Shown here: one piece after another, positions 1 to 64,000 of the stretch
Position numbering within the stretch: the first letter of the stretch is position 1
Layout: each line of letters opens with the position of its first letter
Origin: Marsupella aquatica
Lineage: Eukaryota > Plantae > Marchantiophyta
Direction of reading: 5' to 3'
Assembly: GCA_973895155.1 (NCBI GenBank)
Contig: OZ316895.1
Coordinates: forward strand, 6,316,136 to 6,380,135
DNA length: 64,000 nt
Position numbers and translations under genes: made by a program
Notes under the pieces: generated by a model
Database searches by the model: none
Told to the model about the DNA's origin: nothing
What the model saw: the letters and a program-made list of their open reading frames with translations, nothing else

Positions 1-329
1 AAGTTGTGGGGGGTGCACTGTCCCTCCCCCTTCTCACGAGTCACCACACAAGATATAGGATTCATCACTCGCCTAAATAGGGAGATGCTACAACAAGACG
101 TTGGGAGGTACCGAGTGAAACACTCCCAATCTCATGGGAGTGTTGAATCTTACCTGAGGCCTTGTCATGAGGCTCACTATCTACTATCAATTGCTATCTG
201 AAGATGAGAGAAATTGCTGGGTGAGCATGAAACTAGCTAGCCATATCTTATGGCACTGATTTATGACTAACGAGGAGCCTGAATTCATGAGTTCGTTGAG
301 ATGGTAATTTGCCTTTCATTTGGAAGTTG

Positions 330-1530
330 ACCTTGTTGAAGAAGTCTACCAAGTTCAAGTATTTTCTTGATATCTTCCCAATACTTCTTAGGGTGGACAA
401 CAGTAGATGGCCTTGGAAAGCGTGCTAATCCATTAAATAACCTCCATCTCAACTTTCGAGAGAATTCTTGTGGCAATTTTGTAATGGTGGCATAAGAATC
501 ATCAAATTTTATAACAAATTTACTGCTAGGAATGATTGTGCACAATCTAGATGAACATTGACAACTCAGGGTAGTTGCCATCCACCAGTATATAGGCCTT
601 ATTGTACTCAACACCATTTAAATGGAAAGAGATGTTAGCAGAGTCATTGAAAATCCACTCATTCAACAATGGAGACCCATCATTCAAGAACGATTGGGTC
701 TGTGTTTCCCCTTGGCAACCAAGAAACTCGTGTCATATTCAAAGTTCTTCATCACTTTTTCCACGCCGAATGCATGCAATCGGTGACTCAAACATACGGT
801 CGGGAAAACCTTTGTCTTACTGAATTGTGCGATGGGTCTGGAAATTTTGGGCATTTGGCTTCCTCAAATATTTGGCCTCACACAAATCTCTAATTGCTTT
901 CATGAACTTGGGGGTCTCAATATATGGACCCCCTGTCATAACCTGCATTTTTTAGGTCAGGTACACCCTAAAAGACGTAAGAAACAAATTTTGGGGGAAA
1001 TTGATTTACCATTGTTCATTTAGAATCTCACTGGAGTGTTTGGTTATATAATATTATAATGTCCTTAACCAAAAATATGAAAGAATTCTCTTAGAACCCA
1101 TAAATTGACCCTATGCTTTGTTGCAAGTGATCTGTTGTTTTTGCAGAAGTGAGACCCCGGAGTTCACAAAGATGAGTGATTCCAAAACTGTACTCTATCA
1201 AAGTTGACAATATATTTTGGTTGCATCTGCCCCAATTCCATAAGCCAGCTGTCCAAGTGCTGAGATGATTTTTGATGTGACGACAGATCTACCTTTTCTA
1301 TAGCATCAACCTTTAATAATAAAAAAACATATGTGCACGGATGGCCTCAACGAATTTGATGAACAATGTAGAGCTCATTCTACACCTCTGTCTGAAAGAC
1401 CATCTCCCCATATGTTGGAACTTCTACAAAGTAATCATTCCAAAGGTCCTTGACACCTTTCCCCTTTTCCTGTGCAAATTCTCTCTCCTACTTGGCCTCA
1501 ACCCTCCGTGCTTTCTCTTCCTCTTTTGAT
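330..1530 (-). pseudogene. Degenerate PIF/Harbinger (ALP1/HARBI1-like, Plant_tran) DDE transposase
   Basis: Minus-strand frames give, in order, LWNDYFVEVPTYGEMVF, ISALGQLAYGIGADAT, GFP..MF..DCMHSAWKK, FHLNGVEYNKAYILVDGNYP and QEFSRKLRWRLFNGLARF. These match the plant Harbinger motifs DYF..P.Y, LAYG..AD, GSIDCMHW.WK, YYLADGIYP and QE..RKDVERAFG.L.ARF. Many stops and frameshifts; boundaries approximate. Confidence 0.8.
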
Positions 1531-1843
1531 TGACAATTTCTGTGATAGCTAGCGGTCCAGTGAACATCATGAGTCAAAATCTGTCCTCACCCAAATCTTG
1601 AGTGTAGTTGTCTGTCTGTAACTTCAGAATCTTCTTTGCACCTTTCTAGAGCATGCATCTATAGCAATCCTTTTCAGAGTCCTCAAGTTGGCAAGTTCAT
1701 CTAGACAAAAATAACGGGTCACTACTTGCACACAGTAGGATGAGAGCACATGTGAGAAAGGAACGAGTGCACACAAGAAGAAAAGAATGCTGCGTGAACA
1801 AGAAGAAGAAAGTTGTGACGTGTTGCAAGGCAGAGCCGTCAAA

Positions 1844-2193
1844 CTTGGGGGGGGGGTCACTTCCACGGAAGTGGCACATCATGCATATGCGACAATGTAT
1901 AGGCCTATTTAAATGGATATGGTGAAAGACTTCCAAAATTTGGTGGAATAACAAATAAGGCATGATTTATTGACTGGTTGGCTTTAAAGAACAAATAGGC
2001 ATATTTAATTGTAAAAAATACTCTTTAAAGTTTTTAGGGGCTTTTTTAGTAAAAATAACATAATTTAAAGAAAGTAAGGGTTTTGCAAAACAAAACAAAA
2101 AACACTTATAAGTTAGGGGAGTCAAACCCTAAAATGTCGCATGTGATGTATGGCCCTCCATATAGTGACCTTCCCCCCCCCCCTCCCCTCCAG
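1844..2193. mobile_element. MITE-like non-autonomous DNA element, G/C-run TIRs, 8(-10)-bp TSD
   Basis: Imperfect TIRs CTTGGGGGGGGGGTCACT...AGTGACCTTCCCCCCC..CCAG around an AT-rich core. Flanked by direct repeat CCGTCAAA (1836-1843 and 2194-2201; extendable to AGCCGTCAAA). A related right end occurs at 62370-62438. Confidence 0.6.
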
Positions 2194-2554
2194 CCGTCAA
2201 ATGTGCAGGTGTTGTTATCTTTCATGTCACAAGTGCTAGCCAAGTGCAAATGCACGTCAAGTAACTCTGACTAGACTAGTTTGGACCATTGCAAGGACAG
2301 GTTGAACGCACGGTTAGCATGGGGGACTATTTCCTGGAGACCTTTAGGGGTATGTCTACTTTGGGACAAGGCCAGCAAAAAATCAGTACCTTAATCAACC
2401 CTGTAAATTTCCCCAACAGTAGCTGAAAATCTCCAAATTGTTGGTTAGGGCTCTTAGAAGGATGGAAGACAATCATTGCCTAAAACTTCCATTCATTTGA
2501 TTGAAACAACATAAAACAAGGCTCAGTGACTGAGTATAAGTTTGCTCAACATGC

Positions 2555-3011
2555 TGTTGAGCATAGACGACGATCGCAACGGCAAGCCCATGAACCATCC
2601 AACGCACAATAGTCGACACAAGAGATACGTGGTTCACCTCCTTGAGGCTACGTCCACGGGAACACACAAGAGAGCTTTACTGAACTCTAAGCCCGTCGGC
2701 TATACCGAGTCTCCACTGTGTAAGCTCTCCCTATCTCTCAAGTGGCTCCATAACAATGAGCCTTGGTTCTACCTCTCCAAGCACACATGCCTCTTATGAT
2801 ATAGTGTGCAACTTAGTTGTACCTAACCACATAGTTGTACCTAATCACGTAGTTGTACCTAACCACATAGTTGTACCTAATCACGTAGTTGTACCTAACC
2901 ACATAGTTGTACCTAATCACGTAGTTGTACCTAACCACGTAGTTGTACCAACCCACGTTGTTGTATCAACCACGTCATACCTAACCTAGACGTAAGAGTA
3001 AATACCCAACA
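2555..3011 (-). repeat. 3' LTR of copia #1, with 18-bp tandem array in U3
   Basis: TGTTGAGC...CCCAACA, near-identical to 8666-9122. The adjacent ATCTTCCCCTTGA is the reverse complement of the PPT. Confidence 0.97.
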
Positions 3012-3202
3012 ATCTTCCCCTTGACTCTGGTCTAGGGGAGAGTAATACTGCCAATGTATATGATCCCTCAGCGGGAAGTTCTGGACAGAAACCAAACCGG
3101 TTTCCCTCTCTAACTAGAGCAAACCAGAACTAAGCCGTAGCCTAATACATAGGAATGAGGAAGAGCATATATCAGTAATTACAATGAATGTTTAAGAAAA
3201 CT

Positions 3203-6200
3203 CTACTTGTGATGCAATTGCAAAACCTGCAATACGTCACGGTGTCTAGAGAAACTCTCCAAAGGAATCACTTTGGTAAATGCGTCAGCCGGGTTGAGTT
3301 TACCATCAATCTTGACTAGCTCAAACAAATTATCAGACACAGTCTGCCTGATAAAATAGTACCTGACGTCAATGTGCTTCACTTTGCTGTCCATCACCTG
3401 GTTCACAGCAAGGTGGAGCGCACTTTGACTATCACAATGGAGCTTCACATTCCCCTGTGGCAATCCCATTTCAGTGATAAGTCTATCCAACCAAATCGCT
3501 TCCTTTGCTGCTTCCGCAGCTGCAACATACTCCGCTTCTGTAGTAGACTGAGCAATACACTTCTGCAAAGTAGACCTCCAACTTATGCATCCACCGCCAA
3601 GTGTGAACACGTATCCTGTTGTTGATCTCCTTCGGTCCAAATCTTGTCCATAGTCAGAATCTACATAGCCAATCAATGATCTAGCATTCTTTGCATTCGC
3701 ATCAAATAAAAGACCATGATCCACGGTACCCTTCAAGTACCTGATAATCCACTTCACTGCTTCCCAGTGTACCTTCCCTGGATTCGACATGTACCTGCTC
3801 ACCTTGCCCATAGCCATGGCAAGATCAGGTCTAGTGCAAGTCATCAAACACATGAGACTCCCCACTGCCTTGTCATATGGAACCTTTGACATCAACCCCT
3901 TCTCTGTGTCATCCGTAGGACAGAACGCTGATGATAACTTGAAGTGTGGAGCCAACGGGGTACTTACTGGCTTGCTATTCTCCATGTTGAACCTTGCAAT
4001 TACCTTCCTCGCATAACTGCTCTGCGTCAACCATAGCTTGCCAGCCTCCAAGTCCCTAGTGATCTTCATACCCAAAATCCTCTTAGCTGGCCCTAAGTCC
4101 TTCATCTTAAACTCTGCACTAAGCAGTGCCTTGAGCTTAACAATCTCAGACCTATCCTTGGCTGCAATTAGCATGTCATCCACATAAAGTACTAAAACAA
4201 TGAACCCAAAGACAACATTCTTCACCGGTTTCAAATACACACAAGGGTCAAATACACTTCTGTGAAAACCTTGTGACCGAATCCAATCGTCAAACCGCTT
4301 GTTCCACTGTCTTGGTGACTGCTTCAACCCATACAAGGATTTCAGCAATCTGCAAACAAATTCCGTCTGTCCTCTCTTCACAAAACCTAGCGGTTGTCTC
4401 ATGAAGATCACCTCTTCCAATGTGCCATAGAGGAAAGCTGTGACAACATCCATCTGATCTAGGAGCAGACCAAACATTACAACAAGTACACACAATAGTC
4501 GTATTGTAGAGTACTTAGCAACTGGTGAGAAGACCTCATTGTAATCCACACCTTTCTCTTGTGTGAATCCCTTTGCTACCAATCTAGCCTTGTAGACCTT
4601 CGATCCACCTCCTATGGAATTATCCTTCAGCTTGTAAATCCACTTGCTATCCACCACTTGCTGACCCTTAGGCAGCTTAACAAGCTCCCAAGTTTTGTTG
4701 TCCTTTAGTGACTGCATCTCCGTTTGCATTGCTGCAGTCCACTTCTGCTTCTCTTTTGAAGCACTTGCCTCATGAAATGAAGAAGGTTCTCCTTCTTCCA
4801 AAATTAACGCATCACCCTCATCATCAGCTGTAAAATCATCCTCTTGCAGTTGAGATGAATCAACCCACTGTCCATACCTTGATGGAGCGCGTACAGTGCG
4901 ACCAGATGTTCTTCTAGCCGATGACTCCGGTTGATCTGCGTGTGCTGGTACAATTTGAAGCTCAACAGCATCCACTTGTTGCTCACCAGCATCAACAAAC
5001 TCCTCTGGTTCCTCTGGCACAGGAACCAGCTCCATAATTGGAGCAACTCCTTCTCTCCGGTCATGCACCTCATAACCAATCTCCCCCTCAACGAGATCCG
5101 GGATAGGAGATTTTCCTTTGTCAGTACGGGAGACCTGAGTATTCTCCCCCTCCTTCAATAATCTGGATTCATTGAAGGAAACATCCCTACTGACAACGAG
5201 CTTACAGGCAATAGGATCCCATAGCCTATAGGCTTTCACACCACTCTGGTACCCAAGAAAAACACATTTCCTGGAGGTAGGATCCAACTTGGTCCTATTC
5301 TGCTTTGGTGTGAGAGCATATGCATCACTTCCAAAAATTACCAAGCCATGATAGTCTGCTTGCCGCTTATAGCGCATCTCAAACGGCGTTTTGAAATTGA
5401 TAGCACTAGAAGGAGAAAGATTTACCAAATAAGCTGCGGGATTGACAGCTTCTGCCCAAAATTCTTGTGGTAAACCTGATTGGCTCAACATACTCCGTGA
5501 CCGCTCCAACAGTGTCCGATTGAGCCTCTCAGCGACACCATTCTGCTGCGGAGTATAAACTGTGGTGAGATGGCGAGTTATCCCCTGTTCTGAACAGTAC
5601 TCTTCAAATTCCATTGAAGTGTACTCCCCGCCGTTGTCTGACCTCAGACTCTTCACCCTTGTATCCAAACACTTGATCGTGTTTCCAGTCTGATTCTCCA
5701 CCTGGGCCTTCCACTTCTTAAAAATGGACAAGACATTAGACTTATGCGTCATGAAATAAATCCACACAAATCTTGAGTAATCATCAATAAATGATACATA
5801 GTACAACTTTCCAGAGTGTGAGGGAGTCGGGGATGGACCCCACACGTCACTATGTATGTACTGAAGAACCGCTTTGGAACGATGAGTTCCAACACCAAAA
5901 GCACGACGACGCTGCTTTCCAAGAATGCAATGCTCACAAAACTCTAATTTACAAGATTGCAAATCAGAAATGAGTCCATTCTTCCGTAAGATAGCCAAAC
6001 CCTTCTCACTCATGTGGCCTAGCCGTGAATGCCACAGTTGAGTCATCTCCTCGTGAGACTTGGTTACATTGGCCTCTCCACATACAGTATTGCCTTGTAA
6101 CACATACAAATTCTTTTGTCTACTCCCCTTCAAAATCACTGTCTCTCCCGACCTGACTTGAAGTTCACCATCAATAACGCTCCATTGATGACCATTTGAA

Positions 6201-6476
6201 TCCAACACACCAAGTGAAATCAAATTCTTACGCATGCCAGGTACATACCTGACTCCGGACACTGTGCGCACAGCGCCATCAAACATTTGAATCTTCACAG
6301 ACCCAATTCCCTCAATTTGACAGGAGTGATCATTTCCCATCAGAACTGAACCGTTTGAAACAGAGTAAGAACTGAAAAAACTCACGAATGTAACAAATAT
6401 GAAAAGAGCAAGCACAATCAAGAATCCACACATCATCTGCTCTCCTAGATGACATGCACAGGGCATACCCCCGGCT
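3203..6476 (-). CDS. pol: Copia pol (protease, GAG-pre-integrase, rve integrase, RVT_2, RNase H); 1-nt frameshift in protease
   Basis: Motifs LWHSRLGH, CEHCILGK, HSDVWGP, SDNGGEY, QQNGVAER, KARLVAKGF, LYGLKQSPRQW, YVDDML, CDSQSA, KHIDVRY. The protease motif WILDCACSFHIC is in the gag frame; an A6 run at 6375-6380 (A5 in copy #2) shifts the frame. Confidence 0.95.
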
Positions 6477-7511
6477 TCATAAAACATACTCATCATTGAG
6501 TAAATCAGCTTCTCCATCAGCCCTAGCCACATTTGCCGATGAAGTTTCCGCTGCCTTTCCCTTACAGTCTCGCTTGAAGTGTCCAACTTGGTTGCACTTC
6601 CAACATGTCACTTGCCTCCTCTGAGGGGATTTACCCTTGGACTTAGATCTGGATTTAGATCTAAACTGGGTTCTACGGTCCCCAGTTGGTCGCTGCATAC
6701 TCCTCCCACGGTTAACATTGAGGGCAGCACCAGATGATGAAGGCTGTGACGTGATGTGCATCTTCTGCTGAAGATCATCACTAAGCAGAGAACTTACCAC
6801 GTCATTGTATGAAATGGTATCCCTATCACGATGCAACAACACTCGTGATAGGGACTGGTAAGATGGAGGCAATGAACTAAGAAGCTGCAGAGCCTTCGTC
6901 TCATCATTCAAAGTCTCCCCAAGGTTTTCCAAGTCAACGACCATGTCGTTGAAAGCATCCACATGGTCTTGCAACTTCGTACCAGATTCCTTCATCCTGA
7001 AACTCATCAGTTTGTAGGAAGTGTAGAGCCAGTTTGACAACTCCTTGCGGTGATACTTGCTCTGCAATTCCGCAAACAAGGACATGCAATCCTTATGTGC
7101 ACCTAACTGCTTGATGATGGGAGGCATGAGATAGAGTGTAACACACCACACTCCCTGCTCCTGCATGCGGTCCCATTGTTTCTCATCAACATCGTCTTCA
7201 CGAGGGCTCAGCAGTTGGCCCATCCCTGACGCATAAAGCACTCCCTTCACCTGCTTCTCCCATAGCAAGTAGTCAGAGCGCCCATCATACTTTGTCACTT
7301 CATACTTGGGTCCCCCAAGCTTGAAAGTCCCCATCTTCTTCTTTACCGTGAGCTCCGGTAGTAGTACTGCTTCCTCCACCACACGCCGCACCGGTGATGG
7401 TATCGGTGTCACGTGCTCTTCCTCCTGCTCCTCTCTCTACCCCTGAAACCTCCGCGGTGATCCTCGTGCTTCAAGTTCCACGTCTTCGAAAAACTCCTCC
7501 GAATCACTCAT
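6477..7511 (-). CDS. gag: Copia gag (Retrotran_gag_2 + CCHC zinc knuckle), one premature TAG near 7438
   Basis: ORF 6477-7412 with CWKCNQVGHFKRDC. Probable true start MSDSEEFF at 7511, by comparison with copy #2 (20208). Confidence 0.92.
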
Positions 7512-8651
7512 ATGAGAAAGTCACAAAAAATGTTGTTTTTCACAACTTCTCAAAAAACTCGAAACTCAACATCGCCGCGTAGCCCACAAAGCTAGGAGTC
7601 CAATACTGAAAACCAAAATCAAAATCGAAATTTGACGGAAAAGTTATTCAAATTTCGGTCGAGGTGGGTAAAACCTTGGGAAACTCCCCCGTTTTGACCA
7701 CCTCAGGGAATAACCGAAATACCAAGTACAACCCGTTGTCGGAATTGCGATGTGATTGGTGCGCTGCATTGCCAACTTCAATGGCTACGACCTCGCCGAA
7801 AAATAACCAAAAAAGTTACCGTTCGGCGGATGAAATCTTTGTCGGACGATCAAAAAATAGCTCTCTGGTTTTTTGGAATATTCTATGACCCTTGTACAGG
7901 CCCTGTGGGAATTTTGGAAGAACAATCGAGGGGCTGACATGTGTCCTCGAACCCCCAAAACCCCCTACCACCCTTCGTCGTCGAAATCTGGTCGCGCGCG
8001 CAGAAAATACACACGGCAGAATGTACCCCTCGACACCAAACGCAAGATATCTCACTCGGGTTTTGACAAAATCAAGATCCGATTTCAGATTTGGAAACTA
8101 GACTCCGAGGCGATGAAGATCGATATAAGAAGCACCCAAAACGAGGAAAGAACGAGAGAGAAAAAAATTGGTAAAGATGACAGATTTCTCTCAATTGCCA
8201 TAGCCAATTTCGAATCAGTTTTTCAAAGAGAAAAAAATGGTACCTTGTCAACAACGAATGTTGATCAATTGCACTTGGTGCCGTCACCAAGTCCAACAAG
8301 GTAATTGATTTTGCTTAGCCTTCCTCTTTGCATCAAAGAGCCAATCCCGGACTCAAAAACAATCGTCTTGCCTCAATCTCTCCGTTGAGTCAAAACACTT
8401 GATGCTTCTCCCTCCGAGTCGATTGCCAACTTTCTTCACAAAATCCAGAACGACGAAAACTTAGATCTCTCTGCACCACGAGCTCCGTTCAACGATTTCT
8501 TCACACCGTTAGAAAGCTCTTGCCCTGATCTATCCGTTGAGCCCATAAACTCCAAGTTCCATGCGATGGAACTCTGGAAAATCCACCAACACTCAACGCT
8601 GGAAAAACCGTCATGAAATCCCGTCACGAACACACGTCACCTCCCAAGCAT

Positions 8652-8663
8652 GCTCTGATACCA
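8652..8663 (-). promoter_or_regulatory. Primer binding site (tRNA-iMet) of copia #1
   Basis: Reverse complement TGGTATCAGAGC lies 2 nt inside the 5' LTR. Confidence 0.95.
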
Positions 8664-8665
8664 AT

Positions 8666-9122
8666 TGTTGAGCATAGACGACGATCGCAACGGCAAGCCC
8701 ATGAACCATCCAACGCACAATAGTCGACACAAGAGATACGTGGTTCACCTCCTTGAGGCTACGTCCACGGGAACACACAAGAGAGCTTTACTGAACTCTA
8801 AGCCCGTCGGCTATACCGAGTCTCCACAGTGTAAGCTCTCCCTATCTCTCAAGTGGCTCCATAACAATGAGCCTTGGTTCTACCTCTCCAAGCACACATG
8901 CCTCTTATGATATAGTGTGCAACTTAGTTGTACCTAACCACATAGTTGTACCTAATCACGTAGTTGTACCTAACCACATAGTTGTACCTAATCACGTAGT
9001 TGTACCTAACCACGTAGTTGTACCTAATCACGTAGTTGTACCTAACCACGTAGTTGTACCAACCCACGTTGTTGTACCAACCACGTCATACCTAACCTAG
9101 ACGTAAGAGTAAATACCCAACA
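8666..9122 (-). repeat. 5' LTR of copia #1
   Basis: 457 bp, TG...CA, followed by TSD CATGC. Confidence 0.97.
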
Positions 9123-9489
9123 CATGCAACAACATAAAACATCAAACTCAGTTTGCTCAACATGCAATGACTTAATCAGAGCATGAAAAGAACTATCCTA
9201 GTGCTTGGGGACACCATGCAACATTGAACACAAATGTCCACCTTTTTGTGTGGCATCGTACAATTTTTTTGAGTGAGTGAGTGAGTGGCAGGGTAGAACA
9301 AGCTTATTGAAGGGCTGCACTTGGCCGGTTTAAAAAAATAAAACTTCTGCTCTTTTTTGTGTATATTGCGCTTGGAGGAGAAAAAAAAAAAAAAATCAGT
9401 GTGCGGTAGTGGTTAAAACTTTCACATGTGTACTGTGCATCATCACTGAAATACTATTTGTACAAAGAGTGAACATGCATGGTAGTCAA

Positions 9490-10135
9490 TAAAACCTGTT
9501 CACCCTTGAAATGCATGAAATTATGGGACTAAAAGTGGTAACTTGTTCACCCTTGAGAATGCATGAAATTCTGTGACTGAAAGTGGTGGACTATGAGATG
9601 GAGGCCTGTGGGATGAGGGTATTTAGCTATGGGCTGGAGATTGGTGGGCTACAGGATGGAGACCAGAGAGCTAGAATATGAGGGGCAGAGGGCTATGGGA
9701 TGGAGGCCAAAAAGATATGAGCTGGAGCTCCAAGGTCTGTAGGGGAGGCCGGAGAGCTATGGGATGGAGGTGTGAGGACTATTGCCCTTTTGGCAAGAGG
9801 GCTTATGGGATGAAGGTGTGAGGACTATTGCCTTTTTGGCAAGAGGGCCATATGGGATGGAAAGTAGTATAAAAGTCAACTTTGTGTGACGTAAATAAAC
9901 CTTTAACACTAAATTTTTATGGGCTTGAGGGGTGGGTCCTGGTTGTTTTGGGGCATTGTTTTTTGGAGGGCTATGGTACCGGGTGGAAGGCATAAGGATC
10001 TGAAGGAGGGCTAGGGGATGGCTATGGGCTGGAGGGCGGAGAGCTATAGGATGAATGGCGAATGGCTATGGGCTGGAGGACGGAGAGGTATAGATAGAGA
10101 GCAGATAGCTATGGGATGGAGGGCGGAGGGCTAGT
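9490..10135. repeat. Degenerate tandem repeats (~47-bp duplication, then purine-rich GCTATGGG(A/C)TGGAGG units)
   Basis: TGTTCACCCTTG..ATGCATGAAATT..GACT.AAAGTGGT twice, GGTGTGAGGACTATTGCC..TTTGGCAAGAGGGC twice, and many GCTATGGG.TGGAGG copies. Confidence 0.7.
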
Positions 10136-11793
10136 GCCCTGTTGACAGGAAGGCAATAGGATAGAAGTTAGCATACTAGTCAACCCATAAATGAAATTTA
10201 ACATCAGAGTTTGAAGGAACATCACAAGCAATTTGACAAAAATGCGGTACAGGTGATGACCGTATCGAGGGAATGTAGGCCATCATACTGAAGTAATGAA
10301 CTGACATGTCCATCTTAGTGTTTTGGTCTACATTCTTGAATTCAGTTGTACAACTATGAAAAAATTCAAACTTGAAACTGTGGATTTGTAGAGAAACAAT
10401 TTTACCACTTGCACTGCAATTGGGAATCTGGACTTCACCATAGTTCCTAGTGTATACCTCATGCACTGTCCTCAAGGACTACAGCATGAAGTATCCATTA
10501 ATAATTAGGGTGTCTCAAAATTTCATAGATGCAAATAATGGTCATTGGTCATTAATAAATGATCATAACTTTTCACTAGCCTTTAGAGTGATTTATTGTC
10601 ATGACATATCATCAATATTTTATTGGAAAAAGTTATTGATCATGAATTTAGTAGGGCATCTCAATGCTTCAAATGTGACGGGCCTTAACTTAGTAGTTAA
10701 GGTTACCCACATAAAAAGTTGTGGACTACCAATTTCATGATACATAGTTTTTGCCTTTAAGGATAGTGATTTTATGCCAAGACCATAAGTCACTGAGGAG
10801 GCTAGTGAAAAAACAAAGCAAAAATTTTACATAATCATGTGAAAAAACTGTCACCCTTTGTTTATGGGCAAAAGTCATCATCCACAACTTTGAAGACAAA
10901 AACTTTTACAACCTTGTGAAAAAGCTATTATCGTTTATTTATTTATGGCCAAAAGCTCTCATCAGCAACCTTTGAAGCTTTGAAACGGCCTTGGCCTAGT
11001 AATCCATAACTTTTTCTGTGAGTAAGTAACTCAAGGTACATCATATAGGTACATCTGGTTAGAGACCCCATATTGATTGCACACTCGATAATATACCGAG
11101 AGGTCTCTTCGCGTTGACAGAACCAACAGCGGTCAATTACAATTATGCAGTCATTCTCTCTTTCAGTTTTCTGGCAGTTTGATATATTATCTTTCAGTCC
11201 AACGATAATTAAGCATAACTATTGAGCAGCTCCGCGTGACGTCTGTGTGTACCGTAGTCTCACGTTCTAATTAATAAGTCGACTCTTCATTATCCACATT
11301 GCCAGAAGCAAACCACCCACCTTCGGCGAGCGACGCCGACCAACTATAACCACCAGTGGTTTACAATCATGGTCGTCAATTTCTTGGTATTCCATACTCC
11401 GATACTCAAACGAAAATATGAGTGTTGAAGACCTCGTGCGTCTGGCAATTACCGTACATTGCTAATCTGAAGCACACCATCTTCATGGTGGAAATCCTTT
11501 GATAATATCTGATAACTTGTGCTATTGATGTGTCATGTCCTGCTGGTTTGTGGTGGACGGTGAGCAGGCAGTTGAGAAAAGATTCACCGTCTTGTGGTGT
11601 CCCTATAGCCCTCCCTCCTATCATGATGTACACCCTCAAAATCATTAAAAAGCACGACAGGAGCATGATAGTACCAACAGGTAAGTCTATCGCATGGCAG
11701 GGTAATCTCTGACGATTTTTTAGATTAGACAGTGTGGACAACGGTACCTTGTGTTGTGGAGAAGATGCTACCACTGTTCCGTGGAGCAGCTTG

Positions 11794-12146
11794 GCTCTGA
11801 ATAAATTGTAAGCTTCTCCGAGGCTCTGCTGCATAGTTTACCAGTACAAATCCATGCATTTGGCATTGGTAAACACTATACTATCCTAGCATTATAATAT
11901 CCAAACACGGCTGTGAATAAATTGTAGGCTTCTCCAAGGCTCTGTTGCATAGTTTACCAGTACAATTCCATCCTGTTGGCATGCATTTGGCATTGGTAAA
12001 CACTATAATATCCTAGTATACTAGCAATATAATATCCAAACACTGCTCTGAATAAATTGTAAGCTTCTCCAACGCTCTGTTGCACAGTTTACCAGTACAA
12101 TTCCATCCCATAGGTAAACACTGTAATATCCTAGCATTATAATATC
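11794..12146. repeat. Three tandem copies of a ~110-135-bp unit
   Basis: GAATAAATTGTA.GCTTCTCC...AGTTTACCAGTACAA...GGTAAACACT.TA.TATCCTAG..TATAATATC repeated three times. Confidence 0.85.
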
Positions 12147-13483
12147 ACTGTAATTTCCTTTCCTCCTCATCATCCCTTTACAAAATACACTTTTTGAGAG
12201 AGCTCATTATGATTGTTGGATTCAAATCATAAACTTTTCTAGTCATGAAATCTGGTAAAAGGAAGAATAAAGAAGAAATCCCAGCTTGGGGCATAGGTGC
12301 ACCTGCACCCACACCTAGACCCATGCATTGACATCCATACAAATATTCCAATCTCAAGGTCCTATGAAATTGAGTGTTCAGTTGACATGTGGCTAAAAAA
12401 TAGTAGGTGGGTCTGAAAAGAAAATCTAACTAGGCTCCACCTTACTTTAAAAGCATATGAACATAGCTTCCCCTCCATTCACATAAAGGAAAATGATATT
12501 AGGAGAACTTACACATTAGAGTTTTGAGTTGAAAAGAGACTATTTAAAGAAGAGTGAAAAAGAAGTTAAAGTCTCTTGAGAGGAGAACATTTTTTCTTAT
12601 TTTGTCTGTTCTGTCTATGAAGTATTCTTTGCAGGTTCTAATTCTTTGTTGTAACAACATCATTGACACAATGGCCACAACCAATCCGCAATAATTATTA
12701 GTTCATCTCAACAATGGAATGGTCGTAACAACAATTGTGCAACGCACAGGCAATGGGCTCATAGGTACATACTACCACTAAGTCACCCTCCCAATGACAG
12801 TCATTTTACTGAGCTAACCACCATTGAAGTCAAACAACTTATATTGATCACAATTATATCAAATTGATCTGAATTGCATTTGAGGGGTTTCTAGTACCTG
12901 GTTTTAGGTGTTATTTGATAGTTGCTAGCATATAAGGACTATTTGGGGAGGAGAGGCTATCAGGGTGATGGTGTGTTGTGTATTTGAGGGGAGCCATTTT
13001 GTGATCAAAGAGTTTGGCCAAGGACCTAGAAGGCATCAATATTCTCCTTGGTTTCAGTCGCAAAGCTCAATTACCCTACCACTTAGCTCCAACGTCCCTG
13101 ACTCCAATGTCAAGCTCCTCTATGGTCCAGGCCTCGGGACAGCCATCTGGTGGGGACTAAGTATGGGGAGCCTTTTGAGCAATGAAACATTACACTAGCA
13201 AAGGTGATGCACTGAGGTGGTGGGGCACACCGGGGCGCACACAAGGGAATTAGACTGGCGTTGGGAGCTGACCGGGTCTTGAAGACGGACCATGTGGGCC
13301 CCCGGATGGACTCTGAGTTATGAGGGCTTGAGTGAGAGCTCCTCTTGGGCCCAAGGCCAAAGAAGTTTTGTTCACGCGGAACAGATGCTTGGCGCATGAG
13401 ATACGGAGCGGGTCGGGTATAGACGTCCGGGATTTCTGGCTATGAATTCTGAAGGCTTGGGCTTGGGCATGATCACTGCGTTA

Positions 13484-13826
13484 TGTTAGGTATTTACTCA
13501 AGGTCTAGGGTTATGACATGTAACCGTAGTTAGGCTAACCATAGTCGGAGATGTGGTTAGGTTAACTAGGATGCACACTATATGCCAAGCGGTGTTTGCT
13601 TGGATAAGTGGAACTTAGGCTCATTGTTATGGTGTCATTTGAGAGATGAGGAAAGCTTACACTGTGGAGACTTGGTATAGCCGACGGGCTTAGAGTTCAA
13701 TAAAGCTCTCTTGTGTGTTCCTGTGGACGTAGCCTCAAGGAGGTGAACCACATATCTCTTGTGTCGACTACTTGCGCGTTAAATGTGTCATGTGCTTACC
13801 GTTACTAGTGTCGTCTATGCTCAACA
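13484..13826 (+). mobile_element. Solo LTR, copia family A
   Basis: TGTTAGGTATTTACTC...CTATGCTCAACA, 343 bp, TSD CGTTA on both sides, no PBS or PPT. Confidence 0.93.
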
Positions 13827-15918
13827 CGTTAGCCCAATCACAATGGGCTAAGGAACTTCACCTACGGATGTCTAACTAGAAAGTTATGGGCCTAGCAAGT
13901 TAGCTTTGTATCTAGTTGATCAGGTTGGAGTCCAGGTAGAGGACCAAAAATAGGGGACTAAAGTTTTTCCGAGGGTGGCAGGTCTCCAAAAGCATGAGGG
14001 GAGTGGCGTCTTCCAGTGGGCCAGGGGGAAGCCCAAGTCGTGAAAAGCGAGATGGTGGCACTATTAAGGAGAAATGACAAACAAAAATGTTGATATCCCC
14101 TCAACACAAAGTCCGTTGGAGAAATTCTTGGGTGCCTTGAAAGGCTCTCAAGGAAGACTACATCCTCTTGATATCAGTTGGGTTTGGGGGTACTTTTGGT
14201 CCTCATGCTTTGCAAGGGCTATCTTGCCCACTGGTTGATCCTATTGAAATAGCAATCAAGTCACATTTAGTTTTCCATGGGAGCTTGCCTTGTAGAGGCC
14301 ATGCAGAGTAGGCACGGGTGTTAAGGTCCAAGTGCATCTTTCCCTTGGACTCTCAGTTGAGTTAGACCTGTGAAGTTAGTTGCTAGAGTTGGGGCCAAAC
14401 TAGTCCCGGCGTTTGGGACAAGTTGTGGGACAAGCTAGCTATTTGGACCATGGGCATGTTGTGGAGGTAGGGCAGTAATCTGGTGATGGATGGAAAGTGG
14501 GGAAGTTTGGGTAGCACCCGATAGAAGGGCTGTTATGGACAAAGAGCGGGTGCCGACCTTAGCTTCAGCTTAAGGAAAGGTCACACGGGCCTGGATGGCT
14601 TTATCCATTGACCTACTTACTAATGACTATTGAGATTGAGTCAAGAAATTGTCTTGGGATCCAAGATTAAGGCAGGTTACTTACCGATGGGCTTGGTTGC
14701 TTGTGCAAATAGTAGGGGCTGTTGAGCGACGGTCTTGCTGAAGAGAAAGTGTGGCTTTGTGAGGGAGTTGTTGCTAGCAGTGATAGAGGCATAGAGTTGC
14801 TCGCTCATGTTGTTTTGTGGAGGCGTTCGGGCACCAAGGGTACTTAGGCCAGAGTATTGGGTTTGGTGAGGACGCTGGGTGGCGAGGTCCATGAGTGTTT
14901 CTCATTAATAATTAAAGGGTGATGATGTGTAAAACATGTATCCACAATATAATTTTAATTGTCAATATCACACACCATGACTACATGACAGAGATGGACC
15001 ACTTTAAAGTACATATCTATCACATTAGTTAAAATGGTTCATATTTATAATAACCACATAGCTGATCTCATATATACAAAACTACTCAGTTTGCGCATTG
15101 TATGGGGAAGGCTTAATTTGGCCTGGTCCGTTGATCTACTTGTTGAAATGAAGGGATGAGAGGAGGAATCCATGCCATACTCACTCTATTCATTAAAAGT
15201 GTATTTTGTTCACTTTTAGGCCCCTAAATGTTCAATTTTTGATCTCTAATTGTACACTTCTTAACACTAAATTGTACATTACAATACAATACTCTACACC
15301 TAAATGGTCAATTATAAACTTGAGGGTGCAAAAAATGTCTTTACTAGAAGAGTCTAGTCCTAGTTCATTTACAAAGGATGAACTATTGAGCATAGATGAT
15401 GATCGCAACGACAAGCCCATGAACCATCCAACGCACAATAGTCGACATAGAGAGATACGTGGTTCACCTCCACATGAGGTTACGTCCACGGGAACACACA
15501 AGAGCTTTACTGCACTCTAGGCCGACCGGCCATACCAAGCATCCACAGCACAAGCTCTCCCTATCTCTCAACTGGCTCCGTAACAATGAGCCCGAGTTCC
15601 CACTCACCAAGCAAACACCACTTGGTTATAGAGTGTCCACAACATGACTAACCTAACCAAGTCTACGACTAAGATTAGCCTTAACTACGGTACAGTCGTA
15701 ACTCTAGACCTAAGAGTAAATCCTAACAATCTCCCCCTTGACTCTGGTCTAGGGGAGGGTAAAGACTGCTACCAATATGATTGCTTAGCGGGAAGTTCTG
15801 GAAAGAAAAACCAAACCGGTTTTTCCCTCTTATACGAGAGTAGACCAGAACTAAGCCGTAGCCTATACAAGGAATGAGCAAGAGCATATCTCAGTATCTA
15901 CACAAATGTTAAATAACC

Positions 15919-18900
15919 CTACTTGTGAGGCAATTGCAAAACCTGCAACGCATCACGGTGTCTAGAAAAACTCTCCAAAGGAATCACTTTGGTAAAAGCG
16001 TCAGCCGGGTTGAGTTTACCATCAATCTTGACTAGCTCAAACATATTATCAGACACAGCTTGCCTGATAAAATGATACCTGACGTCCATATGCTTCACTC
16101 TGTTGTCCATCACCTGGTTCACAGCAAGGTAAAGCGCACTCTGACTATCACAATGGAGCTTCACATTCCCCTGTGGCAATCCCATCTCAGTGATCAGTCT
16201 ATCTAACCAAATTGCTTCCTTTGCTGCTTCTGCTGCTGCAACATACTCCGCTTCTGTAGTAGATTGAGCAATACACTTCTGCAAGGTAGACCTCCAACTT
16301 ATGCATCCACCTCCCAGTGTGAACACATAACCTGTTGTTGACCTCCTCCGATCCAGATCCTGTGCATAGTCAGCATCTACATAGCCCATCAATGATCTAG
16401 CATTATCAGCATGTGCATCAAACAGTAGACCATGATCCATGGTACCCTTCAAATACCGAATAATCCACTTCACTGCTTCCCAATGTACCTTCCCTGGATT
16501 TGACATGTACCTGCTCACCTTGCCCATAGCCATGGCAAGATCAGGTCTAGTACAAGTCATCAAATACATGAGACTCCCCACTGCCTTGTCATACAAAACC
16601 TTTGACATCAACCCCTTCTCTGTGTCATCCGTAGGACACAAAGCTGATGACAACTTGAAGTGTGGAGCCAACGGGGTACTTACTGGCTTGCTATCCCCCA
16701 TGTTGAACCTTGTAATTACCTTCCTCACATAACTACTCTGCGTCAACCATAGCTTACCAGCCTTCAAGTCCCTAGTGATCTCCATACCCAAAATTCTCTT
16801 AGCTGGCCCTAAGTCCTTCATCTTAAACTTTGCACTAAGCAGTGCCTTGAGCTTAACAATCTCAGACCTATCCTTGGCCGCAATAAGCATGTCATCCACA
16901 TAAAGTACTAAAACAATGAACCCAAAAACAACATTCTTTACCGGTTTAAGATACACACATGGGTCAAACACACTCCTGTGAAAGCCTTGTGCACGGATCC
17001 AATCATCAAACCGCTTATTCCATTATCTTGGTGACTGCTTCAACCCGTACAAGGATCTCAGCAATCTGCAAACCAAATCCTCTTGCCCTTTCTTCACAAA
17101 ACCTAGCGGTTGTCTCATGAAGATCACCTCTTCCAAGGTGCCATAGAAGAAAGTTGTGACAACATCCATCTGATCTAGCAGCAGACCAAACGTAACAACA
17201 AGCACACACAATAGCCGTATTGTTGAGTACTTAGCAATTGGTGAGAAAATCTCATTGTAATCCACACCTTTTTCCTGTGTGAATCCCTTGGCTACCAACC
17301 TAGCCTTGTAGACCTTTGATCCACCTTCCATGGACTGATCCTTCAGCTTGTATATTCACTTGCTATCCACCACTTGCTGTCCCTCAGGCAGCTTGACAAG
17401 CTCCCAAGTTTTGTTGTCCTTTAGTGACTGCATCTCCGTTTGCATTGCTGCAGTCCACTCCTGCTTCTCCTTTGAAGCACTTGCTTCATGAAATGAAGAA
17501 GGTTCCCCTTCTTCCAAGATCAACGCATCACCCTCATCATCAGTAACAAAGTCCTCATCTTGGAACTGAGATGAATCAACACACTGTCCATACCTTGGTG
17601 GAGCGCGTACAGTGCGACCAAATGTTCTTCTAGCCGATGACTCCGGTTGATCTGCGTGTGCTGGTACAATTTGAAGCTCAACAGCATCCACTTGCTGCTC
17701 ACCAGCATCAACAAACTCCTCTAGTTCCTCTGGCACAGGAACCAACTCCATAATTGGAGCAACTCTTTCTCTCCGGTCATGCACCTCATGACCAATCTCC
17801 CCCTCAACGAGATCCGGGATAGGAGATTTTCCTTTGTCAGTACGGGAGACCTGAGTATTCTTCCCCTCCTTCAATAATCTGGATTCATTGAAGGAAATAT
17901 CTCTACTGACAACGAGCTTACAGGCAATAGGATCCCATAGCCTATAGGCTTTCACACCACTCTGGTACCCAAGAAAAACACATTTCTTGGAGGTAGGATC
18001 CAACTTGGTTCTATTCTGCTTCGGTGTGAGAGCATATGTATCACTTCCAAAAACTACCAAGCCATAATAGTCTGCTTGTCGCTTATAGCGCATCTCAAAC
18101 GGCGTTTTGAATTGATAGCACTAGAAGGAGAAAGATTTACCAAATAAGCTGCGGTATTCACAGCTTTTGCCCAAAATTTAAGTGGTAAACCTGATTGGCT
18201 CAACATACTCCGTGACCGCTCCAATAGTGTCCGATTGAGCCTCTCAATGACACTATTCTGCTGTGAAGTATAAACTATGGTGAGATGGTGAGTTATCCCC
18301 TGTTCTGAAGTGTACTCCCCGCCGTTGTCTGACCTCAAACTCTTCACCCTTGTATCCAAACACTTGACTGTGTTTTCAGTCTGATTTTCCACCTGAGCCT
18401 TTCATTTTTTAAAAATGGATAAGACATAAGACTTATGCGTCATGAAATAAATCCACACAAATCTTGAGTAATCATTAATAAATGATACATAGTATAACTT
18501 TCCAGAATATGAGGGAGTCGGGGATGGATCCCACACGTCACTATGTATGTACTCAAGAACCGCTTTGGAACGATAAGTTCCAACACCGAAAGCACGACGA
18601 AGCTACTTTCCAAGAATGCAATGGTCACAGAACTCTAATTTACAAGATTGCAAATCAGAAATGAGTCCATTCTTCCGTAAGATAGCCAAATCCTTCTCAC
18701 TCATGTGACCTAACCGTGAATGCCATAGTTGAGTCATCTCCTCGTGAGACTTGGTTACATTGGCCTCTCCACATACAGTATTGCCCTGTAACACATACAA
18801 ATTCTTGTGTTTACTCCCCTTCAAAATCATTGTCTCTCCCGACCTGACTTGAAGTTCACCATCAATAACACTCCATTGATGACCATTTGAATCCAACACA

Positions 18901-19170
18901 CCAAGTGAAATCAAATTCTTACGCATGCCAAGTACATATATACCTGACTCCGGACACTGTGCGCACAGCGCCATCAATCATTTGAATCTTCATAGACCCA
19001 ATTCCCTCAATTTGATAGGAGTGATCATTTCCCATCAGAACTGAACCGTTTGAAACAGAGTAAGAACTGAAAAACTCACAAATAAAACAAATATGAAAAG
19101 AGCAAGCACAATCAAGAATTCACACATCATCTGCTACCCTAGATGACGTGCACAGGGCATACCCCCGACT
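15919..19170 (-). pseudogene. pol: Copia pol of element #2 (multiple stops/frameshifts, small deletion in integrase)
   Basis: Fragment ORFs 18603-18977, 18054-18392, 17356-18093, 17023-17331 and 15919-16971 are collinear with pol of #1. Confidence 0.93.
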
Positions 19171-20208
19171 TCATAAAACATACTCATCATTGAGTAAATC
19201 AGCTTCTCCATCAACCCTAGCCACATTTGCCGATGAAGATTCCGTTGCCTTTTCCTTACAGTTTTGCTTGAAGTGTCCAACTTGGTTGCACTTCCAACAT
19301 GTCACTTGCCTCCTCTGAGGGGATTTACCCCTGGACTTAGATCTGGCTTTAGATCTAAATTGGGTTCTACGATCCCCAGTTGGTCGCTGCATACTCCTCC
19401 CACGATTAACATTGAAGGCAGCACCAGATGATGAAGGTTGTGACGTGATGTGCATCTTTTGCTGAAAATCATCACTAAGCAGAGAACTTACCACGTCATT
19501 GTATGAAATGGTATCCCTATCACGATGCAACAACACTCGTGATAGGGATTGGTAAGATGGAGGCAATGAACTGAGAAGCTGCAGAGCCTTTGTCTCATCA
19601 TTCAAAGTCTTCCCAAGATTTTCCAAGTCAACGACCATGTCGTTGAAAGTATCCACATGGTCTTGTAACTTTGTACCGGATCCTTTCATCCTAAAACTCA
19701 TCAGTTTGTAGGAAGTGTAGAGCCTGTTCGACAACTCCTTGCGGTGATACTTGCTCTGCAATTCTGCAAACAAGGACATGCAATCCTTATGTGCAAACTA
19801 CTTGATGATGGGAGGCATGAGATAGAGTGTAACACACCATACTCCCTGCTCCTGCATGCGGTCCCATTGTTTCTCATCAACATCGTCTTCACGAGGGCTC
19901 AATAGTTGGCCCATCCCTGATGCATAGAGCACTCCCTTCACCTGCTTCTCCCATAGTAAGTAGTCAGAGCGTACATCATACTTTGTCACTTCATACTTGG
20001 GTCCCCCAAGCTTGAAAGTCCCCATCTTCTTCTTTGGCACTATTGTGAGCTCCGGTAGTAGTACTGCTTCCTCCACCATACGCCGCACCGGTGATGGTAC
20101 CGGTGTCACGTGCTCTTCCTCCTGCTCCTCTCTCTGGCCCTCAAACCGCGGCGGTGATCCTCGTGCTTCAAGTTCCACATCTTTGAAAAACTCCTCTGAA
20201 TCACTCAT
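19171..20208 (-). pseudogene. gag: Copia gag of element #2, frameshift near 19797
   Basis: ORFs 19798-20208 (MSDSEEFF...) and 19171-19779 (CWKCNQVGHFKQNC). Confidence 0.92.
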
Positions 20209-22959
20209 ATGAGAAAATCACAAAAATGTTGTTTTTCACACCTTTTCAAAAACTTGAAACTCAACACTGCCGCGTAGCCCACAAAGCTAGGAGTCCAATA
20301 CTGAAAACCGAAATCAAAATCAAAATTTGACGAAAACGTTATTCAAATTTTGGTCGGGGTGGGTAAAACCTTGGGAAACTCCCCCGTTTTGACCACCTCA
20401 AGGAATAACCGAAATACCAAGTACAACTCGTCGTCGGAATCGCAATGTGATCGGTGCGCCGCGTTGCCAACTTCAATGGCTACAACCTCGCCGAAAAAGA
20501 ATCAAAAAAGTTACCGTTCGACGGACGGAAACTTTGTCGGATGGCCGAAAAACAACTCTCTATTTTTTGGGAATATTCCCGCACTGTCCGACGGGTCTCA
20601 CAGGGGGCCGTTCCCCTTGTCTAAGCGGTTAAAATGGAGGGTCACAGGGCCCGGGATGCGGCACAACCAATGAGGAGGAGGAGAAAATAAATAAATTAAA
20701 AAAAGCACTTTAAAGGGGTCTTAAAGCCCCTGGAAAAGGCGCACATATTCGCGGCCACGCGCGCATATTCGCGACTAGAATCGTGTATAAACTGCCAAAA
20801 AACGTGAAAAAACGGGTTTAAAGAGGTCAAAATGCGCGTATTTTTATGTATTCGGGCCGTATAAGGGCGTTGTGGGCCGTATTTTCACCAGAAAAAGCAC
20901 ATTTTCATGCTTAGAGGGGTGTGGGAGGCCGGGGCGCGCGCTGGGGCATATGGCAAAGTAGGTTTGTCGGGATTTGAAGGTATACAGGCCGTATAGGGGC
21001 AAAACAATGCCCTAAACTAACCTTAAAATATGCCAAAAAATGACACAAAGGCCGTGTTACAAACCTCAGGTGCCTCCGCTTCGGTTTCCAATGAGAAAAG
21101 TGATGACCGCTGACATGAAATTTTGCCGAATTGCACCGGCACGTCTGCAGCTCCACCAGAGAAGAGAAAACCTCCGCCGTGTCTTACTCTCTCCGCGTCA
21201 AGGGCCAATCCCAGACTCAAAACGATTGCCTCACCACGATCTCTCCGTTGAGCCTCAACAATTCGCGTTTCTTCCTCCGAGTCAAGCGTCACGACAAGTA
21301 ATCCGGTTCAGGGAAAAACAAGCACCATAGCTTGTCAAAAAACCAGAACTCAACTTTCACTCGTCACGACGCACTCGCTCCACAAACGCCAGCAAACCAG
21401 GTACCAAAACGACCAGCTCGCTTCAACCTTCAACTTGAGCTATAACATGCGATGCCTCCCGCACCGCATAGCTCACACCGTTGAAAAAACAATCTCTAGT
21501 CTCTCTCCCAAAATCCCGTCGAACAGGAATAAACCCTGAACAACACAAACTTCAATTCCTCCGCACCACGGATACCGATCAGCAAGTTCTAACCACCGTT
21601 AGAAAGCCCTCTCACTAACCTATTTGCTCAGCCACACACGTTCAAGTTTCATGCGACGAAACCCCGAATGCAACACCAACAATGAACGCTGGAAAACCGT
21701 CACAAAAAAACCTTGTCACCTCCCAGGCATGCTCTGATACCATTTGTTGAGCATAGACGACGATCGCAACGGCAAGCCCATGAACCATCCAACGCACAAT
21801 AGTCGACACAGAGAGATACGTGGTTCACCTCCACATGAGGCTACGTCCACGGGAACACACAAGAGCTTTACTGCACTCTAGGCCGACCGGCCATACCAAG
21901 CATCCACAGCACAAGCTCTCCCTATCTCTCAACTGGCTCCGTAACAATGAGCCTGAGTTCCCACTCACCAAGCAAACACCGCTTGGTTATAGAGTGTCCA
22001 CAACATGACTAACCTAACCAAGTCTATGACTAAGGTTAGCCTTAACTACGGTACAATTGTAACTCTAGACCTAAGAGTAAATCCTAACATGAACATGGTG
22101 GTATATGTAATGGCCATGACATATGTTTCTTGCCAAAATGTACACTTTTTGAAAGCCTTTTTGTACACTTCATGTGTCTCACATGTTCATAAATCAAATA
22201 TTAATTCACTTTTAATGGATAGGCGCCGCAAGTGATGCACTAGTACACAATAGGGAACCAGAATACAAACTCACCCCCACTTCTTCTTTCTTACTTAGAT
22301 GCCCAGAAACAAGGAGAATTTTGAAGTCATTTTTCTGGATTGGCAAACCTGACGAGGATCTTGTCTAAGGGAGAAACCCTAACAAGTTATGGTTTAACTA
22401 GAAAGGGCGACTTCTGAGGTTGACAATGGACATGTGTTGGCATTGAACTGAAAATAATGAGAATAAAATTTCTCCATGCTTTCTTCCTCTTCAATGTTGC
22501 ATACCAAATTGTTCTATGCCTTTTAAAAACACTTTGTATGGAAATATCAGAGACAAGCCATAGAGAAAACACTTTGTAAAAACACTTTGTAAAAACACTT
22601 TGTACAAACCATGGAGAACTACAACCTTTGTCTAGAGAAATTCCATCTAGACCACATGCGGCATTTGGCTTTGATGGAATGCACTCAGCAGGGCATTCCA
22701 TGTTCAATCCTAAAATACTTATAGACTACAGTATTCTGCCTATGGGATATTTGATCAGGAATGGTGATTTGACAAAAATCAAAGCATAGGTGACATATTG
22801 GGAGACAAGATACCTTAAGCAGGAGACCCAATAAATAGGAGAAATCAAGGAAGAAACCCCAGAAGACCAGAGAGCCAGGAGTCCCCAACAAGAGTCCCCC
22901 ACAACCAAAAAGTACTTACCCATTTATACCTCGCACGGTCACTCATGTTAAATTGACAG

Positions 22960-23320
22960 AGTCCCAAATAGGTGCTTTACCGCTTGTGACCAATGACCAG
23001 AACTTATACTTTTGGGCCATGGAAGTTTTTGCGGACCAGTTTGAGATGTCCGCAAACCTCAAGTGAGAGACTCCCAATGCAAATAGATGGTTTACCACTT
23101 CTGACCCAATGACCAGAACTGATACTTTTGGGCCCGGAAAGGTATTGTGGACCAGTTTGAGATGTCCTATTTGGAGGTCCTCAATCCTCAAGTGAGAGAC
23201 TCCCAAGTCGATGGTTGACCACTTCTGACCAATGACCAAACTGAAACTGTTGGACTGGAAAATTTTGAGAACCAGTTTGAGATGTCCCACTAGGAGGTCC
23301 TCAAACCTCTGGGTTTTGGC
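22960..23320. repeat. Three degenerate ~115-120-bp tandem units
   Basis: ACC.CTT.TGACC.AATGACCA.AACT...ACCAGTTTGAGATGTCC...CCTC repeated three times. Confidence 0.7.
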
Positions 23321-26300
23321 TCCAGTCACACAGGTTATCCAGAAAGTAATGTGGCAGACTCCTACCACTTGTGACTATGGTCTCTAAGAGGGACAAGAAC
23401 TGGGCAAGAGTTTTGTTTTTCAAATGTGCGAGATGCCATTCAAATATGGAACAGAAACTTCCACCAAAGTTTATAAATTAGGGGAAAAAACAAAGTACAA
23501 TGAAAGGAAAGGAAAAGAGGTCCAAAGAGAACTAACTCCAAACAAGGAAAAATAAAAGGTCACACCTCACATGACAAAGTTGGGGAGCAAGGTCAGCTTC
23601 TATTCAAGGTATCGCATTTATTATCACCAAACCCGACACATTTTGGCTCAGTCAATTTAACTTTATTGTATGAAACTTACCGTCAGCTTTGCTTGGGATA
23701 GAGAGACACTGAAGAGCCTCCACCACCTTGTAAAGTCCCCCTACTCACTTTTGGACTTTGGATAGAGACTAGAGAGACACTGAACGGCCTCCACCATCTG
23801 TGTAAGGCCTCGCCTACTCACTTTTGGACTGGGGATCTTTTTGCAGCCCTTCAGGTTTTGGAAGGGGGATCTTTCTGCAACGCTTCGGGTTTGAGACACC
23901 TTACTGTAGCGAACCTGACTGTTTGGAGCTAGTAGACTGTAGTGCTTACTTGACTTTCACAGCTACTTCACTGTAGTACTTACTCGACTGTTCACCGTGG
24001 CAAAAAGTGGAGCTGTGGACAAGCTGATTGCAACAACGTGACGTAGAGTTTGGCCTGGGTGATTTTGCCAAGGTCGTTTTTGGTTGTGACGTTGTTGAAT
24101 GACGATACACGCTGACGAATGGAGAGACATTCGAAGGTACGGAGTACAAGATATTTTGGAGGGGATTGTGATATCGTACAAAGCCAAAGAATCCCACTGT
24201 TGAAACGCTGATGAAAGCCGGGGGAATCTAGGAGACAAGATTATAGTAGTGAAGGTCGGGAAATGAATTTTGTGGCTGAAACTAGTCTAATTCTTTGCCT
24301 TGCGTTCTCATTCCTGAATCCTGCTTGGCGGGCTGTGCAAGAGCCAGTCACTTGTGGGCAAATGGCTCCTCACTTACCTTCCTAAGCCCTGCAATCTTGA
24401 ACAGTCGTCTGCAATTATTGAAACAGTTCGCTTGCGATTCAGCTGTTGCCACAGTAGCGCACTGGGGCCCTGGGAATAAAATCCATAGGGAGTCTCAATC
24501 TTTGTACCTCTCCTTAGTAGTCTGAGTTAGTGACAGCAAAACATGTGGCTGAAACTACACCTGGGATGGGTTTTGGGCATAGAGGAGCATTAACTTTGAG
24601 AGGGCTGGTTGCTATCTCGCAAAAATGCTCGGGCAAAAAAGTGTGATCGCCAACTTGATGTCCTGCACATCTTAAGTGCATCCGGCACTGCAAAGTTTCA
24701 TGGTTGCCAACTTGGTGTACCGCACATCTTAAGTCTGCATCCTGCACTGCAAAGTTTCAGCCTGACTAAAAGCCCAAATCTCTTAACATTAGAGAGGTCC
24801 TAATGGATCAAGCTACCTTGAATGGGTTTATTGAGTGTTCAGTCTGGTTCTCAAATTTGCAGTCCCGAATCCGACGTTCCACAAAAGACAAACGAGAAGT
24901 TTAAACAACAGTACCCACGTAAATCAAATGAGATAAGCACAGCAATATACTTAGAATACCTTGAGCATCAATCCTGGAAAGAGAACCATGATTGGGCAGG
25001 ATCGGCACCATCATTCTGCGTACTGTGAACTGTGAACCATGGCCCTCTTGGTAGGTCCAGCTACAGTTACTGCCTGTTCGGATGTGCTTTGAACGGTTAA
25101 ACTATTGTGCACGTCATACTTCGAACCAAATCGGATGGGGAAGGATCTAGACCATTCTTCTCGAATATCGATCCTGCGCAATCGAAAAGTGATACGGTCA
25201 ATGGAAGGACACAGAGAGAGTAGCTTTCCAGAGAAAAGACCAGAGTACAATCCAGTACAGTCAACCCAAATTTTTTCCAACTTTGAATGTGGTTCTACCC
25301 ACACTTCACGAGAATCCGGACTATTTGGCAGCCATGCACGCCTGGCAATGTTGTTAATGTTGGCACAGACGGATAAAATTCAGGCAGACACCCTGCTTGA
25401 GATTGTGCTATCACTTTTTTTAGACGGGACGTTGGCTCTCACCCCCTCCTCTTAAAGGTCAACTAATTTGGTAGAACCAGTTGGGTCCCACATTTAGATG
25501 CCGCCTTCCCTTTTCTAAAATGCCTACTTCCTATTTTTCTAATGTCAAAAATCTATTTTTTTTCATGAAGCTTGTAATGGAAATCTTATTTTCTGCCATG
25601 GACGACCACCCCTACCATTGGGCAAAGCTTGCTAACATCATTAATATCTAGAAAATCTTGCATTGATGTGAATCCGCACACCATAAATAAAGCTGAACAA
25701 TCTGAACACAAACACTTTGAAGTCTTGCTTGCACATCAAAAAGTGGCAAGTCACATACATTTTTTTAGAAAAACTATGGCAGGTTTCAGTAGAATACTCA
25801 GATTTATCATGGTATGGAATGGTTAGTACAATTTGTATTTTCACTTTTTGCTATGCAATTACCGGGCAGGAATCTTCACCTGGTGCACTGAGCCGCTGAG
25901 CGTGTGATCATGAGCAACATAAAATGATGGGGACTTAATAAACAAGTTTTCCAAGGACCCTCGTGCAGAATCTAGTCTTTACTTTCTCTGACTTCGATGT
26001 CGAGGTGGCCCTCCTCCTCCTCCCCCCCTCGCTCACATCTGTCGTAATTATTTAAGCTGTCCTGCACCCGCCTCCTGTGCGCACTCGATGGTGTCGGTTA
26101 GTACGTTTTCTGAATACGCGGCTACTTTCCATTTCCGGCCCTACCCTTCCCAGGATGCCCCCCCTGGCCACTGCTGTTGCGGGCGTTGTCAGTTCACTCA
26201 GTTGTAATGAAGCTCTGGAGAAAAAACAAATGTTGGCGCATAGGTAACATCTGGCCGTCAGATGACTATAAATTCAAAAATTAATGGACGCTTGACAAAT

Positions 26301-27560
26301 TCTTCTGGCAGGTAGATAAGTACGGTGGATTTCTGACAAAAAGTGGGTGTCTACTGTCAACCGTACCCAATTCCGTTGGTAAGGATCGCACTCGGAGGAT
26401 AATCCAAGTGGCTGTTCCAAGTCAAGAGTTATCTGTTCTGTTGGGGATCGGTCTTTTAGGAACTTTTCTAGGAACTGTGCAAACTGATGTGGACCAAAAA
26501 TTTTAATGTTTTAAAGTCATATTTGCCCGAACCAGAAGAAACTAGGAATATTTGTTTTATCTAACTTTCTTAAATTAATTTTCACCGTCAGATCCTTCCA
26601 GATTTGAGGATATCTGTCGGATCTCTCTAGATTTGAGGATATATGTTGGATTCTGGTTACAGTGTCTGTGTCTAGGTGTCAAATTGGCAAAAGGAAGTCA
26701 AAAAGCCTAGTGAATACTGGCCAAAAGTAGCTTAGACTTTTTATAGATATGGTATCTAGCATAATTTTGGCACCCTAAAATATGTTTGTGGTGGGGCACT
26801 AGCCCCGTGCCAATGAATTGCACAATCATTGTTGCATCCATGTGATCCATGTTACCATACTGTCATAGGGGCCATGTTATCATTGCAGTCATTTTATTAG
26901 GTATGCAAGTTGAGTTTCAGTGTTTTTTTAGGTGGCGAAATTTCGCTGCATTCCACTTCCCCAAAAATCTTTAGCAAAATTTGCTATTTTTTTGTTGTCT
27001 CATTAGCCAATGTTTCACCTCATCCCAGGCCCCATTAGCCAGAATCTAACGGTCAGCCTTAAATCTAGGGAGATCTGATGGTCAAAAAAATCATTGAATA
27101 GGGAATCTTTTGAGCATCTTCTTCTTCACACACTTTACATTGGCCACTGGCGAAAAAGTGCAATCCTTAAAAAATACGCTGTTGAGTTTGCCTAAGAAAA
27201 GTGAAGTTAGAAATATATCATTTGAATGAAATGAAAACATTATGCATAACGGCATCTCCAACCCCACCGAGTTGCTTAAAGGTCCTATATTTTGTTCACT
27301 CTACATATCTTTAGGAGCCAACTGAAAAGCAACCCCAACCCTGACGGGGTAATCTTCCCTAAAATAGCAGGTATCAAGATATACCATCAGTAGATGGAGA
27401 TCTTGAAAACCCAGTAAGTAGTCAACTCCTATATGATCTCTCCCATAGAGAGATCTTGAATCGGTTAATAGTAATTGAACTTTGTGAAAAATTTCCTCCA
27501 ATAATATGAGTGATAACCCCCTATTCACTTTCACTATATCTGAGACTATATCCCAAGCAG

Positions 27561-27742
27561 TGTTGATAGAAATAACTCAGGTTCATTGTTATGAAGCTAT
27601 TTGAGAGATAGGGAGATCTTGTATTACAGAGACTTGGTATGACCAATGGGTCTAGAGTGAATAAAGCTCTTGTGTGTTCTAGAACCTGTGGACGTAGACT
27701 CTTGGATGATCATGGACTTGCTCTTATGATCTTTGATCAACA
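27561..27742 (+). repeat. Degenerate, shortened family-A-like LTR
   Basis: GGTTCATTGTTATGAAGCTATTTGAGAGATAGGGAGA...TAAAGCTCTTGTGTGTTC..GTGGACGTAG matches the family-A LTR core. TGTTG...CAACA ends; TSD not clean. Confidence 0.6.
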
Positions 27743-30051
27743 AGGAAGGGATACATGAGCCTATGGTATACTATAATGAAGTAACTGGCCCAAAGCCTGT
27801 GCATTGCCCCTTTTTATTAATAATATTTAGAAGTGATGTCAAGCACAAGTATTCTTGAATGAGCATAAGTGAGATGACTAGGCAATCCAACATTTTTGGG
27901 AGTTGGCAAGTCTGCCTAGAAGTTGGATTTGAAACAGAGTGTACAAGTTGTAGGAAGAGTGACAGGTTAGGCTCAGACTAGGTGCACAATGGCACCCTTT
28001 ACGCCCATCTCGATGTTAGGAATAAGGGTCACTAGAACTAAAGGCCAGGTACAAGCTTCATTGGGCTATGAGAAAAAAAGAGAATGATTTTTCTCCAGAG
28101 CATGCAATTGATGTAGGGTAGCCACAAGGGGACAATACCCAAGGATCCAATAGGTACCCAGACCAGGAGGGAGAAAGAAAGTTAAACTAGGAACCCAAAG
28201 TAGGTCAGCCAAGGGCTAAGGAGACCGTAGTGCTTGAGATAAGTAATTTCATCAGTTATCAATCATCTTTATCAGTCAACCTGATATCAGTTGGCACCTC
28301 ATCTCAGAGAGACCACCAAGTTGCAACGTGAGAAAAAAAAACATTCAATATTTTAGGACACCCCATAGTGAAAAAGTATTCAAATTCAAGTATTCAAGTA
28401 TATCAAGTATTCAAATATATCAAGTATTCAAATATTTATAATGCCAAGATGGGGTCCGCTGAGGTGGGCGGGTATCCGTATGGTATAAACACCAAAAAAA
28501 ATTTGGATTTGTTTTTTTCAACTGCCCAATTGAGATACACGGAGGTACAAAGGCCCCATCTCAACTACTCAGCTGAGATTAAAAAAACATTTAATGCCAA
28601 AACTAATAATTGATACCAACAAGTGATATTAATTACCAGCCGCTGATAATTGATATTGTGTACCCAATACTCTTACTGTTATACACTACACCCACATATA
28701 CACACCCCTTGCATGTGGAGGGGGTTTGGACTCTCAATTCTAGGCTATTTCCCTGGCCGACTGACCGAAGCCAGTTGTTTATAATTTGTAATGAACTAAA
28801 TCAATGAGTGTGTGGAATAAATAATCCCCCATATACTACTTTAAGCATCTAAGTATACCTGCAAAGAGATGAGAGGATTAGAAAAGACAGTGAGGATTAA
28901 TCCACAACATTTCCTGGAGACTAAGTCACATCATTGTCCGGAAGAGAACACCACATCATTCCCTCTAAAGTTGACTATAGTTAGTTGACCCTCGTATGTG
29001 GTTTACCCCAGATCTCTATCAGACTTTTCTGTTCTCTGCTCAGTAGGGTGTCAGCCTTCTAGGCTTCTTTGTAGTTTCCTTTTTTGTGTCTAAGTTCCTT
29101 TGCTTTTAGGGGACCCCTTGGCTTGTTGGACCCTCTGGTCTTCTTGGGGCCTTTCCCCTCCTTGCTCCCCCCCGTCCTTGGGCCTGTCAATGGGATCCTG
29201 TCTCCCGGTTTGGCATTTTTGCCCTTTGGCATTGTGATATATAGTTCAGCATGGGTTAACATATGTGTACATCTAGACCAAAAGGTATCAAGACAAGTTG
29301 AACTACAGATCATAGTTGGAATGACATAGTTGGTTGAACACAGGTTGACACATGATTCTTGAACAAATAGGTCCTGAGAAAGTTGAGCTATCGGGCTTTG
29401 CATTGAATCCACTTGTTTATTGAGATTAGAAGACAACTATTGTGCCCATCCAAGAGAGGAATTATAAATAGAAGCTAAATGAGGGATATGTGCAGTTAAA
29501 TTCTCAGTGGCTATGTTTTTAAACATGGGTTCTGAGTTCACCATCAAAATCAAACTGACATAGCTTGCAACGTTTGACAAGATGCTTGGATTGACTCTCA
29601 TAAATTGCATGGATTTACCAGACTTCAAATGTTACTTTTTATCCAGATAAAATAATTCATTTGTATAATGCTCATCGTTTTGGGTGTCAAGAAGTGCTGA
29701 CTTTTGTCCATCATTCTGTGTCTTTAGCCTTTAGGTAATACGTTGTTCTGCTTGAGCATCAACTTCTCGCCATCAAGAAGATTTTTAGATTCATTTGTTT
29801 CTAACTAAAACTTTGACACATTGTTTGTGATTCTAAATTCCTTGTCTCAAATATATCTGAATAGCGAGTTGTCAACTTTACATACTAGACTTACTTAGGT
29901 ACTCTCCCATGCAAGTATCTTGCAAACAGCTCCCTAGGAATCTTCTAGCTTATTATCCACCCCAACCAATGCACAATTTGAATTTCATTCCAGAGCATTT
30001 TGGGAATTTGTTTTTAAGGGAACTAGCTTGTAGGTTTATGTTATTGTTGTA

Positions 30052-31215
30052 CGAGCTCAATACCCGTGCGTTGCACAAAAGAAGTCGTACCGGCCAAGAT
30101 GTTGTTGAGAAAAAAAAGATGTCGTGTAAGCCAAGAGGTCGTGGAGAGAAAAAATGTCATGTCGGCCAAGAGGTGGTTGAGAGAAAAAAAGATGTCATGT
30201 TGGCCAAGAGGTCGTTGAAAAAAGTTGTCATGTCGGCCAAGATGTCGTTGAAAAAAAGATGTCGTGTCGGCAAAGACATCATTGAGAAAAAATATGTCGT
30301 GTCGGCCAAGACATCGTTGAGGGAAATTACCCATGCATTGCACAAAAGATGTCATTAAGAAAACAAATGTTGTGTCGCCCAAAATATCATTAAAATAAGG
30401 ATATCATGGCGCCCAAGATATTGTTAAGAAAACAGATGTTGTGAAGCCCAAGATGTAGTGTCCCCCAAGATGTCACTAAGAGGAAAGTATTGTGGCGCCC
30501 AAAATGCTCTTAAGAGAATGATCTGTTGTGTTTCCCAAGAATGATGTTCTTATGTGAAAAATGTCATGAAGTAAAAAGATGTTGTTAAGAAAAAGAAGTC
30601 ATTTTGCCAAAGATGGCATGTTGCCCAAAAGGTCATCAAGTAAAAAATTGTGTCAAATAAGTAGATGTCATGTTGCCAACGATGTCGTTAAGTATTAAGA
30701 TGTTGTTAAGTATAAAATGGTCAATAGATAAAGTATGTCGTTACTAAACGAGGTTGTGAAGTAAAAGATGTTGTTAAGTACATATCGGGCCTGATACCTG
30801 TGCATTGCACAAATGATGCATGTTGAGGTGAGAAAATATATCAAGGTGAGAAAAGATGTCGATAAGAGAAAAACCTTTTGAGCTGAGAAAAAGATGTCAA
30901 GGAAAGAAAATATAGCAAAGTGAGAAAAAGATGTCATATTAGAGATAAACATTGGGAGGTGAGAAAAATAAGTCAAGGAGAGAAAAGATGGTGAGATGAG
31001 AAAAAGATATCAATATGAGGAAAAAATGTTGAGGGTGAAGAAAGATGTTGTGGTGAGATAAAGATGACCAGGTGAGAAAAATATGGCAAATAGACAAATA
31101 TAATATATATGTTGAGGTGAGAAAAGATCTTAAGGTGAGTAAAATATGTCAAGATGAGCAAAGATCTTGAGGTGAAAAGATCTTAATATGAAGAAAAGAT
31201 GTCAAGATGAGAAAA
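30052..31215 (-). mobile_element. Non-autonomous Helitron-like element with degenerate minisatellite
   Basis: Minus strand ends GTGCAACGCACGGGTATTGAGCTCG, a Helitron-type 3' hairpin with a degenerate CTAG. ~31-bp AAAAAGATGTCGTGTCGGCCAAGA units, then GGTGAGAAAAGATGT units. 5' end not located. Confidence 0.55.
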
Positions 31216-32052
31216 TATTTTATCTATATTTTATTTATATTTGAAATTATTTCAAAAAAATTAGAATTTAGAATTTATTAATAAATTTAATTAAAATTTG
31301 ATTAATTTTTTCAATTGTGACAGGTATGGGAAGGTTAAAGGGTAGCTGGGCAGGAACTTATTTTTAGAAGGGATGTATGGATAGATCTTAAAGTGTGGAA
31401 AAAATTATGTTTTGATAAACATTCAAGATTGATTGTCACTTTTTTTAGTTTGTAAAGGGACCGGATCATGTATATGGTAAAGTGAGGTCTCCTTGATACT
31501 CTTGCATTACTAGAGACCCTCCTTATTTTCTTTGTACTATTAAATTCATTTTGCGCTTGGAAACATTGCTCTCCATTTTCATTCACAAAAGAAATCATTC
31601 TTTCATGTTTTTCATTTTGGGGATATTATAAATTTGAATGACTACTATAATAAAAAAAAGTAACATTTTATTATAGCTTTTGACATGGTCTTTGTAATCT
31701 AACTTATTTTTAATTAATCTATTTTAATTAAATTACTATCATTATTATATTTTGTAATGTTATAATACTTGCAATAATATATAGTATCATATATGTTATG
31801 TACTTTTGTATTTCATGTGTATATCTCCTTGATACTAATGCATGTACATTCACTCTCTTGTTTTGTGTGCCCCATTGGTTCTAGCATTGGCTCCCTACTT
31901 TTGTGTCTCCCATTTGATTCCCTGTTTGTTTAGAATGTATTTATTATTTTTTGGTGCACACTAAATTTAATATAACCCTTATTCCTTCTCTTTGACATGA
32001 TTAATGTTTTTTGGACAGTGCAAATTTGAATGATCATCTCTTCATAAAAAGG

Positions 32053-32266
32053 CGCAACCTTGTATTATAGTTTAGGATTGCATCCATATTTGGAAAGTTG
32101 ACTGAATTCGAGGAAGTGGTGTTTTGCACTCTCCCTTTGAATCTGAATAATGCATGTACGCGCAACCTTGTATTATAGTTTAGGATTGCATCCATATTTG
32201 GAAATTTGACTGAATTCGAGGAAGTGGTGTTTTGCACTCTCCCTTTGAATCTGAATAATGCATGTA
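32053..32266. repeat. Near-perfect tandem duplication of ~108 bp
   Basis: CGCAACCTTGTATTATAGTTTAGG...CTGAATAATGCATGTA occurs twice in tandem. Confidence 0.9.
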
Positions 32267-35200
32267 TGTCAGGGAATTATTAATCTAGTTTTGGGTAAGA
32301 GAATGATACACTAGCTGACAAAATCAAGAAGATACCACATTGAGCAGTTGACAATAAAACCAACAGGCACAAGCCCAAGGCCATCAAAATATGGTCTATC
32401 ACTTATAGCGAATATAAATCCAACTCATCAAATAAGTGCATGCCACTTTCTTCTTAATTTCTATTTCTTCTGGTCACTCTTGCTTATTTATTCCAAACTG
32501 CCAAAAAATCAAAAGGCCTCAACCGGGAGACATGATCTCTTAGGCAAAAGACTGAATCTTATCTTTCCTCACGAGTAGTTGGTGCATTGCACGTTTTCGT
32601 TCCTTTGTGCTGCTTAAATCAGTACAACCCTACTTTGGCACTGTTCTCCTTAGGGCTGCTCAATGTGCAGCCAGTGAATATTTTGGGATACACCTTTGAC
32701 CTGCCCCTGATTTAGATACCCTCTTTGACAAAGATAATGTTGTCTAAACATTTTCATCAGGGAATAATCTCAAATATTGTGTCTACACCATTGGTCTCAG
32801 ACTCTTTGCGCGCTTCATCTCTTCCTAGCATGTACTCTGTAGTACCTGAGTCTTGATGGTGCATTACCTCTTCTCATTTTGATGGTGCATCACCTCTTCT
32901 CATTTTGGGAAATCTCCACAGGCTCTTGCTCAATCATGGTTGGTCTTGGCATATCAATATGCAATTCTATGCATGGGCACCCAAGTACACAGTACATTTC
33001 TTGGTGGAAAATCTCCTTGTAAGTCAAATGTTTTACTCTTCCCTTAAAGAGCACAGTGACAGACCAAATGGAAAGTGTGATCACAATTCTTATTTTGCTC
33101 ACGGCCAAGTTCTGCAAATTTAGAGGAAAACAATATTTTCCAACCAACCAAAATGCCAATTGAAACATTGATTGAATACAAAAGTGGACGCAGCATAATT
33201 ATCCACTTTGGCATTCTCCTTGTTTTTTTGGCACCCTAGTAGTAGGTAGACTTTATGCTATATTATGAGTTACATTTAACCTACTATGGCTTGACAATAA
33301 CCATGGTCAAAACAGCAAGAAGTATAGAGGAGCCCACCATGAAACTTCCCAATTCCAAATTTTTGACTAAAAGGCAAAAAATTAGTTGGCTATGTGCTGA
33401 ACGCACGGCAGATTCCAAGTCCAAGTTCTAAGGACCTGAATGCCAATGACAAGATTCCCACTCATGAATCTAAGTTGGATTCCACGTTGGATCCAGCTTT
33501 GGATTGAATCCAATTTCAGGAATCCAAATAATAAGAAAGAAGTCAATTCAGGCTTAGAAATCCCATCTTGGTTCTGCGGATCCACTTTTGATTTGACCTT
33601 TGATTTCAACGGTTTTGTAAGAAAGAAGCCAATTTAGATCCAACTAAGTTTGATCCACCAATCCACTTTTGGATTTAACTTTAGCTTCTCTGAGCCAGTT
33701 TACAATAGGAAATAGGTTGATTTGGGCTGAGGATTATCAAGTTGAATTCATGGATCCAATTTTGGATTAGCCTCCAATCTGCTGCGTTTATTTGAACACC
33801 CATGCAAGCATCACTAACTACTACCAGCGCGTCCTGGGATCGCCAATGGATCAGACCTGGGCACTCAACGGAGAGGTTGGTGGCCAAGAACCCCTTGCTT
33901 TCTGCACGAGATAGCATTATTAGTATGCATTGCACATCAAAAGATGAAGAAAATTGTATATTAGATGGACACATTTCAGGGGTCTAGAAAAGAAATAGAC
34001 AGATTTGGGTTTAGAAATCCCAAGTTGGATCCACAAATCTAATTTTTCTATTCAAACCATTGCTTTCACTAGGGATCCAAAAGGAAAGAGGCTTTTAAGT
34101 TTGATGCATCCAAAACTGGACTTGTGGATCCAATTTTGTACTTCAAACCCGTACTTCAGGGATTATGAAAGATATTGCAAAAAAATGTGTGTACTCCCTC
34201 TCGGTCTCAATTAAGGCATATCTCCCTTCAGATGTGACTAAGTAAGCCAAATTTTGTAGAATAGATATCATAGGGAAGGAGCCCAGAGAGGCATAACTGT
34301 GTCGTAGCCCACTCGAGTTGAGACGGATAGGTCTAGAGTTCAAATGTTACGACTGATTGTTCCCTTTCGGGTTCCCTTTCTGTGGGGTTTCATAGATTTC
34401 TGCTTACATTAAGAAAAGAAAGATATCATTCAAAAGATAAGCTTGAGTCAAATCTGCAAATGTGTTAAAACACATTGACATTAAATGAGAAAACAGGTGA
34501 AAGCTTGCAAGACCTAGTAACTAAGGAAAGACTTTATGAAAGTTGTGGAAGAACAACTGCTAAGGTTTTTTAACTCCAAAATTGATACTTGTAAGAAATC
34601 ATGGTGTTTTTGCAGCCAATTTTTGAAGTAAGTAATTTCATCTTAAGTTTTAGGGTCTTCAAGCCTTCCAGATATTGGAGGTCATTGTGGGCTCCATATA
34701 GTGAGACCTTTGAGACTGGTGGTTTTAGCATTTTTACATTGATTGGATTCTAGCTCCCATGGCTTACGAGAATAACTAAGTGTATATTTTTGGGATATCG
34801 TGTGTGATCTTAGTAAATATGGCCCATTCTAGTTTATAAAATAATTTTAATATATGAGTGCCTTCTACCTTCTTTTACCTCTTATGTTTTTTAGTACTTT
34901 TGCAAATATCACTCAAATATCTTGTCAAGTATACCCGCTCTTCCTGGCATTTGGTTCCTACAACTTTCCATAGTAGATCCGGAGTCAGTCTCAAAGACGT
35001 TTGTAAAGGTTAAGTTGATGCCATTTTTGTTTTGGAGATATTCACTTTAGAATGGTGAACTATTTTGTAATGACAAATTTCAAGGATTCTAAATTATTTT
35101 TGGTTTGAAAGTATCTGAATTTAGAATTAAATATTGGATCTGATTTAGGATTCCTGTACAGTTTTTTATGTACACTTTAAGGTGATTTTTGCTGTATTCT

Positions 35201-35449
35201 ACATAACCTAAAATACACTTCTAGTTTGCTGGGCATACTTTTTCTTGGTCTGCAGCCTGTTAAAGGTACTCTGTCTGCTTCGGTAAAATCCAATATATGA
35301 AATGCACAATTGAAAATCAAGTGATATCAAATTTAATAAACCTCAACATCCAAAACAAGTATGAGAGGAAGGATGTTTCAACAGTTAAAAAGGGCTCGGT
35401 TGTGATATTTATTCAATTCTTGGATCCACATCCTCAATCATTAGTTTGA

Positions 35450-36960
35450 AGTAGACAGTGTTGTGAAGCGACTGAAGAAAGTCCTATGTCCACCTATGGA
35501 TAGAACTCACAGGCGCAAAAGACCGTTGTGGCATGGGGAGATCTTTCATAATCTTGACTCAATGTAGCCCATCTGCCTCAAGTCATACGTTGAACTGAAA
35601 TGCAAAAGCCTTTGAATCTCCTCCATAGAAGTTGTCTCATCTTGTTGATATCATTGTAATGCTTTATTGTGTGTGACGCTGCTGGTGAAAGTTTAGAGTA
35701 GAAACTTTCACTATGAGTCAGAGGGGGCGCACTTCCATAATAGGGGGGACCATCATGTATTATCACAAATGACATGGTTTTGCAATTCATTCTGAAAAAC
35801 TGTAGCCCTCACACTCGGGTAGGTTGTGCTCAGTGAGGCCAATGCTCTGCTGCAATTTGTTATAGAAAATGGTGAATTTTGCAAAATCCGTCCCGTCCAG
35901 CCTGGTGCTCCTCAGCCTTTGGGTGATGCCCTCTTGGGGAATCCACCCACCATGCAGTGTTCTGAGGTCCAAGAGTTTCCCAATCCCGCGATTAGCCATG
36001 AATCTCCTCAAATTGATGCTTCCTTGATTGGAAACCCTGTTATTGCAAAGGTACAAGAGAACCGTTGTCGTGCCAAACCATTTCGGCCCAACAATCGGAA
36101 ACAAGGAAGGACCGACTAGATACTCATCGCTGGTCAGTGACAAGTGCTGAGCTGTTCAGGATAGATGTTTGGATAAGAAAGGGATTCAGTCAGCTGGTGA
36201 CTCGACATCAGTCGACTAAGAGGCTTGAGTGTTGGATGGTTGATGACTCAGTCGGCATACAAGAGTGGTGCTACCTGAGGACTATAAGAGGGCTTCGGCT
36301 TAACGAGGAGAGGCATGATGGGCATTATGACAAGTTTGATCAGTAGTTCCTTGGTGACCGATTATGAGAAGTAGGGATTGGATTTGGCTTCTAGTGCTTA
36401 GGGCTAGTAGGTTTGAGGTTGAGATAGATTTTTGAGTATGAGAGCTTGAGGAGGTAGGTTTTTCCGTGGATCTCCAAAGATTGACTCGAGGGGTAGTGAG
36501 CTTGATGAGAGATAGGTAGTGGCTCGCCGCAGGACCAGTGATCAGACTCTCACTAGTGGCCTACTTGAGGGCAACTGTTGTAACCTGAAAGAGAAAACTA
36601 AAATTAAAGGATTTTGAGAGAGAGCTTCAAAATATGCTTGTCGTTGGTCTCGATTGCGGCCAGAGGCAAGTTGCTTACCTGAGGTAGCCCTTACTCTAAG
36701 TCATCGCGACACCATCTGCTCAATGGACATTTTGGAAGGGAGCTTATCTTCCCCAAAGTTGAACTTGAGCTGCTTGCTGTCTTGGTGCCAACCTCTTAAC
36801 AAGCCTTTCAGCACCATGGATCCTTTGAGCGCAAGGTCATCACTGAGAAGTATGGCTTCACTAGCTGTCCAACCTCTTCTCTCTTTCTTCTTTGGTCCAG
36901 AATTTAGCCCCCAATTTAGCCCCCTCATGATGATGTCATGAGCTATCTTAATCCACTCTC
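35450..36960 (-). pseudogene. Probable degenerate LINE ORF2 C-terminal fragments
   Basis: Short minus ORFs (RRGWTASEAILL..GSMVLKGLLRGW..LKF....LP; RQLLWRRF) resemble the post-RT / zf-RVT region of plant L1. No RT core seen. Confidence 0.3.
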
Positions 36961-37669
36961 TCTCTCTCTACGAGTTTAGTAATGTGCCACGTCTTCAGGG
37001 TTTGGGCTTGCTCCTCAACAACTAAGGAAGTCAGTAGGTAAATTTCCATAAACTCCTCCAAACCACAATATTAGTATCATTTGCCCTAAACTCCAACAAG
37101 AATCCGTTGGACTGTTGAATGGCACGAAAAGAAGAAACAATGGCCATAATGTTATCCACATGAAGGACCAGAAGATTGCCAATAATATTTTTAAGTACAT
37201 CCATATCAGACAAAAAAGCTTGCAGGAAAGGAGAAACCCGTGACCATTTAATGTCGTACGTAATTGAAGAAATTTTCTGAACAACTGATTTATCTCTTGT
37301 AAGCGAGGAGTAATATTGTAAAATCTCAACTCCGCCTCTTTGATAGTTAACAAGAAGCCTTAAAGGATGGGTCTAAGGCCTTAATTCCTTTTTCCAAAAA
37401 ATTATAATTTTTAGAAATGTAGTCCTAAAACAAGCAATAAAATCAGCATATTTGTTTGACATTCACCCTTTGCAAATTAAACTAGACTTTACGTCAATGT
37501 TTGAGACAAAACATATTCAAAACTTGATTTTCATAGAATTGACCTGTCAAAAACAATCATTTATATCATAGTCTAGGCTCCCAGGCCATTGACATCTCAA
37601 AACTTGCAAGTAAAGTCTACTTCTATGCAACTACAACAACCCTAAAATGTCTTACAGAAATATCCTCAG

Positions 37670-40600
37670 CTAATCATCTCTTGTTTCCTCAGCACTTCCA
37701 ACAATTCCTGAAGAGTCAAGTCCTATGATTTCCTCCTCTCCAACTCCTATCTCTGGTATTGGTAGAATGGTCTCTTGAACATCAACATCTAAATCCACCA
37801 TGCCTTTGCCATCATCTTCCTCAATGTTGTCCACCAGGTTTAGAATTCTCCCTTTCAAGACACTGCTCTGGCGCTCATCAATTTCTACAGCAACACAATG
37901 TCTTCCTTGTGCCAAAGAGGAAGACAATCCTATGCCTGACCCTGAACAAATATCTAGCACCCAGTCTCCAACCTGGCTAAAGTGGGTAACTTCCCAATCC
38001 AATAACACTCTTGGCTTCTGGTAAAAGTTCACCATCTTATTGTCCCCGTTGTGTTTCAACTTATTGGTCACAGCTGGACACACAACCACATTATTTCGAG
38101 ACTCATTAGTCTCAAAATTGAAATGCTCCAAAGACCGTTTCCCATCCTGACTATGAAAGCCAATGGTGAAACACTCAAAATTGTTGTTAAGCCTTGCACC
38201 TCTTGCATTCTTAACATTGTCTTTCACCCTGCAAAAACCAAAACTTGCATTATGGATTTGTTTCAAAATCAAACATCATGAAATCATGAACACCAAAAAA
38301 ACATATTCACCTTTTGAAATGTTTCTTACCAAATACAATTCTGGAAACCACCATTACACTCAGCTTTCAAGACAGTCTTGACAGCATCATACTGGTCAAT
38401 ACTATGATGAATGATAATTCGCCAAAGATTTGCCTTGGTGACAACCTTGAAGGACTGAACCATCTTGGTCACCTCTTCCACACCCCATCCAACATTGTCT
38501 TCGTGAAGACAAGCAGTCATTCCAAACCCATAAGGAATATTTGCCAAAGCCAATGTGTAAGCTCGTGATGGGATTACCTCGTGCAACCGCTGAGCATCGT
38601 GTGTAAAGATATCATAGTACACATCCCCAAACTGTGGATGCTCAAAAGCATTAGGATGAAGTTCACTTCCCTGGGTCTCTTGGCAAGATTTCTTCATTGC
38701 CAACCAGTTCTGTGCTTGTGCAATATGTGCATTGAACTTATCTGGGAAGGACTTCAACTCTTTGCTTTCTTCATTCTCTCCCTTCTTTTCCCGAGAGCTG
38801 TTGTCTTTCTGAGAAAACAAAATTGGGTACATGAGATTCCTACATACTTAAGAATAAAACTGTAAAACAAATGCTCAGTCAATCTCAAATAAACTTACCC
38901 AAGTCTGGAAGACAGGAACAAAATTCTTCAGCACATTATCAATGTAGTGTTCTGGGTACTTGGTTTTGCAATTCTTCCAACTCTCTTCGTGAAGACAGGT
39001 AAGAAATGCTTTTTGAACTTGCATTTGGAATTTGTGTCATTGAAATTCCTGTCCCATCTCTTGAAGAGATAATTCCTTTGCAAAAACCCTTTGTAGCACT
39101 GGACAGATCATGTCCGGATCTTTCAATGCCTGCATGTGTCTCCACTTAGTCAACTTCATATCCTCACATAGCATTTTAGCATCTCCAGACTTGGACATCT
39201 TTTTCTTGGTCTTATCTCCTTTCTGTCCTTTTATCTCACAATTCTCCCACCTGTCAAATATCTGCCGTATGAAAGACCAAACAAGATCCTTACGAAATGC
39301 CAATTGAAATAAATTATCATTGGCATTCAGAACCTCAAAATCTTTACGTACACCCCAGTCCTTTAGATTGATTTTAGTGGCACACTCCTTCTTGAAATCA
39401 ACATTTGATGATGCTCCATTCTCTACAAATCGCATGTGAATGTAATTCACTCTTTGGATGGTGCTCATTTGTTGACAAAATTCAGAGTCTATATTATGAC
39501 TCCAAGCTAAGTTCCTTGCTTCCTGGATAGACAAGCCTGCAAAGATCCAAGATTGCACTCTCCTGTACGACTTGTTGTTGGGAAATTGTAATGCCAGGTC
39601 TGCCTTTGCACAAGCAAAATGATTTCCCCCAATCACGTAATAGTGGTAATCATTCTTTTTTGAGAAATCAAAATCAGCTCGAGTTGGGCACTCCTTGGGA
39701 TCAACCAAGAGAACAAAAGGTGCTGCCAATGGACTAGCTCCAGCTGCTTTCATCCTTGTTGTCAACTGTGTAAGAAAGTAGGGTTGGATATGCCTTACTT
39801 GGTACACTGGCAACTCCAAAGATTTCTCCCGGACAGGTGGGTGAAGTTGTGCAATGTCAATTGTGATTGTCTCCTCTTGAACTCAACACCTCATCAAAAT
39901 CCCTTCCTGGTACACCACCCGAGCATCCATAGACATAGATTGAGCCTTCTGCTCCAGATGAGTGGGGACTTTTTCCAACGTCTGCTTCTTGGATTTTGGT
40001 GGACTTGGTCTTGCACCTTGAGAACCCTCTGGTCCACGTTTCTTTGATGAAGTCCGAGTACCGGCAGTGCCCTGTGCTAATCCTCCAGTCACAATTGTCC
40101 CCTCTTGTGATCTTGCAATTTGTGAACCAACACCAGATATTGGAGATGTAACAACCATCTTTCTCGTTGGGACAGAACTCGGACAAGATCCGGAAGGAGC
40201 AGAAGAAGGACCAGACTTTGGTGGACGGGCACTGGCACTCTTCTCTGCTGCTTTTCGAAGAATCTCCCTAGACTTTTGAATTGCACTCTTCAATGTGCTG
40301 GCATGATGTTCAAACACAAAACCAACAATGAGCTCTGCAATCTCATCGTAGCTTTCTTCTGCAGACAGATTCTTCACCTTCTCAATCATCATCTCAATGT
40401 CATCAGGCAAGTAACAATGTGCAGCTCTTCCAGAAAATCTCTCACTGTCAACTGCAATCAGTGTAGATGTCTCCTTTGTTGTGATAAGCATATTGAGGAC
40501 ATCAGCCCCTCGTCGAAAGACATCAATCCGGCCATAATTCACCCAACCAAGACCTCCAGAAGGCAAGGTCTCGTAGATGCACAACATCCAAAAAGACTTC

Positions 40601-40881
40601 TTCCACGATTCTGTACCCAATGATATTGTCCAGGAAGAGTTTCCAAAATCTGTCAAAGGATGCTCAACAAAAATAGCGTCTAACACCTTCTCCTGTGATT
40701 TTGGTTCAACCATTCTGACTTCCTGAAATCAAGTCCAACAATGCAAAGTCAGCTCTGTTTGTTTTTCAAGTTCAGTTGCAGAATTCAGATTCATGATTTC
40801 ATGAAGCAAGGTTCTTACCTTGACAGTGGAGTTGGAAGTTGAATTTGCAGTGCCTGTTGTTCCCGCTTAGAAGAGTGTCAT
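37670..40881 (-). pseudogene. Four-exon ParB/Srx-like domain + beta-class N6-adenine/N4-cytosine DNA methyltransferase fusion (~974 codons, 3 in-frame stops)
   Basis: Predicted exons 40881-40819, 40722-38899, 38808-38330 and 38228-37670 with GT-AG introns join in one frame (2925 nt). Motifs: YYVIGGNH (ParB-like), LALANIPYG (motif IV), CIWVK..RLNNNFE, YQKPRVLL, GDWVLDICSGSG..GRHCVAVEID (motif I, SAM binding). Stops: TAA in exon 1, TGA at 39883 and 39037. Exon 1 is the least certain part. Confidence 0.85.
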
Positions 40882-41039
40882 TGGTATTTTTATCCCTGAT
40901 TTTGGCTTAGCTTATCTCCTTCACCTCCCTGGCAGATGCCTAAGCTGATGGACCCCTCCCCACTTAATGTCGTTTGCAATGTCCTCCCCAATTTGGACCT
41001 TGTCCCTTCGGCAATGGTCGATCCTCCCCAGGCCTTCGA

Positions 41040-41470
41040 CTAAAGCTCTCTCCCTCGCAGCGCCTTGTCAATTTTCCTCCCCCCCGGCCTTAGCCAATTT
41101 CTTCCTCCCCCTGGCCTTCGCCAATTTCTTCCTCCCCTGGCGCTTCGACTATTTTCCTCCCCCCGGCCTCGACACTTTTTCCTCCCCCCGGCCTTGACAC
41201 TTTTTCCTCCCCCCGGCCTGCGCCTCGACACTATTTCCTCCCCCAGGCCTTTGCCAATTTTTCCTCCCCTGGCCGGTGCTTTGAGTAATTCCCCTCCCCG
41301 AGGCCGGCGCTTCTTCCCCGCGCCCCCGGCTGCGCCTCGACAATTTGTCCTCCCCCCGGCCTTTGCCAATTTTGCATCCCTCCCCTGGCCTTCAAAAATT
41401 TCTCCTCCCTCCCACGAACTTTGCCAATTTCCTCTCCCCAGGCCTTTGACAATTCCTCCCCGAAAACTCT
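41040..41470. repeat. C-rich tandem array (~27-31-bp units) inside the MTase element
   Basis: Units like (GCCAA/GACAC)TTTT(T)CCTCCCCC(C)GGCCT repeated more than 10 times. Confidence 0.85.
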
Positions 41471-41640
41471 CTCCTAAGCGCAAACTTGCACGACAGCTTT
41501 TGATCTTGATGTCTCCTAACCAAATTTCTTCCACTCCCTTCCACGATTAATCCTCCATTCCACGACCGATCTGCGCCTCAACAGCCAGGAAATTACAGAG
41601 CTGCACCAGATGTTGGTCCGCCCCCGATTTTCAGTTCCAG

Positions 41641-41729
41641 TTTAGGGATTCAACCCAACTCCTATTCAGACCCTTCAACCTAACTCCTATTCATGAGTTC
41701 ATGGATAGGAGTTGGGTTGAATCCCTAAA
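41641..41729. repeat. Long inverted repeat / hairpin
   Basis: TTTAGGGATTCAACCCAACTCCTAT (41641-41665) pairs with ATAGGAGTTGGGTTGAATCCCTAAA (41705-41729). Confidence 0.85.
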
Positions 41730-41766
41730 ATCCTATTCATGAATTCATGGATTCAATCAATCTCTC

Positions 41767-42450
41767 TTGCTTGAAGAAAGACCTTTGATCTCTCCATTTG
41801 AATGGCCCAAGGCACAAGGGGATACAAATGTTGAAGCTCATCTCGAAGCTGAACCTCTTACAACTATATTGAATGAGGAAGAAATTGAAGAGAGAGTGTA
41901 CAGTCCAACTAGAGAAACTTATGTTGGTCCATATCGAAATCAAGAAAAGATAGATGCAAAGAAGGAGAATATGGAAGGTGATTTTTTGGATTTGGAAATC
42001 AACACATTTATTTCTGTGGCCGGAGAGAAGTCTGAATCATTTTGGGTGGCTAAAGTAGAAAAAATTGTTCTTCGCGATGAGGCTCACATCCCAAAGATTA
42101 TCTCAGTTTTGTGGCATGCAGCAAAGAAAGGATCCGACCCTTGGAAAGGAAAATATCTACCAGAAGTGTTGAGTTACAAGAAGAAGAAAAGTGGACGAGG
42201 CAAGGGAACCTTGAAACCAGTTTGGTTTCGTCAAGACCTTGATCTGTCTTCAACTACGGTCTTTGCATATAATTTTATGCTAACAAGGTCTGATACTCTT
42301 TACAAGAAAACAATAGATCGTATTAAAATACGACTCTCAGAATTTCTCAAGGAGGAGAAAGACCAAGAAGGTGAAGGTAGCATAGTTAGAAATTATGAAC
42401 AAGAAACTTCAATGGAAGTTCGGACTCTAGAAATGAATGGTAGGAATTGA
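41767..42450 (+). CDS. 5'-truncated ORF, probable C-terminal part of the element's transposase or accessory protein (SH3/BAH-like beta domain)
   Basis: 227-aa stop-free frame starting just after the hairpin, with no upstream ATG in frame. LEINTFISVAGEKSESFWVAKVEKI...IISVLWH resembles chromo/BAH/SH3-type barrels. Lies inside the TIRs. Confidence 0.5.
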   Translation: MLEERPLISPFEWPKAQGDTNVEAHLEAEPLTTILNEEEIEERVYSPTRETYVGPYRNQEKIDAKKENMEGDFLDLEINTFISVAGEKSESFWVAKVEKIVLRDEAHIPKIISVLWHAAKKGSDPWKGKYLPEVLSYKKKKSGRGKGTLKPVWFRQDLDLSSTTVFAYNFMLTRSDTLYKKTIDRIKIRLSEFLKEEKDQEGEGSIVRNYEQETSMEVRTLEMNGRN

Positions 42451-43274
42451 GATTTACCAATCTTAGCAATTTTGTCAAACAAGAGTATTTGCAATTTATT
42501 ATTGTTTGAGTTGGTGGCAAACCATAAATGTTGTGAATGATGAATTCATGAATCATATTGAAAGAAGTTTGACATTTTGAGAATGTCCATCGTGTGGGCA
42601 GTCTTGTTTGAGAAATTCAGAAAACAAAATATTAACTAAAAGAGGTACCTTCTAGAATCCCATATATATTTGAAAGCTTTTGATATACTCGTCATTCCCT
42701 TTGTGTGAATGATGGTTTTTCTTGGTAAATGAACCCTAGGATCCTACAAACTGCAAAATAATTCGGAAATCTTGACCCTCTTTTGAAAACTTTACATATT
42801 TGGGATGTCAATGAACTTTAGGGTGGTATTTCAAGGGTGAATGTGTTATTGAGCCGATTGAATGTGTGCTAGTAATAAATTGCAACATTGAAATATGTGG
42901 TATTTGCTTATTAAATGTTTCCCACAACCAGTTTTGTGATTTTGAGTAGTCAACATGATGCCCTATTTTGTGTTTTTTTGCAAGTTTTGAGTTCTTGCCA
43001 AAAAAAGAGCTTGTTTTTAGATGCATTTTTTGGCTTTTTCCATATTTTCAAGGTTTTTTATCATTAGTTCTTATACATTGGGCTTATTACCCATCCTTTA
43101 AGGCTTCATGTTAGTTGCCTCCTCTTGACTTGGCCCAGCATACACTTACACGTACTAGTAAGACTCTTAGTGATGAGAACTCTGAATGAGTTTGAGGTTC
43201 ATCCTCCTGTCATATTTATAGTGCTTGGTACAAAGTTTCTTTCAAAAGCTCGCATGCCTAAGGAAATATCTCAA

Positions 43275-43475
43275 GTTCCTTCCTAGCACACCTTACTAAG
43301 AACTTTCTATGGTTCTTTCCTAGCACACCTCGCTCAGAATCTTCTATGTTTTTTTCCTAGCACACCTTACTAAAAAATTTCTATGGTTCCTTCCTTGCAC
43401 ACCTCGCTAGGAACCTTCTATGGTTCCCTCCTATCACACCTTACTGGGAAGTCAACCTTCTATGGTTCCTTCCTT
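43275..43475. repeat. About five copies of a ~38-bp tandem repeat
   Basis: TTCCTAGCACACCT(T/C)(A/G)CT..GAAC.TTCTATGGTTC units. Confidence 0.8.
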
Positions 43476-43621
43476 GTTTACAATACTTGTGTCCATTTCG
43501 ATCATTTCTTTCAACGTCAAACTACCTCATTGCCTATTGTAAGAAGACTTCCTAGGTATCTTACAAAAGTATTCTAAAATTCTCTTTATGAAATATTCTA
43601 GGAATTTATCTTTAAGACAAT

Positions 43622-43935
43622 TGTTAAAGAATATTCTAAGTTATTACAAATATACACAGTGGGAAGAAATTGTTGAGAGCCCCCCTCTCATTTTAGACAG
43701 GTATGACAGGTGCAAGTAGAGGGGCAACACCAAAGTAAGTTTTGTCTTAAGGGATTGAATGAATGGACAACCGTCAATTGGTGGTCAAACTATTTAAAGT
43801 AAATGCCTAATTGCAATGATAATTAAATTACATGGAGCAACGGCTAGTAGGTGGCATGGTAGTTAGCGCCCGAGTTAGGGTGATGAATGGGAGAACCCAA
43901 GGACAATTTATGTATGCATTAGTCCTGAACTTTCA
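43622..43935 (-). mobile_element. Solo LTR of a second copia family (family B)
   Basis: TGTTAAAG...GAACTTTCA with TSD ACAAT on both sides. Homologous to the PBS-adjacent LTR at 63037-63371. Confidence 0.8.
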
Positions 43936-45217
43936 ACAATAATAGCCGCCAGACGTGCGATCCACTGCCCCTCCCTCCCCTTCCTGGACTAGCCTAACCC
44001 TCCTCGTTTGCCCCACGTTCTTTTTCCCCCTCCCTCCGCCACCGGTTTCTTTCTCCAATAATAGATGAGAGCCAAATTTTGTAGAATAGATGTCATAGGG
44101 AAGGAGCCCAAAGAGGCATGGTCGTGTGGTAGCCCAGTTAAGTTGAAATGATAGGTCTAGAGTTTAAATATTGTGACTAATTTTTCCCTTAAATATGTGA
44201 GCGTTGATTTTGGAGGAAGGAGAACCTTTGTTTCATTTCAAGAGACAAGTGCTTCAAAGGACAAGCAAGAGTGGATTGTAGCAATGCAAACAGACTGAGA
44301 TGTAATCATTGAAGAACAACAAAACTTGGAAGCTTATCAAACTACTTGAGGGACAACAAATGGATTTACAAAGATTTGATCCACAAGAGGAGGATGGAAG
44401 GTCTACAAGGCTAGGTTGGTAGCCAAGGGATTCACATAGGCAAAATGTGTGGATTGCAATGAGGTTCTCTCACCAAATGCTAAATAAATCTTTACAATTA
44501 TACAGCTATTGTGTGTACTGTCTTGTTGTTATGTTTGATGTGCTGCTAGATTAGATGAATGTTACAGTCACAAATTTTCTCTATGGCACCTTGGAAGATG
44601 TGATTTTTATGAGATAGTCATTAGGTTTTGTGAAAAAAGAATATGAGGCATTGGTTTGCATATTGCTAAAATCCTTGTATGGGTTGAAGCAATGACCAAG
44701 ATAATGGAATAAGCGGTTAGACAATTGGATCCATCCACATGGTTTTCACAAAAAAAGTGTTTGACTCTTGTGTGTAGTTGAAACCGATGAAGAATGTTGT
44801 TTTTGGGTTCATTGTTTTAGTACTTTATGTGGATGACATGCTTATTGCGGCCAAAGATAGGTGTGAGATTGTTAAGCTCAAGACATTACTTAGTGCAAAG
44901 TTTAAGATGAAGATTTTAGGGTCAACAAGGAGGATTTTGCGTATGGAGATCACTAGGGACTTGGAGGCCCGCTTGGAGGCTAGTAAGCTATGGTTGACAC
45001 AAAGCAGTTAAGCAAGAAAGGTTCAATATGGGGAATAACAATCCAATAAATACCCCTTTGGTTGCATACTCCAGATTGTCATCAGGTTTTTGTCCCACAA
45101 ATTTGATAGAGAAAGGGCTAATGTCAAAGGTTGCTTATAATAAGTCAGTGAGGAGACTAATGTATGTTAGATATTTACTCTTACATCTAGGGTTACGACA
45201 TGTAGTTACCATAGTTA

Positions 45218-48200
45218 TGTTAGATATTGCTCTAGTCTTGTGACTCTTGTGCTAACCACAATTAGGCTAACTCGGGTTAGGACCTAGCTAAGGTTAGCGG
45301 TAGTGCTGTTGTGCATATAGACAGGGCTAATACCAGACCCTGGTGGAACTTAGGCTCATTGTTACGGAGCTAGTTGAGAGATAGGGAGAGCTTGTGCTGT
45401 GGATGCTTGGTATGGCCGGTCGGCCTAGAGTGCAGTAAAGCTCTTGTGTGTTCCCGTGGACGTAGCCTCATGTGGAGGTGAACCACGTATCTCTCTGTGT
45501 CGACTATTGTGCGTTGGATGGTTCATGGGCTTGCCGTTGCGAATGTCGTCTATGCTCAACAAGTGGTATCAGAGCATGCCTGGGAGGTGACGAGGTTTTT
45601 TTGTGACAGGTGTTTTCCAACGTTCATTGTCGATGGTACATTCGGAGTTTCGTCGCATGAAACTCGAATGTGTGTGGCTGTGCGGATAGGTTAGTGAAAG
45701 GGCTTTCTAACGGTGGTTAGAACCTGCTGATCGGTATCCGTGGTGCGAAGTAATCAAAGTTTGCGTCGTTCAGGTTTTATTCATGTTCGACGGTATTTTT
45801 GGGAGAGTGACCAGGGTTTACGTTTTTCAACGGTGTGAGTTGTGCGGTGCGGGAGGGATCGCACATTATAGCTTAAGTTGAAGGTTGAAGCGAGCTGGTC
45901 ATTTCGATAGCTGCATTGCTGCCGAGTTGTTACCGAGTGCGACGTGACGAGTGACGGAGGCGTTCAGGTTTTTTCACAAGCTATGGAGCTTGTTCTCATC
46001 TGAACCGGTTTTTTCTTTGTAACGTCCGACTCGGTGGAAGAGACGTGAAGTGCTACGGCTCAACGGTTTGATCGCGGTGAGGCGGTTGTTTTGAGCCCGG
46101 GATTGGCACTTGATGCGGAGTGAAGGTGACGTGATGGAATTTTTTTATTCTGCTGGAGCAGTAGATTGCGCCGGTGCAATTTGGCAACATTTCCCGTCGG
46201 CGGCGTTCACTTTCCTCACTTAAAACAGCGGCATTCAAGGTGTGTAAACGACTTTTTTGTTTTAAAGTCAAATCTTGGCTTAGGTTAGGGCCACTTTTGG
46301 TGTGTATACACACCCTCCCAGCCCTTGGTCCCCCATCGTTTCCCCTTGTACGCCCGACCCCCCCGCACCTTGTTTTCCCCTCATCCTTCAGCCGCGGCGA
46401 CGAGCTGCGCAACACCGGCCGGCGCTTTTCGCGCCCTCATACGCCCTCCGCCATACCACGCCAGTCGCTGCCTCGGCCCCGCCCTGACGTCGTATGGCCG
46501 GCCTTGCATGTGTACGCGGCTGCGTATGCATCCGCTCTATTACACCGCCCTAGTAACCCCAAGGCGTACTCCCGGCCTTACGCCCTTCGGGCCCGCCCGT
46601 TCATACTGTATTTTTTTATTAGGGGCTTAAGCACCCCCTTTAGGGCCATTATTTTGCCTCTTTTTCCTCCTTATTGGTTTCCTTTTGTGCCGGGACCTGC
46701 CGCCCTCCGTTTAAACCGCTTGGACAGGGGGAACGGCCCCCTGTGAGACCTGCTGTACTGTGCGGGAATATTCCCAAAAAACAGAGAGCTTCTGGACACA
46801 TCATCAAGCAACTGGATGATTATGCGGATTGCGCGTCATTGTTCAAGGCTCTTAGAGAGAAATACTACCGGGAAGATGTGTCAGACCGGCTGTACAAGAA
46901 GTCTCTCTTGATGAGACTTAGGCTCAAGGAAGGGAGCAAGATGCAGGATCACCTGGATGAATTTGATAGTCTTGCGGTGGATCTGTCAAACCTGGGAAAA
47001 GGAGTTGAAGATGAGGATAAGACCTTGCTTCTGCTAAGCTCCTTACCGCCGTCTTATTAGGGCTTGAAATAGGTTCTCTTGTATAGAGATTTGAAGTCCA
47101 TTTCGTATAATGAGATGGTGAGCTCATTACTGTCTGATGATGCTCAGAAGAAGCTGGGTCAATCACAGACAGCATCTTCTTCTGGCATTGCGCTGAATGT
47201 GAACAGGGGAAGAGTAGTGCAGCGCACGAATGGACAGAACAGGTTTAGATCTACAACACGGGGGAGATCTAAATCCAGAGGGAAATCGCAAGAGAGGAAG
47301 CCTCTTGCATGTTGGAATTGTGGCAAGCCTGGTCACATGAAAAGGGATTGTCGAGTAAAGGTCCCTATTGCCTCTGCTAATGCGGCATCGAGCTCGCATG
47401 AGGTAGATTTACTCGATGATGATGACATATTGTGATGTCAAGGTTATGCTCTCAACGTAATGTCAAATCCAGGTAAAGATGACTGGATTCTAGATAGTGC
47501 ATGTACTTTTCACATTTGCTCTAGAAGAGATTGTTTCAGTTCTACACGGTTTCCAACGGGTCAGTGTTGATGGGAAATGGAATCCATGTCAAGTTGTTGG
47601 ACTTGGATCTGTAAGATTTCAGATGTTTGATGGTGCTGTGAGAACATTGAGGAATGTGAGACATATTCCTGGCATGATGAAAAATCTCATTTCACTTGGA
47701 GTTTTAGAAGCAAATAGCCACCAGTGGAGCTCTGCTAATGGTGTCCTTCAGGTTTCAACTGGTACTAAAGTTGTATTGAAGGGAAAGAGACATAGCAATC
47801 TATATATTTTGGAGGGCAGTGTAGTTTATGATGAAGCCAATGTAACCTTATCTCATGAGGAGACGGCCCGGCTGTGGCACTTCCGTTTGGGCCACATGAG
47901 TGAAAAAGGTTTGGTTATTCTTTAGAAGAAAGGATTACTTTCTAATTTGCAATCTTGTAAGTTGGAATTTTGTGAGCACTGTGTGCTAGGGAAGCAGCAC
48001 AGGAAACCCTTCGGAGTTGGAACTCACACTAGCAAGGAGGTACTTGAGTATGTACATAGTGATGTGTGGGGCCCAGCCCCTACTCCCTCATATTCTGGAC
48101 GGTTATACTATGTCACGTTCATAGACGATTACTCAAGGTATGTGTGGATATACTTTCTACACAATAAGTCTGATGTTTTGGCCACTTTTAAGGAGTGGAA

Positions 48201-50041
48201 AGCCCAAGTTGAGAATCAGACTGGTAATAAGGTGAGATATCTTCAATCGGATAACGGCGGTGAATACAGTTCCGCGGAATTTGGAACATATTGTAAGGAG
48301 CAGGGGATTACCCGCCATCTCACAACAAGTTATACTCCTCAGCAGAATGGTGTTTCTGAGAGACTCAACCGAACACTATTGGACCACTCGAGGAGTATGT
48401 TGAGTCAATCATGCTTACCACATGAGTTTTGGGCTGAAGTTTTTCAAGGATGGTGTATGATCCTTGTGTGTATACGAAATTAGTCAAGAATGATGTATTT
48501 GGTTTCATCATTCTGGTGATTTATGTGGATGACATGCTGATTGTGGCTAAAGATCAATCTGAGGTTGACAGTCTCAAGGCAAAATTGAGTGCTGAATTCA
48601 GGATGAAGGATCTTGGTAAGGCCAAGAGAATCTTAGGGATGGAGATTTTTAGGAACTCTGAGACTGGACAGTTGTGCTTGAGTCAAGGCCAGTATGCGAG
48701 GAAAGTACTTGCACGATTCAACATGGAAAACTGTAAGCCAGTGAGTATTCCTTTAGCTTCACATTTCAAGTTATCATTGGCTTTCTCTCCTACGGAGACT
48801 GTGGAGAAAGGTCTGATGGCTAAGATTCCTTATGAGAAGGCAGTAGGCAGTCTGATGTATTTGATGACTTGTACTAGGCCTGACTTGGCCCTAGCGATGG
48901 GCAAGGTTAGCAGATTCATGTCAAATCCAGGGAAGGTACACTGGGAAGCTGTGAAATGGATTCTCAGGTATGTGAAGGGAACACAGGACTATGGATTACT
49001 ATTTGATAACAGATCAGATAGAACGTTGGTTGGCTATGTAGATTCTGACTATGGAGGCTGTCTGGATACAAGGAGGTCTACAACTGAGTTTGTATACACT
49101 CTTGGAGGAGGATGTATCAGTTGGAAATCTACCTTGCAGAAGTGCATATCTTAGTCTACTACAGAAGTAGAGTATGTTGCAGCAGCAGAAGCAGCAAAGG
49201 AAGCAATTTGGTTGGATAAGTTGATCGCAGAGATGGGTTTAGAGCATGGAAAAATGACTCTAAACTGTGATAGTCAGAGTGCTCTTCACTTGGCTGCTAA
49301 CCAGGTGATGGATAGCAGGGTGAAGCACATTGATATCAGGTACCATTTTATCAGGCAAGCAGTGTTTGATAAAAATTTTGAGCTAGTCAAGATTGATGGA
49401 AAGCTCAATCCCGCTGATGCCTTTACCAAAGTGATTCATTTGGAGAGCTTCTCAAGACACCGTGCTACTTTGCAGGTTTTGCAGTTGTAGTGCAAGTAGA
49501 GTTATTTAGCAATGTGTGACTATTTGTATATGGATTACTCATTCCTGTTAGGCTATGACTTAGTTCTAGTTAACCCTTAGTTAACCCTTGTGGTTTTTAG
49601 GGGGAGACCTGGTTTGGTGATTGTCTAGAACTTCCCGCTGAGGATTCCATATGGTAGCATTTAGTCCAGTCCCCAAGATAAGAGTCAAGGGGGAGTTTGT
49701 TAGATATTGCTCTAGTCTTGTGACTCTTGTGCTAACCACAGTTAGGCTAACTTGGGTTAGGACCTAGCTAAGGTTAGCGGTAGTGCTGTTGTGCATATAG
49801 CCAGGGCTGATGCCAGACCCAGGTGGAACTTAGGCTCATTGTTACAGAGCTAGTTGAGAGATAGGGAGAGCTTGTGCTGTGGATGCTTGGTATGGCCGGT
49901 CGGCCTAGAGTGCAGTAAAGCTCTTGTGTGTTCCCGTGGACGTAGCCTCATGTGGAGGTGAACCACGTATCTCTCTGTGTCGACTATTGTGCGTTGGATG
50001 GTTCATGGGCTTGCCGTTGCGAATGTCGTCTATGCTCAACA
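45218..50041 (+). mobile_element. Internally deleted Ty1/copia element #3
   Basis: 344-bp LTRs (45218-45561, 49698-50041; about 7 differences), TSD AGTTA, PBS at 45564-45575, PPT AAGGGGGAG. Deletions remove the gag 5' part (~46790) and INT C-term/RT N-term (~48440). Confidence 0.96.
46790..49490 (+). pseudogene. gag-pol: Gag-pol remnants of copia #3 (divergent from #1/#2)
   Basis: CWNCGKPGHMKRDC, WILDSACTFHIC, LWHFRLGH, SDVWGP, SDNGGEY, YVDDML, CDSQSA; several stops and frameshifts. Confidence 0.92.
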
Positions 50042-50891
50042 AGTTAGGCTAATCATGGTTGGAGACATGATTAGGTTACTAAGTTGCACACTATATATCC
50101 TAATCGGTGCTTGCTAGGATAAGTGGAACTAAGGCTCATTGTTACAGAGCCACTTGAGAGATAATGAGAGCTTACATTGTGGAGACTTGGTATGATCGAT
50201 GGGCTTAGAGTTCAGTAAAGCTCTTTTGTGTGTTCTCGTGAATGTAGCCTCGAGGAGGTGAACCACTTATCTCTTGTGTAGACTACTTGAAGTGTTGGAT
50301 GTGTCATGGGCTTACTGTTGCGATTGTTGTCTATGCTCAACAATGTATTTGATAACTTGTACTAGAGCTGATCTTGCCATGGTCGGGGCCATGGCTATCA
50401 TGGGTAAGGTGAGTAGGTACATGTCAAATCAAGGGAAGGTACAATGGGAAGCAGTGAAGTGGATTATCAGGTATTTGAAGGGTATAGTGGATCATGGTTT
50501 TTTGTTTGATGCAAACGTAAATAATGCTAGATCATTGATTGACTATGTAGATTTTTACTATGGACAAGCTCTGGACCAGAGGTATGGAGATCAACAATAG
50601 GGTCGGGAATAGGGTATGTGTCCACACTTGGCAATGGATGCATAAGTTAGAGGTCTACATTGCAAAAATTTATAGCTTCAAGAGCACTCTACTACAAAAG
50701 CATTTGAAGTATGTCAAAGCAGAGGAACTTGTAACAAAGAAAACAATTTGGTTGGATAAAATTATTACTACTTAGATAAGATTTTTACATGAAAATGTGA
50801 AGCTCCACTGTGATAGTCAGAGTGTCTGAGCTTCATCCCCGACTTCATCTTGTTGTGAACTAGGTGATGGACAGTACTTAGAGTGAAGCGC

Positions 50892-51520
50892 CCGGTTTGA
50901 AGTGATGGGCAACTTGCCGAGTTGCTCGACACGTAAACTCGGCATTTGCCGGACTAAAATGCCTCCATTTGACGCATATTCGCTCTTATTCCCTGGCCCG
51001 GCCCGAATTTCTCCCGGCCCGGCCCAAACTCTTCCCAACCTCATCCAGGACCCTACCGCCCTTCCCTTCCCGCAAACCGGCCCGGCCCGGCCCCCCTGCC
51101 CTCACCCGGACCTGGCCGGGTCCGGGTGAGGAGGGGAGGGGAGGCCGGGTGAGGAGGTCGAGTGAGGAGGCCGAGGGAAGAGGGGAGGCTAGGTGAGGAG
51201 GCCGGGTGAGGAGGTGAGGAGGCCGGGCCCGAGGGGAGGCCCGGTGAGGAGGGGAGGAGCCGGGTCCGGGTAAGAGGGTCCGGGAATGAAATCCTGGAAA
51301 AGTCCGGGCCGGGCCGGATCTTGGGCCGGGACCGGGAGAGTCAAAAGGGGAGCAAGGCCGGGGGAAGGGGCCGGGGGGAAGGGGGAGAGAGAGGAACTCG
51401 GGCCGGGAGGTCATGGTTGGACCGGGCCGGGACCGGGGGATCGAGACCGGGAGAGTCCGGGTGTCGACTTGCCAGTTGACGGCCTCGAAAGGGTCTATTT
51501 GTCGGGCAAGTCCCAACCGG
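50892..51520. mobile_element. 629-bp GC-rich non-autonomous insertion with 9-bp TSD (MULE-like)
   Basis: GTGAAGCGC duplicated at 50883-50891 and 51521-51529, interrupting the RNase H VK.IDVRY codons. Termini CCGGTT...AACCGG. Confidence 0.8.
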
Positions 51521-54500
51521 GTGAAGCGCATTGATGTTAGGTACTTTTATTAGCAGACTATGTCTGATAATGTATTTGAGTTTGTCAAGATTGATGGTCA
51601 AATCAACCCAGCTGACGCCTTCACCGAAGTAATTCCTTTGGAGAGTTTTTCTAGACACCGTGACATACTGCAGGTTTTGCAATTGCGTTACAAGTAAGGT
51701 CTTTCTTAATATTTGTTGTACCTTGATATATGCTCTTACTCATTCCTATGTATTAGGTTATGACTTAGTTTTGGTTTGCTCTAGTTAGAGAGGGGCGGGG
51801 AGAGGAAAAATGAGTTTTGTTTTGTCCATAACTTCCTGTTGAGTAATCACATAGGTTAGAAATATTAGGTACCTTCCCTAGACTAGAGGCAAGATGGAGA
51901 TTATTAGGTATCTACTCTTAGGTCTAGGATTATGATTGTAACCATAGTTAGGCTAACTGTAGCTGAAGACATGGTTAGGTTAACTAAGTTGCACACTATG
52001 TCCTAAGCAGTGCTTGCTTGGATAAGTCAAGGGATAAGGAAATCTAAGGCTCATTGTTACAAAGCCACTTAAGAAATAAGGAGATCTTACACTGTGGAGG
52101 TCTACTTGGTATGGCCGACAAGTTTACAATAGAGTTTAGTAAAGCTCTCTTGTGTGTTCCCATGGACGTAGCCCCCGACGGAGCCTTGAGGAGGTAAATT
52201 CCATATCTCTTGTGCCCGCTCTTGTGTCAACCACTTATGCATTGGATGTGTGATGGATTCACTAGTAGAAACCGGGGCAATTTAGACCAAACCTTATAGG
52301 ACTAAGGCCACTAAGTCCTTTTTGGCAACCTTAAATGACTCGAAACCATTGCCACGGTTCACATGAACACTACAAAAGACTGTGAGTGCTTTTTGGTTTT
52401 GGATAAGACTATGAAAAGTATGAACACTCTAGCACATGATGGGTTGTAGGGTTTAGTTGTGGGCTTTAATTTGATAATGGGCATATGGGGGGGTTGCACA
52501 ATTCATTTGACGACCTCTTTACCAACATCCCGCTAACTTGAACACGGACAAACGGCGTACATGTTGAAATTCCCTAATTTCGAATATACTCCATAGTGGG
52601 TTTGGGGGGGTTTAGGGCTCAAGGGTGGGCCGGTTACATGTGAAGGGTGTGGGGGTTCACCACTAAAGGGGTTTGGGGGGGTTTATATGCCAAGGGTGGG
52701 CCGGTTAGGTCTCAAGGGGGTGGGGGTCAGTAAAGGGGGTTTCGGGTCAGAGAACACTCAATTGAAATAGTGACGCAGCAATTTAGGGTAAACGAACAGG
52801 GACCGTGGACCCTAACTTGTTTGCTGCCTTGGGAGGATTTGGAGAGCTAGAGGCAACATGCTTCATTGATCCTAAACTTGCAAGCGGCGCTCTAAAATGG
52901 CCCCTGGCATTGCAAAAACAGTCTGGCCATAGTCGAGTTGTCCAGACGTTTAGGGGGTTTATATGTCAAGGCGTGGGGGTGGCTGAGTTTTCACTAAAGG
53001 GGGTTTAGGGGGGGTTTACATGTCAAGGGTGGACGGTTGAGATGTCAAGGGTGGGGGGTTTAGGGTTAAGGGGATGGGGGGTTTAGGGACCATTGGATGG
53101 AGTCCATCGATCCCCACCATCAAAAAGTCGCATATTGGAAGTTTACTCAGCTGGGCAATACTTTGAGAGGGCCGAGTAGTCATGACTTAGCACTAGTTTT
53201 TAGGGGCTAGACAAGGCTTGGAGTGTAATTAATTTAGACACTTGAAGTAGAGGGAATGGGGGCCTGGGGTTAACATGAAACCTGCATATTGATGGTCGAG
53301 ATCACTCAAGGCAATCTCTTTTCATCCGGATGGCTGAGATCACTCTAGGGGCTGCCATGTTATGGTAAGGTTGGCGCCAAACGGCTCTTTGCACCCTTTT
53401 CACCCTCGCGCCTTTCAGTCGTGTTTTACTTTTCTCACAAAGTATCGAGGCTCAACGTTGAATGTTGCGGTTAGTGTCTGCCACTCAGCGTTTAGGGCGA
53501 GAGGGTCGAGGGGTTTAGCAAGGTTGCGCTGCTGTTTTGCCTCAAGAGTGTGCAATCAAGGCTTCAATCAGGTCTCCAGGAGCTGCGGGAGCGCTGTGCA
53601 AAGTGTTGCGGGAGGCTGTGCAATGTGCTGCGGGAGTGCTGCGGGAGTGCAAAGGGTTGCGCTGCTGTTGCAAGAGTGCTACTGCGGGAGTGCTGCGCGG
53701 GAGTCTGAGCTCAGTGGGAGGGTTTAGGTTTGGCTGATCGATGTGCATTTACAATTGTGGATAGTAGTTTGCATTGGAGTTGCAAAGGAGCTCGCCAAAG
53801 TTGTGAAGGAGCAGGGTACAGTGGGAGTTGCGGGCTGCCATCGGCCCTCCTATTTTTCTTTTACTCCCACAGCAAGCTCCCGTATGAGCTCTTGTGTGAG
53901 CTTTGTTCAGCTGCGGTGGGTGCTAAGCTTATTTCCGTCGAGCTCAGCTGTGCTGTGCTGATTTTTGTCTAACAAAGCTTGGGGGAGGTTTGCCGGTTGG
54001 ACGTTGGAGCTGCGCTTGTGATATTTTGGGGTTCGGGCAAAGGGCGGAGGGCGAAGATCAAGCATTGTCGTTTTGCTAACGCTGCGTGGTGGAAACTGGA
54101 CCTGCGAACTCCTTGTCTATGGTGTTGTGGAGCTGGGCGAGCTGCAACAAGGGACCGAGCCGGGTGACCTGTGAATCAAAGCCCATCGACCGCTGCTGAA
54201 GGTTTGATGTCCAGATTTCTTGCCTGTGAGTCCCCATGTTTGCAGTCTCTGTCCCAGTCTCTTGCGCAATGCTCGGCATTTGATTGCACTTACTGTGATT
54301 GACCACCTTGCATGATCTCCATCCGTGGGCTGGACCCCAAGAAGTAGATTTTGGCGGCTACTTGCGGAAGGGATTGAAGAGATTGGAGTGCTTGCTCTCT
54401 TTGTCCCTCCCCTTGAAATTGTGGGCCTTAAAAAGGTCAGTTGGCTTATGTAGTTTTGCTCCCCTCCGCTATGTCAATGCGCGCATGTCCGCTATGTCAA

Positions 54501-56043
54501 TGCATATTTTTTCCCTCCGCTATGTCAGTCGCCGTTTGCCTATAACCGGACTGCTCATTTGATGTCCACTCGTCTGATGTAATGCTTCCCGTTGCCACTG
54601 CTGAAGGTTTGATGTCCAGATTTCTTGCCAAACAAAAGTCCCCATGTTTGCAGTGTCTATCCCAGTCTCTTGCGCAGTGCTCGGCATAGTGCCCATGATT
54701 CGATAGGGAACTGATTCATGAAGAATCGAGCGTCGGAAGAAATTCACAGCAGCAGAAAGAAAGAAAGAAAGAGTCTTCGTTGCGTTTCATCGAGTTGGGT
54801 CTTTTGGTGTCACTTCAATGAGAGCATTTGCTCGTGCAAATCCTCGCACGGCCATCACTACCGAAAGCTCGTCAATCCTCATGCCACGATCTCCAACTTC
54901 CAAATTCCAATTTCCATGGAAGGACGGCGGCGCGCACATTAATTGCGCACAGTAATGGTCATCTTCGAAGGACGACCTCCACGGGACCAGCACGACGTCG
55001 AGTGAAAGATGAAATGATCTCTCTCGTGCGGGCATCCCGTCCTGCTGTGATGCACTAAAGGTTTTTGGCATCATTCCGATTTTGTTTCCCTTTCTTGCTC
55101 ACGGTAATCAAATGGAGCAGTAGCAGCTCATCCTGTACTGCGGCGAAGTGTTGACAATGGAAGACTTTTTGTGGGAGCGAGGAGGGCGAGAACTTGTGGC
55201 AGCTCCTCGTCTGTGTGTAATTCTGTGCGCATTAGACACGATCTGCCCGCCGATCACCATCCTGACTCTCTGTCCTTTGCAAATGGTGCTTTTCTTTCCT
55301 TTGTGAGGATGGGAGCGTTTTATCGTTTTCCTTGAGCAGGCAGAGGATTTGCTGGGAGGGAAGTTGATGATGAGGATCGAATTCCCCGCCTATGGTTCCG
55401 CTGAGAGTCTGTGGCAACTGAAAGGAGGGCAGGCACGAGGGAAGTGAGGTGATGAGGGGCTATGGATGAAGAGTTGCTCAAAATATGTTTTCTGCTTCAC
55501 GTCTGGATTATTAATATTCACCGCGAGGGACAAGAGAGAGCTGCCCGACATGCTTGTTTCCGGGTTGATTGGGCGACCTTTTTATTTAAGGCAGAAACCT
55601 TATCAATTCGTCACTTGAAACCCGCGGTCTAAAATTCTGAGGTCCAGCCCTGCAGACGAATTGACAAATTGGAGGTCTCTCGATTGATCATTACTGAGGA
55701 TGGTTATTCGGAAGTGACACTCTCCTGGTTTCTGATGTAGGGGCGAGTAGATGGCCTGATTTCTGACGTCTTGAATCGGGGATCTTTGCTTGGATTTCGC
55801 TTGATAGGGCTGCCGGAGCTGTTGAAGACACTTTTTTGTTCGACGTGTCTACATTTACGTCAGCTGGAAATAATTCGGTCGATTCCTGATCAAGGATCAA
55901 GCCTCTTCAAGGTTTCCTCTCTTCTTGATGTCAATGAAGTCGGAAGAGAGTTGTGGCACTGCGAGACATTGACAGGTCTCACGAAAAGTTGAGCGTTGTC
56001 AAAGACAAGCTCCTTCCTTCGGTTCTTACTTTTGAAGTAAAGC

Positions 56044-56620
56044 ATGGCCGTGCAAAAGGTAGCTGGAGGAGGGCGCTCAAGCGCCAGAGGGCAGAGTTTT
56101 CTCGTTTGGGTAATCTTCGGTGTAATCTGCCTCGTATTGTTCCAATTTTGGACCTACGAACAGACATGGTCTTATGATCGCTCATACTCTCATGCATCTA
56201 AGAAGACCCTCAGGGCCATGCTGATGAAATCTCGGTTTTCTCCAGAGGATGATAATGGAGTTGACAATAACCAAGATTTGCGTCTTCTGAGGGAACTATT
56301 CACTGTTTGTAATTCAAGCTTCGGTTATGATGGGATTGGGGAGACGAGAAGTAAACCGCTAAGTGGAGGGTGTCTCGTGAAACTGCAGGAGACCTTCCCG
56401 TCACTCCAACCCTTGGTTGTGCCTGCTCAAGACGGACAACAAGAGTCACAAAAAAACAAAAAAAATTATAAAAAAAAAGATCACAACTTTGATTGTTGTA
56501 GACCTCTAAGGTATGCAGTACGATAGGGATCCGAGTGAAGTTGTCCCAAAATTATCGTATGAACTTGAGTTGCCAACAGGTCCCATTAAAAATAAATGCC
56601 AGTATTCAAAGTTGTTGTCT
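56044..56620 (+). pseudogene. Possible captured host-gene 5' fragment (type II membrane-anchor N-terminus)
   Basis: ATG start, hydrophobic SFLVWVIFGVICLVLFQFW, stem region and a DCCRP motif; frameshift near A-runs. Lies inside the CACTA. Confidence 0.35.
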
Positions 56621-57615
56621 GCCTGTCACTACGCTCTATTGGTAGTTGTGATATCTTGCAAGTACTTCTCTCCTTGTCTTGGCTGTTTTTCATGTGTTGT
56701 CAATCTGGTTGCCATGGTGCGTTGTAAATACTCGAAAGGCTTGAAGTGTGAAGTCTCTCGAAAGGCCTGCCAAAGGTATTCCTCTAGATTGCGATTGGAC
56801 AGCACTTGAGCAATTGGAAGCTGGTCGTGGAAGAGCAGGAGTGGAAAACCTGACGCCTGCAATCTTGTAGGTATTTTGGAGCTTGCAGCTCGGCAATCCG
56901 GAATTGCACTTGAAATTCTCTTATGAATGTCCTACGTGCTTGCATTTTCAATTGCATGCTGAATTGTTTTTTCTGTCATGTTTTTGCCTGTTCTTCCCTG
57001 CCTTGCTATATTGTCACTTGCATGTGGTTATAAGGTTATGTGGCCTCCTGGTGGTCATTATTTAGCCATCTATAAGCTCCATCGATCTTGTAACTCGTCA
57101 ACATTCTTTCATTCCCCTCACGGCCTCCAATGCACCCACAATGTTGCTCTTGAACTCCATTGCCTCCTTAGCTCCTAAAACCCCTATTGCATGCGCTAAA
57201 CCTGTAGACAATGTCCTTGGCCCGCTTCATGTAATAGACAATGAATGCCTGCGAAACCTCAGCTTCCTTCCTCACTGTTACTGTCTGTCTAGTACCTTTA
57301 AGACGCAGTTTTAATTCTCTGAGCCCTTAATTCCAATGTTGTTACTCGGGTAGGGACTGACTACATCCCTTTAACATTGAGAGAGACATATGAACCTGGG
57401 GAGATGCAATATGATGAGGTTGATGATGTGCAATAGGCAGCGGCTGAAGATTCACTTTGATGAGGTTAAGGATGACTACATGCACAGAGTCACAGAACGG
57501 GAATTGCTTCCCGAAATGATGTTTTGGTCATGTCCATATGCATGAAATTGATTGATACTTTGAATTTAGTGTGCTCATTTAGCCTGGGTTTGGTTGTGGA
57601 TGCTGTGCAGAAACT

Positions 57616-60600
57616 ATGGGGGAAGAGGGTGAAGACATGGAGACAGACATGGGGCTTGGAGAGTGGGGTGAAGAGGAAAGATTGGATATGGATGGACATC
57701 CAGATGTAGGGGGATCACAAAAAAATGCACCTGTGCAGGATGCACAGGGCCCTGATCAAGTGCAAGGTAGGTGGGCAGCCAGAGAGAAATCACGTAATCC
57801 ATACCCTAGAAGGAGCCAGAGTTATTGGCAAGGGACGCCTGATGATTATGATGATGACTACGATGGAGCAGAAGATGGATGGGGTGAATATGAATGCCCA
57901 GAGCGTGGTAGAGATGGGTACAGAGGGCAATGGAAAGATCAGGAGGATAATTGGACAAGTAAGTGCTTTGTGCTAGTGATTTTGTGATGGTAGTAGAAAT
58001 TGTAGCTCAATATGGAATTATCTGATGTCTAGGGCAAAGAGTGTATCTAACCGGTCCATGAGTGTGGCATGTGCCTGTTGGTGAATGCAGACTCTCATTG
58101 GGACAATCACGAAAACAACAAAGGCCATCCACGTTCAGATAGGAGGCAATCATTCACAGGCAAGAGAAACGGCCCTAATTCATCAAGACAAGGCAATTGG
58201 ACAGATGGTCCAGAACCATCTATGCGCCCAGGGAGAGGTAACTTGGTCATTGCAAAATTCCTCTGAAGTTCAGTGTATATTTGGCAGCAAAATTTATGCT
58301 TCATACTTAAAAAATGGTTCCCGTAAATGTGCAGGGACTCCAGGGAGGTTTGCACAATGCGCTCCAGGCCGTGGTGCAGGCCGTGGGGGCCCAGTCCGTG
58401 GGGGGACACCAGGCCGTGGAGGGACACCTAGTAGCGCTTCAGGGAGTACCAAGGCAGGAGACAATAACAAATTTGGTAAAGTAGAAGTGAATTCCGATGG
58501 TTGGATAACTCCCACATGTGATGGTAAGAACCGCTGGCATTCTGACTTGAGAGGAGAAGTATTGAGCTGGTTAGATTTGAGCATTACAGAGTTTAGGAGT
58601 CAGAACAAAGCCGATTGGGCTGCTATTTGCAAGGACATTCTTGAACGGTGGGAGTATGTTGGTAATGATGGTAAGGGCCCAGTTGAAGATTGCATATCAG
58701 ATTATGCAATGAGGATTTTGAAACAAGAGAGACATAGGTTGAAAAGGATGTGGATAGACAATGGTTCTAACAGGAGAATGCCAGCACCCCCATCATTGGA
58801 ACTAGATCAATGGACACGGTTAATCAAAGGGTTCATGTCAGAGGCTGGGCAGAGCAAGAGTGAACTGATGTCAAATGCTCAAGGCAAAGTGAAACACCTT
58901 TCACAGGCTGGGAGAGGAAGTTATGCTCCAGTGAAAGAACAACTGGTAAGGCATGTCTGATAGTAAGCGTAGCCTATCACTAATCATCTTGCTACTATTA
59001 TTGCATTTTCATTGACAATCAACAGTTGCTTTAATTCATATGTATGTTGATGTGGCATACAGAAGAAATTGACAGGTGAAGAACCATCAGCACAAGAAGT
59101 GAGAGAGGAGTTCATGAAACAAAGGAGTGAGGTCACAAGTGTGACTTCCAAACAGGTGATTATGTTGTAATTCTGTGATGTTCGATAGCATCAGAAGGAA
59201 ATGTAGTAGGAAGTAAGCAACCAGTTCTTGGGGACAGTTATCTGAGATATGTAAGCTGTGTGATTACAGGGAACTGTTACAACTCTTGCAGAGATGTGTG
59301 AACGGTTGAAGTCATTAGAGTGTGGACTTCCTCGAGTGGAAAGTAAATTGGGTGATCGTTTGGATATTTTGGAGGCATCTGTAGCAAACCTACTTGCATC
59401 AGTGGAATCTAATTTCAAGCTTGTGATTGAGAAATTGGGTGGTTCCCAGCCAAACAATGAGGGCAACCTTGTACAAAGTGTGCCCTTGTTAACAAAAAAG
59501 GGAATTGGCAAATCTGACACAGGTATGGAAATGACACCGGCCCATTGTTCATTGTGTCCTATGTTCAAATATTAGAAGTGGGTTTTCATGAATTGAGTGA
59601 ATGGTTTGAATGCAGGAAGAGTGGAGGCATCGAAGGGCCCTGTAATCAGTAAGCAGAAGGGCAAGAAGGTTGCTGAGACAGGTAATCTGCTATGATCCAG
59701 TAGATTACATTTGAAAAGTGCATGGAGTTTTGTGAAGCTTAAGCCGATTGGAGGTAATCTTTTATGTAAGAACTGGTTGGATCAACTGGGATCTGAAGTG
59801 ACATCATGATTAACTTGCTTCAGGTGACTCAAAGAGCAATAATGAAAAGGATGTGCCCAGTGCCTCAGTGACCATAGCCGAGGAGGTATCAGGTAAGCTG
59901 ATGCTTTAAATTCCTCTATATGAATGTTGAGAGACAATTCAATGGTTAATAGATTCAACCTGAATATTGTGGTGTGTTTATTTATCAGCAGAAGCAGACA
60001 TGGAGGATATGGCAATGGCAAAGAAGGGGAAGAAGGCTGTTCATAATGGTAAGGAGATAGTGACAACTTTGTGGTTGGTGACATGTACATGTAGCACATG
60101 TGATGAGTGATTCACTTAAGTTGGACAATGGCACTGAATTGTAGCTGATGCAGAGTTGTCAGACTCTCAACCAAGTGGGAGCAGGGTGAAGCGACGTCGA
60201 AATTTGGGAGCAACATTGGATGCAAGTAAGATTGTAGATGCTTCAATTGAAGCAAGTACAATGTTGGCATATACTGAGATGATGTCGCAGGGAAATCGTG
60301 CTACACAATCGGAAGTGTCAAATATGGATGCAGATTCTTTGAAGAAGAGTGTAGCCAATTCTCGATCACCAGCACAAAACACTCGTGCCAAAGTCATGAC
60401 TCGCAACCAAGGTATGAATAATGTCATGTATAAGCCACCCAGGAAAGCCAAGAAAAACAGCCAAGGTAAGGTGGAGGTGATAGCCATAGCAGAGCCAGTC
60501 CATAATCTTCAATCATGGGAGGATGACTCACAGGTATGTGTGGGTACAGGCATTTTGTGACCGGATCATGCTAAATTCCATGGCAAAGTGGTCCCCGATG

Positions 60601-60749
60601 ACCATATAGTAGTGTTGTTGACTATAGTGATTGTATCTGATTGTAATTTGCCATTTCCGAATAGAGATGATGATCCACCTCAGGAAATAATTGCAGATGC
60701 AGTAGGATCTCTTGTGCTCTGGCCATCAGAGTGTGTTAGTCTGCAGTGA
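57616..60749 (+). pseudogene. Multi-exon CACTA TnpA/ORF2-like gene (Ptta/Transposase_24-like + C-terminal Tnp1-type domain)
   Basis: QWTRLIKGF....KSELMSNAQGKVKHLSQAGRGSYA (Ptta-like). C-terminus VGTGIL*PDHAKFHGKVVPDDHIVV..LPFP....IADAVGSLVLWP has an in-frame TGA at 60558. Several GT-AG introns (e.g. donor 58945, acceptor 59269). Confidence 0.75.
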
Positions 60750-61532
60750 CTGAATGCAAGTGTAGATAGAACCATGTGAATTGTGTTACATTTTGACATT
60801 GCCTTGGAAAGATCCAAGAAATATCTGTACCAATTTTTCCATTTGGTAAAGAGGATGAAGGATTTGTTATCATTATGTGTGACATGTATATATTTCTGAA
60901 TTCTGTGTGTATGTATGAAACAAGTGATTGATGTCAAACTATGGCTGTAAGGTGACCATTGGATGATACTAGAATCTGTTTTGTATCATTTCAATATTAG
61001 TGTGTATGGTAGTTTCATGCTTTGTGACCTTATAGAGTGAGTTCATTTACAGTACACAAAAAAACATGAATGGAATGTCTTATTTGTGCACATTCCAAGT
61101 AGTATAGTGGGGTCTTCATCACTCATTTCGAGTTGACATGAAAGACTTATACATACCCCACTAAGTATCTCCTTTAGTCATTTTATAGACCCACAAAGTA
61201 AACTTAAAGACTACCCTCCATAACCTGTTTAGTCCTTCCCAACAACTCGCCATCACACCCCTTAAAAGACTGAAAATGACTCACCAAAGCTACCCAAACA
61301 AAGACTACAATAGACTGAAAATCCAGTCTATTAAACGACTCGTGAACCAGTTCTATAAAGGACTCAGTTGATTATAGTAACAAAACATACGACTCACAGT
61401 CCTATAAAGGACTGGAGTCCTTCCCAGTCGTTTCCGAGTCCTATACGGTACTACATAGTCGTTTAATGGGGTCTAAATACCCCCCGGTTTCTACTAGTGA
61501 TTTACCATTTTCAATGTTGTGTATGTTCAACA

Positions 61533-62438
61533 AACATTGTAGCTTCTATTGTGAGGGTAGATTGACTTTCATTGGGACCGCTATTCTTCTCAAAATCACT
61601 ATCACCTATGTCAGCTAGATAAGACTCACTTAGATCCAAGGCCCTTGATGTCCTTGACCGTACTCCAAGTCAGCTCTCGCATTTGAGTGGGTGACATGGA
61701 TTTGATTTCAGCATAGGCTTGCTTCTCAAAGAAATTAGCTTCCATGTGTCCCCTCTTGCCGCCATAGTTGCACGGGGCATCTCTCCTATTGGACGTTCAT
61801 GGTGAAATATTCTCGGTGTAGTGTGCCTTGAATGGTCCCCATAGGTTGATTCTACCATGACCACAAAACGTGATCCTCAACTATAGTCATGTTGCTGATC
61901 ATTGTGGTATGGAGGTGTATGCTCACGTTGATTGTCGTTGGACGGAGCTAGAAGAGAGTCCGAGGCTTGCGGCGGAACTCTTCTACCTGAAGGTACGTAC
62001 TCCTCGAGGTCAGAAAATGTTGCAGATGTGTCCTTTGAGTACATGACTCTGTAAATGGGCTTGAATGCCCGCTTGAATGCAGACCAGCTCTCTAACCAAT
62101 AGGTTACATACGGCAATCTGAATATTAAGCTCCTTCTTGGGTACTCGGGGGTTTCACTTCCACAAAAATGACATATCATGTGTGATGAAAGATAAGGTCA
62201 TTTTATTGGTTGAAGGGAAAACTTAAGAATTTTCTCAGAAGAACAATAGGGTATTTTAAAATCCAATTTTGCAACTTATAAGAACATTAGCGTCCTTCTA
62301 ACCAAAATTTTGGAATATTCCAAGAATATTTTAACTTTATAGAGATTGAAAAAAATTAAAATCTTACATTTTAGGGGGGTCCAAGGCCTAAAAAACGTCG
62401 CAGGTGATGAGAGGCCTCCATATAGTGACACCCCCAAG
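61533..62438 (-). mobile_element. Terminal fragment of a larger element sharing the TIR of the 1844-2193 MITE
   Basis: 62370-62438 (…CCTCCATATAGTGACACCCCCAAG) aligns with 2110-2190. Short degenerate minus ORFs inside; left limit uncertain. Confidence 0.4.
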
Positions 62439-62459
62439 CCGGGCCCAAGCTTGGGTATC

Positions 62460-63371
62460 GCTTATGGACGCGAGTCCATGACCTGGTGATCAACTTTCTT
62501 GAGGTAGTCCTCAATGGATGCACTATCATGCATTTGGAGCTCGATAAGTCCAGACTTAAGATCTAGCTTGCGCTGGATCGCAATGGACTGGTACTTTTTC
62601 AATCTTGAGAGTGTCCCATTGGAGCCTACTGATAATCAGAAATATAGAGGCAGTGGATGTCTTGGTAAGAATGATAATCACTCTTTCCTTGTCCCTCTAA
62701 GCACTAGATTGAGCTGAGGTTACAGTAACTCCAGCGGCAGCTGTGCTGCTAGTGGCTTCCGAGGTGCTATTGCTGGCGATGGTGCATGGCAGATCCCAAG
62801 CCAGGGGAAGTTGCTCCCCCTGTTCCTGTTGGCCACCCACTGGTGGACTGGGCAAGTGGATCGACAACATACCAAAGTCCTCTCTCCCTAACTATTTCCT
62901 CAATGTGGAAGGCCCAGATAATGTAATTCAGGGCTCCAACTAACTTTTCAGTATCAGAGAAGGAAATCTTTGTAGCGTCACAGGGAGACATGGCGATATT
63001 CTAAAGAGTCTCAGAAATCTGGTAGCTCCGATACCATGAAGAATATTTCTAAACAACTGAATTATCTCTGGTAAGCAAGGAGTAATATACACAGTGAGAA
63101 GCAACCGTTGAGCGCCCCCTCAGATGTCATATAGGTATGATAGGTGCAAGTAGAGGGGGAGCGCCAAAGTTAATTTTGTCCTAAAGTGAATGAATGGACA
63201 ACTGTTAATCGGTGGTCGAACTACTTAAACTAAATGCCTAACTGCAATGCTAATTAATTACATGGAGCAACGGCGAATAGGTGGGGTGGTAGTTAGCGTG
63301 ATGAATGGGAGAACCTGATGAATGGGAGGGACCCGAGGACACTATAAGTATGTATTAGTCCTGAACTTTCA
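62460..63371 (-). mobile_element. Truncated copia family B: 5' LTR (63037-63371), PBS (63025-63036), gag N-terminus remnant
   Basis: PBS reverse complement TGGTATCGGAGC abuts the LTR. Gag-like KLVGALNYIIWAFHIEEIVRERGLW and YQSIAIQRKLDLKSGLIELQMHDSASIEDYL. Confidence 0.75.
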
Positions 63372-63499
63372 TCATTAACAGCATCCCAGAAATGAGCCTC
63401 AAGATCACACTAACACAGCCACAATCATGTTTCAAAAGACCATTTGATATGTAGTAACAACATCCGAGCATTGAGCCTCAAGATCATACACAACTACGA

Positions 63500-63650
63500 A
63501 CGTTATGATAAGACAGAATCAGGCCTCGCAACAGAGGCAAAAGTATCATCATTATCAGTTCCAGGCCTATGTGTTTCACCCTGGATAACAAAGCGAGCCT
63601 TATATTGAGACCCATTACAATCTTTAATGTCGACTCGCCGTGAAGGAAGA
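63500..63650 (-). pseudogene. Degenerate copia RT fragment
   Basis: YKARFVIQGETHRPGTDNDDTFASVAR resembles the conserved KARLVAQGF.QRPGIDY.ETFAPVAR. Confidence 0.6.
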
Positions 63651-64000
63651 AGCAGAACACGCTAAGGACGAGGTATGAACCAAGCCAGATTGAGTATTCG
63701 AAGTTGTCGTAACTCAAGCTAGCCTGCGGCCTTCTAATGAGCTGCATCTATACGATTCATGGTGGCCTGATCTGTTGTAAGAAGATTTGCTAAATGAACT
63801 ACGATAGACTGTTGTGCAAAATATATGTACAATCGGCCTCATTCACAATTGGAGGACCCAAAAGAAACGTCACACTCAAAAGTGACCATAGTTTATTATG
63901 CTTTAGGATATCATTTTTAGGGTGTAATGAGATGATATAGAAAATTTGATGTACTATACTTAATAAACATCCTATAGGTTGGTAACATTCATTAAACTAT

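Follow-up and report, generated by a model that had tools for sequence, protein, structure and literature searches.

Three Ty1/copia elements in the 64,000-nucleotide stretch of Marsupella aquatica DNA analysed here (the window) carry an in-frame TGA between gag and pol. This raises the question of whether the stop is a working part of the elements or a trace of decay and, in the former case, how Pol would be produced beyond it. Plant copia elements are usually taken as single-ORF elements in which Gag and Pol are balanced through splicing. A land-plant clade with a fixed UGA at this place would represent a second solution to the Gag/Pol balance, and its intact members would be liable to be scored as dead, or split into two genes, by annotation tools.

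Elements of the window

Copy 1 is a young element, its LTR pair having 3 differences per 457 bp and identical 5-mers flanking both sides (Table 1). Its primer binding site would match the initiator tRNA-Met. Both LTRs possess an 18-nt tandem array (2757-3025, 8868-9136). The gag ORF has a C-terminus reading L-L-N-D-E-Y-V-L-stop, with a further stop present in its N-terminal part, just upstream of 7436. The long pol ORF (3203-6607) is open for more than 1000 codons and overlaps gag by 130 nt; it lies in a frame other than that of gag because of a frameshift approximately 100 nt past the stop, and ends approximately 190 nt short of the 3' LTR. Pfam matches in pol are PF22936, PF13976, PF00665, PF25597, and PF07727. 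The domain order is GAG-PR-INT-RT, as expected for Ty1/copia, with no separate Pfam match to RNase H being found.

Table 1. Features of the three copia copies, with positions in the window.
Feature	Position	Strand	Basis or remarks
Copy 1, young Ty1/copia element	2555..9122	-	LTRs, TG...CA ends, 5-bp target duplication
Copy 1 LTRs, 457 bp each	5' LTR 8666-9122; 3' LTR 2555-3011	-	flank the internal region
Copy 1 primer binding site	8652..8663	-	adjoins 5' LTR
Copy 1 gag ORF	6477..7436	-	capsid domain and zinc knuckle (6564-6605); PF14223, PF00098
Copy 1 candidate splice donor, GTAAGT	6792..6797	-	318 nt before stop; lead only
Conserved TGA, copy 1	6477..6479	-	sequence
Copy 1 16-codon linker past stop	6429..6476	-	G-Y-A-L at 6459-6470; equal length in both families
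Copy 1 protease catalytic motif W-I-L-D-C-A-C-S	6405..6428	-	in gag frame
Copy 1 frameshift break, T run inside protease	6375..6380	-	unlike copy 2 and many family contigs
Copy 1 candidate splice acceptor, T-rich tract and CAG	6372..6380	-	behind catalytic motif; lead only
Copy 1 remaining pol, open: second half of protease, integrase, reverse transcriptase	3203..6373	-	Pfam
Copy 2, older, decayed, coding family of copy 1	15384..22089	-	LTRs, 5-bp target duplication
Conserved TGA, copy 2	19171..19173	-	sequence
Copy 3, divergent family, internally deleted, several breaks	45213..50044	+	LTRs 97.7% identical
Conserved TGA, copy 3	47433..47435	+	sequence; no variant reaches 3% in X1, X2, X3
Copy 3 16-codon linker and W-I-L-D-S-A-C-T	47436..47507	+	G-Y-A-L at 47442-47453

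Copy 2 has 11 differences in 343 bp between its LTRs and is 92% identical to copy 1 across 4.9 kb. The preliminary description had given it as the same as copy 1 around the stop. This is correct for the stop itself, but copy 2 has Thr in place of the Met of G-Y-A-L-C-M, and an extra TGA (19120-19122) replaces the W of W-I-L-D, with frameshifts farther on. Copy 2 is also a mosaic: copy 3 shares 98% identity with part of its LTR and 85% with its leader, but only approximately 70% with its coding region, which is 92% identical to copy 1 (15384-22089 compared against 45213-46226 and 2982-7883), which suggests template switching between the families.

Copy 3 is approximately 70% identical to the copy 1 family in the gag-protease region. 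It lacks Pol residues 388-780 (tblastn) and also has frameshifts and stops. A frameshift approximately 100 nt past the conserved stop is present in both copies 1 and 3, so that the protease, previously described as lying in the gag frame, does so for its catalytic first half and leaves that frame in these two copies for the remainder. None of the three copies is intact, a point missed when they were first put forward as evidence for the stop; since all are broken, signal and decay cannot be told apart from the window alone.

The frameshift of copy 1 was also considered as a programmed +1 frameshift and rejected, as the catalytic motif shares its frame with gag and the break is unlike copy 2 and the family contigs; in addition, three Pol relatives are in frame from the catalytic motif onward. 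Contigs differing from copy 1 at the T run make up 37%, 36%, and 13% of aligned depth in X1, X2, and X3, respectively, these shares being taken as lower bounds because contigs ending inside the run show no gap. A frameshifted subfamily at this run is considered improbable.

Other LTR-like pieces (13483-13826, 27545-27701, 50042-50342, 51904-52173) and pol fragments of related elements (44102-45163, 50322-50875, 51431-51694) are found in the window, none with a gag-pol junction, as are unrelated tandem arrays (11763-12158, 22965-23309, 30069-31215, 41005-41463, 43280-43464). The region 37015-40728 (minus strand) contains a series of stop-separated ORFs resembling a cassette of mobile or viral type that has decayed. 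One of these ORFs matches N6_N4_Mtase (PF01555, E-value 2.8e-6, just above the curated cut-off) and shows a weak CcrM match, while its neighbours have no Pfam match. N4-cytosine methylases have been reported from liverworts.

The junction of gag and protease

The in-frame TGA and its flanking peptides were confirmed in all three copies, where the stop ends gag 28 residues past the zinc knuckle. The conservation of G-Y-A-L noted earlier also holds, the motif occupying codons +3 to +6 in each copy, with the W position of the protease at codon +17. Over the 99 nt that follow the stop, identity between copies 1 and 3 is only 60% and synonymous sites are saturated, yet stop, frame, and spacing are retained; by this comparison, their sharing is more than chance. 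The W-I-L-D motif type of copy 1 is also found in single-ORF relatives.

Gag ends in Y-(A/V)-L before the stop and Y-A-L recurs past it. The second Y-A-L lies 10 residues before the protease W, where several single-ORF relatives have D-A-L, and it would appear that a boundary motif has been duplicated around the stop. Behind the protease active site, the position of the Trp in an R-x-W-F motif (6380-6390, minus strand) is Phe or Tyr in the clade (the window copy together with P0045, P0049, P0057, and P0334) and Trp in 7 relatives of greater distance.

Coding constraint past the stop

Comparison of copies 1 and 3 over codons 1-33 past the stop, in the gag frame, gives a pS of 0.83 and a pN of 0.30, with differences by codon position of 9/10/21. 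Identical residues number 17 of 33, against a mean of 10 under random placement (reached in 0 of 5000 trials). Codons 1-6 taken by themselves give 1/1/5 by codon position, a figure based on just 7 differences. The other two frames show the reverse pattern and contain stops. Variants of the copy 3 family past the stop are synonymous or single amino-acid changes, with zero new stops. To judge from these substitutions, Pol past the stop is under purifying selection. As the post-stop codons are constrained in the gag frame, ribosomes would have to read through the stop or else enter this frame no more than two codons from it.

Conservation of the stop among relatives

At the DNA level, contigs of public runs were aligned on both families, depth in these alignments not being equivalent to copy number. 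The complete variant table of the copy 3 family, at a 3% threshold, has zero rows at 47433-47435 in runs X1, X2, and X3. Run X9 lacks coverage of this stop, and run X7 covers the copy 1 stop by one contig. For the copy 1 family, no stop variant is present among 40 of 66 rows listed (2% threshold); a minor variant could be hidden there, to go by the alignments, while a majority variant could not.

At the protein level, 28 of 42 Gag matches reach the knuckle, and 23 of these 28 end in Leu 26-34 residues past it, with a conserved end of D-L-L-(D/N)-D-(D/E)-Y-(A/V)-L. Among the other five knuckle-bearing clusters, one has Pro as its last residue at this same place, while the end comes sooner in three and farther on in one; none of the 28 is fused to Pol. 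The only Gag match running into protease is P0042, which is 32% identical and lies outside the 28. A search for longer proteins (500-2000 residues) gave a single match of 28% identity, which is weak evidence. No fused close relative was found among proteins of 156-2000 residues or in a profile search. The latter returned 150 matches: of the 32 with at least 42% identity, 5 end at this place, 0 are fused, 2 are otherwise arranged, and 25 lack the knuckle, while 43 of the 118 more distant matches are fused. Ten distant Gags from this search end 24-36 residues past the knuckle, several with acidic-hydrophobic tails. The locus L022:484-1270 is a gag-only element with terminal repeats (26% identity) which ends D-D-I-S-L, its TGA being surrounded by the same 9 bases as that of copy 2. 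These cases, as read from their ends, may reflect chance or a wider group.

A Gag tree was built from 54 rows, these being the 3 window copies, 29 knuckle-bearing proteins, and 22 of 79 metagenome loci, hand-picked as less decayed. In it, 31 of the 54 rows fall in one branch with a support of 100/100, comprising 27 stop-ending, 4 other, and 0 fused rows. The metagenome loci are distant, being 21-38% identical. With knuckle and protease in frame, 56 could be scored (23 were unscorable), and of these 50 are open from knuckle to protease and 6 have stops, at scattered positions. Searches for close relatives found none in viral contigs and only weak matches in prokaryote genomes, and a protein atlas search gave nothing beyond the family name.

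The closest named relatives are from liverworts, namely Calypogeia fissa (Gag, 61%), Marchantia polymorpha (42-51%), and Riccia fluitans (Pol, 60%). In a third family, known from protein calls alone, Gag and Pol are annotated as distinct proteins, each on contigs with the same pair of sizes (2628 and 4177), a hint that it shares the gag/pol split. The identity of the stop is known from DNA in two families, the other relatives being represented by protein ends. The preliminary description had named a sense codon in most young copies as the mark of shared decay, and neither the DNA contigs nor the Gag ends show such a majority. On the sequence evidence, the stop is a real, inherited, and built-in feature under selection, not decay.

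Alternative explanations for Pol production

That the stop is an old lesion, or that these are gag-only non-autonomous elements borrowing Pol from a single-ORF helper, would suit the broken state of the three window copies. Plant gag-only elements do exist, to go by the TR-GAG account, and the gag-only locus L022 has a Gag terminus resembling that of the window elements. The reading is nevertheless largely refuted and very improbable, given the purifying selection on Pol past the stop, the open pol of copy 1, the lack of a fused close relative in the protein and profile searches, and the open knuckle-protease region of most distant single-ORF loci. Minority splicing, which would either remove the stop and join gag to pol (compare the Ogre intron) or provide a separate pol mRNA (compare foamy viruses), is unlikely, even though the sequence offers some leads for it. 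Each of the three copies has a strong candidate donor in homologous position, 315-318 nt ahead of the stop (in copy 3 it reads GTGAGC, at 47118), T[TG]TTTCAG occurs once per element 104-105 nt past the stop in each copy, and an AG at +37 is likewise homologous in the three. Protease-centred introns are usual in Arabidopsis copia, and one contig of X3, a run of unspecified type, skips 47423-47542, although this is weak (a depth of 8.4, and 26 letters on its shorter side). However, the phases of the good donor and the good acceptor do not match, and their joining would give a short Gag without the knuckle, resembling the spliced Gag of Arabidopsis copia, instead of Pol. Use of the +104 acceptor would remove the catalytic motif, and that at +37 would place G-Y-A-L within the intron, despite its being kept through synonymous change. 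AGs ahead of G-Y-A-L vary in place and phase between the families, and two Pol relatives read F-F-T-S-Y at a place where an acceptor would call for Phe and then a codon beginning with AG. The donor-like sites may themselves be a by-product of conserved Val-Ser codons. For an intron of the EVD type, homologous candidate sites are found in the three copies, the acceptor not being evident in the third family. Of the two mechanisms originally proposed, readthrough fits best on present evidence and simple splice-out of the stop fits poorly, because the codons directly past the stop are constrained and no acceptor is shared before G-Y-A-L.

A fresh start of Pol past the stop, by a non-AUG codon, reinitiation, or a weak internal promoter, with Pol packaged apart from Gag, is quite unlikely. 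Near-cognate codons are present in the linkers of both families, but they differ in position and all lie past G-Y-A-L, which would leave that motif untranslated, and neither the exact frame nor the 16-codon spacing would need to be conserved. For the close Pol relative P0045, the called start lies 8 residues ahead of the W. A weak junction promoter is described for Tca2, and the same source supplies the argument that a free Pol would need another route into the particle (PMC2194720). A conserved AUG restart was tried and rejected: copies 1 and 3 each have a private linker ATG, at differing codons, another letter accounting in X1 for 99.8% of aligned depth at 6454 in copy 1 and 99% in copy 3, and no AUG between the stop and the catalytic Asp is conserved across families. 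The Met of G-Y-A-L-C-M, at first taken as shared, is this private codon of copy 1. A ribosome hop that leaves Y-(V/A)-L ahead of the stop and lands on Y-A-L beyond it, so that 7 codons are skipped, is hardly credible. The motif does occur on both sides, and skipping one unit would give the junction length of single-ORF relatives; against this, the take-off and landing Leu codons mismatch in both families and there is no conserved hairpin. We know of no ribosome hop of this kind in the eukaryotic cytoplasm. Selenocysteine, RNA editing, and a changed code were set aside, as land plants are not known to have a Sec system and plant RNA editing is organellar.

Proposed readthrough of the stop

Stop readthrough is considered the best explanation for Pol production, with a probability of roughly 0.65 on the sequence comparisons made here, and it needs nothing beyond what is seen. 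According to this proposal, the UGA would terminate most ribosomes, releasing Gag with an acidic-Y-(A/V)-L end, while a few ribosomes would insert an amino acid at the UGA to give a Gag-Pol fusion, the protease of which would free itself near the second Y-A-L. The excess of Gag would be set by the level of UGA readthrough, where other plant copia obtain theirs by splicing.

The stop contexts are TGA-AGC, TGA-AGT, and TGA-TGT, the +4 base being A or T and not C. None of the window stops matches readthrough types I-III (UAG-CARYYA; UGA-CGG/CUA with a stem-loop; UAG-G with a pseudoknot), with neither CARYYA nor CGG/CUA found next to the stop. Folding of the 3' context, suggested as a check in the preliminary description, gave no conserved hairpin for copies 1-3. 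Post-stop hairpins of copies 1 and 2 are unremarkable, having z values of -1.3 and -2.7 (10 of 160 element windows are stronger than -2.7) and are not found in copy 3, and the covariation term of the alignment fold is positive. As there is no known leaky hexamer or local conserved hairpin, readthrough would require either basal leakiness of the UGA or a remote element, the latter as proposed for Tca2.

A broader and more tentative proposal is that a copia clade of leafy and complex-thalloid liverworts (named matches in Calypogeia and Marchantia) swapped splicing-based Gag/Pol control for readthrough of UGA, directed by a signal that does not belong to types I-III. The stop would have come to lie between two Gag/protease boundary motifs, giving terminated Gag the same kind of end as processed Gag, and a third form of Gag, lacking the knuckle, may come from an intron spanning the stop.

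Comparison with known systems

A literature search found no description of gag-stop-pol in liverworts, mosses, or Tork-like elements, although REXdb lists beyond those covered may hold some. Marchantia is not mentioned in the main text of PMC6317226, and the portions of PMC7466625 at hand contain nothing on stops. The preliminary description had given the layout as known from few elements, such as Tca2. In the plant copia lineage SIRE, 22 elements (10%) are tabulated with one stop separating GAG from PROT, and several gypsy groups are listed likewise (PMC6317226). Like the window elements, SIRE elements are copia of plants in which gag and pol form two ORFs; unlike them, they have a mixed layout (spacer, overlap, single ORF, or stop), mostly with an extra 3' ORF (PMC6317226), whereas stop, frame, and spacing are fixed in both window families seen as DNA.

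In the fission yeasts, Tj1, Tcry1, and Tosmo1-3 are described as keeping an in-frame TGA between gag and protease (bioRxiv 10.1101/2022.12.06.519325). These are Ty3/gypsy elements with a conserved leaky GAA-TGA-CT, the context in the window elements being L-TGA-(A/T)GY. According to PMC2194720, Tca2 (pCal) of Candida albicans is a Ty1/copia element whose gag and pol share a frame that a single UGA interrupts; its junction gave no readthrough in a yeast reporter, and bypass was not explained by local sequence. The window elements resemble it in being copia with an in-frame gag-UGA-pol and a bypass lacking a local sequence explanation. They differ in that Tca2 is fungal and carries a purine spacer of 8 nt together with a predicted pseudoknot, neither of which is seen in the window elements, while in the latter the stop marks a whole clade and has the repeated Y-A-L motif around it. 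As with Tca2 and Tj1, one in-frame gag/protease stop is kept among relatives. The UGA bypass of Tca2 is still unsolved, local sequence having failed to direct readthrough, and a diverse clade represented in Marchantia, a model liverwort, would provide both sequence variety and a test system for the signal search.

Tork elements have a single ORF in 69% of cases (PMC6317226), and in Arabidopsis copia of the EVD type the protease is spliced out to give a short Gag and thereby Gag excess (PMC5580714). The window elements are like those of the Tork/Tnt1 type in domain order and primer-site type, and their closest Pol relatives bear Tnt1-94-type names. In contrast to Tork and EVD, their Gag has its own genomic stop, and the single GAG-PROT-INT-RT-RH ORF that prevails in Tork is not the arrangement of the clade. 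The clade is Tork-related through its Tnt1 database names and is not filed as Tork here. The layout itself was known before; in these elements the gag-UGA-pol junction marks a liverwort-associated, Tork-related copia clade.

Follow-up and report, generated by a model that had tools for sequence, protein, structure and literature searches.

Does the amino-methyltransferase gene that lies between two inverted repeats in the liverwort Marsupella aquatica belong to a transposon as a working part, and if so, what would such an enzyme do there? We addressed this question in a 64,000-nucleotide stretch of contig OZ316895.1 (positions 6,316,136 to 6,380,135, hereafter "the window"), for which a preliminary description had proposed a eukaryotic transposon with a bacterial-type methyltransferase as cargo.

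A multi-copy element bounded by terminal inverted repeats

The 24-bp terminal inverted repeats (TIRs), with their single mismatch, and the AGTT target-site duplication (TSD) were found at the ends proposed for this element, and the chance expectation for such TIR pairs is ~9e-5 per 11 kb. The element and its host site are delimited as follows:

37349-37372, plus strand: left TIR, 24 bp, first letters AACA; a depth step and a contig break fall here
43089-43112, minus strand: right TIR, one mismatch to the left arm, at 43108
37345-37348, no strand: left TSD, AGTT, read from the sequence
43113-43116, no strand: right TSD, AGTT, read from the sequence
37317-43648, no strand: host site, a TG...CA segment with AATAT on either side, 564 bp without the element

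Contig depth was 6- to 48-fold higher inside the TIRs than outside in all four runs compared (X1 to X4, with X5 and X6, share 0.13, outside the comparison): the median ratios of inside to outside depth were 6.3 (X1), 8.9 (X2), 48.2 (X3), and 12.0 (X4), originating from two studies and not to be equated with copy number. In the flanks, contigs of single depth end at the TIRs, those of the right flank beginning at 43077-43078. Among relatives, 28 of the 30 mapped element ends begin with AACA, the only TIR sequence common across families, and the flanks differ among the 30. The element is thus a multi-copy one, bounded by 24-bp TIRs and an AGTT duplication, and the depth, the mapped ends, and the longer relatives described below all agree with the proposed eukaryotic TIR transposon family.

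A 4-bp TSD was present in two of the four elements with both ends, i.e., the window copy (AGTT) and locus L036, where the TGTT duplication is in the register fitting the interrupted Ty3/Gypsy pol frame. No matching 4-bp TSD was seen in L035 and L048, two of the three relatives with both ends mapped, and the TIRs of these two loci are 34-37 bp long. In the window, the element splits the host TG...CA segment 32 bp from the left end of that segment, which is missing from a paralogous flank near 63000-63380 and is likely a solo LTR. No empty site for the window insertion was found among the joints listed (15 of 24), and X1 to X4 carry the insertion. Kolobok elements have a TTAA duplication, and this assignment was rejected given the AGTT and TGTT duplications and the varied flanks at the 30 ends. 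Because the contig includes Copia elements and introns with GT-AG borders, a bacterial origin was ruled out.

The window copy is a broken, deletion-derived family member

Inside the element, a minus-strand gene of four exons, separated by GT-AG introns of 96, 90, and 101 bp, is followed by a tandem array and the remnant of a second, divergent gene:

40819-40881, minus strand: exon 1, probably untranslated, with a stop in frame
38899-40722, minus strand: exon 2, whose product has an N-terminal domain joined to the ParB-like part by a low-complexity linker
39040-39882, minus strand: ParB/Noc-fold N-domain (GGNH motif), then a helical predicted DNA-binding domain (AlphaFold2 and Foldseek)
38330-38808, minus strand: exon 3, with catalytic motif IV at 38541-38530
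37670-38228, minus strand: exon 4, C-terminal half of a beta-class methyltransferase, with YQKP and the SAM-binding motif I DICSGSG (37954-37934)
~41005-41463, no strand: C-rich tandem array, units of 25-30 bp, located in the spacer that separates the divergent genes
41673-41750, no strand: filler at the internal deletion, copied for the most part from the sequence before it, in direct and inverted orientation
41751-42450, plus strand: C-terminal stump of a DUF7869 (Sola-like) transposase, catalytic core missing

The likely start codon of the methylase gene is the ATG at 40713, yielding a 950-codon model, and in L001 and L002 the ATG likewise sits downstream of an acceptor site. The gene matches Pfam N6_N4_Mtase (PF01555) with an E-value of 2.8e-6 (27.9 bits, cut-off 26.7), and motif IV (residue 695 of the model) is N-terminal to motif I (residue 857), which is the beta order. 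In the window copy, this gene is a pseudogene, with two in-frame TGA codons, at 39883-39885 (codon 277 of 950) and 39037-39039 (codon 559), and a private D-to-N change in motif IV, which reads NIPY here versus DIPY in other copies and relatives. This asparagine is considered private because the base at 38541 is the one encoding aspartate throughout the depth of the four runs. The stop at 39883-39885 is also private to the window copy in the contigs of the four runs; the one at 39037-39039 was absent among the 40 differences listed of 553, and relatives encode R or Q at its position. RNA editing of these stops was ruled out, the gene being nuclear and the 39885 stop private.

The divergent open frame (235 codons, 41743-42450) contains a transposase stump 51-56% identical to all six longer matches, each of which includes PF25273, and was recovered by tblastn with the L031 transposase as query (E-value 8e-9). 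Contigs part ways at 41672 and 41751, and the hairpin noticed earlier (arms 41641-41668 and 41702-41729) is there because templated filler at the deletion junction copies the preceding sequence. Overall, the window copy is a deletion-derived, non-autonomous, and broken member of its family: the methyltransferase gene, array, hairpin, and divergent frame of the preliminary description are all present, but the gene is decayed, the frame is what remains of a transposase, and the hairpin is deletion filler.

Two linked genes under selection in relatives

Full-length family members span ~7.6-8.6 kb. At each of the 10 loci with 3.3 kb or more of upstream sequence, the spliced gene and a DUF7869 transposase gene stand head to head; the amino-methyltransferase is thus, as proposed earlier, a constant component of the family. 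This layout is the same in lineages that are ~30-35% identical in the ParB part, and the distances of the two genes co-vary across 11 loci (Mantel rho 0.77, reached in 0 of 5000 permutations). Between their TIRs, the full elements L035 and L036 include DUF7869 and ParB-methylase genes only, with neither a reverse transcriptase nor a tyrosine recombinase. Median dN/dS ratios, which indicate strong purifying selection, were 0.081 for exon 3, 0.051 for exon 4, and 0.08 for the ParB part, based on non-independent pairs that represent a small fraction of all pairs (for exon 4, 33 of 820), and 0.078 for the transposase core, from only two pairs; alignments A2 and A4, in which exon-4 pieces were 8-20% identical and apparently misaligned, were left out. 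Taken together, we regard it as very likely that a methyltransferase gene under selection is part of a transposon family here, and the observation named earlier as refuting this, a host gene kept in single copy and synteny without these TIRs, did not turn up.

In relatives, the transposase matches DUF7869 with an E-value of ~1e-52 and includes conserved aspartates in IDGMD, QLDNT, and HDxID. These are candidates for an acidic (DDD) triad, with catalytic roles that are presumed only, since a PDB search with the transposase yielded no match. Searches with its C-terminal domain gave no match, and this domain may be Tudor/PWWP-like. DUF7869 is presumably linked to Sola, and the earlier guess of a Sola/DUF7869 element fits the transposase of the longer relatives. 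Sola elements (Sola1 is reported in Physcomitrella) are alike in TIRs, 4-bp TSD, 2-9 kb size, and acidic triad candidates (PMC10741241), a likeness judged on these features, and the reviews consulted mention no methyltransferase gene for Sola.

For the methylase part, PHROG methyltransferase profiles gave matches (PHROG 67 and 498 being the best), and the top PDB matches were M.RsrI, M.MboIIA, and CcrM (E-values ~2-5e-6) versus an E-value of 0.35 for N4CMT. DIPY was found in 46 of 47 loci and the full motif I in 35 of 41, DPPY occurred only in the distant P0160 cluster, and SPPY or TSPPY in none of the 47 loci. Other homologs display DFPY, DAPY, or DVPY at motif IV, the distant homologs P0136 and P0172 have no clear motif IV, and D-x-P-Y is conserved between Chara and vascular plants. 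DIPY departs from the canonical DPPY at the second position.

Because SPPY is absent, the family is not the Marchantia/rotifer 4mC enzyme. Bdelloid N4CMT and Marchantia DN4MT1 are also eukaryotic beta-class (permuted) amino-methyltransferases, with PF01555 stated for N4CMT. However, these enzymes belong to the host, have SPPY/TSPPY, and make 4mC, whereas the present family has D-x-P-Y and a ParB domain, is located inside a transposon, and yielded no chromodomain match in this comparison.

Homologs were detected in Chara, liverworts, a fern, Ginkgo, hemichordates, and an amoebozoan, with the transposon context seen at the L-numbered loci, a set distinct from the named Chara, Riccia, Adiantum, Ginkgo, and animal homologs, whose entries include GBG86584.1, KAL3696720.1, MCO5585897.1, Gb_37443, and XP_070534462.1. 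In a quick tree, they sort roughly by host group. Given this spread from Chara to an amoebozoan, the methylase family looks old rather than recently imported, and the idea of a recent vehicle into land plants is not supported, with homologs already in Chara. This adds an unrecognised eukaryotic methylase family, extending from Chara to Ginkgo.

A ParB fold fused to the methyltransferase

The ParB part was identified by fold search only, with no convincing Pfam or PDB sequence match found. Its AlphaFold2 model (pLDDT 88.3) matched ParB/Noc in Foldseek (E-value 7.6e-6) and PadC in a VIA alignment (Z 9.7, rmsd 3.0 over 97 residues), the fold being that of the ParB/Srx superfamily N-domain, and phage ParB proteins ranked top in a viral fold search. 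For the Ginkgo homolog, a single-sequence structure prediction reached a pLDDT of 32. ParB CTPase clamps use an arginine-rich GxxR CTP-binding motif; the family has GG[NS]H in its place and no GxxR, and residues G85, G86, and H88 are nearly invariant. The ParB segment carries a stop in 21 of 66 loci. Pattern-limited searches found no relatives of the ParB part or the transposase in viral contigs, and no close relatives in prokaryotic genomes. Phage ParB-associated methylases (ParB-terminase loci, PMC4738411) likewise combine a ParB fold with an N6/N4 methylase, but the present gene differs in its introns and its eukaryotic transposase neighbour.

Candidate target and possible function

Between the two genes, the window array includes 6 TCGA versus 1.0 expected. 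In pooled spacers, TCGA tops the 16 palindromic 4-mers (121 versus 29.9 expected), a comparison in which tandem repeats inflate any k-mer relative to shuffles. The enrichment was significant in seven of nine spacers, most of them from related samples, and absent in L033, L035, L001, and L002. The window array, unrelated in sequence to the spacers of relatives, is also TCGA-rich, and the CpG observed/expected ratio is 0.75 in the spacer versus 0.30 in coding sequence. On sequence grounds, these TCGA-rich intergenic repeats are the best candidate for the target of the enzyme.

We tentatively propose, with a confidence that stops a little short of even, that the window holds a deletion-derived copy of a Sola-like family whose ParB-fused beta-class enzyme likely writes N6-methyladenine on its own spacer, countering silencing. 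The transposase would move the element, and the window copy would have moved, or been copied, in trans. In intact copies, the methyltransferase would be active, the modified base being adenine, and the ParB/helical part would bind the spacer repeats. The mark on the repeat-rich spacer may then oppose 5mC silencing and keep both genes on, comparable to VANC in VANDAL. VANDAL elements are alike in being plant DNA transposons with a second gene and noncoding tandem repeats, and the proposed logic is the same; however, VANC induces methylation loss and is not a methyltransferase (PMC5735166), whereas the present protein has a methylase domain and an anti-silencing role that is only proposed. Abundant genomic 6mA is reported to be lacking in Streptophyta (10.64898/2026.05.21.726589), hence no host 6mA reader is known that could help.

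A more specific scenario is less likely than not: a pre-land-plant, Sola-like streptophyte lineage may have carried a phage-derived ParB-methylase that writes sequence-specific 6mA at TCGA repeats of a bidirectional promoter. If true, transposon-made 6mA would block CpG silencing in plant chromatin, providing a local source of 6mA in plants thought to be without it, and the hemichordate and amoeba relatives would take the system beyond plants.

Among alternatives to a 6mA writer, the protein could act as an accessory factor that binds the element through its ParB/helical part, with little or no catalysis and with the methylase fold as a scaffold, e.g., for transpososome assembly or insertion. 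The non-canonical second residue of motif IV, the distant homologs with no clear motif IV, and the precedents of TE methylases without demonstrated activity are compatible with such a factor, but the SAM-motif exon is the most constrained segment and D-x-P-Y was retained across plants, which makes it improbable. Dam controls bacterial IS elements, and by analogy an active enzyme might mark TIRs, excised element, or target DNA, timing or limiting transposition with no anti-silencing involved. We consider this less probable still: it would account for the strict co-inheritance with the transposase, and DNA modification during packaging has been predicted for phage ParB-methylase loci (PMC4738411), but the TIRs share only AACA across families and the recurring motif sits in the spacer.

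An active enzyme producing 4mC, or acting on RNA or single-stranded nucleic acid, has a comparably small chance of being correct. DPPY is associated with 6mA enzymes and SPPY with 4mC enzymes (PMC8885841), and 4mC is thus less likely than 6mA since motif IV begins with D, not S; the nearest solved structures are also 6mA DNA enzymes, and a ParB-type DNA-binding fold is fused to the domain. Conversely, this domain switched repeatedly between 6mA and 4mC, TCGA is targeted by bacterial 4mC enzymes close to N4CMT (PMC8885841), and eukaryotic shifts to RNA occurred repeatedly (PMC4738411). Finally, chance capture of a host gene as Pack-element cargo that does nothing for the element would fit the spliceosomal introns and the many decaying copies, but is largely refuted already, and very improbable, given the shared layout across divergent lineages, the complete linkage and co-divergence with the transposase, and the purifying selection among element copies.

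Relation to other methylase-carrying elements

In the literature, we found methylase-carrying retrotransposons and no cut-and-paste element with such a gene, Repbase lying outside this search. DAM-carrying DIRS/LTR retrotransposons and EpiLTRs are likewise eukaryotic TEs with a prokaryote-derived amino-methyltransferase proposed to be helpful (10.64898/2026.05.21.726589). These DAM-TEs are retroelements whose Dam domain has an NPP motif, and Streptophyta reportedly lack DAM-LTRs (10.64898/2026.05.21.726589). The present family, in contrast, is cut-and-paste, its enzyme being a beta-class methylase fused to ParB and encoded by a spliced gene of its own. DIRS methylase domains were called likely inactive (PMC4738411), and in the one heterologous test of TE-borne methylases considered here, retrotransposon DAMs produced no 6mA in E. 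coli (10.64898/2026.05.21.726589). With a full beta-class enzyme under selection, a predicted DNA-binding module, and a candidate target, the cut-and-paste family described here would enable a direct test of a TE-written amino-methyl mark in plants. It also indicates a concrete place in which long-read data already available for liverworts, ferns, and gymnosperms could be searched for genuine 6mA. Starship DUF3723 is also a TE accessory gene, but fungal and linked to a tyrosine recombinase. Pfam DUF3723 had no match in 67 family members, and in language-model features DUF3723 was the nearest named set to the ParB part (score 0.96, 180 of 256 shared), a likeness that we treat as a lead only.

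Element ends and repeat-family membership

The preliminary description placed terminal inverted repeats (TIRs), an AGTT duplication, a tandem array, a hairpin and a divergent frame in and around 37349-43112, and each was confirmed in the sequence at its position:

37349-37372: left TIR, pairing with the right TIR with one mismatch
43089-43112: right TIR, pairing with the left TIR with one mismatch
41005-41463: C-rich tandem array
41641-41668 and 41702-41729: hairpin arms
41743-42450, plus strand: divergent frame
37345-37348 and 43113-43116: AGTT duplication

A 24-bp inverted pair this good is expected by chance about 9e-5 times per 11 kb. The window is eukaryotic DNA rich in Copia. The insertion interrupts a 564-bp TG...CA segment (37317-37348 and 43113-43648) that AATAT borders on both sides and that holds a 37-bp tandem array at 43275-43474. 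This segment is likely a solo LTR, itself inserted into a different repeat; a paralogous flank near 63000-63380 lacks it. Several nested Copia elements occur in the window (2555-9122, 15386-22089, 44197-52173), one with LTRs (2555-3011 and 8666-9122) 99.3% identical. Two further frames, 58085-58960 (291 codons) and 56041-56526 (161 codons), had no convincing Pfam match, and the former presumably resembles a CACTA-type accessory protein.

We compared contigs from four public sequencing runs (X1-X4; two studies, one possibly the assembly's source) with 36300-44200. Median summed depth between the TIRs relative to flank depth was 6.3, 8.9, 48.2, and 12.0; depth is not copy number, and only the depth step and its position were used. 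Single-depth flank contigs stopped at 37377 and started at 43077-43078 in most runs. The window element thus belongs to a repeat family with these same ends.

The window copy as a damaged derivative

All six longer matches of the divergent frame contained DUF7869, a Sola-like transposase domain, at 51-56% identity. Run contigs departed from the window at 41672 (X1) and rejoined it at 41751 (X1, X4); the letters preceding 41751, translated in frame by eye, read WTSFFEEQR, and the homologous protein P0186 has WNMFFEEQR just before the part matching the remnant. The rejoining contigs had high depth (89.4 in X1, 641.3 in X4), so these genomes commonly carry longer copies. The 78 bases between 41672 and 41751 are mostly direct and inverted copies of neighbouring sequence. 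Together, the contig breaks, the remnant match, and the copied filler bases point to a damaged derivative carrying an internal deletion with templated filler. In the transposase C-terminal domain (window 41751-42450; L031:546-1052 in a metagenomic relative), FW, WY/WH, and GKY are invariant, and the domain is maintained over ~25% identity with dN/dS ~0.1 (3 pairs). Library searches with it returned no match; we take it to be possibly a chromatin-reading barrel.

GT-AG splicing yields four exons in the window methylase gene, with ATG 40713 as the likely start (950 codons) and stops at codons 277 and 559. At 39885 and 38541 the whole depth of all four runs differs from the window, abolishing the first stop and restoring Asp for Asn in motif IV, respectively, so both changes are private to this copy. 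Exons 3-4 encode an amino-methyltransferase in beta order (Pfam; PHROG 67 and 498), whose closest relatives of known structure are M.RsrI, M.MboIIA, and CcrM. The predicted fold of the 39040-39882 product (pLDDT 88.3, 67 sequences) comprises a ParB/Noc N-domain (Foldseek E 7.6e-6; VIA Z 9.7, rmsd 3.0, 97 aligned) and a helical domain, and carries GG[NS]H where ParB CTPase clamps have an arginine motif.

Linkage to a transposase and selection

In metagenomes, 120 related sequence stretches were confirmed, and the best 80 were retained; these loci share the exon layout. The DUF7869 transposase was present over most of its length in 11 loci, and in all 10 loci whose upstream DNA reached 3.3 kb or more it and the methylase gene stood head to head. 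In the eleventh (L044) it lies downstream and comes from a neighbouring element; L044:4033-6332 holds an L029-family transposase and left TIR, inverted, just 3' of another element's methylase gene, which reads as a nested or adjacent insertion. Transposase and methylase protein distances correlate (rho 0.77), as kinship alone would also predict.

Among 32 ends projected in relatives, two were cut by contig ends; the remaining 30 had different flanks, and 28 started with AACA. Both ends were present in L036 (7724 bp), L035 (7594 bp), and L048 (6044 bp). L036 has TGTT on either side (window, AGTT), in the register that fits the Ty3/Gypsy pol frame it interrupts; at L035 and L048 no matching duplication was found. 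At L035, joined flanks from collapsed repeats (coverage 111) could explain this. In L024, L025, and L026, a 16-bp inverted repeat (copies ~4.05 kb apart) encloses the methylase gene alone within the element. A large cluster of long inverted repeats (arms up to 216 bp) lies 3' of the element at L043:11219-14966, and an 844-aa PPR gene (L026:6691-9222), 1.7 kb past the right end, indicates a plant host.

Median dN/dS (NG86, pairs with dS 0.1-1.2) was 0.153 for the N-terminal domain (29/1176 pairs), 0.08 for the ParB part (67/2145), 0.081 for exon 3 (35/1081), 0.051 for exon 4 (33/820), and 0.078 for the transposase core (2/55). Stops occurred in 21/66 ParB, 3/47 exon 3, and 0/41 exon 4 segments. 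Motif I was complete in 35/41 loci, ended by the alignment edge in 2, and altered in 4. Overall, the pairing is real: a Sola-like transposase stands together with a ParB-methylase gene that is under selection.

Proposed mechanism and known systems

The spacer between both genes contains tandem or palindromic repeats. TCGA was the most enriched palindromic 4-mer (121 versus 29.9 expected, a count that repeats inflate), significantly so in 7/9 spacers; the window's own, different array holds 6 versus 1.0 expected, and enrichment was absent in the L033, L035, L001, and L002 spacers. Because of this inflation, TCGA is only a lead to a candidate target. Beyond element anatomy, we infer that the ParB/helical part would bind the spacer repeats, that the methylase would write 6mA next to CpG, and that this mark would keep the promoter common to both genes active. 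Alternatively, the protein may be an inert binding factor, the methylase may control transposition at element ends, or its product may be 4mC or RNA methylation; SPPY/TSPPY denotes 4mC enzymes in PMC8885841 and 10.1101/2021.02.12.428880, and motif IV is DIPY in 46/47 loci.

Within the accessible text of 10.64898/2026.05.21.726589, Dam domains occur in DIRS and LTR retroelements, DAM-LTRs are missing from Streptophyta, retroelement Dam had no activity in E. coli, and no DNA transposons with Dam appear. Other sources describe few N6A-methylases in land plants and name phage ParB-linked loci as donors (PMC4738411), treat Sola transposons (PMC10741241, PMC9033089, PMC4455052) and the VANDAL/VANC anti-silencing system (PMC5735166), and list DUF3723 as a Starship accessory gene (10.1101/2021.12.13.472469). 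By language-model features, DUF3723 was the named protein set nearest to the window ParB part, hinting that ParB-fold accessory genes may recur across unrelated eukaryotic transposable elements. The literature searched contained no cut-and-paste element with an amino-methyltransferase; Repbase may include a Sola entry annotated with such a second gene. Epigenetic enzymes encoded by transposable elements are a known kind, and the Sola-like transposase and ParB-methylase pairing is apparently new to the literature.

Range and age

A profile search returned 670 proteins at E <= 0.001, 150 of them listed. The 20 distant homologs looked up included Chara braunii, Riccia sorocarpa (4), Adiantum nelumboides (3), and Ginkgo biloba (2), and, outside plants, Ptychodera, Saccoglossus (2), and Clastostelium; the closest named match was Calypogeia fissa (61%). 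Pattern-limited searches of prokaryotic genomes and viral contigs found no relative. In a quick tree (66 rows, 2 dropped for coverage, long branches flagged), the window grouped with Calypogeia among liverwort rows, most metagenomic loci fell close to Ginkgo and the fern, with Chara set apart, a topology that appears to fit long vertical descent among streptophytes better than recent transfer. A bryophyte is the likely host of the window. Among the ParB-methylase homologs are several hemichordate proteins and one from an amoebozoan transcriptome (P0120, P0170, P0181, P0183, P0136, P0172), and in P0080 / P0182 the ParB-part homolog is fused to a sterile alpha motif that replaces the usual N-terminus.

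Follow-up and report, generated by a model that had tools for sequence, protein, structure and literature searches.

The window analysed here, a 64,000-nucleotide stretch of the Marsupella aquatica genome, contains a gene in which a predicted ParB/Srx-like fold is joined to a beta-class DNA methyltransferase (MTase). The gene is enclosed, together with the remnant of a transposase gene, by a DNA transposon with terminal inverted repeats (TIRs) and target-site duplications (TSDs), and Copia elements surround this transposon in the window. The element is laid out as two divergent genes with palindromes common to both. No reverse transcriptase or recombinase was found among the ORFs scanned inside it. 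The coordinates of all features are given in Table 1.

Table 1. Features of the transposon and its genes, in window coordinates
Feature	Position	Strand	Remarks
Left TSD, AGTT	37345..37348	.	identical 4 bases at 43113-43116
DNA transposon	37349-43112		5,764 bp; encloses MTase fusion gene and transposase remnant
Left TIR, 23 bp	37349..37371	+	inverted-repeat search against shuffles
Exon 4	37670..38228	-	C-terminal half of beta-class MTase; ends at TAG
Motif I, DICSGSG	37934..37954	-	SAM binding
Intron 3, GT-AG, 101 nt	38229..38329	-	same position in L001-L003; P0094 join
Palindrome in intron 3	38276..38289	.	exact; candidate self-recognition site
Exon 3	38330..38808	-	linker and N-terminal half of MTase
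Motif IV, NIPY	38530..38541	-	DIPY in relatives and other copies
Intron 2, GT-AG, 90 nt	38809..38898	-	position conserved in relatives; P0094 join
Exon 2	38899..40722	-	probable ATG 40713; nonsense codons 39885 and 39039
ParB/Srx-fold domain (predicted)	39493..39882	-	AF2 model; VIGGNH at 39636-39619
Intron 1, GT-AG, 96 nt	40723..40818	-	probably 5' UTR, from homolog starts
Second exact palindrome, in intron 1	40791..40804	.
Exon 1 of the initial annotation	40819..40881	-	TAA at codon 5 (40869); probably untranslated
GC-rich 25-bp tandem repeats	41072..41269	.	between divergent genes; likely shared promoter region
Internal-deletion junction with inverted duplication	41640..41751	.	two one-mismatch palindromes (41691, 41737)
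DUF7869 DDD-type transposase (putative), C-terminal remnant	41752..42450	+	51-56% identical to P0099-P0104
One-mismatch palindrome past transposase stop	42538..42551	.
Right TIR	43090..43112	-	22/23 bases match left TIR
Right TSD, AGTT	43113..43116	.	same 4 bases as left

The initial annotation had joined four pieces through three GT-AG introns, and this structure was borne out: the pieces form a single frame of 974 codons in which VIGGNH, NIPY, IWVK and DICSGSG follow one another, so that VIGGNH lies N-terminal to the MTase motifs and the IW.K motif is rebuilt at the last splice, as had been proposed. Exon 2 encodes an N-terminal domain of no known family, a low-complexity linker, the predicted ParB/Srx-fold domain and a helical region, in this order. 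The 974-codon frame contains three internal stops (TAA at codon 5, TGA at 39885 and TGA at 39039), and the gene start placed at 40881 is probably wrong, because the homologs begin at ATG 40713 and L001 has an ATG at the matching place. Translation from this ATG would give 950 codons with two stops, and intron 1 and the first exon would therefore lie in the 5' UTR. Another copy has a 1-base insertion at 40828, in the exon 1 region.

Relatives were looked for in metagenomes. A first scan returned no relative; a second yielded three loci (L001-L003, ~65% identical) from 28 candidates, and introns 2 and 3 occupy the same nucleotide positions in all three. Both joins are also made in a spliced gene model of the liverwort Calypogeia fissa (P0094), and when close homologs are called without splicing, 11 of 12 terminate in W-V, reading on into intron 2. 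In view of these alignments, chance does not explain introns 2 and 3; intron 1 lacks conservation support of this kind. ParB-N6_N4 MTase fusions were described initially as typical of phages and mobile elements, and the available portion of a report finds them phage-enriched (PMC12704722); with such an architecture the gene might be a bacterial or phage contaminant, or a recent prophage fragment with GT-AG pairs arising by chance. This explanation is contradicted by the intron positions common to relatives, and the Copia elements around the gene also speak against it. Furthermore, neither P0094 nor P0228 matched any phage sequence by tblastn, P0094 likewise had no plasmid match, identity between the best phage MTases and a distant family member is 24-28%, and scans of viral contigs and prokaryote genomes found no relative; these scans require short exact words and therefore exclude close relatives only. 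With no close bacterial or phage homolog found, we give contamination practically no weight.

The transposon ends were defined by sequence and by other copies in public runs. The TIR pair gave two matches in the window against none in 100 shuffles; in a loose local alignment of the inverted ends, 3 of 185 random pairs scored equally high, but this null is weak and the shuffle test is the valid one. In all four public runs the flanks of other copies diverge at 37348/37349, and differing flanks join one common terminus, as dispersed copies do. Contig depth rises from 13.5 to 173 at the left element end in run X1, and is 166 outside the element against 1129 inside it in run X2. The element is multi-copy in the public runs. 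Kolobok and piggyBac elements have a TTAA target duplication at the element end. A Kolobok-type reading of the element (TTAA target, AGG ends) was ruled out by the flank break-point: copies share sequence out to 37349, and the TTAA falls inside the TIR rather than at the element end.

The transposase homologs (P0099-P0104) contain PF25273 and three conserved Asp motifs (DGMDQ, QLDN...ENKN and GHTHDQID), and none of them matched the PDB. From this motif layout and the context, we interpret the DUF7869 protein as the transposase. Its catalytic core is deleted in the window copy: other copies differ after 41672 and before 41751, and the transposase match starts at 41752. A MITE reading of the hairpin at 41640-41728 was dropped because the hairpin is located at the deletion junction. 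The window element is the only one in which MTase gene and transposase are seen inside one TIR pair, loci L001-L003 being too short to span both; the divergent ORF of L001 had no match to the transposase homologs. A fusion protein (P0007) and a transposase (P0104) each come from one 8,829-nt contig, probably one and the same.

The window copy is dead, with two nonsense codons, motif damage and the transposase core deleted. Neither this decay nor the cargo status of the gene had been part of the initial annotation. Taken together, we are highly confident that the MTase gene is cargo of a TIR cut-and-paste DNA transposon and that this copy is dead. The family is broad (439 representatives), and pN of 0.11-0.26 against pS of 0.61-0.80 in six of six pairs indicates that it is under purifying selection. 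Introns and strong purifying selection would also suit a domesticated epigenetic gene of the host, picked up fortuitously as a Pack-type passenger and then amplified, as would the related ESM Atlas clusters, which are mostly from Streptophyta. Against such an origin stand the many-copy state, the nonsense codons that L001 has as well, the near-identical members that cluster while spread over many short contigs, and the orderly two-gene divergent layout with palindromes in common, and we regard it as improbable.

Assignment to the beta-class MTases, as annotated initially, was upheld at three levels. Exon 4 matched PF01555 at E 2.8e-6 and 27.9 bits, and P0094 at 32.7 bits, above the cut-off of 26.7; motif IV precedes motif I, which is the beta-class order; and the predicted MTase model is nearest to CcrM (Foldseek E 1.5e-12; VIA Z 22.9, rmsd 3.3, 224 aligned), although PvuII (Z 19.4) and N4CMT (Z 19.0) are not far behind. 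Profile scores follow a similar order, with CcrM at 2.8e-11, other m6A enzymes at 1e-8 to 8e-7, N4CMT at 1.6e-4 and PvuII at 0.045. These models and scores support a beta-class amino-MTase nearest to the N6-adenine enzymes. The origin of NIPY from DIPY, suggested initially, is supported as a private change in the window copy: DIPY is present in all four close relatives, and Asp is also read at this position in other copies from the runs. Across the family motif IV is D-[I/F/A/L]-P-[Y/H/C], with one row DALY and canonical DPPY never seen; its first residue is Asp in 18 of 19 rows and Ser in none, and every row has I, F, A or L as the second.

Close members and most of the distant ones retain the motif IV Asp, the W.K tryptophan, QKP and the D..SGSG SAM motif, which fits selection for catalysis, and intact copies probably encode an active DNA amino-MTase. 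The N6_N4 domain has switched repeatedly between 6mA and 4mC (PMC8885841), and the target base had been considered unreadable from sequence; this was partly too strict, as the family-wide Asp favours adenine more than had been allowed, and adenine is the likelier target if the enzyme is active. An active enzyme that writes N4-methylcytosine would be in line with both characterised eukaryotic beta-class DNA enzymes, DN4MT1 and N4CMT, which write 4mC; these have (T)SPPY, however, and Ser never occurs at this position in the transposon family.

The ParB/Srx-like assignment of the N-terminal region was supported by predicted fold and not by Pfam. Foldseek with the N-region model gave nine matches at E<=0.001, and the best nine are all Noc or ParB (E 4e-5 to 1e-3), extending over the N-domain plus the DNA-binding domain, with TM-scores of 0.27-0.33 and rmsd of 9-15 in full-length comparison. 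In VIA the best eight rows are all ParB/Srx-fold proteins, among them PadC (Z 8.4, rmsd 3.0, 94 aligned), while the helical region after the N-domain matches KorB and ParB DNA-binding domains at Z 2.9-3.7 only. No ParB match was present among the 25 Pfam families listed for 70 members, the ParB domain of the window ORF was undetected in Pfam, NCBIfam, PHROG and PDB sequence searches, and a profile search of the PDB gave no hit either. PHROG ParB-like matches are weak (best E 3e-4; one to three distant members per family). The models thereby support a ParB/Srx fold at the level of fold only, and the family points to a eukaryotic ParB-fold group beyond Pfam detection. In tested ParB folds, the arginine of Box II (GxxR) is required for nucleotide binding. 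At this position, after GGxH, one of 95 family rows has Arg and 62 have Ser; the missing arginine makes a CTP-driven sliding clamp less likely.

The lost Box II arginine and the non-canonical motif IV would also fit a site-specific DNA-binding accessory factor that regulates transcription or takes part in the transpososome and has a catalytically weak or dead MTase fold. In the available portions of the respective sources, DIRS-borne MTases are judged inactive (PMC4738411) and the enzymes of DAM-transposable elements (DAM-TEs) produced no 6mA in E. coli (bioRxiv 10.64898/2026.05.21.726589). The four retained motifs, fitting selection for catalysis, argue against such a factor, which we consider a minority possibility.

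A 14-bp palindrome, TCATG-N4-CATGA, is a new observation here and a candidate self-recognition site. Four elements contain 10 exact copies where 0.017 would be expected, 58 kb of element flanks contain none, and one exact copy lies inside the last intron of each element (four of four). When one mismatch was allowed window-wide, nine matches were found; 3 of 100 shuffles reach that number, which is marginal, so the signal sits in the exact palindromes inside elements. No 4-mer palindrome depletion was common to all four elements. The palindrome at 42538 is exact in runs X1 and X2 through an 8-base insertion (read by eye), and in L001 palindromes occur also within the divergent ORF. Whether the palindrome is the site of the fusion protein appears evenly balanced from its distribution. 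It could instead serve the transposase or a host transcription factor, leaving the MTase unguided by it; the copies beside the transposase gene and in the L001 divergent ORF would agree with this, but the sites are internal rather than subterminal and one is in the MTase gene's own intron in every element. An enzyme that is unguided in this way, or that writes 4mC, is unlikely.

We therefore favor, with moderate confidence, an accessory gene of a cut-and-paste DNA transposon whose fusion product, in intact copies, likely binds the element's palindromes and would methylate its DNA, likely at adenine N6. Long ago, an ancestor of the element would have acquired a ParB-N6_N4 MTase fusion of phage type and gained introns. 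The ParB/helical region may bind the palindrome as a dimer, in the way ParB and Noc bind palindromic sites, and the tethered MTase would mark the element that encodes it, in the promoter region and the introns. Such a mark could benefit the element, most plausibly by keeping it competent for expression or transposition despite 5mC silencing. More speculatively, these copies may represent a widespread streptophyte transposon lineage with a phage-derived, self-addressed system, a ParB-fold/MTase plus a parS-like 14-16-bp palindrome retained in promoter and introns, that sets 6mA against 5mC silencing. If true, this would provide land plants with a site-targeted source of 6mA and eukaryotes with a ParB/parS-like pair. 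Enzymatic 6mA in land plants is disputed, and transposon-borne prokaryote-type amino-MTases are mainly described in retroelements. Streptophytes are said, in the available part of bioRxiv 10.64898/2026.05.21.726589, to be without abundant 6mA. The family offers a candidate writer, the palindrome as a candidate address, and young copies of one transposon family as the place to search, which makes the 6mA question testable by long-read methylation data. Beside N4CMT and DN4MT1, it may be a third case in which eukaryotes recruited a beta-class MTase.

No description of this ParB-fold/MTase transposon family was found in the literature searched. The phage fusions of ParB_N (PF02195) and N6_N4_Mtase (PF01555), including ParB-terminase loci, have the same domain order and a beta-class MTase; PHROG 67 and 498 were matched, and among named Atlas clusters those nearest to a distant member are phage ParB+N6_N4 proteins (scores 0.78-0.79), a lead only. 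Unlike the phage fusions, the transposon protein is eukaryotic, spliced and TIR-borne, is ~950 aa long, including an additional N-terminal domain and a long helical insert, lacks the Box II arginine and shares ~25% identity in the MTase domain. DAM-DIRS, DAM-LTR and EpiLTR are likewise eukaryotic transposable elements with a prokaryote-type adenine MTase, for which self-marking is proposed; the available portion of that preprint (bioRxiv 10.64898/2026.05.21.726589) describes partial Dam-type NPP-motif domains in retrotransposons and reports DAM-LTRs as absent from Streptophyta. In contrast, the present family has a complete beta-class enzyme with a predicted ParB fold, encoded in a DNA transposon by a gene of its own that contains introns. 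Horizontal acquisition of a beta-class amino-MTase by eukaryotes is also represented by Marchantia DN4MT1a/b and by bdelloid N4CMT, the latter with introns and a targeting domain; both are 4mC-writing host genes with a (T)SPPY motif, whereas the transposon family has D-x-P-Y and the ParB fold, scores better with m6A enzymes than with N4CMT and is set apart from DN4MT1 by motif description. The element resembles the Sola superfamily in its 4-bp TSD, its short TIRs, the DDD-type motifs and its size range, and Sola elements are present in moss (PMC10741241); Sola2 carries cargo such as Fanzor (PMC3627910). The Sola2 alignment motifs (DF.EN, SDG...YKN, TSHGK; Sola2 only, by eye) are unlike those of the transposase homologs, although the layout is similar. 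MTase cargo in Sola elements was not found reported in the literature.

In VANDAL/VANC of Arabidopsis and VirB/virS of Shigella, a mobile element similarly counters host silencing through a self-encoded factor that works at short motifs of the element. VANC is linked to the removal of 5mC. VirB is, in the available text of PMC10770331, an anti-silencer of ParB type that loads at a site of its own. VirB requires CTP and has no enzyme domain, whereas the transposon protein carries a fused MTase and would act against silencing only by analogy.

The fusion gene lies inside a 5,764-bp transposon whose inverted repeats are both adjoined by AGTT (table below). Homologs of its transposase ORF are DUF7869 proteins with three conserved Asp motifs in six of six cases. 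A 4-bp target site duplication and a DDD-type enzyme resemble Sola and are consistent with it as described in PMC10741241; however, the transposase motifs of the family are unlike one Sola2 alignment, and we therefore use only the term "Sola-like". In public sequencing runs (X1–X4) other copies of the element were recovered, and several unrelated flanks meet at 37348/37349, the left end, in all four. Contig depth, which is not equal to copy number and may in X1 or X2 come from the window's own source, was 13.5 outside vs. 173 inside the element ends in X1, and 166 vs. 1129 in X2. Other copies depart from the window sequence past 41672, and the transposase match begins at 41752, exactly where their contigs run on into further transposase-like sequence; the window copy is thus an internal-deletion derivative. 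Over 37349–37411, high-depth contigs from X1–X4 share the TIR and diverge past ~37398, a sign that additional subfamilies, or short derivatives, exist with these same termini. In L001, one of three metagenome loci with related elements (L001–L003), a divergent minus-strand ORF (1–700) upstream of the fusion gene contains palindromes in its coding sequence (283, 346); compared with the transposase homologs it gave no match, and it could be a first transposase exon. The remainder of the window consists mostly of Copia elements, one of which is young, based on its identical LTR segments and long ORFs.

Features located in the window
Feature	Position	Strand	Observation
23-bp inverted repeat pair	37349-37371 and 43090-43112		two occurrences in window, 0 in 100 shuffles
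Fusion gene	37670-40881	-	introns 40723-40818, 38809-38898, 38229-38329
Transposase remnant ORF	end 42450, match from 41752	+	51-56% identity to C-terminal part of DUF7869 proteins
37-bp tandem repeat	43275-43474		5.3 copies, immediately outside right TIR
AG-rich repeat arrays, 17-40 bp (families D3, D13, D19)	30050-31221		resemble subterminal region of another non-autonomous element
Copia-type LTR element, paired LTRs	2555-8965		300-nt LTR segments 100% identical, long gag/pol ORFs
Two degraded Copia-type LTR elements, paired LTRs	15386-22046, 45218-49997		

All three GT-AG introns proposed in the initial annotation were confirmed in the window sequence, with a GC content of 0.29–0.36 vs. 0.43 in the coding sequence. 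The four pieces do join in one frame of 974 codons; however, this frame is not open, having stops at codons 5, 301 and 583. Since homologs start level with the ATG at 40713, the protein likely spans 950 codons, two of them nonsense, and the 5' UTR likely contains intron 1. Introns 2 and 3 occupy the identical nucleotide position in all of L001–L003, whose proteins are 63–66% identical, and an annotated, spliced protein from the liverwort Calypogeia fissa (P0094) gives a 63% alignment over 405 residues spanning both joins. Close relatives with a named source come solely from a liverwort, which makes a bryophyte host probable. Eleven of the 12 close homologs terminate directly past the exon 2 Trp, reading into the intron. 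Contamination, the last of four rival explanations, is contradicted by homologs that share intron positions, and we consider the fusion gene real. An apparent additional intron in the N-terminal domain of L001 (2049–2310) and L002 (1009–1125), absent from the window copy, suggests intron gain or loss within the family.

The assignment to the beta-class methyltransferases held, as exon 4 scored above the PF01555 cut-off and the AF2 model of P0094 (pLDDT 82.5) matched beta-class enzymes, with CcrM on top (E 1.5e-12, Z 22.9), followed by M.BceJIV, M.MboIIA, M1.HpyAVI and M.RsrI. The second rival, a 4mC or untargeted enzyme, is favoured by the small gap between CcrM and the 4mC enzymes PvuII (Z 19.4) and N4CMT (Z 19.0) in matches to this model, and opposed by a family profile in which m6A enzymes rank well above 4mC enzymes. 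The first residue of motif IV is Asp in 18 of 19 aligned rows, the window being the sole exception, and other copies in the public runs carry Asp, as expected if NIPY derives from DIPY. Across the 19 rows the motif never begins with Ser and is never the canonical DPPY; this variant form speaks for the first rival, a catalytically dead DNA-binding factor, and the Asp kept outside the window speaks against it. The nearest phage methyltransferases are just 24–28% identical to a distant family member in the methyltransferase domain alone, which argues for an ancient acquisition with no nameable donor.

The ParB/Srx-like N-terminal domain was supported at the level of predicted fold, but not by a Pfam match: the VIGGNH ORF had no match in Pfam, PHROG or NCBIfam. 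Its AF2 model (pLDDT 74.8, from 13 aligned sequences) had Noc and ParB as top Foldseek matches, with E values of 4e-5 to 1e-3 but low TM-scores, and PadC, KorB, SerK, Srx and SbnI as top matches in VIA (Z 8.4–5.3). As leads only, the ESM Atlas neighbours of the window ORF (39040–39882) comprise DUF3723, the best feature match (0.96), and a mostly eukaryotic cluster. DUF3723, a domain mentioned in the literature on Starship elements of fungi, is perhaps another transposon-borne ParB-fold family. Among 108 aligned core rows, conserved residues include Arg (54/58) and Asn (83/85) at positions we take to be ParB Boxes I and III, and a GGxH whose His is found in 89/95. At the Box II position most rows have Ser, and the arginine is left in just 1/95. 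NTP binding depends on this arginine in ParB folds that have been tested (PMC12704722), which makes a CTP clamp in the fusion protein doubtful.

Other copies have sense codons at both window stop positions. Of 29 coding differences classified from among 40 listed rows (382 further rows exist), 18 belong to the C-to-T type, and 13 of these 18 sit in a CG or CHG context, consistent with decay driven by 5mC in the host. In six of six pairs of elements, pS was 0.61–0.80, with synonymous sites near saturation, and pN 0.11–0.26. A profile search yielded 439 family representatives at E<=0.001; the methyltransferase domain was also present in 16 of the 149 newly found representatives listed, these 16 including 12 of the 19 that reach at least 500 aa, and most others are short fragments. 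In the Atlas, a distant member adjoins two unnamed, mostly streptophyte clusters (0.90, 0.89), a lead only. Distant ParB-fold members of different composition (P0228, P0215, P0250, P0261, P0267) carry GGQH, and P0228 also has a degenerate methyltransferase domain; the module may therefore extend beyond land plants.

Exact TCATG-N4-CATGA palindromes occur twice in the window element and four, three and one times in L001, L002 and L003 (shuffle means 0.00–0.03). The total of 10 vs. 0.017 expected comes from a post hoc test, the motif having been spotted in the same sequences; 58 kb of flanks held no exact copy. Each last intron contains one (4/4), shifted in position in the window copy, and the rest of this intron aligns poorly among the four elements. 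Further copies are located upstream of the gene in L001 and L002 and inside intron 1 in the window element, and all are internal rather than subterminal. A GTTGTGTGTATACAC-like motif, possibly a host promoter motif, is common to L001 (1540–1560) and L002 (380–400) upstream of the gene, and a similar one lies in a window Copia leader at about 46300.

We hypothesize that transposase and fusion gene would be expressed from a common divergent promoter region, that the ParB/helical part would bind the element's palindromes, and that the methyltransferase would then mark its own element, more likely with 6mA, favouring its expression or transposition against 5mC silencing. This model is weakened by the variant motif IV, the missing Box II arginine and the negative E. 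coli assays reported for DAMs of retroelements (bioRxiv 2026.05.21.726589). It is also weakened by the linkage to the transposase, which is seen in full in this window only. A captured host gene is the third rival, ahead of contamination.

In the literature compared, including the portions consulted of bioRxiv 2021.02.12.428880, PMC8885841, PMC10406627, PMC5751038, PMC4455052, PMC5753468, PMC3985635, PMC12973397 and bioRxiv 2021.09.26.461848, no plant DNA transposon was described as carrying a gene that combines ParB with a beta-class methyltransferase; subscription papers or supplements may mention the family. The ParB-HTH Dam family of chlorophytes and chytrids (PMC4738411) is a different group, and the consulted text of that paper held no clade matching ours. 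Virus-borne Mariner elements with methyltransferases have been reported (PMC3627910), and the present family adds to such methyltransferase-carrying transposable elements a specific, testable self-targeting hypothesis. Its parts have analogies in VirB, a ParB-type anti-silencer (PMC10770331), in the VANDAL accessory proteins for transposon-encoded anti-silencing, and in the 6mA-enriched DAM-LTR elements for self-marking (bioRxiv 2026.05.21.726589).
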